A stretch of DNA of 64,000 nt, from the NCBI GenBank assembly GCA_030141605.1, contig JAQGDQ010000090.1, positions 434,001 to 498,000 on the forward strand, read 5' to 3'. Under the pieces are notes generated by a model. That model ran no database searches, was not told the origin of the DNA, and was given only the letters and a program-made list of their open reading frames with translations. Below are positions 1-64,000 of the stretch, one piece after another. This DNA is from Tubiluchus corallicola. Lineage: Eukaryota; Animalia; Priapulida. Both the position numbers and the translations under genes were made by a program. Positions within the stretch are counted from its first letter, which is position 1. Every line of letters starts with the position of its first letter.

Positions 1-51
1 TCAATAATTTTGATAGAGGCGTTGCTAATGATGAAGCGGGTTTCTTTAGAA

Positions 52-300
52 TTAGATTACTAATACAATCGTTCCCTGAAGTCTTGGAAACATCAACCGA
101 ACCGCAGAAGGTGATGCAGTCAAATTTGACAAACGAGCATCAGGTTTATAGAAAAATTGTGGCAATTCGTTTACCGGATTTAGCGTTGATTGCTCACAGA
201 AGAAATTGTTTAATATAGTTGCTTTATCTTTATCGAGAGTAGTGAGCTTATTTCCATTGTTTGAGTGGTGGAATTCCAGCATAATTCCTTTTTAATTCTT
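52..300 (-). mobile_element. Degenerate non-LTR retrotransposon (LINE) ORF2 fragment
   Basis: Translation LTTLDKDKATILNNFFCEQSTL resembles the 'KA.ILN.FF' segment between the endonuclease and RT domains of CR1/L2-like ORF2. The frame is broken. Confidence 0.55.
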
Positions 301-1216
301 TAAACAGACTTTGTAAGTTTCCACTAGGTTTTACTGGTAGTACTGAGATCAGACAAACAATTTGTTTTTTTATAGTGTACATACGTTTGCATACGATAGC
401 TGCCCTGTAAACTACAATATCAATCATCCCGTATCAAGGAAAAACATTCAAAACATTTTACACATTCCCAGCGTAGACAATGATAATATCATACAAAACC
501 GTAAATGAAGGTAGGGTTCGGTGCATGTCGAAATTAAAACTGTTGAAGAGCAAGAAGGGGATATTTTTATACCAGCCACAGCCATAATTATATTGCTTGA
601 GAAAATTATCATGTATTTTTACCTAACAAAAATAGCCCAAGGTTAATATTTCATGAAGCCATTTCAGTGATGTATAGATTAGAAATATAGCACAACATAC
701 ATGGCAGCCAATTTGGTAGATTCAAGAACGCGAAGAATTAGACATTGACGACACATACATACGTAGTTTCTTACTTGGTTAGGTCTAAACTGTACTTTAT
801 TAAATACAATGTGATAGAAATTTCGTTCATTCAAACTCTCGGGGCTTTTGTATTATGCTGCTAACGGAGATTTCCCTCATCGCTTGCTGAAATGCTGTCG
901 TGCCTGCTGTCGTCTAGTGTTACCAAGGTTAACTGCTGAGTTACTGTGTTTACTTAATTTCCTCGATTTAAGTCACATTTGTTATAATTATGTAAACTAA
1001 TGTCTTTACATATAACGAACATTCGACATATCGACTGGCATATTGGCTGCCTCTCCACAATATATATATGTGCAGTGATATCCGATGGTATGACAATGTA
1101 CGCTTTTTAAAATTATAATATATTTTCTTAAAAAGGCAGCCTGCTTTTTCATGATATACGAATGTTGTATACCTTGAAATATGTTCTATACAGTTCAAAA
1201 TTGATGCGCTCTTATA

Positions 1217-1434
1217 ATGCGCATTGTCATGAAGTTAATATTTAGACTGTGCATATTAGTATTTGTAATTGTTGCCCTAATGGGTGTTCTGACTTATCGA
1301 AGTCTTTTAATCTTGTCACAACAAATGCCTGTGTATGACAACTCTGCATTGACTACCACGCTGCAAGTCGCAAATAAGACTAATCTGAACTTACAAATTG
1401 GCACGTCGAAACAACTTCGAATAAACAGCCGCAG
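1217..1434 (+). CDS. GXYLT: GXYLT-like glucoside xylosyltransferase, exon 1 (type II membrane anchor)
   Basis: ATG at 1217; MRIVMKLIFRLCILVFVIVALMGVLTY is a basic N-terminus plus hydrophobic anchor; donor CAG|GTAAGC at 1435, phase 2. Confidence 0.75.
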
Positions 1435-1738
1435 GTAAGCAATCGAAACAAAACTGAACAGCAAATTGTTTGTTAAATCGCTTTTTAAAGTAAATAAAGC
1501 ATGTAAATTCTTGAACATTAACAGTACTGCCAATACAGTAACAATGTAGGCACTTTACTGAAAATAATCTGAATAAAATTAAGAGTTTATTGAGTAAGTA
1601 ATGGATGTTTTAGTGACAATGACAAAATTGTCTTTCACAAACTCTTGTAAATATTAATGTTCATTGCCATTGTGATTTGCAAGAAGCAGTTAAACCATCA
1701 CTTTATTCACAAAGGTCAGAGAATGTTTGTTTTTGCAG

Positions 1739-1913
1739 CAATGACATATCTGCTGCATCTTCCTACAAGATACAACTGGCTGTGGTAGTTTGTAGTAAGG
1801 GAAGAATTAACGAATCTCTGACAATGATTAAGTCAGCATTGTTATTTACCCGACAGCCATTGTTTCTGCATCTCGTTACTGATCCTGTATTATATGGCTA
1901 TTTCACGCAGGTG
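1739..1913 (+). CDS. GXYLT: GXYLT-like exon 2
   Basis: Acceptor TTTTTGCAG (alternative in-phase AG gives start 1715); IQLAVVVCSKGRINESLTMIKSALLF matches the GXYLT 'LAVVACG.R.EE..TMLKSA' motif; donor GTG|GTAAGT. Confidence 0.85.
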
Positions 1914-2522
1914 GTAAGTTTATTGTTATGTAGTGAATTTAATTTCTAGCAGATGCTATTCATTTATTGTTTTTGTTTTTGTGGAAATAATACATTTTTG
2001 CTCACAAAATCTCATTAGGTATACGTAAACTTTGTATGGCTATAACATTAATGTATACGTCACATTATTAGCAAATTAGTACTAGGAAATTGGGGATTCT
2101 GTTTTTCTTGACATACACGAGAAGAGGTTTTTGGCTACCAAACGATTTCACATGTGACAGACTCAGGGCAATGGAGCAAATAATATTGTTTTTTCAGATG
2201 TAGTTAACGAAATTTTTGCTGTGCAAAATTTTGTTTTCATAATATAACCACTTTAACTCTTAAATTGCTGTATTTAAATGTATGGTGTATTTAAAAAAAA
2301 GATAAGATGCCATATAGATGCTAAAACTGTGTCAGTGGAACTAACTGCATGAGTTCTAGAAATATTTTTCTGCATGCTTCTCGTGTTTCAACAGTTTCTC
2401 AAGAGTAGTTTCCTTTCTCACTAGACAATTTCGAGTGGCTTTGATTGACAGAGTTTATTTTGACGTTCCAAGTTTTAATAATGACTGAGAAAACATCCAG
2501 AACTTTAATTCTTTTATTAAAG

Positions 2523-2654
2523 CTTTCTAGGTGGAAAGAGCAGGCACGTCTATATTTTGATTTCCATATCTATGACGTAAAATTTCCGAGCTCTGTTGGA
2601 CAACAGTGGCGGAATCTTTTCGAAGCGTGTGCTGCTCAACGTTTATTTTTTCCA
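2523..2654 (+). CDS. GXYLT: GXYLT-like exon 3
   Basis: LSRW...FP...WRNLFEACAAQRLFFP matches GXYLT 'W.KLFKPCASQRLFLP'; donor CCA|GTGAGT, phase 0. Confidence 0.9.
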
Positions 2655-3750
2655 GTGAGTAAAAAGCTCGTGATTTTTCTACATGCTACTGCATTTTTAA
2701 GGAATGTTCTTGCTTGAGGAATAAGATGGTTTGTGCTGTTGAGGTTGTCATGACGATGCTATGCCTTTTAAATATGCATGGCTAATTTAAAGAGTCGCGA
2801 GGTGCACAAAACTACTCTGCATATTTTACTTAATTCTAGATATAGCTAAGAATTTTAAGAGGCAATCTTTCTGTATAGGTCCGCAGATAACACAACTGCA
2901 GCAAATAGCTCAACTTTGAGCCATAAGTTACCAAAATGTCACGTAATTAAAATAAAACAATAAAAGAAAAATGCGACATAATGTGCGTGTAGACGTACTG
3001 AGACCCGGAAGTAAATTATCATTATTAATTACTAACTTCATTTTATTTCGAATATACTTTACATAAATAATTCATTAAAAACAGTGTTGACATTCATGAT
3101 TATTTACACGATTAGTAATAAAACAACATAACGATAGTAAAAAGCATTAATGGGCTTAGTGTTTCTGATAAAATCTATAAGCAGGATAATTTCTTGCAAA
3201 CTAACATGTAACAATGTAATCTAGAATTTATTGCAACTGTGCTGTATCTAAAAATGCCGTAATTATATGCCATAAAAACACCTTCATTTTGTCTATACAG
3301 TAGTTTTCTCCTTTTTTCCAACATCTCAACACAGAATGTGGCATTAATTTTATGTATCTCCAAATTCCCATTAAATAAACAAACTTATCTAAGTTATTCC
3401 TGTTATTAAAGTTGGCTTCGTATTGAATCTAACAAATTAGTACTTTCACTGTCAAAAACATTATAATTTAACAACAAGTGCATCTCATTCTCTCATTAAG
3501 CAGGAAACATTCATAACGCCCCGTTTCAATTCTAAATGGGGCAGTGCCACACCTAAGTGACTCAAATGATCTACGTAATTTTAAATGTGTATATAGATCT
3601 GCTCGTAGGTAAATGTGTATAATCTGTATGGTTTATAAAGTACCGCAGTGCTTGCTGGTTAATACTAATCCTGTGTCTCTTTTCAGTAGTACTAATTTTG
3701 AACATTGTTAATTGTACACTTCTTTTGGGATGAAACTCGTGCATTTCTAG

Positions 3751-3943
3751 GACATGTTAAAAGAAATTGACTCGTTGCTGTACGTGGACACAGACGCTAT
3801 ATTTTTTCGGCCTTTGGATCATCTGTGGAGATATTTTAAGAGGATGAATTTTATTCAAATGGCTGCCTTGTCACTGGATGTTGAGGACATTTCAATTGGT
3901 TGGTACAATCGCTTTGCCAGTCATCCATTTTACGGCAATGTGG
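3751..3943 (+). CDS. GXYLT: GXYLT-like exon 4 (DxD motif)
   Basis: TTTCTAG acceptor; DMLKEIDSLLYVDTDAIF...GWYNRFASHPFYG carries the GT8 DxD and the GXYLT WYNRFA.HP motif; donor G|GTGAGA. Confidence 0.92.
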
Positions 3944-5005
3944 GTGAGAAATTTTAGTTTAAACAATTTATTTGCTATTATTTAACAATCACAATGGCAT
4001 AACCAATCGTATTTTAAAACTGTTAGTTCTAAAAAAGTGAGTGATGACTATATCGTGATTACATGTAGCATGATTTCTAGCATTTATCAAGTTATGGTGC
4101 AGTTTTTGAGGTATACTCTTCTCGTGAAGCTGGAGATGTACATTTGGTTGTGCATTTGAAGCTGAAGTGTCGTAGACTGGAGAAATAAATTGCTGGAATC
4201 ACTGTTATAGATGTACATTTCTATTCTGTATCGTATTCTACTCATAATCTAAATATACGCAGAAATAATAAACATCGTTGAGTAAACAGTCAAATGTAAA
4301 TCTATCAATGTTTGAATGACCAACTGCGTAAGCTCATGAGATCATTGTTTCTACTGTAATCTTGCTATCTAGTGTGAAAATTCGGTACGACCGAGGAAGC
4401 CAAGTGGCCTAATTCCATACAAAACATTGCGGCATCAAAATATTAAGTGATAACTACACAATTTATTAATAGGTATCAGCACGAATTTAGCGTTAATAAA
4501 AAGTTAAGTTTAAAAATACAAATCAAAAGTAATAACTAGCAATCACTTAATTAGCTGAAAAGTAAATATTAATTTGTGCTCGCATCTCCAACAACTCTTG
4601 AACTAAAATCCAGCATTCAGTAACGAGGGCTGCTCGACACGATGCTTATGGCAAGATCGGACTCGGGTAATCATCAAGGGAGTCCTCTGAAGTCGTCAAG
4701 AGCCATGGAACCAGGAGAAGGGTTATAGCCACTTTCAGATGTGATACATATTCCCTCTTGTTGCAAAATTATTAATTAATATTGAAATGAACGTTATGTA
4801 TATTTAGTCGTCTACAACTCAGAATTAATTAGAACAAATTATAAATCTAACTATATCGTTGTTACAGGCAATTTATAAACTTTAGACATTAGACATTTTA
4901 TATAGTAGTGGGCGCAGCACCACTATCTCTGACATGCTGCTCATTCAGGTGAATCACTTTCCATAGCTAGGAATTAAGAATGCAGCCGGATTCAGTTAAG
5001 TTATT

Positions 5006-5190
<185 letters not shown>

Positions 5191-5676
5191 TCATTCACCA
5201 CAAAAGAGGAATGACAGAAGCACACGAGAAAAAATTAACCAACAAATCACACAATTTGCAAGTGTGTTGAAACGAAACCATGACAGTTCATTTACATACA
5301 TTCCCTAAAATAAAATTGGCGTTATATAAAATGCCTAGGAAAAGTGTAGAAGGAGCTATTTTAGACACGTTACTTGGCTTGTTTTGGCACTCTATAAAAT
5401 TATAAGCATTCTAGAGAATACCTGATTTCACACATTGCCTGTAACATCGTAATTACTCTGTAATGCACAAATGTTGCAATAATGGGCGAGGTTTTGAATT
5501 TGAATTAGGATCTGTGACCAATAGTTGTGATATGTAATTGTGCAAGACATTGCGCTTGTAACATAGCTTTCTGGTTCGAACTCCAAGCTTAGTTCTAATT
5601 TTTTCACATTTTTCTTTGTCCTAAATTGGATTAAAAATTTCTATAAAATAATAATTGTGGGTTTGTTTATTCATTA

Positions 5677-6110
5677 CGCCGCGTTCAGACTAGCGAGTTG
5701 GAAAGTTTACACTTGGCGAGTTTACAATTCCCCGCACAATTTAAGTACGCTAACCATAATTCTAACCCTAACTCTAACCCTAGTCCGTTACATGAACTAA
5801 TTATTTTCTAATTGCGCATTCAGACTAGCGAGTTCTCCCACGAGTTTTCTTTCTGATAGCAATCTCGCAAGTGTGAACTGTTTAGCAAGTTACTGTTGGT
5901 AATTAAACACTCTTGATAGTTACTTGGCGAGTTAACTTGGCAAGAAACTCGCAGTTTAAATTAATTCACCAAGTAACTCGCAATAGTGCTCAGTTAGTCT
6001 CAAAGAGTTTGAATTTTTTGCCGACATTAACTCGCAAAGCAGTTCACACTTGTTAGTTTGCTGTCAGAGAGAAAACTTGTGACAGAAAACTCGCTAGTCT
6101 GAATGCGCCG
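5677..6110. mobile_element. MITE, PIF/Harbinger-like, in GXYLT intron 4
   Basis: Left end CGCCGCGTTCAGACTAGCGAGTT versus reverse complement of right end CGGCGCATTCAGACTAGCGAGTT (21/23); TTA on both flanks (5674-5676, 6111-6113). Confidence 0.75.
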
Positions 6111-6167
6111 TTAGAAAATAATGTTCTATCAAATTTTTGCTTGCTTGGCATTTGTTATGCTCTTTAG

Positions 6168-6317
6168 GTGTGAACTCTGGGATAATGTTGATGAATCTAA
6201 CAAAAATGCGTTCTTTCAACTGGGTGGAAAAAGTCACAACTCATTTTGCGAAGTACAAAGAGAATCTCACATTGGGTGACCAGGATATCATCAATATCAT
6301 ATTCCATTTCAATCCAG
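6168..6317 (+). CDS. GXYLT: GXYLT-like exon 5
   Basis: TCTTTAG acceptor; GVNSGIMLMNLTKMR...GDQDIINIIFHFNP are GT8 NSGV and DQD motifs; donor G|GTATGA. Confidence 0.92.
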
Positions 6318-6777
6318 GTATGAACCAAGCTTGTATGTTCTATAGTGCTGTAAGTATTCACATTATCTGTCACAATAAATGCTTATTTTGGTCAGCTCTG
6401 CAAAATTAACAATTTCTCTTTTTCTTTTATTCGTATTATTCTCACTCCGTCCTTTGCTTCCATGTTGTCTTTTACGTTCACACATCAGGTTTCGTATTAA
6501 ACTCAGTCTGTAAAAACTTACTGGTCAAAATGTCAAAGTAATGCACAAATCTGTTATATCAAACCTCTTTACTTGCAAATCTCGATTTGAAACAACGACG
6601 ACGACGACAACAATGACGAACCCGACGCCGCCGACAACAACAACAAGTAATGGCTTTCTTAAGCAAGCTCGTTTATGCTAAAGCATTTACAGTTTGTAAA
6701 GATTATTGAAAAGTTACAAGATTCTCATGTAAAGGCTGACAATTACAGCACTAAAAAGTTCTGTCTTATTGTTCCAG

Positions 6778-6950
6778 ACAGACTGTATATATTTCCTTGT
6801 GAATGGAATTTTCGAATTCACCATTGCATGTACCAGATGATCTGTGATTCTGCTGCTCAAAATGGTGTATCCGTCTTACACGGCAGCCGTCAAGCTTTCC
6901 ACAAGGATAAATATCCTGCTTTCAAGGCAATTTACGAGGTTTTTTCAAAG
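6778..6950 (+). CDS. GXYLT: GXYLT-like exon 6 (followed by a GC donor)
   Basis: GTTCCAG acceptor; DRLYIFPCEWNFRIHHCMY...LHGSRQAFHKDKYPAFKAIYEVFSK; ends at AAG|GCAAGT. Confidence 0.88.
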
Positions 6951-7862
6951 GCAAGTGTTCAGAAATATGTCTGTGTTCTATTTACCTGTATGCGCCCACG
7001 CAAACAGGTCTTTATGCAGATAGCTGGGTGCTCTACGACTAGAGTATCTTTAGGCCTCCGTGACTAGGCTCAATAGTCCCTTATTCTTAGGTGGCTGTTA
7101 TCTAACTATATATTATAAGAGCAAATGTTTCCCCTTTTTAGAATTACAATTATTTAGTTATTTTGGAATCTAGTCCAAAAAATACAAGTATATAAATTTA
7201 AGGATAATAAAACATTACTGCAATTAACTTTAAATTTATTCATAGTCTAATACATGGGTATGATTATGCATTTACAAATGAAATTGTTCACTATTTGCTA
7301 TTCATACTAATGTCGGAATTTAAACACATTGTATTCGAATGTTACCAGATTGATTTAATCAATTTTTAAAAGAATAAGCCGCTTTTCGTACAATTACGTA
7401 AAACTACTGAAGTTAGAAATTGACACATTTTTGAGGTGGTATTGTGTTGTTAGCCTGCACTATACTATATCCGGGATGATTCTCGTTTAGAATAATCCAC
7501 GTATGAGATATAATCGTATAATTCTTTTGTACATCATGTAGCATATCTTAAAATTGTATCAATTTCTCTAGTTATGTAATCGTTATCGTTTACTAATCTA
7601 TTAATGCGTAGTAGGCCTGTAGGCTTGTAAACGCTTGTAAACGCTGTAAGGCTTAATATGATGTATTATTAAACAGACTAATAGGTTCATCCTCAGTTTT
7701 GTGCATTGGAAATACCATTAGATGTGATCATTAATAATTATGCGCATATTTTTATCTGATGTTATTGTTTTCTTTTTCTATCGGGTATAAAAGAAATGTG
7801 AGTAAAAGCCTTCTCTAACTCATGTCTGTTCAAAACCTAACGTCATGAGTTTTTGATTTCAG

Positions 7863-8027
7863 TTTGATTTCGAGTATGATTTGGAAGAAGATTTGCTCTT
7901 TCCAATAGCAGACGCGCTGGAAATCGTGCCATCAAACTGTGGAAAACCTATTGCTGCAATGCTCATTAAACGTCTAAATGAAAGTGTTGCTGCCAGAAAG
8001 ACCCATACTTCTTTTCAGTTTATATAG
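7863..8027 (+). CDS. GXYLT: GXYLT-like terminal exon 7
   Basis: TTTCAG acceptor; FDFEYDLEEDLLFPIADALEIVPSNCGKPIAAMLIKRL...FQFI* (55 codons), similar to the GXYLT C-terminal 'LL..L...L....T.CG' segment; phase 0 matches exon 6. Confidence 0.8.
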   Translation, partial: FDFEYDLEEDLLFPIADALEIVPSNCGKPIAAMLIKRLNESVAARKTHTSFQFI

Positions 8028-10010
8028 GTGTATATGGGTAATACAGGCATCGTTTCTATCACTCATACACCATCTACTTGCCCCAGCTTGTGAACTATGT
8101 ATAGCGTGTACTTGATTCTTGAATCATTTGTTATTCAGTATATCTTGCAATCGGGAGTAGTTTGGTACGTTTTTTCCAAAAAATGGTAGAACAGATTCTG
8201 TGATATCAATATACGAAATGAATTCTGTACTTCATATCTGTAGTTTTTGCATTCAAATATGTTTCAAAGTATCTGCATTTCACCAACAAGTCACTGCAAT
8301 GGTATAACACACTTGTTAAGTATATATGAGTGAGCCTCAGTTTTCAGGGCTGTTTCAAAACGCTGTGTAAAAAACATAATAAATTTTTGTTGTCAGGCTC
8401 GTAACTTAACTATTTCATTTCCAAGTTAAAAGTAAAAAGCTTGAACAATTATTTTGAATTTACTGTTGCTTCTGCTTTCCATTACTAATTATAATAATTA
8501 ATGGCAAGGCGAATAACCACTTTTGTAGAAGCAATAGCACTTAAGCAATGCCATGTCTGGTTAGTGAATGCATAAGTAGCTAACCACTTGGTTCAACTCG
8601 GAATAGTTTCATCTTTGGGAGAAGATGTATGCACATCCAAATAAGCCTGATAATAAGGTAGTCTAAACCTGCCGTAATGATGTACATTAGGTAGACACTG
8701 CCATTGATGGCTAGAACCCAGCTTGAAGGCGAATTCCTTTCTACTGCCAACTTTAGTGTAATTGTACATAATACGTTTTTAGCACTTGGATTTAATTTAT
8801 ACATTAATTAATTAATTAAATTTATTAGATACTAATAAATTAATAAATGATGTGTTTATTTATTTCTATGTTTGTTCAATTTGTAGTTTTGTTGAATTCT
8901 GATATTATTTTTTAATAAAAACATGCTTAATACTGACTGGTATGGTTTTATATTTAAGTTTGCATTAAATGATATTTTATGTTTTACTAGAAATATTTCA
9001 TTCTAATTGTTTTTTTGCTTACACTACATATTAAGGGTTATTGCAACTGTTTCTCTTTTTTCTTTGCTACTCAATGATAAGTTTGTGTGCTGTAATGTAG
9101 AATCATATATATTTCTGTTTCTGTTTTTTAATTTGTTTTTGTTATTTTAATAAAATATGTGCTTAATATTTAGCGTTGTATTCATCTCTTGCAATAATTT
9201 TTTAATAATGTTTCTTATAATAATATGATTTTTTGTTCATGTGCTGCTTTTTTATGATTCTAAGATTTAGTAAATTAATACCGTGCTTTTTGTTTTATTT
9301 ATAGTCGACATAAAGAAAAAATTTTAGTATTTTTATTAAACTACAGTTTGTCTGTTTTGTCATTTAATTTGGTACCACTTTGGATTATGCTAATTGACAC
9401 TGCATGCTGAGTTTTTGTTCATCATTTTTTGGACTACTTTGTATAATTGTTCTATTTTCTTGCTCAAAAAAGTTAAACAGAAACGCTAAAATGTTTAATT
9501 CTGTCTGTTTGAACACTTCCTTGATACTCTGATTACTTCATTTATTAATAATTTTATTATTGTTGCGAGTATGACTTCCACTAATTGTTAATGGAGCTGT
9601 AAATTTGTTTCAGGACTGCAATGTAATTTCCTTTCAGCAAATTAAATACTGTTGGTACTAAATTATCAGTCCATCTAAAACAGTTGAAATGAACCATTGA
9701 AAAGGGCTGTCCAGTGTGTGATCCAGAGGTGATCCAAGCATTCAATTCAACAAAACAAGTTGCTATTTTACTTAAATTCTACCGTAGATATAATAAAATA
9801 AAATGAAATAAAAGAAAAAAACTTTGTTTACAGTCGTCAATGACCATAGAACTTTTTGGCGTAGAACAAGTGAAACTACTTTGCTGTATTTTTTTCGGCT
9901 GTGCCGTTAGTGAGTGCCTCTTTACCGACACGAAGCAGGCAAAATGTCTGTAAATATTGCAGAGTTCTTTTTACGTTATCGTTTTACATTTCATTTTTAC
10001 TAATGTTTTT

Positions 10011-10012
<2 letters not shown>

Positions 10013-10102
<90 letters not shown>

Positions 10103-10113
10103 TATTATTATTA
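10013..10113. repeat. (TAT)n microsatellite
   Basis: Directly visible; explains the poly-Y/poly-L ORFs. Confidence 0.97.
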
Positions 10114-10356
10114 TTTATTTTATTTCAGATATTTTCAGAATAAAAATAAGACGCAAGTACGATTCTAAAAATTATATCAGTACTATACAGCAAGTTATTA
10201 GTAACAGTATTCTGATTCAAAAACAGCCTACTTATGTATATTGTAAGTAGCGTACATTTGACTTGCACTACAGCGACTAGCAAGATTAAAGAGACCTCTA
10301 ATGGCACCATTGTAGCTAATACGCATTCTTTCAATATTCTTTCAAACGAGAAAAAA

Positions 10357-10617
10357 TACATGTCGATGGCTTCCTGTTGAAACCTGCTATCTCCATTTTT
10401 GGCCAAAATGAGATTTTGCATGCAAAATGAAATACGTAACACTTGGCATGTCCTGATAATACCTGGTACTGCCTTCTCTACATTTTAGGGGCTGAAATAC
10501 AACAATAGAATAACCAGCTAAATCCAATAATGCAGTATAATTTAGAAAAAAAATGCATTTTTGAAAAAAACGCAAAAATGGAGATAGCAGGTTTCAACAG
10601 GAAGCCATCGATATGTA
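10357..10617. mobile_element. MITE with 45-bp terminal inverted repeats, TA ends
   Basis: 10357-10401 and 10573-10617 are reverse complements at 44/45; both ends carry TA, as for Tc1/mariner-type target duplications; no coding capacity. Confidence 0.8.
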
Positions 10618-11845
10618 GAGCTACGCTGCTGCTTCAATTTCAGTTATCTTGACAAATACTTCCGTACAAAAGCTGGGTGAACATTCCACATTATAATAAT
10701 ATCCAGTTATACATTAATTTATACATTAATGAAATAAATAAATTCGGGATTCGGAGATTGGATGCCACATATCTTTCTCTAAAAACTTCTTCCATTCAAA
10801 ACTAAATATCATCGAATAGCGCTATTGTCTGGGCTGTAACCCATCTTTTAAAAATTAAAAGTTCGGAAACTGGATCTCCTGTCGCTTCCGTCTAGTAAAC
10901 GGGCGCCGTACACAGTTACAGTTGGGTTCATCACAGTGTAGATCATAGTTTACAACTATTACCTATTATGTGGTTTTCCAGTTCGCAGCTGGCTGTACGA
11001 TACACCTTGTGATTTACAACAGTGAAGGGCTGATCTTTGAAACGACAAGCCCTTGCTGAAGCAACATTAATTTTGCTTAACTGAAGAGAACCAAGGACCT
11101 ACTTCAACTCTCTCCAATAAACTTTATCTTACCAAAAGGTATTATTTCTTTCATTCAAAGCCTCACTAAAAGGTATTATGAGCAATCAGCTTCTACAAAA
11201 CATCTTGTGACGTCTTAGTTGCGTCGTGCAGCTTCTGCTAAACATCTCGTGGCATGTTAATAGAAGTTATTTGCTGCGTTGTTACCAAGTTACAGAATTG
11301 TGACATCTATCGACAAAAAATCCCAGTAAACATTTGTTTAAAATTATCAACAATAGGACAAGAATTTTGTTGTTTTGTCCAAATGAAATGTTAAAGATAA
11401 TTTTGGAAATGTTTGTCGGTGAGTAGCTGGATTTTCAAATGCGTGTAAAATTGAAAAACAGCAAAAACAAATGTACGCTGAGAGTTTACAAGTCCCCTTT
11501 TAATGACTTTTATTTCATGAAGATGACTGTCGGTGTGCACTAGGAAGGTTGACTTTCTTAATAAAAATGTAATAATAATTATTATAGTGGGTTGTTTATG
11601 AAACGGCTAGTGTTCTTGTTATAAAGAATTTAAAACTTTGTCGCTTTTCGGAAGCAGAAGCTCCGGGACCTCGTTACCCTCGAGCTAGGTAGCCAAGAAA
11701 ACGCTGGTCTTCTGGGGTTTGGATGTTGGGGTTCTGCCTGTTGAATTTCTCCTATGATCGCGATGGCCGGATTATGAGCAAGAATCTGTTTAAGATAGCT
11801 TGGACATAATAGGTGGGTAAAGATGGGTCCTAGTAATTAAGGGGG

Positions 11846-12199
11846 TACCTAAAACAAATTGCAATAGAATTTTTCTCTTCAGATTCTGGATCTCCACATG
11901 ACTTCTGGTACCCAAAAACAAAAAATCGGCCAAAATCGGGATTTTGGTACTTTTGAGCTATACCCATAAATCTAAGATGTAAAACATTTTTGGAATCCTC
12001 AGTGCACTTTCCTATCAATAGATAATACGTATTTTTCGTCTAGCCTTGATGGTTTAGGAGATATTACTGACATTTGGCCCCAATAGACGCCATCTTATAC
12101 TGATGCATATTATTTTCTCAAAATTACACATTCCGATACCTGAAGCCATGTTCTAACAGAATCTGAAGAGAAAAATTCAATTGCAATTTGTTCTAGGTA
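11846..12199. mobile_element. MITE-like element with 43-bp inverted repeats
   Basis: 11846-11888 and 12157-12199 are reverse complements at 41/43; TTAAGGGGG immediately to the left. Confidence 0.7.
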
Positions 12200-12289
12200 A
12201 TTTGTTATCTTTACCCGCATATTGTGTTATTAGTTATTTGTTATCTTTACCCCTATGAAGTCGGACCGCAGTGGTGGGCCGTCGGTGGT

Positions 12290-13270
12290 TCCACCTGGAG
12301 TGCTCAAAATATTACCGCAAGCGTGGCTAACCTTCTTAGTGGCAATATTTACGTTTTAATGTTTCGGTGTGCCATTATGCCCACCTGTTGGGCTTCTTTA
12401 TGGCTAATAGTGATAATCAAGAAAGGCCGTCGGCAGTCCTGCAACAATTATCGCGGTATATCAGTAATGGATGCCTTCGCCAAATTGTATGATGCCATGC
12501 TTTGTCAACGCCTCCAAAAGTGGTTTTGCCCTGACCGCGGTGCCCAGCAGGTGCCCAGCGCGAGCGGGGGTGTTTGTAACACATCCTCACCCTTCGGTTA
12601 CTCATGAATTACGCACTGTGCCAAAAGAAAAGGCTTTTTATAATCTACGTCGACTTTGGCAAAGCGTATGACAGAGTACCTCGTGTCGCTATTATTAATA
12701 CCTTGGCAGCTTTAGGATGTGGTTATGCCATGGTATGCCAAGGTATTATTTGTACCTTATATTCAGACACGCAGATAATTTTTGGAACGGCCACAATTAT
12801 AGCAACTATTGGTCTTCGTCAGGGAAACTTAACATCTTGCTTTCTTTTACCTTGTATCTAAATCCGTTTGTGAGGTGAATGAAACACGTGTGTGGAATAG
12901 ATGACTTTCTTGGTTAGGTCATCTATGTAGAGAAAATTTATGGTGGTGAACGGTTCTCTGGCGGACGGAGTGCAACTTGTAGTTAACAATGTGTGTGTGC
13001 TGAATTGCAATGATTACACTTATTTAGGGGCTGTCTTTACTCAAGATGGGTCGCCCGATGCTGCTGTTAGGGACATTTTAAATCCAAACAGCCACACTTG
13101 AAATTTGTCTCTTTTGTAGCTAAGAACATTGACTTTTCATTTTGGATAAAAGGGAAGTGCTAGAATCTGCATTGCTCTCGTCCATACTTTATGGGTGGGA
13201 AGCCTGGATATGTGGCAGTGTTCGTATTGGCGAGGTTCCGTACCGCACTACGATTAAAGCTATAAAAATA
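12290..13270 (+). mobile_element. Decayed LINE reverse transcriptase fragment
   Basis: KKG...CNNYRGISVMDAFAKLYD, IYVDFGKAYDRV, GLRQG and YTYLG, ILYG.EAW: RT domain motifs spread over several frames with stops. Confidence 0.9.
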
Positions 13271-13632
13271 GCAATGTCAGAAAACATACACAATCGTAGA
13301 AAATGTAAGATTATCTCACCGACAGAAGCCTTTATTGAATTAGTAAGTTTTCAGGTCATATAGATGCGGCGGTCATATAGATGATAGAGTAACTATGTCT
13401 AGTGATAGCGCTTCAACACGTGTTGTCGTGATGACAACTGCAATTTCTGCAAAGGCTGGACGAAAAATGATCATTGTTGATCCTATTGTTACCTAGTTTA
13501 ATTATGACATGACTGCATATCCATAGTAGCACTTCAAAATAGTCTGATTTTATGGTTAAATTGCAACTGAATAGCGTTGTTGATAAATGAATCTAGCCCC
13601 ACTGATAACTTGATGATTTTGGGTCAACGAAA

Positions 13633-14955
13633 ATGTGGTCGCCTAACGAAAGAGCCATGGAAAGAGGAACTCCTTTTCCAGAGAAGCTTTGGCATCTCCT
13701 GTGCAGCGCCCCAAGTTCGGGTGGCCTGCGCTGGAACAAGAATGGGGATGGCATTGTGATAGACGTCGCTAAATTTGAGAAACGTGCAGCTAGAGTATAC
13801 CCTTACAAGCTTCTGGGCAGTCCAAAGTTGAATACCTTTACCCGGAAGCTCAACGTTTATGGCTTCCGGAAACTGGTTTATTCCTTAAAATCCCGAAGAC
13901 AACATTTGGAGTATTTCCATCCAAAATTTACAAAAAACTGTCCGCCGAGTATAGCAAAATCCAGAAAATTAAGCAGTTCCTCGAGTGATTATTGTACGAA
14001 GAATGCAAAGAAAGATATCGCAATACAGGAAAAGGTGAAAGTAAAGGAAAAGGTCGGGGTAACAGTGCAGACAGAGAAAAAGCAGAAACATTGTGCAACT
14101 TCAGTCGAGCAAGAATTCAAAACTCTACTTAAAGGTGAAAATAAGACAAACTTTACACTGTATAATAAGGACCCATTGACCTTGTGCACTTTAGATATGG
14201 AATGTGAGGAGGACTCCTTTCCTGACTGCCCTTCACCGGAGCAATTAAAATCGCCTCAAGAAAGATTATCATCAGAAAAACTAATATTACCAATTCATCA
14301 AAAACCGTCAAAACAAGTAAAATTTGAAGAAGTCGAATCATTAAAACGACTGAAGTCAACAGAAATGTGTCAGGTGGACCAACAGTCAGAGAACAAAGAC
14401 GTGTGCAACAGAAGTAACATCACCTTTCCAGCACAGAAGGTTGTAGAGGTAGGTCAAAAAGCACTGACTGATGATAAAGACAAGAACAAAAAAAGTCGAC
14501 AGAATTGCAACACTTCCCTAACAATCAAGTTTCCAGAGCATCACAAGACATGTCAGAGCAAGTTGTCAGACGGTGACCACAAAAGAAGTTTCACAAAGTG
14601 CAATACTTCACAAATGTTCAGATCCTTGGTGCTTTGCCAGACAGGCCACAGAAACTTGTCAGCCGATGATTCTTACCAAAAGGGATTTTTGAATCAGAAA
14701 TCTTTTCCGATGAGAGAATCTCCAGAACACAAGAACAGAAAAATGTCTGTTGATTATGACATGCACAAAGGAAATCACATAAAATACAATTGTATTTCTC
14801 CAACCGTTTGTACAACTTCGACATTTTCTTCTCCAGCAGGTACACAGCCGCGCTCTCCAGCATTAGTGTTTTTACCTTTTATTTTAACCTCCACTGGATT
14901 CATCCCCTTTAAATGTACTACATCGGCTTTGTTGAATTTGCCAAATAAGAAATAG
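13633..14955 (+). CDS. Intronless HSF-type DNA-binding domain protein (HSF5/HSFY-like architecture), 440 aa
   Basis: FPEKLWHLL...LRWNKNGDGIVID...FEK...TFTRKLNVYGFRKL...EYFHPKF is the HSF winged helix-turn-helix; ATG to TAG uninterrupted; AATAAA at 15129. Confidence 0.85.
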   Translation: MWSPNERAMERGTPFPEKLWHLLCSAPSSGGLRWNKNGDGIVIDVAKFEKRAARVYPYKLLGSPKLNTFTRKLNVYGFRKLVYSLKSRRQHLEYFHPKFTKNCPPSIAKSRKLSSSSSDYCTKNAKKDIAIQEKVKVKEKVGVTVQTEKKQKHCATSVEQEFKTLLKGENKTNFTLYNKDPLTLCTLDMECEEDSFPDCPSPEQLKSPQERLSSEKLILPIHQKPSKQVKFEEVESLKRLKSTEMCQVDQQSENKDVCNRSNITFPAQKVVEVGQKALTDDKDKNKKSRQNCNTSLTIKFPEHHKTCQSKLSDGDHKRSFTKCNTSQMFRSLVLCQTGHRNLSADDSYQKGFLNQKSFPMRESPEHKNRKMSVDYDMHKGNHIKYNCISPTVCTTSTFSSPAGTQPRSPALVFLPFILTSTGFIPFKCTTSALLNLPNKK

Positions 14956-15456
14956 TGTTTTTATAACAGTAATTTGGTTTACTCTTGATTGATCTAAGAT
15001 AAATATAATTATGCTACAGTGAGCGCGTATTGGTCGGTATTACAATTGATAATGTAAGAAACGCCCGATATTGCAACACATGTACTAAAATATAGACGCA
15101 TATTGTAACAAAAATCAGCGCATAGTGTAATAAATAACTGATAATGAAATAACTAGCAAACTTAATGTTACTTATACACAATTTTCTTACCTATAGTAAA
15201 ATAATTTTTATTCTTTGGAATATGAAAATAGTGCTCATTAGCCACCTATCAGCACTCGAATCATTCGGATCATAACTCTCTTTAACGTATTACCATTAGC
15301 CCAATGAGCCAATGGCAGCTCAGTTCATCAACTAACCCGCTCTTTTACGTTACGATGTTGTTTTTGTTTCTGTTATCTTTTTTCTCAATTCATAACTGCT
15401 ATTTCACCGACGCATCAAATATTTTACCCAATGACTGTCAAGTAAGTAATAGGCGC

Positions 15457-15785
<329 letters not shown>

Positions 15786-15869
15786 GTAATAGGTGGCTCT
15801 CTCTTTGCTTTGCTTGAGTGCAAAAGGCAAGAAAAACTATTGTGGCCGACAAACGTGCTTATCAACTAA

Positions 15870-17520
15870 TAAATTAACGCAACACTTTTGAGTTTTAGGC
15901 GAGTATAAAAAAGGAAACAAATGCGAAAATTGCTCTTCCTCCAAAAACAGGTGAAATCACAGGGGAGAAAACTGTCTGCGACATGTTCGGTGAATACGCC
16001 ATTTCTAATTTGTCCTTCCGCAAGTCGGCTGAACATGACGCCATTAAATCCGAGCATTTTAGAAACGCGTTTCATATGCTAGCAATATTACTAGCAGTTT
16101 TCTGTAGCTCCTGTGTGACAAGCTGCTTTTTGCCAGATGCACTTATGCTGTCAGTGATTATTCGAATCGAAAATAAGGAAATCACAGTCACAAGTAATTA
16201 GAGGCCGATAGCACTCTCCTCAATGTTTAGCAAACTTCTTGAAATCTTACTGTTAAACAAGTACGGCTATTTACTTTTGACGACGCCAAACCAATTTGGT
16301 TACCTTGATAAATTAGGAACAGAAATGTTACTATATACCATGAAAGAGTTTACTGATTATTATCGGCGTGAAAGTCCAGCTCACCCTTTATTTTTGGATG
16401 CGTTAAAAGCTTTTGATAGAGAGAATTACTATAAACTGTTCTTTAAGCTAATAGATATCGGTTTTCCAAATATTGTCATTCGTTTTATTATTCACAGCAA
16501 AACAGGCTAGTAAGGTGGGGAAATTTTAATTCTGCGATGTTTAAGGTCGGAAATGGGGTTAGCCAAGGCGTGAAAATGTTTCCTATACAATACTTTCGAG
16601 ATTTAAGCGTAAATCTTTCATCAACTGGTCTCGGTTGCCAAATTGGAAATACATACATTAATTACCTGATGTTTGCTGTTTATCCTGTTTATCGCTGACG
16701 ATGCGTGTTTAATAGCATCGACTACAACAGCTCTGCAAACTCTAGCGGATACATTGTCCGTTACGCAGACAAACATGACATGATGATAAATGTCGAAAAA
16801 ACGAAACTTCTGACTATTACTCACACTACAATGCGCCATTGCAGTTTTGGGCCTGTTATTGTAGCTGTTAGCATAATTCGTCCGTGCGAAATTGAGAAAT
16901 ACCTCGGCCGTATAATTTCCGGAGATAACAAGGACAATATTTATATTATTAGGCAACGAACTATTTACTATGTTAGAGCAAATAGAATCATGAGAAAATT
17001 TTGTCATTGTTAAAATAAGGTTAAAACTCGCTTGTTCAATTCTTGTTGTAACTCATTCTATGGTATGGCAACATGGCGGCATTTTTACAATTACAGTTTG
17101 AACAAACTTAAAGTAATTCATAACATCTCTAAACGGAAACTATTCAATTATTCATATGATGACAGTGCTAGAACTATTTCAGTAAATTATAATGTTTACG
17201 TACTTTGATTTTGTATTTAGTTAAAATGACTTACAGTTTGTACATGAGGGTAATTCATAGTTCAAATTCATTAATTAGAGCATTATCTCAAAGTGAAGTG
17301 GCTTACATTTCTGACATTAGAAGACAGTGGAAGGAATTATTATAGAGAAGTTGTAGTTAGTCAAATTTGTGTCCTAAGCATAGTAGGATCTTTTTAAATC
17401 TGTGTGTATAATATGTAATGTTGTAAATATTATGTAATTGCAGTGTTTGTTTTTTATTTGTGTACAAAACTATGAATTTGATTCGAAATAAAAAGTTAAA
17501 TGAAATCAAAATAAATAAAT
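15870..17520 (+). mobile_element. Decayed LINE (RT domain to 3' end)
   Basis: NY/*RPIALSSMFSKLLE, NQFG, FLDALKAFD, NGVSQG, MINVEKTK, EKYLG, followed by an AT-rich 3' UTR and A-rich tail at about 17485-17520; many stops and frameshifts. Confidence 0.88.
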
Positions 17521-18710
17521 TTTTTTTTCTCTTGGTCTCTCTCTACCTCCCCCCCTCTCTCTGTCTGCCTCTCTGTTGGTCTGTTTCTCTCTCTTTCTTT
17601 CAGTTTCTGCCACTCTCTCTTTCCCTCTTTCTTTTGCTTTAGGGCAGTGTAACCTTAATACATTTTTGAAACATAGACGTTTAACACAACACACCGCTTG
17701 TCCTTGCGGAGCCGGCATCTTCTGTCTGACCGTCCTCTATAAGGTCAACAGTCAGAAAGGATTTTAGTTTTCTATAGGAGTAGGAGGTGCGTTAGGAGCA
17801 GGTGACCTCCACCGTATTTACGTAAGTACGACCTGCTACAGCAAATAAGAGTTGATATGCGTTATAAAAAACTTAATTAAACTTTTGCGTTACCGGTTTC
17901 TAATGAAGACCGTCACAAATAAAAACCATTATATTTTTTAACATTGGCATATTTGCTGATCAGTAAAGGAGCTTATGTGCAAAGGATCATATCTACAAAT
18001 TTTGAGTAAAGTGAAAGTTTTGCACATGGTAATTTTGCAATGCAGAATTTGAACCCTAGTCTAGAAAAAAGTATACGTCAGCTAATACGTTGCCTTAGCT
18101 TTTGAATTTAATTTTGTTCTACATTCCAACGAAGTTAATTATAATTTAATAAAAGAAGTTTATTTTATTTGTACAATCAGTTTTACAATCAATGCACAAT
18201 GCGGATAGGACAGGTAATTTTACTGAATAAAATAAAATCCGAAGTGCATTGGAAACTGTGACTTGTAATTCTCATATTTTCAACAATGATTTGCAAAATG
18301 TCATATCTTCAATTAATTTTTAACTCTTTCAGTAATACGACTTATCAAAAATTTTGAAAAATAAGAAAACAAATTCCATGTGATCTAAAAGTTATAAAGT
18401 ATATATGAAGTACGTACTTTCGCTATTTTTGTGATAGCAAAAATTTTTTCACTTAGATGTTACTACACTTTTTTGCAAGTGAGCTCCTCAGTAGATGCCT
18501 TCTAATTGGCAACTACTAATTAACCTGCAAGCGCAATTCAGGTAATGTTTAAAATGAATGATTTTACTCGGTTTTAGTTTACGTTTTTCAAGCTGACTGT
18601 TGTTCTTACTGCATTACTAAATCTTACACTGAAAACTAAAATATTAATTTGTAAAAACTTTTTATATTAAGTGTGTTCTGCAAAGAGATAAATAAAAAAG
18701 TGGTATAATA

Positions 18711-18741
18711 ACACACACACGCACGCACGCGCGCACGCACG

Positions 18742-18793
<52 letters not shown>

Positions 18794-18818
18794 CTCTCTC
18801 TCTCTCTCTTTCTCTCTC
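18711..18818. repeat. (CA)n/(CACG)n/(CT)n compound microsatellite
   Basis: Directly visible. Confidence 0.95.
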
Positions 18819-20502
18819 GATAGTAAGCAAAACGATGTTTACGGAGAATAAATAAAGAAAGAAATAACTGTATGAGAACCAAGTAGATTTTGCTATTGTA
18901 AGATCTTAATTAACTTGAAATAGTGAGGGAACACTATTTCTCTTCCAAACTGAGTAAGGGAACGCGTCATCCTTACGTATTCCCACAGCAGCAGCACGCC
19001 ACTTGTACCAAGTAACATTAATTCAACTGGTTCTGGTTATTATACTATTTCATTAGACTATTGGTTAGAATTTTTGTTAGTACATCATGCTTTCCTGTGG
19101 TGTTACAATATGCACTAAACTTCGAGTTATTATGTTATTACATTACGCGTTAATTTTTGTCCGTATTACAATATCGCGCGTTTATTACTTTATCTGTTTG
19201 TAGCACTCGGTGGTGATGGTATAGCCAGTCATTTCTTGGCCTCTGTGCGCTGACTACATGTCAAAATGTCCGTTAAATACAATTCGAAGCAACAGAATGA
19301 AAATAATAAACTACAGCATGAACTTTGAAAAAACTACTCCTTTTTACATAAATTGTATTTTCATTTTTGAAAAACAGTTAATACACATCTGTTGTCAAAC
19401 AGTTGTACATTAATCTTTATAAATTACAAGTAATATGATGTTAATGACAATAAATAAAAAATGCTGCCTGCAGTTGAAAAAAGCTATAAATAAACCACCC
19501 TACAAAATCTTTTCCAAAACATTTACAGCTAAAAAATACATTACGTGCAAGCACATTACATTTAAAGCTTGTAGGCCTATGGTATAGTATTAGTTGATTT
19601 AACACAAGACTTTTTTAGGAAGAAGTAATTACAGCTCACTGCAAACAAGGCGATATGGCTTTAGCTTTCTAGATCAGTTTTTATGCTCACAAAAAGCTGC
19701 ACACTGAAATCTAAGAGAAAACTATGTCAAGCTAAAGCCAGCTTCAATGTATAAAGCTGTAAAATTTTAAAGCTCTAGGCCTATATAGTGTAACACTTAA
19801 GGCTTTTCATTAAGCAGGCCTAGCGTCACAAATTAAAGAAACATTAAAAATAACTATAGCGTAACTAAAAGCAATAGAGCATTAGGCCTACGTAAGTGAG
19901 AGTAAATCAGTTTTGCAATTTTTTGAATGATGTAATGCTATCTGCTAAGCAGGTCAATGCTATAGTAGCTCTTCAATTTAGCATTAAAATAAAGTGCCAA
20001 AGCTTAGAACAGTATAGAATTTACAACTACACTAAGTACTGCTCACGTCTCGAGTGTGATATGTTAATATCCTTGGGCAGAAACAATTCATTTAACCAAT
20101 AAATAATAAATTATTATTAGTAGCACGCCCATATTACAAGAAACAAGTTTAACACGTTTAAATAGATTTACCTTTTATAAAGATAAAGCACAGACAGAAA
20201 AAACACAATTAAGCATTACATTATCATCAAGAAAATAAAATTGACTCTGGGTATCTAATAAATCAACCAGTCCTATGATATAGTCCTCATGTTTTATATC
20301 GCTTGAACACTGCCCTACAATCAAACAGAAATTCCTCAGTCATAGCGTCACTGAAAGTTCTGGAAGTTGTTTATGTATAAGTACAAGGTGATGTGGTTTT
20401 ACTTCGCGCAATAAATTAAACAGTATTTGTAGTTATACAACGATCTTCATCATTAGAATATAAAACTGTTATTATTGTTTTTCATTTTCCACCTGCGACT
20501 TA

Positions 20503-20583
20503 TCACAATATGCGTGATTCCAAGGCACGGCGAAAGATTTCTAAACTTGAGCGACTTGATATCTTCCAAAACGGAAAATTCAT
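20503..20583 (-). CDS. eya-like: Giant EYA-domain protein, terminal exon
   Basis: TTTTCAG acceptor; MNFPFWKISSRSSLEIFRRALESRIL* matches the EYA C-terminus 'NMPFWRIS.H.DL.AL..AL...YL'. Confidence 0.9.
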   Translation of the reverse strand: MNFPFWKISSRSSLEIFRRALESRIL

Positions 20584-20984
20584 CTGAAAATAAATTACGT
20601 CATTAAAGATTGGTACAAAGAAAAATCTGAACATTTCAAGTGAAATTCTGACCCATCGGATCAGTACCCGAGACGCTTATATAAATGTGTTTTGTAAACA
20701 TATTTCTTTATTTCCAGAATTGAAAATGAAGCCCTGTGAGCTTAAATCAAATCTCTTGAATCTCTTCTGCTGCATGTCAGAATTTTTTTATACCCGTTTC
20801 ACTCCTACAACAACATTAAACTCAATTAAGTTCATTAAAATTAGACTCTCTAGGTGGTAAAAAAAGAACACCTAAATAAATGCTACATCTATGTTAATAT
20901 CAAAAGATAAAAAAGAAAAAATTCTAGCTGAAATTATTTAGAATTGCTAACTTTATATGAGCTTATCTTAAATCAGTAACCTAC

Positions 20985-21085
20985 CTGCTTTGCAGCAGCT
21001 TCTTCCTCTTTCCCATCACCGATTACCATAAAGTAGGAGTCATGCCCAAATCGTGTAGCTATCCGCTCAAAACAAGAGCGCTTTC
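20985..21085 (-). CDS. eya-like: EYA-domain exon (HAD motifs III/IV)
   Basis: (G)[33 protein letters not shown] matches 'GKESCFERI..RFG....YVVIGDG.EEE..AK'; TTTATAG acceptor, CAG|GTAGGT donor. Confidence 0.93.
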
Positions 21086-21748
21086 CTATAAAAAATTGTC
21101 AAAATAATCAAAAGCAAATAAAACCGAAAAAGAACTCATACTGAGACAAAATTTACCAAAGTTCCACAACCGCATTTATAATTTGTTTGTTAGGCCTGAC
21201 GCTTCAAATATTACGCACTTTTACACTAAATTTCAATATGATAAGAAGTTTAAATTTTCAAGTTTTAAAAGACAGTCGAAGCAATTGAAATATTTTTGCT
21301 TTTTAACAATCCACTCGGCTTATGAACAAATAAAATTACAATAATTTATATTGACATTATGCGCGGCATTCGCGAATAACAATGTAACAGATATTGATTA
21401 CAGCTGAAAAATGTTATTTTTAATAAATAAGTTCTAAGTCAGTTTTTGATAAATAACGGCACAACTGTATTGATTAATCCATAAAGAATTACAATATAGC
21501 AGACACTGAGTACATTTAAAATGATTTGTTTTTGCATAATTGTTTTGCTATGCATTCATAAACAGAGCTAATAATTTATCGAAAAACTAATCACTTCATT
21601 TGAAGATATCGCCTCTGAAAACGAAATAATTCAAATAAATTAAATTTAATAGAAATATTTTGATGATGTGACTTCCCGAAACGTACGTTCACATTTAGTA
21701 AACGCGTCAATACAATTAAGTTCATTTCAGGTTTTTTCAACGGCTAAA

Positions 21749-21905
21749 TTTACAATTCCCCAGACGCAGGAAATTAGATCGTGATGCGGATTAGGACTAG
21801 GGTTAGGATCAGGATTAGGGCTAGGGTTAGGGTTGGGTTAGGGTTTGGGTTATTTAAATGTTACTGTTATAATTAGGATATTTAAATTGACAGGAGAATT
21901 GTAAA
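21749..21905. repeat. Short element with TTTACAATTC inverted ends and degenerate TTAGGG core, in an eya-like intron
   Basis: Ends TTTACAATTCCCC and (reverse complement) TTTACAATTCTCC; core GGACTAGGGTTAGGATCAGGATTAGGGCTAGGGTTAGGGTTGGGTTAGGG. Confidence 0.6.
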
Positions 21906-22074
21906 CTTCTTCCAGTTCAACTTATTTTTCTATAAACCTTATGATACATATTGCAAGACAGGATTAAAAATATGAAATTACTCATGAAACGCGTTATGAA
22001 AAAACTAATTAATTCAACTTTATAAAAATTATTAGGTAAACTATTTTTATCATTTTGACTTTTCATATACTCAC

Positions 22075-22196
22075 CCCCTCTAGCGGCGCTGTAGACATTT
22101 TCGATGCTGAATGGTGCAGCCAAATTGTAAAGCATCAATTTTGCCAGTGCGGGTAGCAATCGTGTTTGTGTCACCAACACATTAACATGGTGGGGC
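22075..22196 (-). CDS. eya-like: EYA-domain exon (HAD motif II)
   Basis: (R)PHHVNVLVTQTRLLPALAKLMLYNLAAPFSIENVYSAARG(G) matches '[22 protein letters not shown]...FPIENIYSA'; phases 2/1 fit the neighbours. Confidence 0.93.
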
Positions 22197-22622
22197 CTGA
22201 AGTAAATGAGAATCAGGTGTGATTAAGACTGCATCCTGTAACTCTTACTATAGCAAATGTATAAATAACCATTGGAAAAAACAAACTAAACAGATTTCAC
22301 TTTTGGTCGTGCCTCTAGCTATCTTTTTATAGAGTTTAGCAACAATGCAAACCCAAATCAAGAAACTCATTATGTTGGTGGATATAGCGAGACCGGGATC
22401 TAGCAAAATCACTATCAAGAACAACCGTTGGATATGGGACAATGAGCTGATTCATTAGTTGTACACCTTTCCTCAACGATAGAAACAGTCGGAGACAGTA
22501 TGCTTAGTTACAAATCAATTTGCTAACCAGGCCTGGTGTTACTTAACCTCAGTTGCTAAGCAGACACAGTGACCACTCAGCGATTTTTACCGGTATTTAT
22601 TACCCTATTGTGTGTTACACAC

Positions 22623-22737
22623 CTGGATAAGATTAGAGTGAGTATCTCTTTAGCCAAGGTCATCCATCCATCACAGTAATTCAGGATCGAAGTGATCAAA
22701 TTGAGCCACTGTTCGCGAAGGGGAGGATCTAGCAGAC
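22623..22737 (-). CDS. eya-like: EYA-domain exon (helical cap)
   Basis: (G)LLDPPLREQWLNLITSILNYCDGWMTLAKEILTLILS(R) matches 'GLLG..KRE.WLQLR...E..TD.WLTLALK.L.LI.SR'; TTTTCAG and AG|GTGTGT. Confidence 0.9.
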
Positions 22738-22868
22738 CTGAAAATATTCAATGGGAACGAGTCTTTACGTGATACACACAAGTTTAGACGATTTTTATGC
22801 TTCTTAAAACGTAACTCAAATGTAAACGTGATCTAAAAAGCAAAAATTTTACAGTTATCAAATTTTAC

Positions 22869-22981
22869 CTGTCAGATTGTGTTGATAAGCGTTATAGAGT
22901 TTCTGTATCCTTCGATACCTGATAAGCAACCATTTATCCTCTTCGCGTATTTGCGGGTCAATCTCGTTGTAATATTGGTCT
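22869..22981 (-). CDS. eya-like: EYA-domain exon (helical cap)
   Basis: DQYYNEIDPQIREEDKWLLIRYRRIQKLYNAYQHNLT(G) matches 'LAFRYRR.KE.YN.YKNNVGG'; TTGCAG and G|GTAAAA. Confidence 0.88.
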
Positions 22982-23354
22982 CTGCAATGATGTTAATTTG
23001 ATTTTCGCGGGACGGAATGAACAAGTAAATGTAGAAAAACCCAAACGTACACATATAGTTGAATAAAAATTTTCTAGATAACTTGTAAAATTTTACAAAC
23101 AAACAAACAATAAAAAAATGATTTTTCATGCAAATAATGTTGTTATCCAGTAATAGACCTTTTTCACCAGGCAATTCCTTCGTTCTGTCCCGTCCTACAT
23201 CAACAACTGATAGTTCAATTGAACCTTACAGAAAAAATAAAGAAAGTAATAAGAAGGAAAGAAAACAAGAAAAAAAGGAAGTGAAAGAGTGAAGGTAGGA
23301 AAGTAGGAATTTTTAAACGAACGAATAAATAATCCACAGTTATTATTGACGTAC

Positions 23355-23419
23355 CCGTTTTGCCTTCCATTTTCGTAAACGAGTCCCGGCACATCGTAAA
23401 CATGTTGGTGCATAGTTGG
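23355..23419 (-). CDS. eya-like: EYA-domain exon (divergent)
   Basis: PTMHQHVYDVPGLVYENGRQN(G) aligns loosely to 'DQVHIDDVSSDDNGQ'; TTTTTCAG and GG|GTACGT; phases 0/2 join both neighbours. Confidence 0.8.
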
Positions 23420-23783
23420 CTGAAAAATGTTTATTCTAGTCAAGATTCAAATTGCTGACTTTATTTAAGATAAAGTACCAAGTACAGACGTTAAAGTACT
23501 GACTCCACACTCAGGGATAAAACAACGATTTTAATCAAAGTAAAAAGTGCTGATTTCAGGCAAGATTGAAGCATTGATTCTATAAAAGGAACGTACATGT
23601 AATGATGTTAGTTGAAAGTGCCACCTTTCAAGGTGAACGTACCGCCCTAGTCAAGGTGGGAGTAGTGATTCTAGTCTAGGTGAAAATGCTGATTCAAGCC
23701 TAAGTGAACAATCGTGCACAATTACTCTGCAAATTTCTCAAGTTGGGCAATTAAAAATTAAAGAAACACAAAATCAAACTTAC

Positions 23784-23873
23784 TGAAAGATCGTCGTAGA
23801 AGAAATGTGAAACTAAAACAGTGAACAGAAGTTCTTCCATCTGTTTGCCAAGTTGAATACCCATTTCTCTGTC
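23784..23873 (-). CDS. eya-like: EYA-domain exon
   Basis: DREMGIQLGKQMEELLFTVLVSHFFYDDLS matches 'D......LG..MEEMIFNLADTHLFFNDLE'; CTTTCAG and TCA|GTAAGT. Confidence 0.92.
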
Positions 23874-24200
23874 CTGAAAGACACGATCAAACGTTTGCTC
23901 AAGATGTTTTTATGTGATGACTAACAGCTTCGCTGAGGAATAGCCATAACTTTAACATTGCAAATGTTAGTCGCCACCTGAGTCCTTTGCTGATAGAAAG
24001 AATTTAGAGCAATACAAACTGAATAATGTCAAATGACTTATCACTGAAAATTAACCATATTGTGATAAATCATTGGTTAGCTGTTTCTAGATACATTTAA
24101 AAAATGAACAGTGCGCTTACTATAGCCTGTTATTTAGTGCAGCCAAATTTAGCATTAGCGAAATGAGTACAAAGTTTGAAGATTCATAAGCTAAACTGAC

Positions 24201-27200
24201 CTTTCCGTACTTCCGCGCAAAGGAGCCTGTCAGCAAACTTTGGAACAAAAGTATGGTTTCGTCCAGGTCCCAAATGAAGACCCGCCTCTGAACTGCTAGT
24301 CTGTCATTTGGCCTAGCTTGTGAGCATATCTTTTCTAAGTGCTCCAAATCTGTAGAGACTTCGGCGTTATCTGTAAAACTGCTTCTAGTAGGATCAGAGA
24401 AAAATCCTGCGTGCCATTCGGGATGTGCCGCAAACTCTGAAGGTATCAGCGTTATTGGTATACGCTTTGTGGTGCCAGGAGGCCCAGGAGTTGACAAAAC
24501 GACTTCATTAACACGTATTCTTTGAGGTAGGATTTGTTTGTCATCACCGGGCAGTGGCCAGTTCTCGTATGCTTCACTTGGTAGGGGTTTCTTTTGCAGA
24601 TTAACGTCTCGATAATCTACACTTGAAATATCATGGCCTTGTACTTCGTCAAAAGAAGGCTCTGATTGAAAAGTTTTCACAACAGGAGATTGATTCAGTA
24701 TTGTTCCACCATGATAGGGCGGAACTTCATAATGTTCTTTTATCTGGCTGTCGGGTAACCTATAATCAGGTGCTGTAGATGTGGGTAGAATTGCATTTCT
24801 TTGCTTGTCTTGATCAATTTCTCTGTTGAACTGTTCATTGGCAGCTGCAACTCTACCTGCCATGTGACCTCTAGATCGGAGTTTTGGAGTCTTGTCATCA
24901 GATGAAGAATCGGAACTCGGGTCTTCATAATTCCACACCTTTACTTGAGGGTTGAAACTCAACCGCTTAGGGGGTGCCTTCTTCTTCCTAGGAAGTGTAC
25001 AGTAGTCAGGAACATTAGACGTTGGTGGCATGACAACTTCATCTTGTTCGCTTGCACTGTTAAGTTTTGTGTGCATATCTGTCAAAGCATCAAACAGTTC
25101 TGGGAATCTCCCGCTACTTTTAATAATGTCATTGCTTTGTACCTGCTGCTCATTTGCATTGCGATTACTATAAGACATTGGTACATTTGAACTCAACAGA
25201 ACAGCAGGTCGTTGGTATGGAGATGCTGGATTGTTTGAGCTTTCACGTACAGTGTTTGTGGAACAGTCTTCATGAGAATTACCAATCATATCTAATCGTT
25301 CTGGAAGTGAAGATGACATACGCTTAGTGAGATTTCCATAATGCATAGCGCCTACATCTTCATTGGCACGTCGAATTGGAATTTCTCTTTGTGATAAGTT
25401 AACTAACTGTTGAGCAGAATTGCATGCAGGAAATGAACTTCTTGACTTGTTCCTGATGTCTGTTGGTTCTTTTCTATATATAGTAATTTTATCAGGCACT
25501 TGGAAATTGTTTGTATCAAGTCTTGTGGTTCTACTGGGAGAGGTTTCTGTATTTGACATGCTTTTATGATCACCTACAGCTTTCTCAGTGAGATGCGTTT
25601 GCTTTGGTGTTACAGGTTGCTTGCTATAGAAAGTGACAATATGATCTGGGATGGTAGTTTTAACCTCGGCATTTTCTCTCTGTGTAACGTCTGTAGTTCT
25701 TGGAGTGCTTTTTGCCAGTTTTTGCTCTCTGTTACTTTGTATTCTGTTTATTGGAACAGGAATGCGCGACCTGGGTTGTTTTGTTCTCATCGCATCCTGA
25801 CTATCACTTTGCTCTGCTTTGTCTTGTTTCATACCAACTTGTGCAGGATAAATCCAGCTGTTGTCTCTTAAATGCATCTTAACAGAATCAATATTGTTAG
25901 TAGTTGTACTAACGTCACTATTTGGCGATTTGAAATCGCTTGTTTCTGTTGTAGGAATTGAGCCAGAGTTTTCTTGTAGTTCAGTATCAACTCTTCTCAG
26001 CTCACTAAAACTTGGTGCAGTCTTGTGCAACTGTGAGGGATGATCCCTAGTTTCTGGATGCACTAGAGGATTTACTTGCAAACGTGAGAAAGTATCACCA
26101 GCATCATTGTACAAATGTTCTTGGTTACATTTTTCTTCAGTAGCCATCTTCTGTGGGCCAGTTGCAGCAGCATTTGCCAATTCTGAAAAGCCTCTTGTGT
26201 AACTTGGTTTTTCGGTAAATTTTTCCATGTACTTTTCATTAGGCACTTCAACGTCTGTTGCTGGCCATCTGGTGCTTGTCCCAGAATTTGTTTGGGGGCC
26301 GAATCTCCCAAAGCTGGATGTTTCAGCTGATTGTGGCTGATATGTACTAAGGTTATTTGCTTTGGATGAAACTGTTTCTGAAGTAGAAGGCATGTTTATG
26401 GAGGTGTCAAAGCCTGGAAATGAATGGGATCTAAAATCATTCTTACTACTTGATTGTGAAAATTTTCCAGGTATAAATTTGACTGGTATAATTGGCTGGC
26501 CCAGCGTGAGAGGAGGTCTGTCTGGAAATTTAGAGTAAATTGGCGCAGAAAGCTCATTCTTATCTGAAAATACATTACTTGCACTTTTCTGAGGCTGCAC
26601 ATTAACATAGTTGTGAGATCTCCCAGTTTCTAAGAATGGTGAAGGACTTCTAACTTGTGAAATCTGCTCATCAGACTTTGGACTGAAAGGTCTAGTAAAA
26701 TGTTCGGGACTTCCTTCATAAGCTGGTTTCATAAATAACCCTTCAGTATCTTCATCATCAGTATATGAGTTCATTTCAAGTTTTTTTATCAAGCTATCTT
26801 CCAGCTTTTTGTTATAGTCATCATCATAATCTGGGATGGGTTTTGCTGGGAGTGTTTTATAAGAATCAGCGGGCAATGTGCTCAAGACAGGCTCAGACGA
26901 CACTCGATACAGAGTCGTAATTGGTGGAAAATATCTTCCTGGTGAGCGTAATGGGGATAAGGGTGGGGAAGTTGATTCTGCATTACTCCATTCACGTTGA
27001 AAACTGGGAACTGGTCTGGTTGATTTTGGTATTTTAACAGTAGGTTGCTTGTATGTAGCCATTCCACTCTTTGGCAAGTCATCCACAATAGGAGCAGCAT
27101 GCACACCGAATGAGCCTGGAGGCTGATAAATAGGAGGCTTTCTTCTTGTAAACTGATCTGAGGCAGAGGCAAATTTTGGATATTCAGGCAAATTTGCTCT

Positions 27201-30200
27201 GTCTTTTGATGTTTCTAAAAGGTTATCTCTCGAAGAATCTTCCTTAAAAACAAAAGAAACACTGCCATCTTTGTTAGTCACTTTACTGGCATTAATTGGT
27301 TTATAAGTAGATTCTTGTTGAGCAGGTGTGACGCTGTTATCATTTGGTCTTTTAGCTTCGTGTGGTATGGGGGGTATCATAGATGGGCTAGGAGGTTTTT
27401 GGGAAAGCTCATTGTCAAGAGATGCATGCAAATCTTTCCATGTCATATCACCTAACATAGGTTCTGAAACAGATCTATTGTGGAATGTCTTTCGTGTAGG
27501 TACTGGACTACTACCAAGCACTCCCTTATTTCTTAATAGATTTCGCCTCTCTGTCATTTTCTTTAGCCATGCAGTGCTTGGGTCAGCTGTGGTGGAATGG
27601 CTTTCTGGAGCAGATGGTTGTGATGTTTCTTTCTGAGAAAATGTTTTTGGCATTGACTTGTTGTCTGACAACTGCATAATTTGGCTTTCCGCAAACTGGT
27701 GAGGTATTGCAGTTGCGTCATTTAGATCAGAACCTGTTCTCTCAGCCACTCTTTGGTTTACTGATAGGTCAGTGTCGCGTCCTTGTGTATCTCGAGTAAC
27801 ATGTTCAGGGCTGGGATAGCTGGACAGATTTTCCTTTGGCAAAAGGTTTCGTGGGAAATAGAAGGATGAATTCTCAGCTGAGCTTTTTTTTGTACTGTTG
27901 CAGTCACTTCGTGGTTGTGCAATACTAATCAAACTGGGAGTAGAATTTTGAAAAGCAGAAGTGGATTTCCCAATTACGTAATCATTAATGGCACCTTCTC
28001 GAATGCCTTGTTCCTGATCAGTTTCAGGTTGGTTACTTTGAGGATAATTTAAGATTTCTTTAGCATATGGCATTATACCTATGCCATCAGTTTTTTGCTT
28101 GTTCTCATCTTCTTGAGTGGCACTAAAATTTTGTAATGTTTTGTCACTAAGATGAAGAGAATCGCCCAGTGGTCTTTGTTTTCTTGTTGGGTCATCAGGT
28201 CTCGAAAATGACCCAATTGTACTTACAGCATTTACATCTCTTACAGTTGGGCTCATTGGTTTTAGCCATCCATCTGACTGCCACGTATAGCCAGTCAGCT
28301 TTGATGGTTCTTGAATACTGTCATGAACTTTGCTTGCATCTACACTTGTAGATGGTGCTTGATGATCATGCTTATTGGTAGGTATTGGGTGCAGAATTTT
28401 GTTGATTTCTTCCTGCAGTTTTTGAGACCGAACAACAATTTCAGGATTAATGGGAGTTTTACTAGTTTCAGGTCTATCATGATTTTGCCAATCATTAGCA
28501 AATAAGCTGTTGTAACTGGGTGGACTGGTTAAGTTCTTATCTACTGAATGCCTTACGGAAGACAGAGAATCAGTAACTGCGCCATCAGAGTTTGTTTTGT
28601 AAGGCGAAGCAGCTTGGATTCCACTGGCATCTGCATTGCTGCCTGACTTGCTCTGAGTACTTTTGTCAACAGTGTTCTTTTCAGAGTCCTTTTTATACCA
28701 TCCAGCACTAGTTTCCTCATTAGCAACCGTGTCCTTTTTCATTTTTACACCTAACAATGAAACTAAGTCAGTATCACTATTTTTGTCAATTTGAACTTTA
28801 GAAAATGGCACATTTGTTTGCGGTGCAACATTTTCCTGGGGGTTTGACAAGGCTTTACTACCTGGTAATGAAGTAAGTGTTTTCCCACTGTGACTGACAA
28901 TTAATGACCTAATTTCATCGTTCTGAGGCACTCCTTGTCTGGCTTCTTCATGTCCATGTGATGTTTCCTTTGGTATCGTTATTGGTTTATGCAGTGGCTG
29001 GCTAGATGCTTCTGCCACTGAATTTTGTGTTGCTGATCTCTTTTGAGTGCTTTCCTTGTTTTGTCCGTTTTGAGTGACTTTGTCTAAAGTACTTCCGGAA
29101 TGATTGGAATACAGCATTTGTTTTATTGGTTTCTTGATGTCTTTTAGCAGAGAAAGTTGAGGAGAACTATCAGTGGACACTGATCGAATAAATTGCTTCC
29201 ACATAGAAGAATCAGCTTTATTAGGGTCAGCACTACTTCGTCTCATCTTACTTCTTCCCCTTCGCGAATCTAACATTTTGTTCCAAGGTGTTGCAGTTGA
29301 AATCATAGCTTTATCGGGGTTAGCGAATGATATTTTGTCGGAAATTTTTGATTTTACACTTGTTGTTGGAGTTCTACTTTGAGTAGATGCTAGCTGCTTA
29401 GTATTTGCATCTGCAAGCTTTGTCTTAGCATCCAACTGACCTGCTGATGATGTTTTTGCTTGCAGCACTCTGTCGTGTTGGACATTAGGGTTTCGGTTTG
29501 GCATTGCAAACTCAGAGTCTATTTCTGCTTTTGTGGATGTCATTGCTTGCAACCATTGCTGTACAGGTGACATTGGGGGAGTTCTATTCTCACCATGTAA
29601 GAGATTTGACACATTTTGATTGTTTTTGGCAAAACTAGGATTATTACTAATTGGCAATTGATCAGAAAGCATGCTGTAAGACAGATAACTTGTTTTTGGT
29701 ATTTCCAGATCACTAAAAGAAACAGTGGAAGCAACAGAATCAGTCATACTCTGTTCTAGCGATTCGTCAGCATTTAGTAATTCGGAGTTTTCTCCTGGCC
29801 TTCCCCTCGTATATGGAGATGGACTAAGATTTCTAAATGCTCGTAAGTCAGCCCCATCTATATCACTCATCATACTTGATGTCATTGATGCTGTTTCATT
29901 GTTGTCATAATTCCTTGCACTCCATGGTGACACATTATCACTGACAGGTGGGCTAGAACATAAATCAGGATCAGGAGCTCTTAGGTAAAAGCGGATGTCT
30001 GGTACAACGCCCTTGCTTTCTTTTCTGTCTGGAGGACGTGGTGGGTTTTTATATAAAAAATCACTTAACCGCCTCTCTCGAAAAGCAGAACCAATTGGGA
30101 CGTCCGACCAGTAACCATCATTTTTATCTGACTCCACGGAGTAATAATCTGAAATGCTGCTGACATCAGCTTCCTGTTTTTTTGGAAGTCGTTTTTGCTT

Positions 30201-31183
30201 TCGGGGATTACCTTTGTTTTTTGTTGTCTTTTCATTGTGCTGCTGGTCAGCATCTAAATGCACTGCACTGTCAGATGTCTGGAAGGAATCACTCAAATCT
30301 GATGCCGTTGACGCAGCATGTTGAAGAGGCCCTTTCTGCTGAGAAAAGACTGGTTGATGTTTCTTGTAATCTGTCACAGTCTCAGGGAAAGTATGTTCCA
30401 CTTTGCCTGTAGACAGCTTTTCATTTACTGGGGATTGCTTTGATAAATCACTTTGCTTTGAAGTAGATGGCTTTTCGTCCATACTAGCTGTGGGATTCCC
30501 ATAAGGAGTCAGTACATTTTTTTCCAACACATGTGCGTGTCTCATGTTAGTAAATGAGCTATTCTCAACATCACTTTCAATGTCACTTGTCAGATCGGCA
30601 TGTTCTGCCTTAGTAAAGCGACTAAACACTGGTGAGTGGTGAGTTGCATTTTCCTCTGAATTATTTTCAGTCTTGGAAAACTTAGCAGACTTTGTTGATG
30701 ATAAATCCATTACTCTAGGAATTTCTATTATTTGGGTTGGATCCTCAGCCACCTCGCTCTTAATAGTTGAGCTAAATGTAGGCTTGTGTTCAATTAACTG
30801 TCCACGAGTTGGCAGAAGAACAACTGTGGGGTCCGCATCATCATCGTTTGAAACGTCTGTTGCATTACTCAAGCTTACACCAACATGCATATCTCGAGCA
30901 TCAGTTTTGCTTGCTTTTTGATCGTAAGAAGGAAGGCTGAAACTAGTCGTCATGGTGTCATCAGGTGGAAAACATGACGGTAACGACACTGTGAATGATT
31001 CACTGATCTCACTGTCGATCAGTTCGTCCTCATAGCTTCTGCTTGGTTGTTGTATGGCGTGGTTCAGCAGGGCCATTTCTGCTACAGCACTTGATTGCAC
31101 ATTAACAGGATAATCCATGATTAGTTCGGCAGCGCAGTCGTTAAACAAGTTTTTATCTGGTGCTTTGTTGCTTTCATCATGTG
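24201..31183 (-). CDS. eya-like: Giant 6,983-nt exon: about 2,300 aa of S/T/P/D/E/K-rich sequence plus EYA HAD motif I
   Basis: Stop-free; acceptor GTTTTTTAG at 31184; ends RRVFIWDLDETILLFQSLLTGSFARKYGK|GTCAGT, the EYA signature WDLDET. Confidence 0.9.
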
Positions 31184-34167
31184 CTAAAAAACAAACGTAT
31201 TTAATTTTGTAAAGTGCATGTACAACACCCAGCTGCTATTTTATGTTCACTCTCATAGTGTCTTGTGAATAAACAACAACTTAGCAATCTGTTAGCGAAG
31301 CAGATTGACTTTTGCGAGCGCTTGTAAGTTATCAGTTGATTTCAGACAAACTGTCCAGAAATACCTACTCTTCTGCGAAAGTATTTTTGACACGAACGGG
31401 AGTGAGAATTTCATGCAGTTACTCAACGTGGTTCACTCATACCAACAGACAGACCTCTAATCTTTAGGCCAATTAAAGCCATGAATGACATAATTAAGCA
31501 CGTGAATAAATGTAGGTTGTGCTAGACTATAGCGATTAGCAATGCACCACAAAATTACCATTTGCTAAAATTTTTGTTAAAAGTGAATCTGGGAAACGCA
31601 GTTGCTTTGTATAGATAATTAATATTGTCTGCTCTTGTTCATGCTGCTTTGATTCATTATGTCAGAAATGATTCAAAATTCAGCTTGTGCTGACTTGTCT
31701 CTAATAAAATTGATTTATAATTTACTTTTGTACTTTTTGTCTCTACAATTATTAATCATTATTTAATTTTACAACAGAACCGTTCAAAGTTTATTGCTTC
31801 GACAAATTGCAAACATTTTTTACTCTTTTGTATAAGTGCATGAAATCTTCACGTTCTGGCACCAGTGGAGCTTGAAAAAACATGTTTGTAGAAGAACCAC
31901 ATGTTTGTGGAATGCTTGTCGGAAATTCGCAGATAGATGGCTAATTAGAAGATTTTAAAAGAAAAAAAATTATCAAGATTGATCAAGGTAGAACCTGACA
32001 GAAAGTCAAAATCTAACATCGAGGCATGGCAGCCTCACAAGATGTATTTTAATTTGTTTTAACTAGACAAACAGGGGCTTCATTGTCTCAACATTCGAAA
32101 CATTGAAGTTTTAAGGCGATTGAGGTAGTAAAGACTGTATAAGGGTGTAAATATGCAATTGAAGCAGTTATACTCTCAAGTAGATTTACAATGAAGAAAA
32201 ATAGGCTAGTATAATACAGTGACCCACAAGAGGGAGGCCCTGTGTTTCCAGGTGCACAGGCAAAATTTCGAATCAGCGAGAAAGAATTTTTGCCACTGGA
32301 GGAAAAGGAGAGAAATTCAGTCAGAAGAGGTGCTAGAAATTGGTAAAATGCATTCCGTAGCTTATGTATATGCATCAAACGAAATACGAATATACACAGT
32401 TTTTCTGTTTTCAAGGAAAGTGGGCATTAAACTCAAATGGAAAATTTGTTCTGAGAGGATTAACTTCTTTTAATGGCATTTAGTAAAGCGCTTTTGAATT
32501 GTTCAGCAGGGTGTTGAAAAGAAAAATTTTAGGATCGATTGAAACAAACGAATGTGACCTTGGGTCTGGAACTACTGGTGTAAAATAAAGACTTATTGGT
32601 TTTTTGGTACTTCCTTCAGGGGCATATCGCGGTTTTGCACTTAATGTAGGAACTATTATGGTATGGAAACTTTTGGCTCTTACTATTTATTTGCTATGTT
32701 CTTTTGTTCCATACAGGAACTTGCCGACAATTCTTTAAGCCTAAATTTGGCTATGTTCCATTACACACAAACCGTACACACGCAGTGAAGAAAACCGAAT
32801 GACGCATAATCGTCATCACCCCAAATACTCGATCCCATGCCGAAACATAAAATTATCTCTTGTTTAAAAACATGTTCTTTAGAAAGGATATCGCTATTTG
32901 TTTTTTTCTTCGCGTGGAGTGAAAAGAAAAACTTCCCAGGGTTTGTTAAAAAATAAACAAATCCGGATCGTAATTACTTTTTAAATTTACAGTTTGTTGT
33001 ATTTTTGCGCAATTTGTTACATATGTCGAAACAAAATATATTCCACTATCGGCGTTGTGGAATTGGAAAAAATTAGCTGTTGCAGACACTCTAATCTTTT
33101 AAATTTCAGCTTTCGGTAAAAGTATCCTTTTACCTATTCTTTAATTATCAACTATATAAACTGTTGAAAATGACAACATAAAAATAATAAAAAGGGTAAA
33201 CAAAAGAAGTCGTGCATTACGTCGCAATGAAGTTGCATTTTGAAATCAGCACACCGAAATTAACAAAGAAAGCCAATGAAATTCGTTTTGGCCTAAAAAA
33301 CGAAAAATCTGTCTGGAATATAATTCAATATATATATATATATCGAACCTATCCCCTAAACATGGGATCCTAATAAAATCCTGTGTGAGGACTTTTGCAT
33401 TTGCAACAATTTGGACATTTTGACCTATGCCACGTGACTTAGCGACGCCCATTTTTTAAAACCAATTAATGCACATACAACCCACCCCACTTCCACGTTT
33501 GTGAAAAAGCTCAAAGTCTTATGAATAACTTAGCGATAAGCTTAATTGCTAAATAATACCACCGGTCATTTTGTAATCCAAGAATGGCAGCTGAAGATGT
33601 GTTGGAAAATATGGAATTTTTGAAGAAATTGACAAAACTGGCCAAAAAACTATTTTACCTCAAAAATCGATCTAAGCACAAATTTTTGGTGTAGCTCACT
33701 ACACTAAATCGCAAAAAAATATAAAAGAATCAAACAAGGCGCTCCCTTCTATGGATCTATATTGCTTCTTGTTGTGAATATACCCAGCTGCTTTGCAAGC
33801 AGGTTTTTAGTGAAACACTTAATTGAAAAAGACCGCCTCGTGAGTCGGAGGAACCAGTATTGAATAGCTTTATTTTTAAATCAAAGCAGCTCTATTTAAG
33901 GAATTCAGAAAAAGAAGTTTTTATTAATTAAGAAAATGATCTAGTTCCAGACCTCAACTTATTGAATCGAACATTTGAGTAATGGCGTTCAGTCAATTTT
34001 ATAGAATAAAACATGAGTTTTAACGTGCTGACTGCATATTTATAGCACTGACGCAGTGTTCCGCTGGAATCCCCCATTGCTTAATCTTGAGTGATTTGTG
34101 AAAGTTCTTAATACTGTGTCAGTATGCTAAATAAATACAACACCATAAGCCTTTAGAGCATACTTAC

Positions 34168-35053
34168 TAAATTCGTGTCCTATGTGACCAGCAGAGAAAA
34201 TCTCTTCTTCAGCTGGCTTAGTTATGGTGTAAAACTCGTAAGTAGGGATGACGCTTGTTGTTTCTTCTGTTTGTATACTAATTTCTCCTTGTGGAAAGCT
34301 GTCATTCCTGGCGTCTTCAACGAAATTACTCTTCTCTTTTGAAAAAGGAGAAGTTGACTTATTCGCAAACAGATATAATGTGGACGGTCCGTTTAAGCAA
34401 CTGTATATGGACAATTCTTTAGCTTCACGGGTTGACGACTCCTCAGTTTGATAGGCAGCTGATTCGACGTCTACGAACACTTCTTCTGGTTCTTCCACTT
34501 GATTGCAAATGGAAAAATTTCCAGATTCTTGACTTGTTTTTTCTACTGCTGGTTTCACAGCTGTTGTGACATCTACTGACTCTTCTTTTTGCCCTTCCAC
34601 TTGGTTGTGCGTGGATAATCCTTGCACAGATGTTGCAATCTCTATGACTCTGTCTTTTCCTTTTAGCTCTTCAAGTTGGTCATGTATAGACACCGTTTTG
34701 TTCTGAAGTGCTAGCCGTTCTTCTGCTGATCCGTTAATTCCTGTGACTTCTGTGGCAGGTTCTTTTGCTTCTTCGCCTAAGTTGTAGTAATTGGTCAGCT
34801 TAATTCTATTTGTTTGGGCTTCTTCTACTGACCTGACAGCTGTTGTGTCCGCTTCTCTTGTTTTGTCAACTTGGTTATGGATGATAACTTCTTGACCTTC
34901 ATTTGTTGGAGTTTCTCTTGCTGGTTTGGTAGTTGTTGCAATTTTTACTAAGGGTTCCTGTGTTTTCGAAGGTATTAACACAATAACTGCTGTGGAGCGA
35001 AAGTTCCATTCATTTTCCGAATCGCGAACTTCGCTGACTTCATTGTTTTGTTC
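34168..35053 (-). CDS. eya-like: Upstream 886-nt E/T/V-rich exon of the eya-like gene
   Basis: TTTTTATGTAG acceptor; open frame EQNNEVSEVRD...GHEF; donor A|GTAAGT, phase 1, joins the giant exon as ACA (Thr). Confidence 0.72.
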
Positions 35054-35704
35054 CTACATAAAAAGTATTAGGTTCAGAATGTTAGTCAACAAGGAGCGAT
35101 AAATACTTGTGCAACTAAGTCTGAATAATCTGACTCATCCCCACTTAAATATAAAAGATGGCAGCAAGTTTAAGATTCTCACAAGCGAGATGCTAGTTTA
35201 CAACTGGGAATAAATACTTTTCCCGCTTTTCATCTTCAAGATTTTCTCGGCGAAAGACTGGAAAATTGCTGGCAACTTCCCTACCACGCCACTCTACTTT
35301 CAACCTTATATTGCCCAAAGACGCCATTGTAAAGCAAAATTATGGCCGGCATTTAATGATTTCAATGAAATTACTTCCAAATTCTGATTTAAATTTTATA
35401 TCACACAAGCAGTTGTGCTGGAGAAACAGCTCCGACGTACGTTAATAAGATCTAGATACATTTCACTTTATAAGACAGGCTATGCCATCAATGAGAAATA
35501 TAGTTCAGTTTATAGCTAATAAAAGCTTTACTGCCCGTTTCTGACAGTCGAGACTTTCCAAACCCGTCACAGAATTAATTTTTGGGTGCAGCTGTCAGCC
35601 GTCCACTTCACTGAACATGTATTAAATTATTAAAATAGTGCAAATTTTGCCCAAAATCTTTACGTTACCAATATTTTTTATAGTCGCTATTAATAGGCAC
35701 GTAC

Positions 35705-35805
35705 ATTGGAGACAGGCGCTTCTTCTCGTTCTAATGGTTTGTCTGCATCTGTCCAGGTGAAAGAAACTGTTTCCTCTGTGTTTTCCCCTTCCGGTAGGTT
35801 CACGG
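35705..35805 (-). CDS. eya-like: Upstream exon of the eya-like gene
   Basis: TATTTTAG acceptor; (A)VNLPEGENTEETVSFTWTDADKPLEREEAPVSN|GTACGT; phase 0 fits the next exon. Confidence 0.62.
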
Positions 35806-36134
35806 CTAAAATAACAACGCTGCTTAATATTATCCCTTTTATTTTGCTCCAAACAACACCAGTGCAACTATTTAATGCACAAATAAACCAGGCAAGCGTA
35901 TATAATTATGCGCTTTGTTTGTTGTTAGTTGCAGTTCAAGCAACTTGACGGACGTAACGTGAGATTATGGCGTTATTTCTTAACAACACAAGATCGTTAG
36001 TTTCAATCTATGAGACTAACAGTGCGATAACTTCTTCAGATACTATTGCCTAATAAATAGTCTGGCAGTAACGAAACCCGTATTTATCAGCAAAACGTTT
36101 TAAGATCAGGCTAGAAATAAGGCTACAATTGTAC

Positions 36135-36253
36135 CTGACTGCGTGCTGTGGCGAACATATGCTTCTAAATTTAGGACCGGGTTTCCAACTTCGTCTGATG
36201 ATGAATTTTTCCCTCTCGACTCTTGATCAGTGGCTGACACATGCGGTTGCCTC
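36135..36253 (-). CDS. eya-like: Upstream exon of the eya-like gene
   Basis: TTCCTACAG acceptor; RQPHVSATDQESRGKNSSSDEVGNPVLNLEAYVRHSTQS G|GTACAA; phase 1 fits the next exon. Confidence 0.55.
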
Positions 36254-39200
36254 CTGTAGGAATGAAGCCAGTTAGAAGCGTACTGTACCCGCATTCTTAC
36301 ACTGTCACTATGCGCACATGCAAAAACCGCGTTTCAAAAAGCTTGATTAGGAACAGGCTAAGCTTGAGTTAATTTTGCAACGATTATAAACCAACTTGTT
36401 TGTAGATCTTTTGAATATGCAAGACAAGTAAGTTAATTTTAGCTGATGTTTGGAAGCAAAGTGCTATAGCCTAAACACTTCCATGCCAGTTGTAAAGTAA
36501 TCAAATGAAAGCGCATCAGGCAAATTTAGAAATAACGTGTTTTTGACAGGCTAAATTTTTTGGGCTAATAATATTCATGTATCCTCTTGCTGTCTACAAC
36601 AATTGCTATGGTTGCCTTAAACATCTATTTTTTGTATATACTGGCCTAGTGTTTTTATCACGCTAAAACCTTTAACAAGGAGCTTAGAACAGGAACCTTA
36701 CTGGCCAACTTCTTTTATTTATTTCAAATGATATAATATTTTTATTAGTGTATTTTTATCCTGCAAAAAGATGGGACAAGGTACCTGGACACTGGAACGT
36801 ACTGGTCAAGTTCTTTTTTATTCTAAATCGACATAATTTTATTGTCGTAATAATATATAACCGCAGTAAAAAACTATTTCCCAATAAAAAATAATTACAA
36901 CATTAACATTTGAGCTACCATTTGACCGCTGTGCCCAGAAACCGAAACCACCATCATAATTCATTGCTCAATAGACGTTTCGAAAATACAACTCAAAAGT
37001 CATAGCTATTTAAGTTAAAAAAAAATTCAGTACTAGATCAAGCATGTTAGGTGTGATGTAACTACACATGCACGTATTCGTTTTGATCTTCATGCATCTG
37101 GAGTTTAATTTTAAAAAAATTCCAAAATAAACGTGTTATTTAAAATCTACATCTACGTAATTATCCTTTATAGAATTAAAATAATTATAATTTGTTTGAT
37201 CAAGGATCCTACTTCTTTGGTACAAAGATTAATTAATTCATATCGCCACAATGTAAGAAATATTTTAGTGATGTTGACATATTCTAGTAAGCCTATTAAA
37301 TGTGGGCAATGAGGCAAACATTGGTAAGATTGTTCGTGCTTCACGAACTTGCTAGGGTGTACGAAGAAGAAGAGGAAGAAGAACTAAAATTCACAATTTT
37401 GAACACTTAGGCATTTGGTGTTCTGGTGCTATGTGGACGAATGAATTAAAAACAGCGTTGAGTGAAATAATTTGTAAAAAAATGTTTGATGCGCAGCGCA
37501 ATGTGCCTTATGTGTGAGACTACGCGTATATGTTAGATAACTATAAGGTCTCGGCAGGCTTGCCGTTAATAAGACTGCATATGAAAGATTTACGAAGGAG
37601 GATAAGTGAATTTAAAAATGTGGCAGTGTAATACCGACAGAATACGTGAATTTGACAAAACTACTTGAAAATTAAAGGTCGTCCTCAATATAATGTTTGG
37701 CTGAGAGACTTAAGTTGTCAAAGTGAAATCTATTTTTTGAACGCATGCAGGAAGACTTTCCAAGATGTTTTGGAAAAAAATGCTTTTATACAGAAAATGT
37801 TACGGCAGGGGATGGTCTTTTGTCCTTTGAAGAAAGGGGTTTGAAACATTCAGTTCGAATGGGTTCGATGGCGATGGGCAGCTGTTACTTAGTTAAACAA
37901 GTGCTTTCCTACGTGGTGACCAAGAAAACCGATTAAGATAATTAAGCAGAACAGTCTACTTACGTAGACATACAATTATGTGTGGCGAAAGTTTTGAGTA
38001 ATAGGCTCTATTACAACTTTAGTGAAGTGTTTAAGGATGGGTTTGATATACAGCAGTGGCTCCATCAGAAAATGGTTTCATTGGTTGGTATAACCTAATA
38101 AAAAAAAACTTGTCAAAGAAAAAGGGTTAATGTTACTGGAAAAAAGCTTTTGACAATAGTGAATTGTGTGAACACTGAATCTAAATCTAAACTTCTATTT
38201 GAAATATGGATGAGCGACTCACTGAAAACCCATTTACCGTTAAAATGAAAACTGTTGTCTTCGAAATAAAATGCTAAAAAATGGATTCGAGGAAAACACA
38301 GGTCAAGTAATTGTGTTGAGGACGAAGAAAGTTTAGAGCAAATTCTACAACATGCATTGTCACTTTTATAAGACCTCACATGAAGAGGAGAGACGCCGCA
38401 TTTACTGTGTTATTTGGAGAGGATGTCAAGCAATTCTGAGGCTTTTTAAACTAATAATTGCAAATGAATAGTCATGATCTAATCTATTTTTCCACGTTCA
38501 GTCGTTCAAGCACGTGATTCGTTGGAAGGCAGCACACACAAAAATAGTTTCATCCATTGTTATGTTTAAAGAGCATTCAAAGGTTAATGGAGCCTTGAAA
38601 ATCAAAAAGTTTTGTGCGTTTAGAAACTGGCTTTCTAGAAATGTTTTAATGAGGTTTCTAACTAAATAGACATTTTATGGGCTTTTCACTATATGGATGT
38701 CTTTAAAATAAAATGGATGAATTGCATTTTCTACGGCGAGAGAAAGGCAGGGAGAATAAAACTGGATTGAATTCACACGTTTATGTCACCCCATGCATCT
38801 ACCAGGAGGCGCCACTCATCCTACCTCATGTTATCATATATGCACTGTTGGTTAGACGCACAGATATCCATCTTTTTTTCAGTCGGATTCCCCTTTCACC
38901 TGATACCTGTTGATAAACGCATAACGCACCTGAAATTATTACGAAAGCCTTTTCCTGCTAACTGGTTGTGTGCATGCAGAACTGTTAATGATTAAACACG
39001 ATTAAAGATTTTAGAACTATCTTGGTAGGCCTACATCAAATCTAGAGAGAAATGTCCTAATGTTATAGATTAACAGTTTGAAAAGTTAAAGTACGTAGAA
39101 CCTGTGGGAGAGAGATTAGTGATGGGATTAAGGTGCTGCAGAAATTTATGGTTATATCTGTCAACCTACTCAGCTGATATTGATGAATAATCAAGTTAAG

Positions 39201-40410
39201 CAACAAATTATCCAGAGTTTTGGGGTTTTGGATAGACTATCAATTATTGATACTTAGTTGAGTTCAGTAGTCTTCCCATTCTGTAGAAGTGTAGGGAATT
39301 ATTGGTGATTTGACCTTCTCAACTGTGAGTAAACTAGTACTATGGGAACAGCGGAACGATTTGAATTAAGTTCTTGATCTCAAGAGGCCGTGTAGTTTAA
39401 CTTTTAATACGCCGGCCCATTATTAAACCCATATTTAATACCGACTTTTTCATTTTCTCATTTTTGGTAAAGTTTGGGCTCTCAATTGCTTGTTTAGATA
39501 ATCATCAAAATGTTAGAGCCATTATTAAAGAACAAGGAATACAGTGTTGCATATGTCAGACGATTTCGCAAAAACTTCACTTAATAAATACAGGTTTCTT
39601 GTCTTTGCGGTAAACAAAGAAAAAGTTAGAACGGTAGCGTGATATCTGTCGCATTTTTTAAATAGCTTTGCAGAGCTCGCAGCTGATTATTTTCTATACA
39701 AAAACAATAAGATTATCTGTCATTGCGGCGTGTTTTATAGTCACACACTGACGCCTATAACAGGTAAACCTTTGTTAAATAGTGGCATAGATTTTATTTA
39801 TATTGCAAACAAGCTATGATATTTTATATATACATAGGCACTGCTCAAGCTTTCACTTACACTCACAACATCTAGTCCAATGTTTCTTGATAGCACGTTG
39901 CTGTGTATAAATACTCCATTTTTAATATTATAAACAGCACTTCGTTTGGCCGAGGAATCATGATATACAACTAATTTTGCAGCAAATTTGACTCATTTGC
40001 TGAAAATTCTTTGCGGCTTGCGCCAAATGCCGCTACTAGTGCGAGACGGAAAAGGATCACATTTCTAAGCAAACCCAGAATCCAAGTTATTCGCCATAAA
40101 CAAAACAAAAATTCTCAATAACGCGGAAAAAGCTGTTGCAACGTAAGCTGCACAAGGATTATATCACCTCTTATAAATCAGAACTAGCTGAATTTTTATC
40201 AAAAATGAACCAACGACGTGCTGTATTGAATTAAATTGTCAATAGCAATAACACGGCTGTGTTTTGTGATCACAGAAGCGAGGAATGACTGAAAGAACTA
40301 TGTATATTAACTGCTTCAAAAAAATTAACCAAAACAAATTTAGATGTCCACTACCTTACGAAGCTCGTCGTTTTCAATAAATTTACTTGATCGCACAACA
40401 AAAGATTTAC

Positions 40411-40495
40411 CTCCTATAATACGTCGTTGCGATAGTCATTAACTTTATTAGCAGAACAGGGTCAAACAATAATGTAGAAGCTAATTGAGTTGTAC
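40411..40495 (-). CDS. Candidate further upstream or first coding exon of the eya-like gene
   Basis: CTTCAG acceptor, open frame including ATG at 40439 (MTIATTYYR), donor AG|GTAAAT in phase 2 matching the exon at 36253. Only phase compatibility supports it. Confidence 0.3.
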
Positions 40496-42642
40496 CTGAA
40501 GTTTTAGTGCTCAATTGCTTTGGCCTTTAATCCGTTACCCTCCATCACAAAATTGAGAGGTTCTGTGTGTGTAGCAGTCGAAGTCAGAAGAGTTATTTCT
40601 TCTTCTAAACAAAATTCTTGTTTATGAGTTGTTGCGTGTCACGTGGTGTGTACCATGGATGGAGTAAATGTTTAAATTCAAGGCATGGGGTGTACAAAAA
40701 CTGTACAGTGGCTGTAGTGAATATTACATTCACACCTCTTTGGGTATCTTCAGAAGCTAGAAAGAGCAGGAAATCAAACTTGAGTGGAGTAGTCGGTGAC
40801 CTCAAGGCTCAAATGTCATTTAAATCTTAAAAACTGTAAGAAATTAAGCAGTTAAATTCAGGAATGTATAAAACCGTATGTTATGTACACTGTTAATACG
40901 TTCAGTTGGGGGCAATTTGGGATGCGTGAAACTGTCTTATAAACACAGTTTTCGTTCTTGTAGTCCAAATTGCTTGCAGGTACAAAGCATGAAAATTCAT
41001 CGTACAGTTTCGTAACATTTTGTAGCGACAAAATCTCTCAGGCCAAGGTCTGCACGAACAACCATAATCATGTAGCTCTTCCCCAAATCTCAGTGCCAAC
41101 ACGAAATAAATAAAGTTTTCAGTAGTTTCAAGCACTTTATGGAAGTCTACTGACCCATATCAAAGATTAAACGCTTAAAAAACTGGGACGTACGCATCAT
41201 GTAGCCGAGCAGGAATATTCCCGAGTTAGACAGAATTGGTGAGTGACAGAAAGCAGGCTGCAAAGGTTCCATTTTTGTCATAAGAGCTAGCGGAACGAAC
41301 GGAACCGAATCTATTTTTAAACATTGCTAAGCTTTCTTGGAATTAATCAGCAAAATGCTTGGCCTACATGCTAGTTTTTTGGTCTTCTGCTTTTAAAGCT
41401 GGGAAGTTCGTATTAAGGCATCAAACACAAATTGATACTTGCTTTTGGTACAAGAAGGAGTACTTTGGATAAAATTATTATTAAATACACAGATTTAAAC
41501 GTAAGTGCCTTGTGATGATATGATTTTGCTAAGGAAGATGTGTTGTAAACATTCAGTATTATTAAAATAACATATTTCTTTTTATCTGATCTATTATGAT
41601 AATTAAGTTCATACTCATCTGATAATGCTTTTTATGTACCGCCGACTACCAATGGATTTATTGATTCGAGCAAGACAGCCAGGTACCACTAAGACTTATA
41701 TCAGGAATGATAATAGACTGAGCATCCATAGCTTATTTTTACTATCATGAAAGCATCAACTCAGTTGACACATCGCGTAATCAATTAGATGATATAGGTG
41801 AGTTCGTAAAAATGCGACTATAGTATACAAATTTTTTTTACCCATTTTTGCTTTCAAAAATGGCAAAAAACAAAAGAAAAATTTATTTAGAGAAATATAA
41901 TTTTTGACCAAATTTGGCTCCGATTGGACCCGCATTAAAATAATGACCAAAGCGTCACGTAATGCAACTCCCACTTTCGATTCATATTACTATGATGCTT
42001 TTATACATGCAAAATTAGAATAATGAGAAATCTCATTCGTTAGAAACAATCTTCCCCAAGCTATATTTACAGTCTTTGTTACTACGAATATAGCCGCTGT
42101 TATACACTGACATCCCATTGTTAGGATCATTAGCATCTCATGCATATATTAACATTAACACGAAGGGTTTACATTTTTACTTTTAAATCACGTTTGTTAA
42201 AAATTAGCTAAAAATAAATGATAAAGCTGACGTAACTAATTAAGCTGTTAGTTAACGCACAACATGAGAAGATTACGAAAGTTCTTGGTCTATATAATAA
42301 CCACTGATACTTACGCTTCGTTGTTCATACAGTATGTAAAAATCTGAACACTATAATATACATTTAACACATTGTTTCAATGCATATAGTAAACTCACTA
42401 AACTGGTGCTTTCTTTTCTATAACCAGTCCTTTATACTCCTATCTTCCAATGAACAAAAACACGTGAAACGGAGTTTAGTTAGTCAGGCGTGTGTTCTAA
42501 AATGCGAAGAGAATCCGATCTGAGAAGTTATGGCATCTGGTAAGTATTTGGAAAGCAAGCAAAGCAGGCTGCTGCAATGGGGGCATCTTCCCACACAACT
42601 GGTAGCTCATGAATTCTGTCGAAACTGCGTGTTAATCTAAAG

Positions 42643-42977
42643 CACACCCTACACGGCTTCCCAACTTTTTACACTCGTGTATGGCTTCTTCCACCCGTGG
42701 GCCAAAGAGCTGATGTCGCATTGTTTTTGTGCGCGCAATTTTCTAGGTCTCAAATGCTTATTTTTTTAAAATTTATAGTACAGTTTACTGCTTGCAACTT
42801 TCAGTTTAACAACTATCTCAAAAGTTTAAGCATCTGAAATGAAAATAATTGCCACTTGATTGATAACTACGATTTAATAACCGATTTTGTTTAGCAAGAA
42901 ATGCCAGGATTAGAACTAACTAGCAAACAGCTGACTGACTAACTGATTCACTGACTGACTGACTGACTGACTGACTA

Positions 42978-43008
<31 letters not shown>

Positions 43009-43300
43009 TATTGATTGACTACTGACTGAGTAACTGCTGATCTGAAACACACCCTGTACGGCTTCCCAACGTTTCGCACTCATGTATGGCTTCTTTCACA
43101 TGTCCAAAGATATGATGTCGCACAGTTTTTGTGCACACAGTTTTCAGATGCTAATTTTCTAAATTTCTATTACAGTTTATTTCGTGCAGATTTAAATTTT
43201 GGAACTATATCAAAAGTTTAAGTATCTGAAATGAAAATAATTGCTAGATGATTCGGCTGACTGATAATTACGATTTAATAACTGATTCTGTTTGGCAACA
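42643..43300. repeat. Diverged direct duplication of about 255 bp separated by (CTGA)n
   Basis: About 42643-42900 and 43047-43300 share CACACCCT..ACGGCTTCCCAAC, TGTATGGCTTCTT, GATGTCGCA, CAAAAGTTTAAG.ATCTGAAATGAAAATAATTGC and TACGATTTAATAAC; (CTGA)n at 42932-43030. Confidence 0.85.
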
Positions 43301-44117
43301 GATGGCAGCACCAGAACGAGCCTTGTAAAGTCACTCTCACTGTATCGTAAAAGATGGAGCTTTCTACCGAGGCTCTGTAATCTTCAGAACAGCTGCATTT
43401 TGACATCGGATCGGGGATACAAGCTACGCAACCGAATAGAAAGAGCGTTCCATGTACACGCGCATGTAGTAATGAAATGAAAACTGAAAATTTAAAGGAA
43501 GAAAATTCGACACTGTTCATTTGTTGATCTGCGATCTAGCCACAACTGTAATGTTTTTAAAGTGGTTTTACTGAGTTTTGCAACGTTATAATTTCGTACT
43601 GTCTAGGAAGTTAAAGGGAAGAAAAGATCATTTTTAAGTATGTCCCGAAGAATTTTTCATATGAAGTTACATTACCTTGCATTACGCTTATGTGATTGAA
43701 AGACTTACGGTACAGAAAAATAAACTTCTTTATAAAACATTTATGGTTCGCGCCAGCTGGCAAAATTTCACTATCTCGCAATTCACGTATGACCAAAAAC
43801 GTCATTGGTTCACCAAAAATATGCTATTAATCTTGCCGACAACATAAAGTAATTTATACTTTTTGTAGTGAGTGAATTTTACATATTTTACTGCTAACGC
43901 TAGCTCTGTATGCAATAAGATAACATGTAAAATAACATGCAAGATTTCAAGACGAGTTTTTAACTTTATGTAAGAATGGTGTTTTCATGTACTTTAAACT
44001 AATTTCAAAATCGCTTTATCACAAACGAAAGTTCTAATAGGGTATCAACTAGCAGTATGAGAAATGTGTTTTGTGTTCATAATAGGCCTACTTTGATTAT
44101 ATGTGGTTAAATGAGTA

Positions 44118-44230
44118 AATGAATGAATGAATGAAAGCATGAATGAATGAATGAATGAATGAATGAATGAATGAATGAACGAACGAACGAACGAACGACC
44201 GAATGAATGAATGAAAAATAAACGAACGAA
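44118..44230. repeat. (GAAT)n/(GAAC)n microsatellite
   Basis: Directly visible. Confidence 0.92.
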
Positions 44231-46916
44231 TGAGGTAGCAACGAACAGCAAAAAGGAAACAAGAGAGGAAAAAGAAACTTAATCAATTTTAAACCATTGA
44301 ATATGAGCATCTAAGTGTAGATAGTCATGCAAATGAAATAATGAATTCGGCCAGTAGCCCATTACTATCAATAGTTAATTTATTTAACTCAATAAAACGT
44401 ATTTGTATTTCGACGAAGGACCGTTCAACATTTCTCTTTCTTCATTATGATGTAATATCTCGCTGCGCTTTTCTAATTTACGTTTTCTTCATTTATAACC
44501 GTAATTTACTTCCCAGCTGCCTTGACAGTTTTTATCTTCAGCTCTGCGCAACTTTAGACTTTGCGCAACTTCAGACTTTGCGCAACTTTAGGTTTTCACT
44601 TTCTACTAAAAGAGCTTTAATCCGAAAGACATAGCCTCGACTTATTTGTCTTATCAGCCAGACCGCTCGCACACTGTCAGTTTCTCTTTCTTTATTTTCT
44701 GAAAGATTTCTGCTATTGCCTATTCAGTTAATCGCCTCACGATTTCTCCCCATTCGGGTCATTTAACAAAACTCGCGCTGGCGCTATACTGCACGGGTAT
44801 CTATCTAGCCGTTGAAGATGCACAGTGTTATTTGTGGGAAAGTTAAGGGGACGTTTTGGTCGGTAAAAGCGTGACACGCATCAGAATTTGTGTCGAATCG
44901 TTGTTCTCCGTTCATTAACTCAAGAATGAAGGCTTACAAAAACGTTTTGACTAAAATACAACATACCGCATAGTATTATATTAAAACTAGTTAAGCAGTT
45001 TTCCAGTTGAATAAGCTGCGTCCACGATCTACACTGTAAATCAATAAAGTAAACCACAGTAACTCTAAAATCAACGCCAGTAGTATCGAACTGACGTAAA
45101 GTTTATTGAAACGAAAAAATGCAAACAGGCTTTAAAAACTTTTGGAATTCAATCTGAGAGTTCTCGGTATTTATCCTACTTTGAAGTGATTTTAAATAAA
45201 AACTTATTTTAAATCGTTTTGTTTTAATAGCTACGCCAGTCAAACCTAAAACAGCACAATTCTGTAATATACATTTACAATTTCAACAAAGAAATATAAC
45301 ATGTCAACTGGTACAAGGAGAAACGGGTTTCTTCCTGTAACTACATTTAAATGAAGCCACTCTCGTCACGGCTTCCCGGAAAACAACTCTGCATTCTGAC
45401 AGGAGATGGCGTTGTCACACTGCAGCTTCCCGATATTTTTCCTCATCTTTTGTGCAGTAACCGACATATTGGCGTCTGACAGTCGTATGAAAGTGCAATG
45501 CAAGTTGCTCTGAGATTATCGTGATACCTAAATCATGTAAGCTGTCGAGAAGTGACTTAAACTTAGTGGCAGTGGTTAGATAATTGAGTTGTGCATATAG
45601 CACGAGACAATCTCTCTGTCTGGGTCTAACACTCAAGGAGTAATATAGCAATGGATACCCACCGCATTTCATTATGTCAATAGCAGGAGAAACAAGCTTG
45701 TGCAGGAAGGTAAGTGCTCCGTAGCGTTGGCTTCTTTTTTGAAAAAAAGAGAATGTCATATTCGCTGCATTACTAATCGGCAGTTTCATGAGTTTTTTTC
45801 TTTTGATGTATTTTCATGATCAATGCTTTTAGTACATGCCTAGTCCCCAACATACGGAATATATTGATCCTAGCTACAGTAGCTGCCCTACTGTTCTGCA
45901 CGTATCAGCAGTAGATCATCAAGCGATGCCACGCAGAATAAATGAACAAATTTAAACGTGGGAAACACGCATGATTTGTACAGTTTCTTTTCGGGATTTT
46001 TCCTGCAGGAAAGTTTGCGTCTTCTGTCACATGGGTGCGTATTTCCCATGAGTATGTCAGGCGTGCGGAGGAGGAAACGGAAATGTTACTATAGGTGCTG
46101 TACTTGCATTCAGTATTGCAGTGCATATTTAAATGTCATGGAATTTTATTAGTTTGGAGCAGCTGCGAAGAGAGGCTGTGCATTAATTAGCCGCGATTTG
46201 AACTATGATTTGCTGGAAATGCATGCTCTGAGGAATGGATGAACTTTTCATGGTAAGCTGTAAAACTTTACAGGGTCTTTGTCTCTGTGTCGGAAATTGT
46301 TGTATAGTCTTCATGCGGTAACTTTACTACACTGCAGCATTCCTTCGCAATAAAGTCATACTAGGCATCAATTGTAGCCTAACTTGTTGTGTACACAAGA
46401 AGAAACAATGTGGTGTACAAATATAGGCCTACAGATGTGCTGAGATATGTTGATTAAATCACAAGTCAATTGCCATGTATTGCTTGTAAAATAAACTGCT
46501 GCTGAGTGCAGAATTTCTAATCTATTTCTTAACAAATTTTGTTGCTATGCTGGGTGTGGTAATGTATCTGAGAAGCCTTTTAATAACTAAATAATTATTG
46601 ATGCTCCCAAGGATATTGCAAAGACCAGGAACAAAACTTTAAAACTCACACCACGCCCGAAAATCGTATACATCCAGCCGACAAGTTACAAGGGAGACAT
46701 TTGTTTTCATTTATTTTCATTGTTCTTGGACATAACAAAGCAAAATTTGAAAATTCATACCGTGTGACCAAAGTAGAAGTAGATATAAATGAATCATTAG
46801 TATTTGAGCTAATATTTATTTATTTATTTTATATTTTATTTTATATTTTATACAGCTTATTTATTCTATATTTTATTACTTTATTTTATTTATTATTTAT
46901 TTGTTACTCTAATCAA

Positions 46917-46995
46917 AGAAACAGCGCATTCAGAAAACATATAGAATGCGTTTTCTGAGTACGCATTCTATAAGTTTTCTGAATGCGCTGTTTCT
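46917..46995. repeat. Near-perfect 79-nt hairpin
   Basis: 35-bp arms match at 34/35 around a 9-nt loop. Confidence 0.85.
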
Positions 46996-47468
46996 GTGAA
47001 TGCATAGGCGTTTTACGGAGTGCCAAAACAAACCAGTTAAAGTATCTAAAATAATTTCTTCTACCCATTTTCCTAGCCATTATAATTACATAATGCTAAA
47101 GTTTTATTCCAAAAAAGGTCAAGTATGTTTGTTATGTTTGTGTTTTGTTTTGGATATACTGTTCCTAGGTATTTTATAGAATGTTGAATAAATTTTAGTT
47201 AATGTAATAGTAAAACAAGTGATCAATTGTAAAGCAATTTATCGTTTATAGAACAATAATCAAACAAAACAATCAATGAAATTTTCGTAGGCATTTTTAT
47301 AATTATAATGCCAATTTTGTTCTAGAGATTGTGTGAAACAAGTCATGCTTTGTGCACCCGCAAATTGTTGTGAAAAGATATCTAGCATTTCTAGCAAACG
47401 TTCAGGTTGCGTGATTGTTTCATTCACAGCTTCTGCCTGCTGTACAAGTGTTGTGTTTTTGGATTTGG

Positions 47469-48093
47469 CAGGGCCAGATTAAGGTGTGTTAATGCCCAAA
47501 GCACCCTCTCCACCCAGTGCCCCGGCTCTCTCTCCTTTGCCCAGCGTCACTGCGTGTACGTTTTATGAAATTATGTGATGCAAATTATTCAACATTATAT
47601 ATATATATATAATATATAATGTATATATATATATACATATATATATATAACAAACTCCATTAGTCTATGTACGATTTATGCCACTTAAATTCTTTATTCA
47701 AAATGAAGTCTTATTTAAATAAATCTGCTACAAAAAAGAAGATACGATGCCTGCCAACAGCAAAGCCACCCAAATTGGTGTTAAGCAAGAAGTCAAATGA
47801 CCCAACTGCATGAGCTGTTTCCACTCTAGGATCTTAGTTAATGGCTGTTGCAGATACTGTGGTTACAGTGTTGCCAGCAAATAGGTAAAAACATGGTAAT
47901 AAAAAGTGAAGATCCTACCAGTGATATGAAAAACAACCCAGCTAAAGTGCCTCATTCGGATGGAGCTCTCTACCTCACATTTTGAACTGTGTTTAAAGTA
48001 CTTTTTTAAAATTTTCTCTCTTTCTAATTTATTTTTTGCCAGCTTGGTGCCCTAAGCACGTGCTTGGTCTGTTTATGTGCCAATCCGGCCCTG
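47469..48093. mobile_element. Non-autonomous DNA element, hAT-like termini
   Basis: Left CAGGGCCAGATT, right end reverse complement CAGGGCCGGATT; subterminal GCCC.AAGCAC at both ends; no convincing 8-bp TSD. Confidence 0.5.
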
Positions 48094-49618
48094 GGGATAC
48101 AAACAGCGTGATTCTTAAAGCATGGTCATGTTCTTGGTGTTGTTGTTGATGTTGTCACATTTATCTTTAAAAGCTATCACACAGGGCACAGTTTTCATTG
48201 TACCAAACTGAAATTTTGTAAGAATTTTGTACTATGGATCATTGCGCAGACAATGACAGAGCTTGGTTTTTCACTTTCCCAATGTTCATTTATGAATTAA
48301 ATGGATTTGCCCTATACATTGTTAGACAGTTGTGGCTTCTTTCATACTAACGCATGAATGGATCTGCCCCAAGGATGCATATTCTAATTTTTTATGAAAA
48401 AGGGATTCAGGACAACAGTAAACACAACCATGATTTTATTATAGAAATCATTAAGTGAAAAAACGGACGTGCCAGATCCAAGGACATTAAAGTGCTTCTA
48501 TTCTATTTGTTTGTCATGTACAGGATGTAAAGGCACTTATCTATGCCTTGTTGATACAGAAAAAGCATGATTTTACACTAAATTAGAAAACGGCAGGCAA
48601 ACAAAAGATTGAACAGTGTTTTTCTAAGTGCCGAAAAATAATAGCAAATAATTTTAATTAAAATTATGTAAATAACTTAAACGTCAGGGCAAAAATGCAG
48701 CCGCCTCATGATTGCCTATCGTGTATGATACTCTGGCTGTTCCAACAAAAAAGCAATCATATACATGTATCACCTTTACAAAAAGGAAATGCAGCTAAAA
48801 ATGAACTCCTTACCATACTTTGTGCTACACATATACGTTTTGTGCGATCACATAATTATTCTAAAATCGACTACAATATTATTTACTTATCGCCACTCAG
48901 GTACATTTTTATTTTCTATAAAAGTTTTTTAAGATGCCAATAAAACATTTAACTCACCTGTTTACTTAAACTCGTTACTTAACTTAATACATTGTCTTAG
49001 CTGTTTTATGCATTCTGTACAGTATCTAGGTAATGTACAAAAAATCTAGGGAAAAATTGGATTTAATTGGAATTATATTCATTTTACAATTTACCGAAGC
49101 AATTTTTCACATTCCGTATAATACAGATCCTTGCTATTAAACAAAAAGTCTTTGTAAAGTGTGAAAATAACGTAGCAAAAACATTTGTTTCACGCCTTTC
49201 CCGAAGTATATCTGGGCATTATGTGTATATGAAATGCCCAGAATTTTACAAAATGTTTAAATTTTATACATTGCATATAACATATTCATGATATAAAAAC
49301 ATTTTAATCATGACTGCCTATGCCAGTAAATGGTAATGTATAAAGGTCACCAAAACGTGTTTATGGTGGGCTAGAATTTCTCGTCAAATAAGCTTATTTG
49401 TGTGCCTCCAGTACTTCGGTTGCTTAGCTTTTATCGTTTATAATTTCGCAAACAGTAATTTTGAAAACCGTAGATTGTAGTATTTTTAAAATTCATAAGA
49501 TTTAATTTCGTGGCATCAGTCACTAAATGTAGTAAATAACAAATACCAATTTAAAGGACAAGAAACTCTCTTCATAAATGAACCTTAAAAAATTCGTGTT
49601 GAAAGTTTGTTACCTGTT

Positions 49619-49707
49619 GTCTTATTGCTTACACAACTTGTGTTAGCAGTAAAGCTTGTAAATGTCTTATTGCTTACACAACTTGTGTTAGCAGTATAGC
49701 TTGTAAA
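49619..49707. repeat. Tandem duplication of about 45 bp
   Basis: GTCTTATTGCTTACACAACTTGTGTTAGCAGTA(A/T)AGCTTGTAAA twice. Confidence 0.92.
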
Positions 49708-52700
49708 ATAAATTTAAACTCCCGCGACAATTGTTAGGCACTTCCATTTTAGCGGTAAGTCATTCGAAATAAGTTTGAAAAAAACTATCAGGGCGTTCCC
49801 TGTACACTCTAGTTTGCTAACTAAGCAACAGCATAAATTACTTTATATTGTCAATTAGATCAACGATGTGTTTTGGTAAGCCAGGGTGCTCACTGGGATG
49901 GTGCTACGTTCGCGAATTAGCAGAAACATTTTAAATTATTAAGAAAATTCTTTTCCAATTATATGTCTTTCAAACAGGTAAGCTTAATGCTTAATTAAAG
50001 TATTACAACTTCGTATATAAAGTTTTTTGGGATATACTTTAAAATTTCCCTTTCTTCCCCTGTAATAGCTTCTTCTCTTATCCTGTTCAGCCGCAGAGTC
50101 CCAGAAAGCTTTAATATCTACAGTGCATAGAATTTCATATTATTTGACAAAATTAAAAGCGGTAGCTATGGATTAGTTATTTATAATGCTGCTTGGTCGC
50201 CAAGCTACTGAATATTTATTAAGCTTCTGGAGGATGTTGTAAGGTCAAATTGCAGCCGTTTGTGACTGTGTGAAAAGAGCTGAAGTTTAATTCTAGTTAT
50301 TCTACAAGGAGAACTTCAGTTTCATCCACTCTGCAATATTTCAGTGGCATTTTTGTTCCTGAGTAACTTGTTTGAAAGTTGAGTAATGCTAAAAACTTGC
50401 ATACTTAATTGGCAAGGTGCGAAAAAGTTAATGGAATCAATATCAACTGAGCTCACTGTCTCTTGCGAAATTAGCAAAATTCAACTAATCATGTTGCACA
50501 GTTATAACTTGCCTGCATGCGCAAGCCATAGACTGCCCTGGGGCGAAAGTGTTATAAAAACACTTTCTGTCATAATTAAACTCAAGTTTTTTGACATTTT
50601 TCTGAACTGAAAAATGCTAGAAAAAAATTGCAGATTTTTCTTAATTTTTTCATTACTCACTTATCACATAAATACATTTTAAGAGAGTTTTTTGAAACGA
50701 TTGACACACAACAAATATTTCAACCAACTGAGACAAAATGTTGCAGTCATTATGACATCGTGATCATCGTGACATTAAAGTCAAAGGGATCTGTAAATTA
50801 CAACAGTCAAAAATTCATCTAACATGTAGGGAGATTCCATGTCGACATGTAAAAGTACCGTAATTATTGTAACATATTGAAAGCATTTATAAATAATTAG
50901 AGAAAACATAAAAGACATGTGTAAGTACCTAATACTGCTTGCATTTAAACGGGCTTAAGAATAAGTATAACGTAATTCACATCATTTATGATCACAGGTG
51001 CGTAATGATCGAACTATTAGTACTATAGTTTGTATTTTTGTCGTACTGCGTAAAGACTAGGTAACTCCCCTAACCCATTTTTGCAGTCTTTGTGTTTTAA
51101 GGTGTGGTTTCTTGCTATTTGCAGCTGAAACCTTCGCAACTCCGTTCTAATATCCACCCTTGTATAAAAAGGCCTTTCATTGACCACAGCTTTGTTCATA
51201 GTTTCGCGTTTTTCATTTGAAGTCTTTACTGTTTGTAATTGTATAATTCACTCTGCATAATAAGTCATTTTAGGTATCAAAATGCTCTACTCATAAAAGA
51301 AAAGTTTAATTCATAAAACCTGCAAAACGAAAAGGAAATTATTTTCATATATATATATATATTTATTTATTTATTTATTTATATTTATATTTATTTATAT
51401 TTATATTTATTTAAATATAAATATAAAAATAATTTCCTTTTAGTTTATATTTTTCTGCAGTAAATTCGCTTATGGTAGCTGTTCTTCGATTAGCACAGTT
51501 ATGAACATCATTATAAATGTAGATAACTAAGATGGCCACTTGCGGCACACAGCAATATAGAGTTCTGTATGCACTGGAAGCTGACAATCGTCTGACAATT
51601 ATTTTGAGGAAATTAATGTAAATTAAAATTTTTATAACGATGAGTTTTTAAAATAACTTCGTTGTCAGAAAGCATGGTTTCCCGCAATACACATTAAGGT
51701 GCGGTTTATAACAGAAAGTTCTTGTGTGATGAAAATGGTGAAATAGTCCGATTCACGCACATTGATTTTCGTGTGTGCGGCAAGCAAAAATTACCTTCAT
51801 TAAATACATAAAAAGAGGTGTAGAAACGATGTTGTTTTATTCGATTTTAATATTTCGTTGCGTTTCTTGAGACATGTCAATTTCGCGAAAGAACATAGAA
51901 AAGGAGTAGAGCCACTTATTTAAGTTAATGTAATCATTGTCAGTAGAAAACAAGTATATTTACTTTCGCGTTTGTATATACTTTCGGTAGCAGTGCAGTT
52001 TTTTTGGTCGCAGCATTTTTGATGCCTAGTTCTCCTATAAATGCCGTTATGTCGCTGATCAGTCGAAGTGTTTCTCTTTTGCCGATGAAAACAATAACAG
52101 CAACACTAAGAAAAAACAAATTCTATTGAAACTTCTGATGCAGTTCAATAACTTAGTGACTTGATGTTAAAGAACTCTGTATTTGGTCAGTAATGGGATT
52201 AGTAGACGCAAGGAAAACTATTTCAGTTTCAGAGCAGTTTCATCTTACGTACGAGATTATATTCTCCCTTGACGAGAAAGCTTACGGTACGATAGTTAAT
52301 TATATATCGATGCATGACTAGCATGGCTGACGTAACGAACCTCTGCTGGTTCAGTGCTTCATCTTAGAGATTTATACGTGACAAATAGCCAGATTCCTGA
52401 CAACCGTTTATACTGGTAAGCCCTGCAGTTGAGCAATGATCAAAATACATTGATTTTTTTAAACAGAGAGAAAATTGCCCTGGATGCACTCCATGGGGCA
52501 TTCAGGACTGCAGCGTTTGAGAGAGAATACGATCAAAGGTCAAGTACTCTCGATGACCTGGCGTATTTTACGTTTTGTTTGACCTAATCTTGCTCAAAAG
52601 CCACTGTTTTAATATAGCAAGGTCCTGTAGAATCTTAGTTCAAATAAGTGAAACAGATACAAGGTCTTAGTTAGTGTATCAGTAATTATAAGTGGAAAAC

Positions 52701-52797
52701 GTATAAGAATTTACGTATAATTGTACTTGACACAAAAATTGTCCTTAGTTGTCCTTACCAAAGTCGTATGGTGGAATGTCAAGTTAGTATTACTTCA

Positions 52798-53102
52798 TTT
52801 TTAGCAAGTTCGTGGGGTCAGAGGTGCAATTTGTCTTTAGCAAGTTTTAAAGGTCAATGTGTAACTTGTGTTTAGACTCTTAAAATCAAGGTCGCAATTT
52901 ACCATTAACAAGTTCCGAAAATCAAGGGCACAACTAGTCTTTAGCACCCCCTCAAGGTCGGGAGTGCAACATTTTTAGAGATCAAGGGTGCATCTTACCT
53001 TTAACAAAAGCTATAAAGATCAAGGGTGCACTTGTCTTTAGTAAGCTGTGAAGGCCACGGGTGAAACTTGTCTATAGCAAATTCTTAAGGTCAAAGGTTG
53101 CA
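52798..53102. repeat. Degenerate minisatellite, period about 35-38 bp
   Basis: About 8 copies resembling TTTAGCAAGTT...AGGTCAAGGGTGCAACTTGTC. Confidence 0.75.
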
Positions 53103-56100
53103 GAATTCATAGCAAACAATAATCAAATTAGATTCTGAATCATCTTAGTATTGCGATTTATTCTGAGTTTTTATCGAACAAAACTTGATTAATTCTATAG
53201 CTGTTAATTAGTATCGCTTAATTAGAATCACTTAATTGGCTAAAGTTAATTATTTTTATTTTATTTATTTTAAACATTATTTTATTTTGGATCATTCAAA
53301 TTTTACAACTTGTTTCCAGATTTTCTTCAGCACAGCAAATATATTTACATAGTTACACCAAAAGTTTATGGTCACATCACAAAGAAAGGTACATTACACA
53401 AAATATACAGTTTGTACAAAAATTAAAAGAAAGCGGTCAATTTTTATTTTAGTTTAGTGGAATAACGTGTTGACTTCAAAGCAAAAGAAAGTGCTAAGCA
53501 GGCAACGCGTATTTGAAAAAGTAGGAAAAAAGCTAGAAATCCAGTAATAGGAGGATTGTCATTAATGTAGATTTGAAAAAACTGTGATCCTAGAGTGGGT
53601 CCTTGTAGTGCAGTGCAGTTTATATAGTCTGCGGTTATTCTGTAGTACGTATAAACTGGTTATTTTGCGTCGTTCTTTTTCATGCTGAGGAAGGAGTGAG
53701 AGCCTAAAAGCTGGGCACTAAACCAAAACCTACGAGAAAATTCTCGTCATTGCATCACTGGTGTCAGTCATAGTGAACCCAAGTTCTGCTGTATGCAGTG
53801 TATCGAGAAGCTACTGCGATTATATTATAAGGTGCAAATACCCAGCATGTACAGCAAAGGCAACAAAAGCTCTGCCGTGCAATTTCTATATCATCAAGCA
53901 CTTGTCGGAGCGTAAGTAATTATTTAGAAATCGATGGGTTTGGCTAACACGTCAGGCAGAAGTGGCGGTCGCGAGCCGAGCTAGACGCGAAACCAACACC
54001 GTGGTAAATATAAACAAACCTGCTGCTTGCTCGGCGCAGTTTTGGGTTTCAGTGTAGTGGAATATTAGCGGAAGTTAAACATCGTGTACTTCCGATCCCG
54101 CCCTGTTGGCGATAACGACTTTGCACGGGTGAAAAATGAAATAAGCCGTCGCAGAAGATAAAGTAAGCTGGCATCAGAATGCTCCATGTTTTCATTCGCC
54201 ACCGTCGGCGTTGTCGTCATCGGTGTCATCATCATTATCATGGCCGTCCACTCATCACCGCCATCATCATAATCGTTATCGGTATTGTCATCATCAATGT
54301 AGTCATTTCTGTTTCTAACCGAGTACCAGTGTAAGTTTTTTGCCACCACTGTTGCAGCGCTATTATTGTCATCTTTATCGAATAAGAATTAGCAAAGGAA
54401 ATTAAAATTAGCAGGTTTCTGGTTAAGATGATCAGTGACAAAGTCGTGGATTAGTGGAAATTGACGCTTGCAAAGTTCAAGGAGGCGCTGCAAAAGAGAA
54501 ACCGCCGTAGAGATGACGTTACTCGCGTACGAAGCAGCTGCATATGGGATTTCGTTGTTTCACAATCCAACGAAAACGCCAAGTAACCATATAACTATTT
54601 GCTGGTTATTCTCAGAAGGTTGGGTAGCACAAAGTACCGCAGACCTGCAACATCTTGTGTAGGCGTATCATAATGTACTGTACTGCGCTCACATAAAATA
54701 ATTATGCTGTGCCAATTTTTTTTATAAAACACACAAGCGCCTTTTTGTCAAGGTTTTCTCTGTATAATTGGTTTATATAGAGATGTTCTGGCAACTAATA
54801 ATAAACAGTCAAGACAGCTAGTGTTTAAAATTTAGTGATTTTTGCCTGATCTTTCTTATTTGATCATATTGTTGTAAAAGCATATTTACAACGAAAGCAC
54901 GTTTTCGAAAATATGCAATAAATTTGTCAATTGATTTTAAACCTTTACACTAAACCGCCATTAAAAGGTGATAGACATACAATGTAAGCTATGTGGCTTC
55001 GAGGGCAATCAGGACCAAATCAGTTCATTTCCATGTTCCAAATACAAAAAAGAACTGGCCTTGAAATTTTACATTTATTATTCTAACTCAGTGTCCGTTT
55101 GTGGACAACTTGACAAGGCTGGAATCGAGTTGTCCAGAATAGTTGTGTAACATATGGTGCACTGGACCAATAGGGGCGTTTTAGGCACGACGGGATGCGG
55201 TCACATTCTCTCTGAACAAACAGAACCACGAAAATGCCCTAGGCCGCTAGGTGGCATTATAAATTAAGCTGAAGCCGTAATGTCGCAGACTGGGTTCGGG
55301 GTTAAAGACTCAACTTTAGTTATTAATCTAATGTAACTGTTCGATAAGATTTAAAGACTTAAATTGTCCTTCTGATAACGTGGTAGTTTCTCGCCCGTAG
55401 GCGCAAACATTATATCTTTTTTCTAAACTAGTAAGAATACTATTTACTGATATATATATGTATTTTAATTATACCAGTGTTTTAATCAAGTCACATCTTT
55501 CAATGTTTTGCTGAGGATAATGGACTGTTCAACTGGCAAAACTATAACATTTTGTCACAATAACCAATTCATATTATACTTATGTATGTTGGTATGTAAT
55601 TTCAATGAAGTTTCAAAAAATGGTCAGTCAGCATTTCTGAAAAAAAATTTAATAGAATTTCAAAAAAAGTGTTTTAATTTGATTTTTTAAAGGCTTCGCT
55701 TACTGTAAAAGTAATAAAACCTGAATACACTAATTGTTATTCTTATAAATTTAGTACTTTACATTCTTCATTTCCACTGTATTATACTAATTTTAAATTG
55801 TCTAACTTACAATACTTTACATCCAGTTTGATGACACTACACAAGAATAAAAGCATATGTTTCGAAACTAGAGGCTATAGTGGATTTAGTTTACTTTCCC
55901 ATATTTTTGTTTTTTGTCATTCATTATGTGTTACGTAATTTTGCGTTAGTGTTTTACAGGAGGACAGACAATTAGATGATAAACAAATGTTAAAGTTAAG
56001 CTATTTATCAACAGATGGCACTATACGAAGTTTTTTGTTACGCAGTGACTATGGTCATCCACATTTGCGTCGAAGGCAGTAACCGACTGTCGTTTGCAGG

Positions 56101-59100
56101 TGTCACATATCAACTCGTTCAAGAATGCCCTAACGCTATTATTAGCACTTTAACCCAAAAAGTAACCATTCCTATTCCACAGAATTTTGCGTTTCGTGGA
56201 AATAGGTACTACAGCACTACTGCTGTATGGAAGCTATGCAACCTCGGTGTTGGTGAAAATGATCTGGATAGTTGGGGTGTTGCATTGCATCCAGAAAATA
56301 AATGATTATACTAGCATAAATTACTTTGCATTAGGGTTTGTAATTAGTAGCGAACTCTTGGAATGATGCAAACATGAACTTTTTGAATTAAATTTTCATT
56401 TGTCATTTAAACGACCGCGTTTGGCAATATTTCAAAGCTTAGCCACGCGGGAGAAGGGACGTACTATATTATGGAATTAAGAAAGTTTCCGTAATTTTTC
56501 GTTATTGTTTATTACCTTAAGTACACACAGTGTAAATACAAGTCGGCGAAACATCTTTTTCAATAGCGGAAATCTTCATCCGGAGTCTTGCTTAGCCGGT
56601 AGATCGCTTCTTGTCGCTGAATCGCTGATTAATGCAGCTTTATTTACTTTAATCTGGCATTGTTTGCACAGAAGTCAAGTCAAGATGTAGAGCTTGCTGG
56701 CAAGCCGTTCAGAAATTTACTTACATAAGGCCTAGTTCAGGCACTAATAAATTAAACATACCGATGTATGGACACGAGTAACCTCAGGGGAAGATTATTT
56801 TATGTAAAACTAATACGAAAACCATGAGAATGATATCTTGTAGAACAAACTGAGAGATGGCGAGCGTAAAGGTTTCACTTTGGAATGAAATGAAATTCTA
56901 GCTGATAGTCTATCAATCAAAACATTCGTATCTATCTTGGAGAACATGGAGAACATTGAAAAAACGATGTTTTGTTAGAGAACATTTTCTAATAAGGCTT
57001 AAATAAAACATGACGGCAAACACACTCAGATAAATTAAGCACCTCTCTCTCAACGAGTTTGTTTTCTGACAAATGATTTCATACAGTGAATTAATCCCAT
57101 AATAAGGAAATTAAAGACGCACGTTTAAGTCAGATACTGCCTTTGGGTGAAAGATAAATGAAAAATGAGGCAAAAGATTATTAAAGTTCTTGGATTTTTT
57201 AATCCTTTGTATAGAAATTTTCAAGTGAATATTTACATATTTTTATTCAGGTATCTGAAAAATTGTCCTGCATAATTCAAACACGCTCGATGAAGTTTGG
57301 TTTGATATTATATATGGTTACCCTCCCATTGCTCCACTGATTCCTCATCCATGCTCTTCTAATTTTTTTTGCTGAAGGGATGGTCTTTTCTGGATCTTCC
57401 GTAAAACATCGCTAGCTCTTGCTGACTACTTACTGACATTGCTACCAGGCTTAAGTTTGACGTGGTACGGGAAGACTTGGACGCGTGTTACTTTTTAATG
57501 ACTGTTCTTGTTTGTTAGTTTTGTCTATTTTTTTGGAACGTGTAATTTTAAGTAAACTTTTGTTTATTAACTATGTTGTACTTTATGAAACATTTACACA
57601 AAAGCAAAAGACATATTATGCACTCGTAATTTGATACAGAGAAACAGTTTTACAGTTTAATAATTTATCGTGTAGACGGCACTTTAGAACATTCAACCGT
57701 GGCACCCGCAATTAAGCCATAACAATCGATTACTGACTTCAATTAATTTAATTGCAGAAAAATAATTTCTAGACTGTTTGTACTACAATGGGTCTCTCTA
57801 AATCTTGCTTTAAGTTCAGTTAGTGCAATGAAAATGAAGCATATGCCTAAAATGTCTTAGGTTACCAATGATTTTGTATTTTAGTGATAAAAGTATTTGC
57901 AGTGCATGGACAGTTGATCCAGTATTCTTCCGACGACTGTCAAATGCCGGTTACCAGGGCGATTAGTGGCAGTAGGTGGATACGCTGCATCTTCTGTCAC
58001 ATTTAAGCAAACATATATGTTCAGGGATTTTGGGGTCATTGTTTTCAGGTGGGTCACAGTTGCCCAAATGACACCTATTCGCAATTATACTGTATACTGT
58101 GGGCTTTACTAGACATGGGTTTATTTATGTTTGATATCAGTTTACTGTTATTTATTGGTAACTTTAAATTTGCTTTACATTTTATCAAATACTCTACTTA
58201 GTATAAAATCATATTATATATTATAGATAAAGTACTTTTATTCCAGTCGTTGAATTTCAAGTTCAAAAGAATTACAATAAACTGTACAAGAAACAAGAAG
58301 TAATTTGCCAAGCACTGAATAAAGACGTATTCTTTGTAAAGTAATTCGATACAATAAATAGTTTCAATATAATAAAAAATTATACAGAGTCCAAAATTCA
58401 TGGAATGATAAAAAAATAAAACTGGGAATCTGGCCTAAAAACATTTGTGGGATTAAAAAGGTTGGACTTGGCCCGCGCAGATTCGTTTTTGGCTTTAAGA
58501 ACACAGTAATATAAGCTAAGTTTATAATAAGCAATAGCTAAGTTTGCAGTTTTCTGTTTGAAATCTTTGAACTTCATATGGTTCCGGTGTGATGCTACAA
58601 GTTTGTGGAAATTTTTAATGTATATTCATTGGTTTTAGAAACGACCGCACGGCGCCCAAACAGGATTACAAAATATTGCACTTCCGTGCCGTTTTCCTCA
58701 GTGTCTGCAATTAGGCTTTCATATTTACTCTTTGTGAAATTTGTGTGTTTTTTTCAATTTTTAGATCGAAAAGGACTGTCAGCTCAAATATGAATAATTT
58801 CTTTAAGAGTTTATTAAATATGCACTTCTCGGGAATAGGCGCAACTTTTTGTGTTACTTTTAATGGTCTTGTTACAAATGACTAGTTGTATAGAAGTTAA
58901 GTTATTTTGTGAGAGGCAATTAGTTCTTGACGTTGTCCCAGACGGATAAATGAGGAGTAAAGATCGCTTACTGGCGGCCTAAAAGGAACGAGGTTTTGGA
59001 AGAATATTTTCCAAATTCGAAGGTAATAATTTGAACTGTCCCAGTCCAGACTATATTTCCTATAGCAAATCATCGTGGCTTCTTTTTCGCTTGTTGAAAC

Positions 59101-60355
59101 TTTGGGATAGCTAATTAGAAAGACGACGATACTAGTTTGTTTTGTGCGCAGCTGCAGCTGACTTGTGTCCACAGATAAAAAATTGTTTTAATCGAAAACT
59201 CCTCACACAAAATGTGCGAAAACTTTTCCATTACTCAAAAGTTAATTATTGCTTTCCTGATTTTAGACACAGCACGACCTTGCAGATGTCCTTTAGAACC
59301 TATAAACAACATGCAAATTATTGAGAAATAATGCCTGGGGGAGCCACTGTAACCTGACCGTCAATTTATTTCATCAACCTTTTCTTGATAGTACGTTTCG
59401 TTAGAAGAAATGCTCGTTTACTAATGCTCGTTCAGTCATGCTCTATTGTATATCGCATAAATAATAACGCAATGTCCCTTTATGTGCTTGCTGGGGCTGA
59501 GGGTACAAAAGTCGGTGTACTGAGGTTGTGGGTGCTGAGCTAGTAGGAGTGTTACCGCGTGTATGGGTATACATGCTAGAACAATTTAATTTATTACAAA
59601 TTTATACAAAGTTTATTTATACTCATAATCAGGCATTTAGAAACAATTTTAATCTATAGCCGAAGAGAAAAAATGAAGATTGAGCAATTATTTAAAATGA
59701 ATTCTTTGAGGTGTTTTTTCCGCTGCGTGTAATACCCAGGACTACTTTTCCCCGTGGCGTAATACTCTTTACTAAGCGTAATAGCACGATACGCTTTTCC
59801 AGCAGGCGTGACACTCACGTCACTTCGTGCTCATCAGAACCTCTTTCTCGCCTCTCATGTATAATAGCTTGAGTGTAAGCAGTACTTGGGGGAAATGCTC
59901 CTAGCTGTTAGAATATATATTAGATGTTATTCACGAGACTTTTTTATGGCTTAAAAAAACTCTAAATTGTCTTCTTCCCTGTCACTTTCTGTCTGGTACA
60001 CAAAACAGTCTAAATAGCCTGCAACACACTGGAAACGTATAAATAAATATTAAATGTAAAAATGTCTGTACAATTCCTTGGCGAGTCGTTAATAATAGAG
60101 TACCGCTGCGAGTTTTAATGCTTATAATGTTATGGTACTTATAAACGCTGAAGAAATCATCAAGCTGAACAATACAAGCGTGTTTCTTGTACCTGGGAGT
60201 GAATTGTTTTCTAAACTGTGAAGTGGATAAGACGTTAATTAAGGCGTGTAAGTGGAAACGTTGTCTATATTTAAAGTTAAATAAAAGTTAATAACTACTG
60301 TTTTGAGATATTTGTACATGTTCGGGTGGTGGTCTTGAAAAGCTGTTTATAGTCA

Positions 60356-60356
<1 letters not shown>

Positions 60357-60386
<30 letters not shown>

Positions 60387-60409
60387 GTTATTGTTATTGT
60401 TTTTATTAC

Positions 60410-60482
<73 letters not shown>
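60357..60482. repeat. (TAT)n microsatellite
   Basis: Directly visible; explains the poly-N ORF. Confidence 0.97.
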
Positions 60483-61493
60483 ATCTATTGATAGATGCAC
60501 TATTATTATCATCATCACCATTGTTATGCATTTTATTAGTACCTAAAATTGATACAGCACGTGAAACTAAATTACAAATAACATGAACCTATAGCTACTA
60601 ACTAATCAAATCACCTGATTACTAAAGTCATGTATAATATTCCTGGCTTTGCTACAATAATTATAAGATATCGTAAGACGCACTAATATCTGATTTAATT
60701 CACATTAAACAAAAGTGAACCATTTTTATGATAGCTGCAAAAGTACTTGATAGGCTAGGTGATACAATAATTTTATATTAGCTAGAATTCTACAACTTAC
60801 GCAATCATGTTGCTCCAAATATAACAGCAGGAAGTGTTAGAACGACTTGCAGTTAAAAACTATTATAACAAGCTTTCTGTTTCTAAAACTGCTCCATGCG
60901 GGCCTGTACTTTTGCATGTAGCTCCTACTTGTAAACTGCTTTTATACTGCAATTGTAAATTATTTGTACTTGGTGGTATTAATGTGCCTATACTTGTCTG
61001 GTGCCATACTTGCACTGGGTTCTAGAGAGCTAATTGTGCTTGTTCTCATATAGTACTTGTACTTGCTAAAAGTCACATACTTGTTTTTGTTTTCTGCTGT
61101 TTGTACTTATTTGTAACCAAGTCTAGTATTTGCGTTGTACTGCACGTGTTTGTACTTGTCCTCGTGGTGGACTTGTAGATGCACATAATTGAACCAAAAT
61201 TCGTGATTTGCTATGCACAAACTGTAAAACTTAGGTTTCTCAGTTCATATTGTTTTTAAGCCAGTGAGAGTCTTGGTGAGAATGTCGCAGGTTTGTTCTG
61301 CGTGGTGAAGATCACGACCTTATGTACTCGAATGACTTAAGTGACGTAACTTTAAAAAATGGTTCATACAAGAGACTAACTTTTCATTGTTCACATTTGT
61401 ATACATTATAATGCACTGTATAATGTTTATGTCAAAAACGAAAATATAAATAACATCGAGACGAACCTAAGTCCTCTTGTCCGTTTTGCTTCG

Positions 61494-61550
61494 CGCACGC
61501 ACGCACGCGCGCACACACACACACACACACACGCACGCGCACACACGCAC

Positions 61551-61604
<54 letters not shown>
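61494..61604. repeat. (CA)n/(CACG)n microsatellite
   Basis: Directly visible. Confidence 0.95.
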
Positions 61605-61606
<2 letters not shown>

Positions 61607-62149
61607 AACTATTACACACTCAACTATTACTTGACGCCATCCTACAACAATACTAGAAGTGCTACCATCTACAAGTGACAATGCATACCTTTCACACTGA
61701 ATGGTTGTCAAAGGAAAACAGGATGCTTTTTCATATCCTAGCCCATTTGAAGTACGCTAAAAATATACATTTTAACACCAATAATGCTGGTACAACATTT
61801 CAGGTAATTAAACGATAGATTAAAGGCTTAATTAAGGGCGGGCGAGCCCAATTATGCAGGTTCTCTTGCCCATCTAACTAGCCGCGCGAATGAAAAATTC
61901 CGTTTGCGTGGTAATAATTCTTTCACGTAATGACGCAAGCAATTCTTGAAAAAATATTATGTTCACTTTCAATGTGTTAAAGAGTAGATTGTTTTCATTT
62001 ACTTTTTAAGATTGGGTTCGGTTTTCATTTAATTTAAACTGCATTTTCTTTTATATTTCTGGACGGTGCCTTATTATTATCTTTCTATGAAGAAGGGTTG
62101 AACAGGCGTTGTACAAGACGGACGTCCTGGCCAACGTACGTGTTCTATA

Positions 62150-62480
62150 ACGCACTTGCGCATCAAGGAAAGTTCCACGATCTCGACCTAGGTTGTCCAG
62201 AGATAGAACGTTGCAGAGCTCTTGGTGTTTTTGGTGTTCATAGACATGGATATGAACTCCCAAGGATTTAATAAACATCAGTATCACGTATCAAAGCAAG
62301 TTACACCATATCACACTCTTCTGTATATGATATAAATACCTTGAAAGAACGGGCGTTTCATTTGGACATTTCGACATCTCGCTAAATAGACAAGTGCATG
62401 CAATGGAGTGTTATTGCCTTTAAATTTTCTAGCAAATATGTCTTGTCAAGTGTGTACGTCCCCTGAGTCTAGGTCGTTTG
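62150..62480 (+). mobile_element. Possible highly decayed BEL/Pao LTR pol remnant
   Basis: DLDLGCPEIERCRALGVF resembles BEL/Pao 'LDL..LP.ERALGV.W'; downstream VLSSVYVP resembles 'SSVYDPLG'; frames are broken. Confidence 0.3.
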
Positions 62481-62878
62481 ATTTACATTATTATCCCGAT
62501 CTATTGCTTGTGTTTATAGAGTGTCATCCATCGTGTCAAACGTATCGCATTCATGTCTCTGTAGTATCACACTAGCTGTGCATAGGAAACCAGCTGATTG
62601 GCATGATACTACATTATTCAGCCTGTGCTCTCACTTCAACTTGTTCATTACATTATTTGTGCGTACTGCTGTTAATATTTGATAACTCCTGTAATTGCTT
62701 AGAGGTAATGTCAATTAGCAGTTGATCGTTTAATATTTAATGGCTTAAAGTTATAGTATTTTGTAGTTAATTAGGGTGGCAGTGTTGCGTGACATTTCTG
62801 TTTATTGTCTGTGTGAAATAGTTGGTTATCTTGCCTGTAGGTGACGTTCATTCTTTTGGGTAGTGGAAATATGCATGA

Positions 62879-63028
62879 TAGTTCCTTCCGGTTGTCTTGG
62901 CGCCAAAAAGTGTCACCTAGTTCCTTCCAATTGTCTTGGCGCCAAAAAAGTGTCTCATAGTTACTTCTGGTTGCTTTGGAGCCAAAAAGCGTCTCATAGT
63001 TCCTTCCGGTTGTCTTGGCGCCAAAAAA
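62879..63028. repeat. Minisatellite, about 4 copies of about 39-40 bp
   Basis: TAGTTCCTTCCGGTTGTCTTGGCGCCAAAAAGTGTCTCA repeated head to tail with no spacers. Confidence 0.9.
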
Positions 63029-64000
63029 TTGTTTGTTGTGTAGGCGTTAGCAGCACGTTTTTAATAAGAGAATATCGCGTTATTTTGTTACTCCTAAACG
63101 TCTACTAGTTAAGCTATTAAATGCCAATTGAGTGATATGAAATGACATGATTTCATATCAATGGCTTCTTAAACTCACTAACACGATAGTGGTAAAGGGG
63201 TTTCAGTCTGAACTACCGGTACTTTTAGGGGTGACAACTAGTTTGGTAACCATGCAGAGTGGCCCGCCCAAGCGCCTACGCTACAATATTTAAGATCTTC
63301 CCTGTCAGCAAAAACATAGCTCTGTAGATTTTGTATCCTCTTAATTACTATGGATTCGGCCGTTGATGATACAATAATTCTATAACTGTGATGTAGTAAG
63401 TAACGCAAAATATTCCTCAAAAAATATTATGGTGTCTAATGTCTAACCTCGTACTGCAGGCATCGATTAAATGTTTGTTCCCTCTAACATAAACATTGTA
63501 CCATGTATCTATAATTGTTTGTCGTTATAAATCTGTTTACATGCATATTTGGAAGGTCTAGTGCAGCAAAACAAACAATTTTGCAAAAATCAGGGACTTT
63601 AAATTGTAAGTAAATGCATCTGGGAAATTTTGCCATTTCTGGCGAAGAGGGATAAACTATGTTGCCTCTAGAATTCCTTCCCAGCTTTGAAAAATAGACT
63701 TTTGTTTCCTTTTAACGCAGTTCTCTCATCATTTCTCTGTGTACACACGATTGATCTAATAAGCTCTTTGCCTGTAATAGACATCCACTGATTTCACGTG
63801 AATCAAACAGGAACCTGCAACCGATCAAGTTTTCGCTGCTGTAATCGAATACAACGTATTCCAATATCGTCATTTCAAAGTCAGAGGTATCCAAATATTG
63901 AATTCAGTTATGCCAGCTTTGCGAAACTGTTTTACTCCTATCGAAAATCGATGAGTTTTACCCGGCGAGAAACGCGATGGAGATATTTCGTGAATCTCGT

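What the first reader, a model, noticed from the sequence alone, without database searches (positions are those of the whole stretch)
20503..36253. Giant Eyes absent-like phosphatase: at least about 2,920 aa, an intact EYA HAD domain at the end of about 2,700 aa of novel sequence
Seen: eleven GT-AG exons splice in phase into one 8,776-nt frame. The last about 250 aa are an EYA domain with motif I (WDLDET), motif II Thr (VTQT), motif III Lys (GKRSCF) and motif IV (GDGKEEE). Known: animal EYA proteins are roughly 500-760 aa with a P/S/T/Y-rich transactivation region of a few hundred residues. Here the N-terminal region is several times longer and lacks that Tyr/Gly-rich character. Inference: a divergent EYA paralog repurposed as a large scaffold-tethered aspartate-based phosphatase, an architecture I do not recognise from known families. 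The ORF track shows only the first 30 aa of the domain, so it is easy to miss.
Basis: partly seen in the sequence, partly recalled or inferred. Interest (0 to 1): 0.88.

Follow-up and report, generated by a model that had tools for sequence, protein, structure and literature searches.

The report
Giant-exon Eyes absent phosphatase, second lineage
An invertebrate gene joins, in one open reading frame, a divergent Eyes absent (EYA) phosphatase domain with its catalytic residues intact to about 2,660 residues of predicted disordered sequence, mostly from one 7-kb exon; it likely belongs to an overlooked second EYA lineage shared with the penis worm Priapulus and likely works as a tethered phosphatase, though no transcript yet joins the giant exon to the rest.

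Summary
Eleven GT-AG exons (minus strand, 36253-20503) give 8,776 nt and 2,924 open codons. The last ~260 aa are an EYA HAD domain with motifs I-IV intact, and its seven introns lie where canonical eya genes have them. A small spliced RNA run of a relative (85-95% identical) covers exons 1-4 and 9, shows two junctions and has only in-frame indels in the 6,983-nt exon. It does not span the two junctions flanking that exon.

New here: the domain groups with one database protein, a 340-aa Priapulus 'EYA4-like' (tree support 100/100). That points to a second, fast-evolving animal EYA lineage. No EYA longer than 877 aa was retrieved. The giant exon looks like the ordinary motif-I exon, expanded about 40-fold. 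A strong in-frame acceptor at 24370, near the ancestral position, could also give a ~650-aa isoform.

The long region is predicted disordered, evolves fast (dN/dS about 0.6, crude) and lacks EYA's Tyr/Gly-rich character; the SIX-binding groove is partly altered. The start codon is not found, and activity, partners and paralogy are untested. Verdict: new variant of a known kind, interest 0.6.

The parts
36135..36253 (-). Exon 1 of the model (internal exon; the ATG-bearing exon is not found)
   Evidence: GT-AG, in frame; spliced to exon 2 in run X2, 0 differences in 94 nt
35705..35805 (-). Exon 2
   Evidence: the joint 36135/35805 skips 329 nt with CT..AC ends in X2
34168..35053 (-). Exon 3, Glu/Thr-rich, phase-1 donor
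   Evidence: X2 piece 34347-34540 without gaps
24201..31183 (-). Exon 4, giant 6,983-nt exon: ~2,300 aa Ser/Pro/Thr-rich predicted disordered region plus the first ~30 aa of the EYA domain (motif I)
   Evidence: 2,327 open codons; X2 pieces along it with 12- and 18-nt indels; no Pfam family
24898..25003 (-). Conserved island in exon 4 (aa 2429-2464) with a basic patch and an RVxF-like PP1/cyclin docking match (KRLSF followed by VKV)
   Evidence: 5 differences in 106 nt against 122 in 996 for five other exon-4 pieces; the motif alone is not above chance
24370..24378 (-). Candidate internal phase-1 splice acceptor (exon would start at 24370, 92 nt before the motif-I Phe codon); use with the exon-3 donor would give a 653-codon isoform
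   Evidence: rank 2-7 of 535 AGs in exon 4 by the gene's own acceptor matrix; same phase and similar distance as canonical eya acceptors; use not observed
24255..24272 (-). HAD motif I, WDLDET (Asp2674 nucleophile, Asp2676 acid/base by homology)
23784..23873 (-). Exon 5, cap-domain helix; carries the strongest signature shared with Priapulus
   Evidence: 67% identity to P0001 against at most 50% for 224 other EYAs
23355..23419 (-). Exon 6; the canonical acidic cap segment is degenerate
22869..22981 (-). Exon 7; the canonical GVRGGVDW segment is lost
22623..22737 (-). Exon 8
   Evidence: the 26-nt loose end of an X2 exon-9 contig matches 22637-22662 with 1 mismatch
22075..22196 (-). Exon 9, motif II Thr2833
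   Evidence: 4 of 4 listed X2 differences are synonymous
20985..21085 (-). Exon 10, motif III Lys2866 and motif IV Asp2888
20503..20583 (-). Exon 11 with the stop codon; region of the SIX-binding groove, partly altered

Best explanation
The gene holds one open frame of at least 2,924 codons that ends in an EYA-type HAD domain with all four catalytic motifs; it is likely a member of a second, fast-evolving animal EYA lineage shared with Priapulus, and its giant form likely works as a Mg2+-dependent tyrosine phosphatase held in place by a ~2,660-residue predicted disordered tail rather than as a SIX co-activator. Shown: the frame, the motifs, ancestral intron positions, transcription of exons 1-4 and 9 in a relative, and the tree pairing. 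Inferred origin: DNA-level duplication of eya, then expansion of the motif-I exon at its 5' part from ~160 nt to 6,983 nt. Inferred catalysis: Asp2674 attacks pTyr and Asp2676 acts as acid/base, as in EYA2. Inferred targeting: short linear motifs in the tail (best candidate the conserved RVxF-like island at aa 2429-2464) choose location and partners. A retained acceptor at 24370 would let cells switch between a ~320-kDa and a ~650-aa form, as giant ankyrins do.
For: Frame and motifs. Introns: the seven domain introns fall where tblastn segments of canonical eya loci end (16 loci, read by eye). Transcription: run X2 is spliced (joint 36135/35805; exon 8-9 loose end), its 8 listed pieces of 10 laid contigs are exonic, and both exon-4 indels (12, 18 nt) keep the frame. 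In run X1 all 11 listed indels lie outside exons. The 203 codons between the last transcribed exon-4 piece and motif I are open and in frame (P~1e-6 for intron-like DNA). Lineage: window + Priapulus at 100/100 in a 43-row IQ-TREE tree and SH-aLRT 100 in a 106-row quick tree. Of 109 columns where the window has a residue rare in canonical EYAs, Priapulus shares 26 of 107 covered. Loss of canonical features: Tyr/Gly-poor tail; the basic RGR-rich linker before the domain in canonical loci is missing. Of 7 EYA2 residues listed at the SIX1 interface in PMC11252760 (Table 3, passage), N514, P516, W518, A532 and L538 are kept, R519 is K and A528 is Ile (Met in Priapulus). Disorder: FoldIndex-type score below 0 in 89% of 53 windows; no Pfam family, no Atlas hit for the last 600 aa of exon 4.
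Against: No read or contig spans exon 3-4 or exon 4-5. No start codon is found. The tail is only weakly constrained: 11 synonymous against 20 non-synonymous codons among 36 listed exon-4 differences (40 of 105 differences were listed), dN/dS about 0.6, not distinguishable from neutral (p=0.08). Kinship with Priapulus is uneven: rank 1 of 225 in exon 5 and joint best in exon 9, but mid-table or lower in exons 7, 8, 10 and 11; overall identity (49%) is close to that with canonical EYAs (46-48% for the best); an oomycete EYA shares 20 of 107 rare residues. RVxF matches are not above shuffles (3 against 3.1; extended form p~0.1). Most of the SIX groove is kept. The Priapulus relative has Asn for the motif IV Asp, so the lineage may tolerate loss of activity.
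Confidence: 0.55

Rival explanations
1. The working product is a normal-sized (~650 aa plus a missing start) EYA-like protein made through the acceptor at 24370; the 6.8-kb extension is a minor or tissue-restricted isoform whose tail is mostly a spacer.
For: The 24370 acceptor ranks 2-7 of 535 AGs in exon 4, is phase 1 like the exon-3 donor and lies 92 nt before the motif-I Phe. Canonical loci have a phase-1 acceptor 71-86 nt before it (12 of 37 loci clear). The spliced product is open, 653 codons. The Priapulus relative is annotated at 340 aa. The tail evolves fast.
Against: Use of 24370 is not observed. The matrix rests on 11 acceptors and the site was noticed after the fact. X2 contigs in the extension have depths (29-102) at least as high as in exons 1-3 and 9 (22-47), though contig depth cannot rank parts of a gene. 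A 2,270-codon frame has been kept open between two lineages about 12% apart.
Confidence: 0.2
2. This is the organism's only eya, a fast-evolving orthologue in a lineage that includes or is near Priapulus, still working with SIX proteins as a co-activator; the tail is an overgrown transactivation region.
For: No genome is held, so a canonical eya was not shown. Taken singly, each long branch falls within the unresolved bilaterian EYA group. Five of 7 listed SIX-contact residues are kept. The tail is still Ser/Pro/Thr-rich.
Against: Of 161 columns at least 95% conserved in 120 canonical EYAs the window differs at 66 and Priapulus at 61, far beyond ordinary orthologues. No N-terminal similarity to any of 228 EYA N-termini at E<0.01. 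That Priapulus genes are usually slow-evolving is recalled, not tested.
Confidence: 0.15
3. The giant ORF and the EYA exons are separate transcripts, or the pairing with Priapulus is convergence of two independently relaxed duplicates.
For: The exon 4-5 junction is unobserved. A weak phase-0 AG at 24287 sits just before the domain (rank 29-76 of 535). Both sequences are long branches.
Against: A separate giant ORF would have to run through motif I and stop in intron 4 at 24122, with no polyadenylation hexamer in that intron. The donor at 24201 is at the conserved eya position. The mixture-model tree gave 100/100 and no long-branch warning for the pair, and other long branches (Styela, Sycon) did not join it.
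Confidence: 0.1

Closest known systems
Priapulus caudatus 'eyes absent homolog 4-like', XP_014681908.1 (P0001)
   Same: Sister sequence in both trees; shared non-canonical residues in the cap helix and around motif II.
   Different: Annotated at 340 aa with a 68-aa N-terminus unrelated to the window's tail; motif IV Asp is Asn. Its genomic surroundings could not be read, so a missed giant exon there is open.
Animal EYA family (Drosophila eya, human EYA1-4; EYA2 domain PDB 3GEB/3HB0, SIX1 complex 4EGC)
   Same: C-terminal HAD domain with motifs I-IV, same intron positions, unstructured N-terminus. Canonical EYA3 uses its N-terminus to recruit PP2A-B55alpha (PMC5849647, abstract and passages).
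   Different: N-terminus ~2,660 aa against a median of 350 (276-519, n=120); Tyr/Gly-poor; basic linker, acidic cap segment and GVRGGVDW segment lost; 44-48% domain identity.
Giant ankyrin-G (one giant exon encoding a disordered neurospecific domain)
   Same: A single multi-kilobase exon adds a very long disordered region by alternative splicing (PMC6765271, passages). This is the working analogy for exon 4.
   Different: No homology. Alternative use of exon 4 is predicted, not shown; here the exon also carries the catalytic motif I.
Styela clava 'EYA1-like' XP_039271941 (P0174), 266 aa
   Same: Another divergent animal EYA-like protein.
   Different: Does not group with the window protein; no long tail.

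Membership tests
EYA family | C-terminal ~270-aa EYA domain | tested here: met
   BLASTP E~1e-80 over the whole domain to named EYAs; inside the animal EYA clade, 91/86
EYA family | HAD motifs I-IV (DxDxT, Thr, Lys, GDG-x-EE) | tested here: met
   Asp2674/Asp2676/Thr2678, Thr2833, Lys2866, Asp2888 align with the EYA2 chain; the second Thr of the canonical TTT is Gln
EYA family | Conserved intron positions in the domain | tested here: met
   Seven boundaries match segment ends in canonical loci, read by eye from 16 loci
EYA family | Tyrosine phosphatase activity | not testable with these tools
   Residues present; needs an assay
Canonical animal EYA co-activator | P/S/T/Y-rich transactivation region of a few hundred residues | tested here: not met
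   2,660 aa, Tyr 2.3%, Gly 3.3%; no hit among 228 EYA N-termini
Canonical animal EYA co-activator | SIX-binding groove | tested here: inconclusive
   5 of 7 listed EYA2 contact residues kept, R519K, A528I; the penultimate Tyr (Y537; its importance is recalled) is Ile. No SIX sequence was on hand for a complex model.
Second EYA lineage with Priapulus XP_014681908.1 | Monophyly and shared derived residues | tested here: met
   100/100; 26 of 107 rare residues against at most 20 elsewhere; signal concentrated in exons 5 and 9. A tree without the exon-5 columns was not built.
Second EYA lineage with Priapulus XP_014681908.1 | Coexists with a canonical eya in the same genome (paralogy) | not testable with these tools
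   No genome held
PP1-interacting proteins | Functional RVxF docking motif in a disordered region | tested here: inconclusive
   Pattern (recalled consensus) matches at aa 985 and 2441-2442, not above shuffles; the second lies in the most conserved exon-4 piece

The most novel reading that the evidence does not exclude
An old, unrecognised second EYA lineage has left the SIX transcription network and become a switchable giant scaffold phosphatase: one alternative 3' splice choice inside the motif-I exon adds 2,270 disordered residues that dock PP1, pairing a Ser/Thr phosphatase with EYA's own Tyr phosphatase much as canonical EYA3 pairs with PP2A-B55.
Probability: 0.15. Interest if true: 0.85.

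Novelty: new variant of a known kind. Interest (0 to 1): 0.6.

Why it matters
Invertebrates are generally treated as having one eya (recalled; PMC4083861 reports single orthologues in two calcisponges). A second lineage shared with Priapulus would mean that 'eya' probes and orthology calls in such animals may pick the wrong gene. It would also supply a natural EYA in which phosphatase and co-activator roles may have come apart, a long-argued question for this family. The 7-kb exon with a retained ancestral acceptor would be a clear case of how an enzyme gains a giant disordered tether. If only the short isoform matters, the finding shrinks to a divergent EYA duplicate.

Tried and rejected
No whole genome is held, so a canonical eya could not be sought. 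No RNA holder was listed by the run search; X2 came in by species label.

Pfam on 14 pieces gave no family for the giant exon and none above cut-off for the EYA pieces. The Atlas gave no usable hit for the last 600 aa of exon 4. A self-comparison found no internal protein repeats. Single-sequence AlphaFold of the last 400 aa of exon 4 gave mean pLDDT 42; it is uninformative on its own, since even the true EYA strand scores low.

The search for long relatives (44 candidates, none scored) carried only ~30 aa of the domain and is weak. The search of 596-2,000-aa proteins listed the best 120 of 1,940, all canonical. The representative library listed 150 of 928, longest 849 aa; members could hide in 50% clusters. 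A metagenome scan kept 80 of 98 loci, none with the lineage's exon-4 pattern.

An exon scan of 36300-64000 found two weak minus-strand candidates (59904-59819, 61065-60970), not accepted. Of 17 linear-motif patterns only SxIP-like matches exceeded shuffles (9 against 4.4, p=0.03, uncorrected). Rfam found nothing in the window. The organism's phylum could not be established. Three look-ups of earlier findings were empty. The SIX1-EYA2 structure paper was not held. No complex was modelled.
Full report
Observation. The window is AT-rich animal DNA (about 36% GC) with one very long minus-strand frame at 24123-31235. The last ~260 residues align over their whole length with named EYA proteins at E~1e-80. 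Against the EYA2 chain shown, motif I (Asp2674, Asp2676, Thr2678), motif II (Thr2833), motif III (Lys2866) and motif IV (Asp2888) are all present. No in-frame ATG occurs before codon 391, and an exon scan upstream found nothing convincing, so the protein is 'at least' this long if an upstream exon exists, or 2,534 aa if Met391 starts it.

Is the giant region transcribed and joined? No genome is held. Two runs were offered. X1 holds half the sampled words and is about 99% identical; all 11 indels listed for it lie outside exons. X2 is a small run 85-95% identical, so a relative or a cryptic species. It is spliced: one contig skips the 329-nt intron between exons 1 and 2, and the loose end of an exon-9 contig matches exon 8 at 25 of 26 bases. 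Ten contigs were laid; the 8 pieces listed are exonic, and intron 3 has no depth. Exon 4 is hit at several places from 24898 to 29400, and its two indels are 12 and 18 nt. In exon 9, 4 of 4 listed differences are synonymous. In exon 4, 11 codons change synonymously and 20 non-synonymously, none to a stop (only 40 of 105 differences were listed), a crude dN/dS of about 0.6 that cannot be told from neutral (p=0.08). The region is therefore coding and loosely constrained. No contig spans 34168/31183 or 24201/23873, so the key joins rest on sequence: 203 open codons link the last transcribed piece to motif I (P~1e-6 for intron-like DNA), and the donor at 24201 is at the position where canonical eya genes have an intron.

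What the domain is. A search with the exon-9 peptide returned 1 protein among 12 candidates: Priapulus caudatus 'EYA4-like', XP_014681908.1, 340 aa. Searches with it returned only canonical or unrelated-divergent EYAs (best 120 of 1,940; best 150 of 928). In trees the window domain and the Priapulus protein pair at SH-aLRT 100 (106 rows, quick) and 100/100 (43 rows, mixture model, bootstrap not fully settled), on a long stem inside the unresolved animal EYA group. Rows with fewer than 225 of 274 aligned columns were left out, and canonical fish sequences were thinned. With either partner removed the other falls alone among bilaterian EYAs. Of 109 columns where the window has a residue rare in 120 canonical EYAs, Priapulus shares 26 of 107; the next best, an oomycete, shares 20. 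The signal is uneven: exon 5 is 67% identical against at most 50% in 224 others and exon 9 is joint best, but exons 7, 8, 10 and 11 show no excess. A tree without the exon-5 columns was not built. I read this as a real second lineage with two known members; convergence is the less likely alternative. Both have lost segments that are nearly invariant in canonical EYA. Priapulus also has Asn for the motif IV Asp.

How the architecture arose. A metagenome scan gave 80 eya loci, none with the lineage's exon-4 pattern. The window's seven domain introns fall where segments of such loci end (16 loci, read by eye), which argues for DNA-level duplication and supports the predicted junctions. In 12 of 37 genomic loci examined there is a clear phase-1 acceptor 71-86 nt before the motif-I Phe, at the start of a short exon with an RGR-rich linker; in 3 the scan picked an acceptor directly before the domain, and in the rest the simple scan picked other sites. 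Exon 4 of the window also starts in phase 1, but 6.9 kb upstream. It contains a phase-1 acceptor-like site at 24370, 92 nt before the Phe, ranking 2-7 of 535 AGs under three matrix lengths. Splicing exon 3 to it gives an open 653-codon product. The giant region may thus be an optional extension of the ancestral exon. This was noticed after the fact and is not observed in reads.

The tail. It is Ser/Pro/Thr-rich with many charged residues, predicted disordered in 89% of 53 windows, without repeats, Pfam families or Atlas look-alikes for its last part. It differs from canonical N-termini in length (2,660 against a median of 350 aa) and in Tyr and Gly, and matches none of 228 of them. The longest EYA fetched was 877 aa; no protein of 1,279-4,073 aa matched the end of exon 4 (a weak test). 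Two pieces are better conserved in X2 than the rest: exon 1 (0 of 94 nt) and aa 2429-2464 (5 of 106 against 122 of 996, binomial p~0.008, post hoc; that contig's other 29 nt match nothing in the window). The second carries a basic patch and an RVxF-like motif followed by two hydrophobic residues. The pattern is recalled and is not above chance by itself.

Mechanism. The best-supported model is an Asp-based, Mg2+-dependent tyrosine phosphatase positioned by a long disordered tether. Catalysis is inferred from conserved residues and the EYA2 structures. Departure from the SIX co-activator role is inferred from the lost Tyr/Gly-rich region, the missing basic linker and changes at R519 and A528 of the SIX groove, while five other listed contacts are kept (PMC11252760, passages). 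Docking of PP1 is a lead only, by analogy with EYA3 recruiting PP2A-B55alpha through its N-terminus (PMC5849647, abstract and passages). The giant-exon switch is an analogy to ankyrin-G (PMC6765271, passages).

Literature. Ten full-text searches were run. Five were aimed at divergent, second or priapulid eya genes or EYA phylogeny; I saw their listings and abstract starts, and none described a giant EYA or a second invertebrate lineage. The library lacks most subscription papers. PMC4083861 (passages) reports single Eya genes in calcisponges. bioRxiv 10.1101/2020.11.15.378034 (passages and outline) shows 'eya' expressed in the Priapulus protonephridium's filtering part while six1/2 is in the duct; which eya was probed is not said in the passages seen, and its supplement could not be read.

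Verdict. Real feature; member of the EYA family; not a canonical co-activator by N-terminal criteria; new variant of a known kind. Interest 0.6, held down by the unobserved junctions, the untested activity, the unknown organism and the commonness of long disordered regions in invertebrate proteins.

Noticed in passing
window 13609-14955 (+): Intronless ORF of about 440 aa with an HSF-type DNA-binding domain (Pfam PF00447, E 6e-13), convergent with the EYA gene; possibly a retrocopy or an HSF5/HSFY-like gene.
   Followed up: partly
window ~1700-7100 (+): Several exons of a glycosyltransferase family 8 gene (PF01501), glucoside xylosyltransferase-like by recall.
   Followed up: no
window 12580-12858 and 16202-16507 (+): Decayed reverse-transcriptase fragments (weak RVT_1 hits) flanking the HSF-like ORF.
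   Followed up: no
window 26001-29000: CpG observed/expected falls to 0.32 in the middle of the giant exon, against about 0.9 upstream and in the 3' introns; this would fit germline gene-body methylation.
   Followed up: partly
window 21777-21854: Degenerate TTAGGG-like repeat inside intron 9.
   Followed up: no
window 36300-64000: About 27 kb without a convincing coding exon on either strand; may be a long first intron or regulatory region of this gene.
   Followed up: partly
window 36242-36171 (-): An out-of-frame ATG opens a 23-codon frame within exon 1, which is also the most conserved piece in run X2.
   Followed up: no
proteins P0174, P0184: Styela clava has a second, short divergent EYA-like protein; a Salpingoeca EYA appears to carry SH3-like segments, one inside the domain (by eye).
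   Followed up: no
run X2 versus window: The run carries the same species label as X1 yet differs from the window by about 12% in coding DNA, suggesting cryptic species.
   Followed up: no
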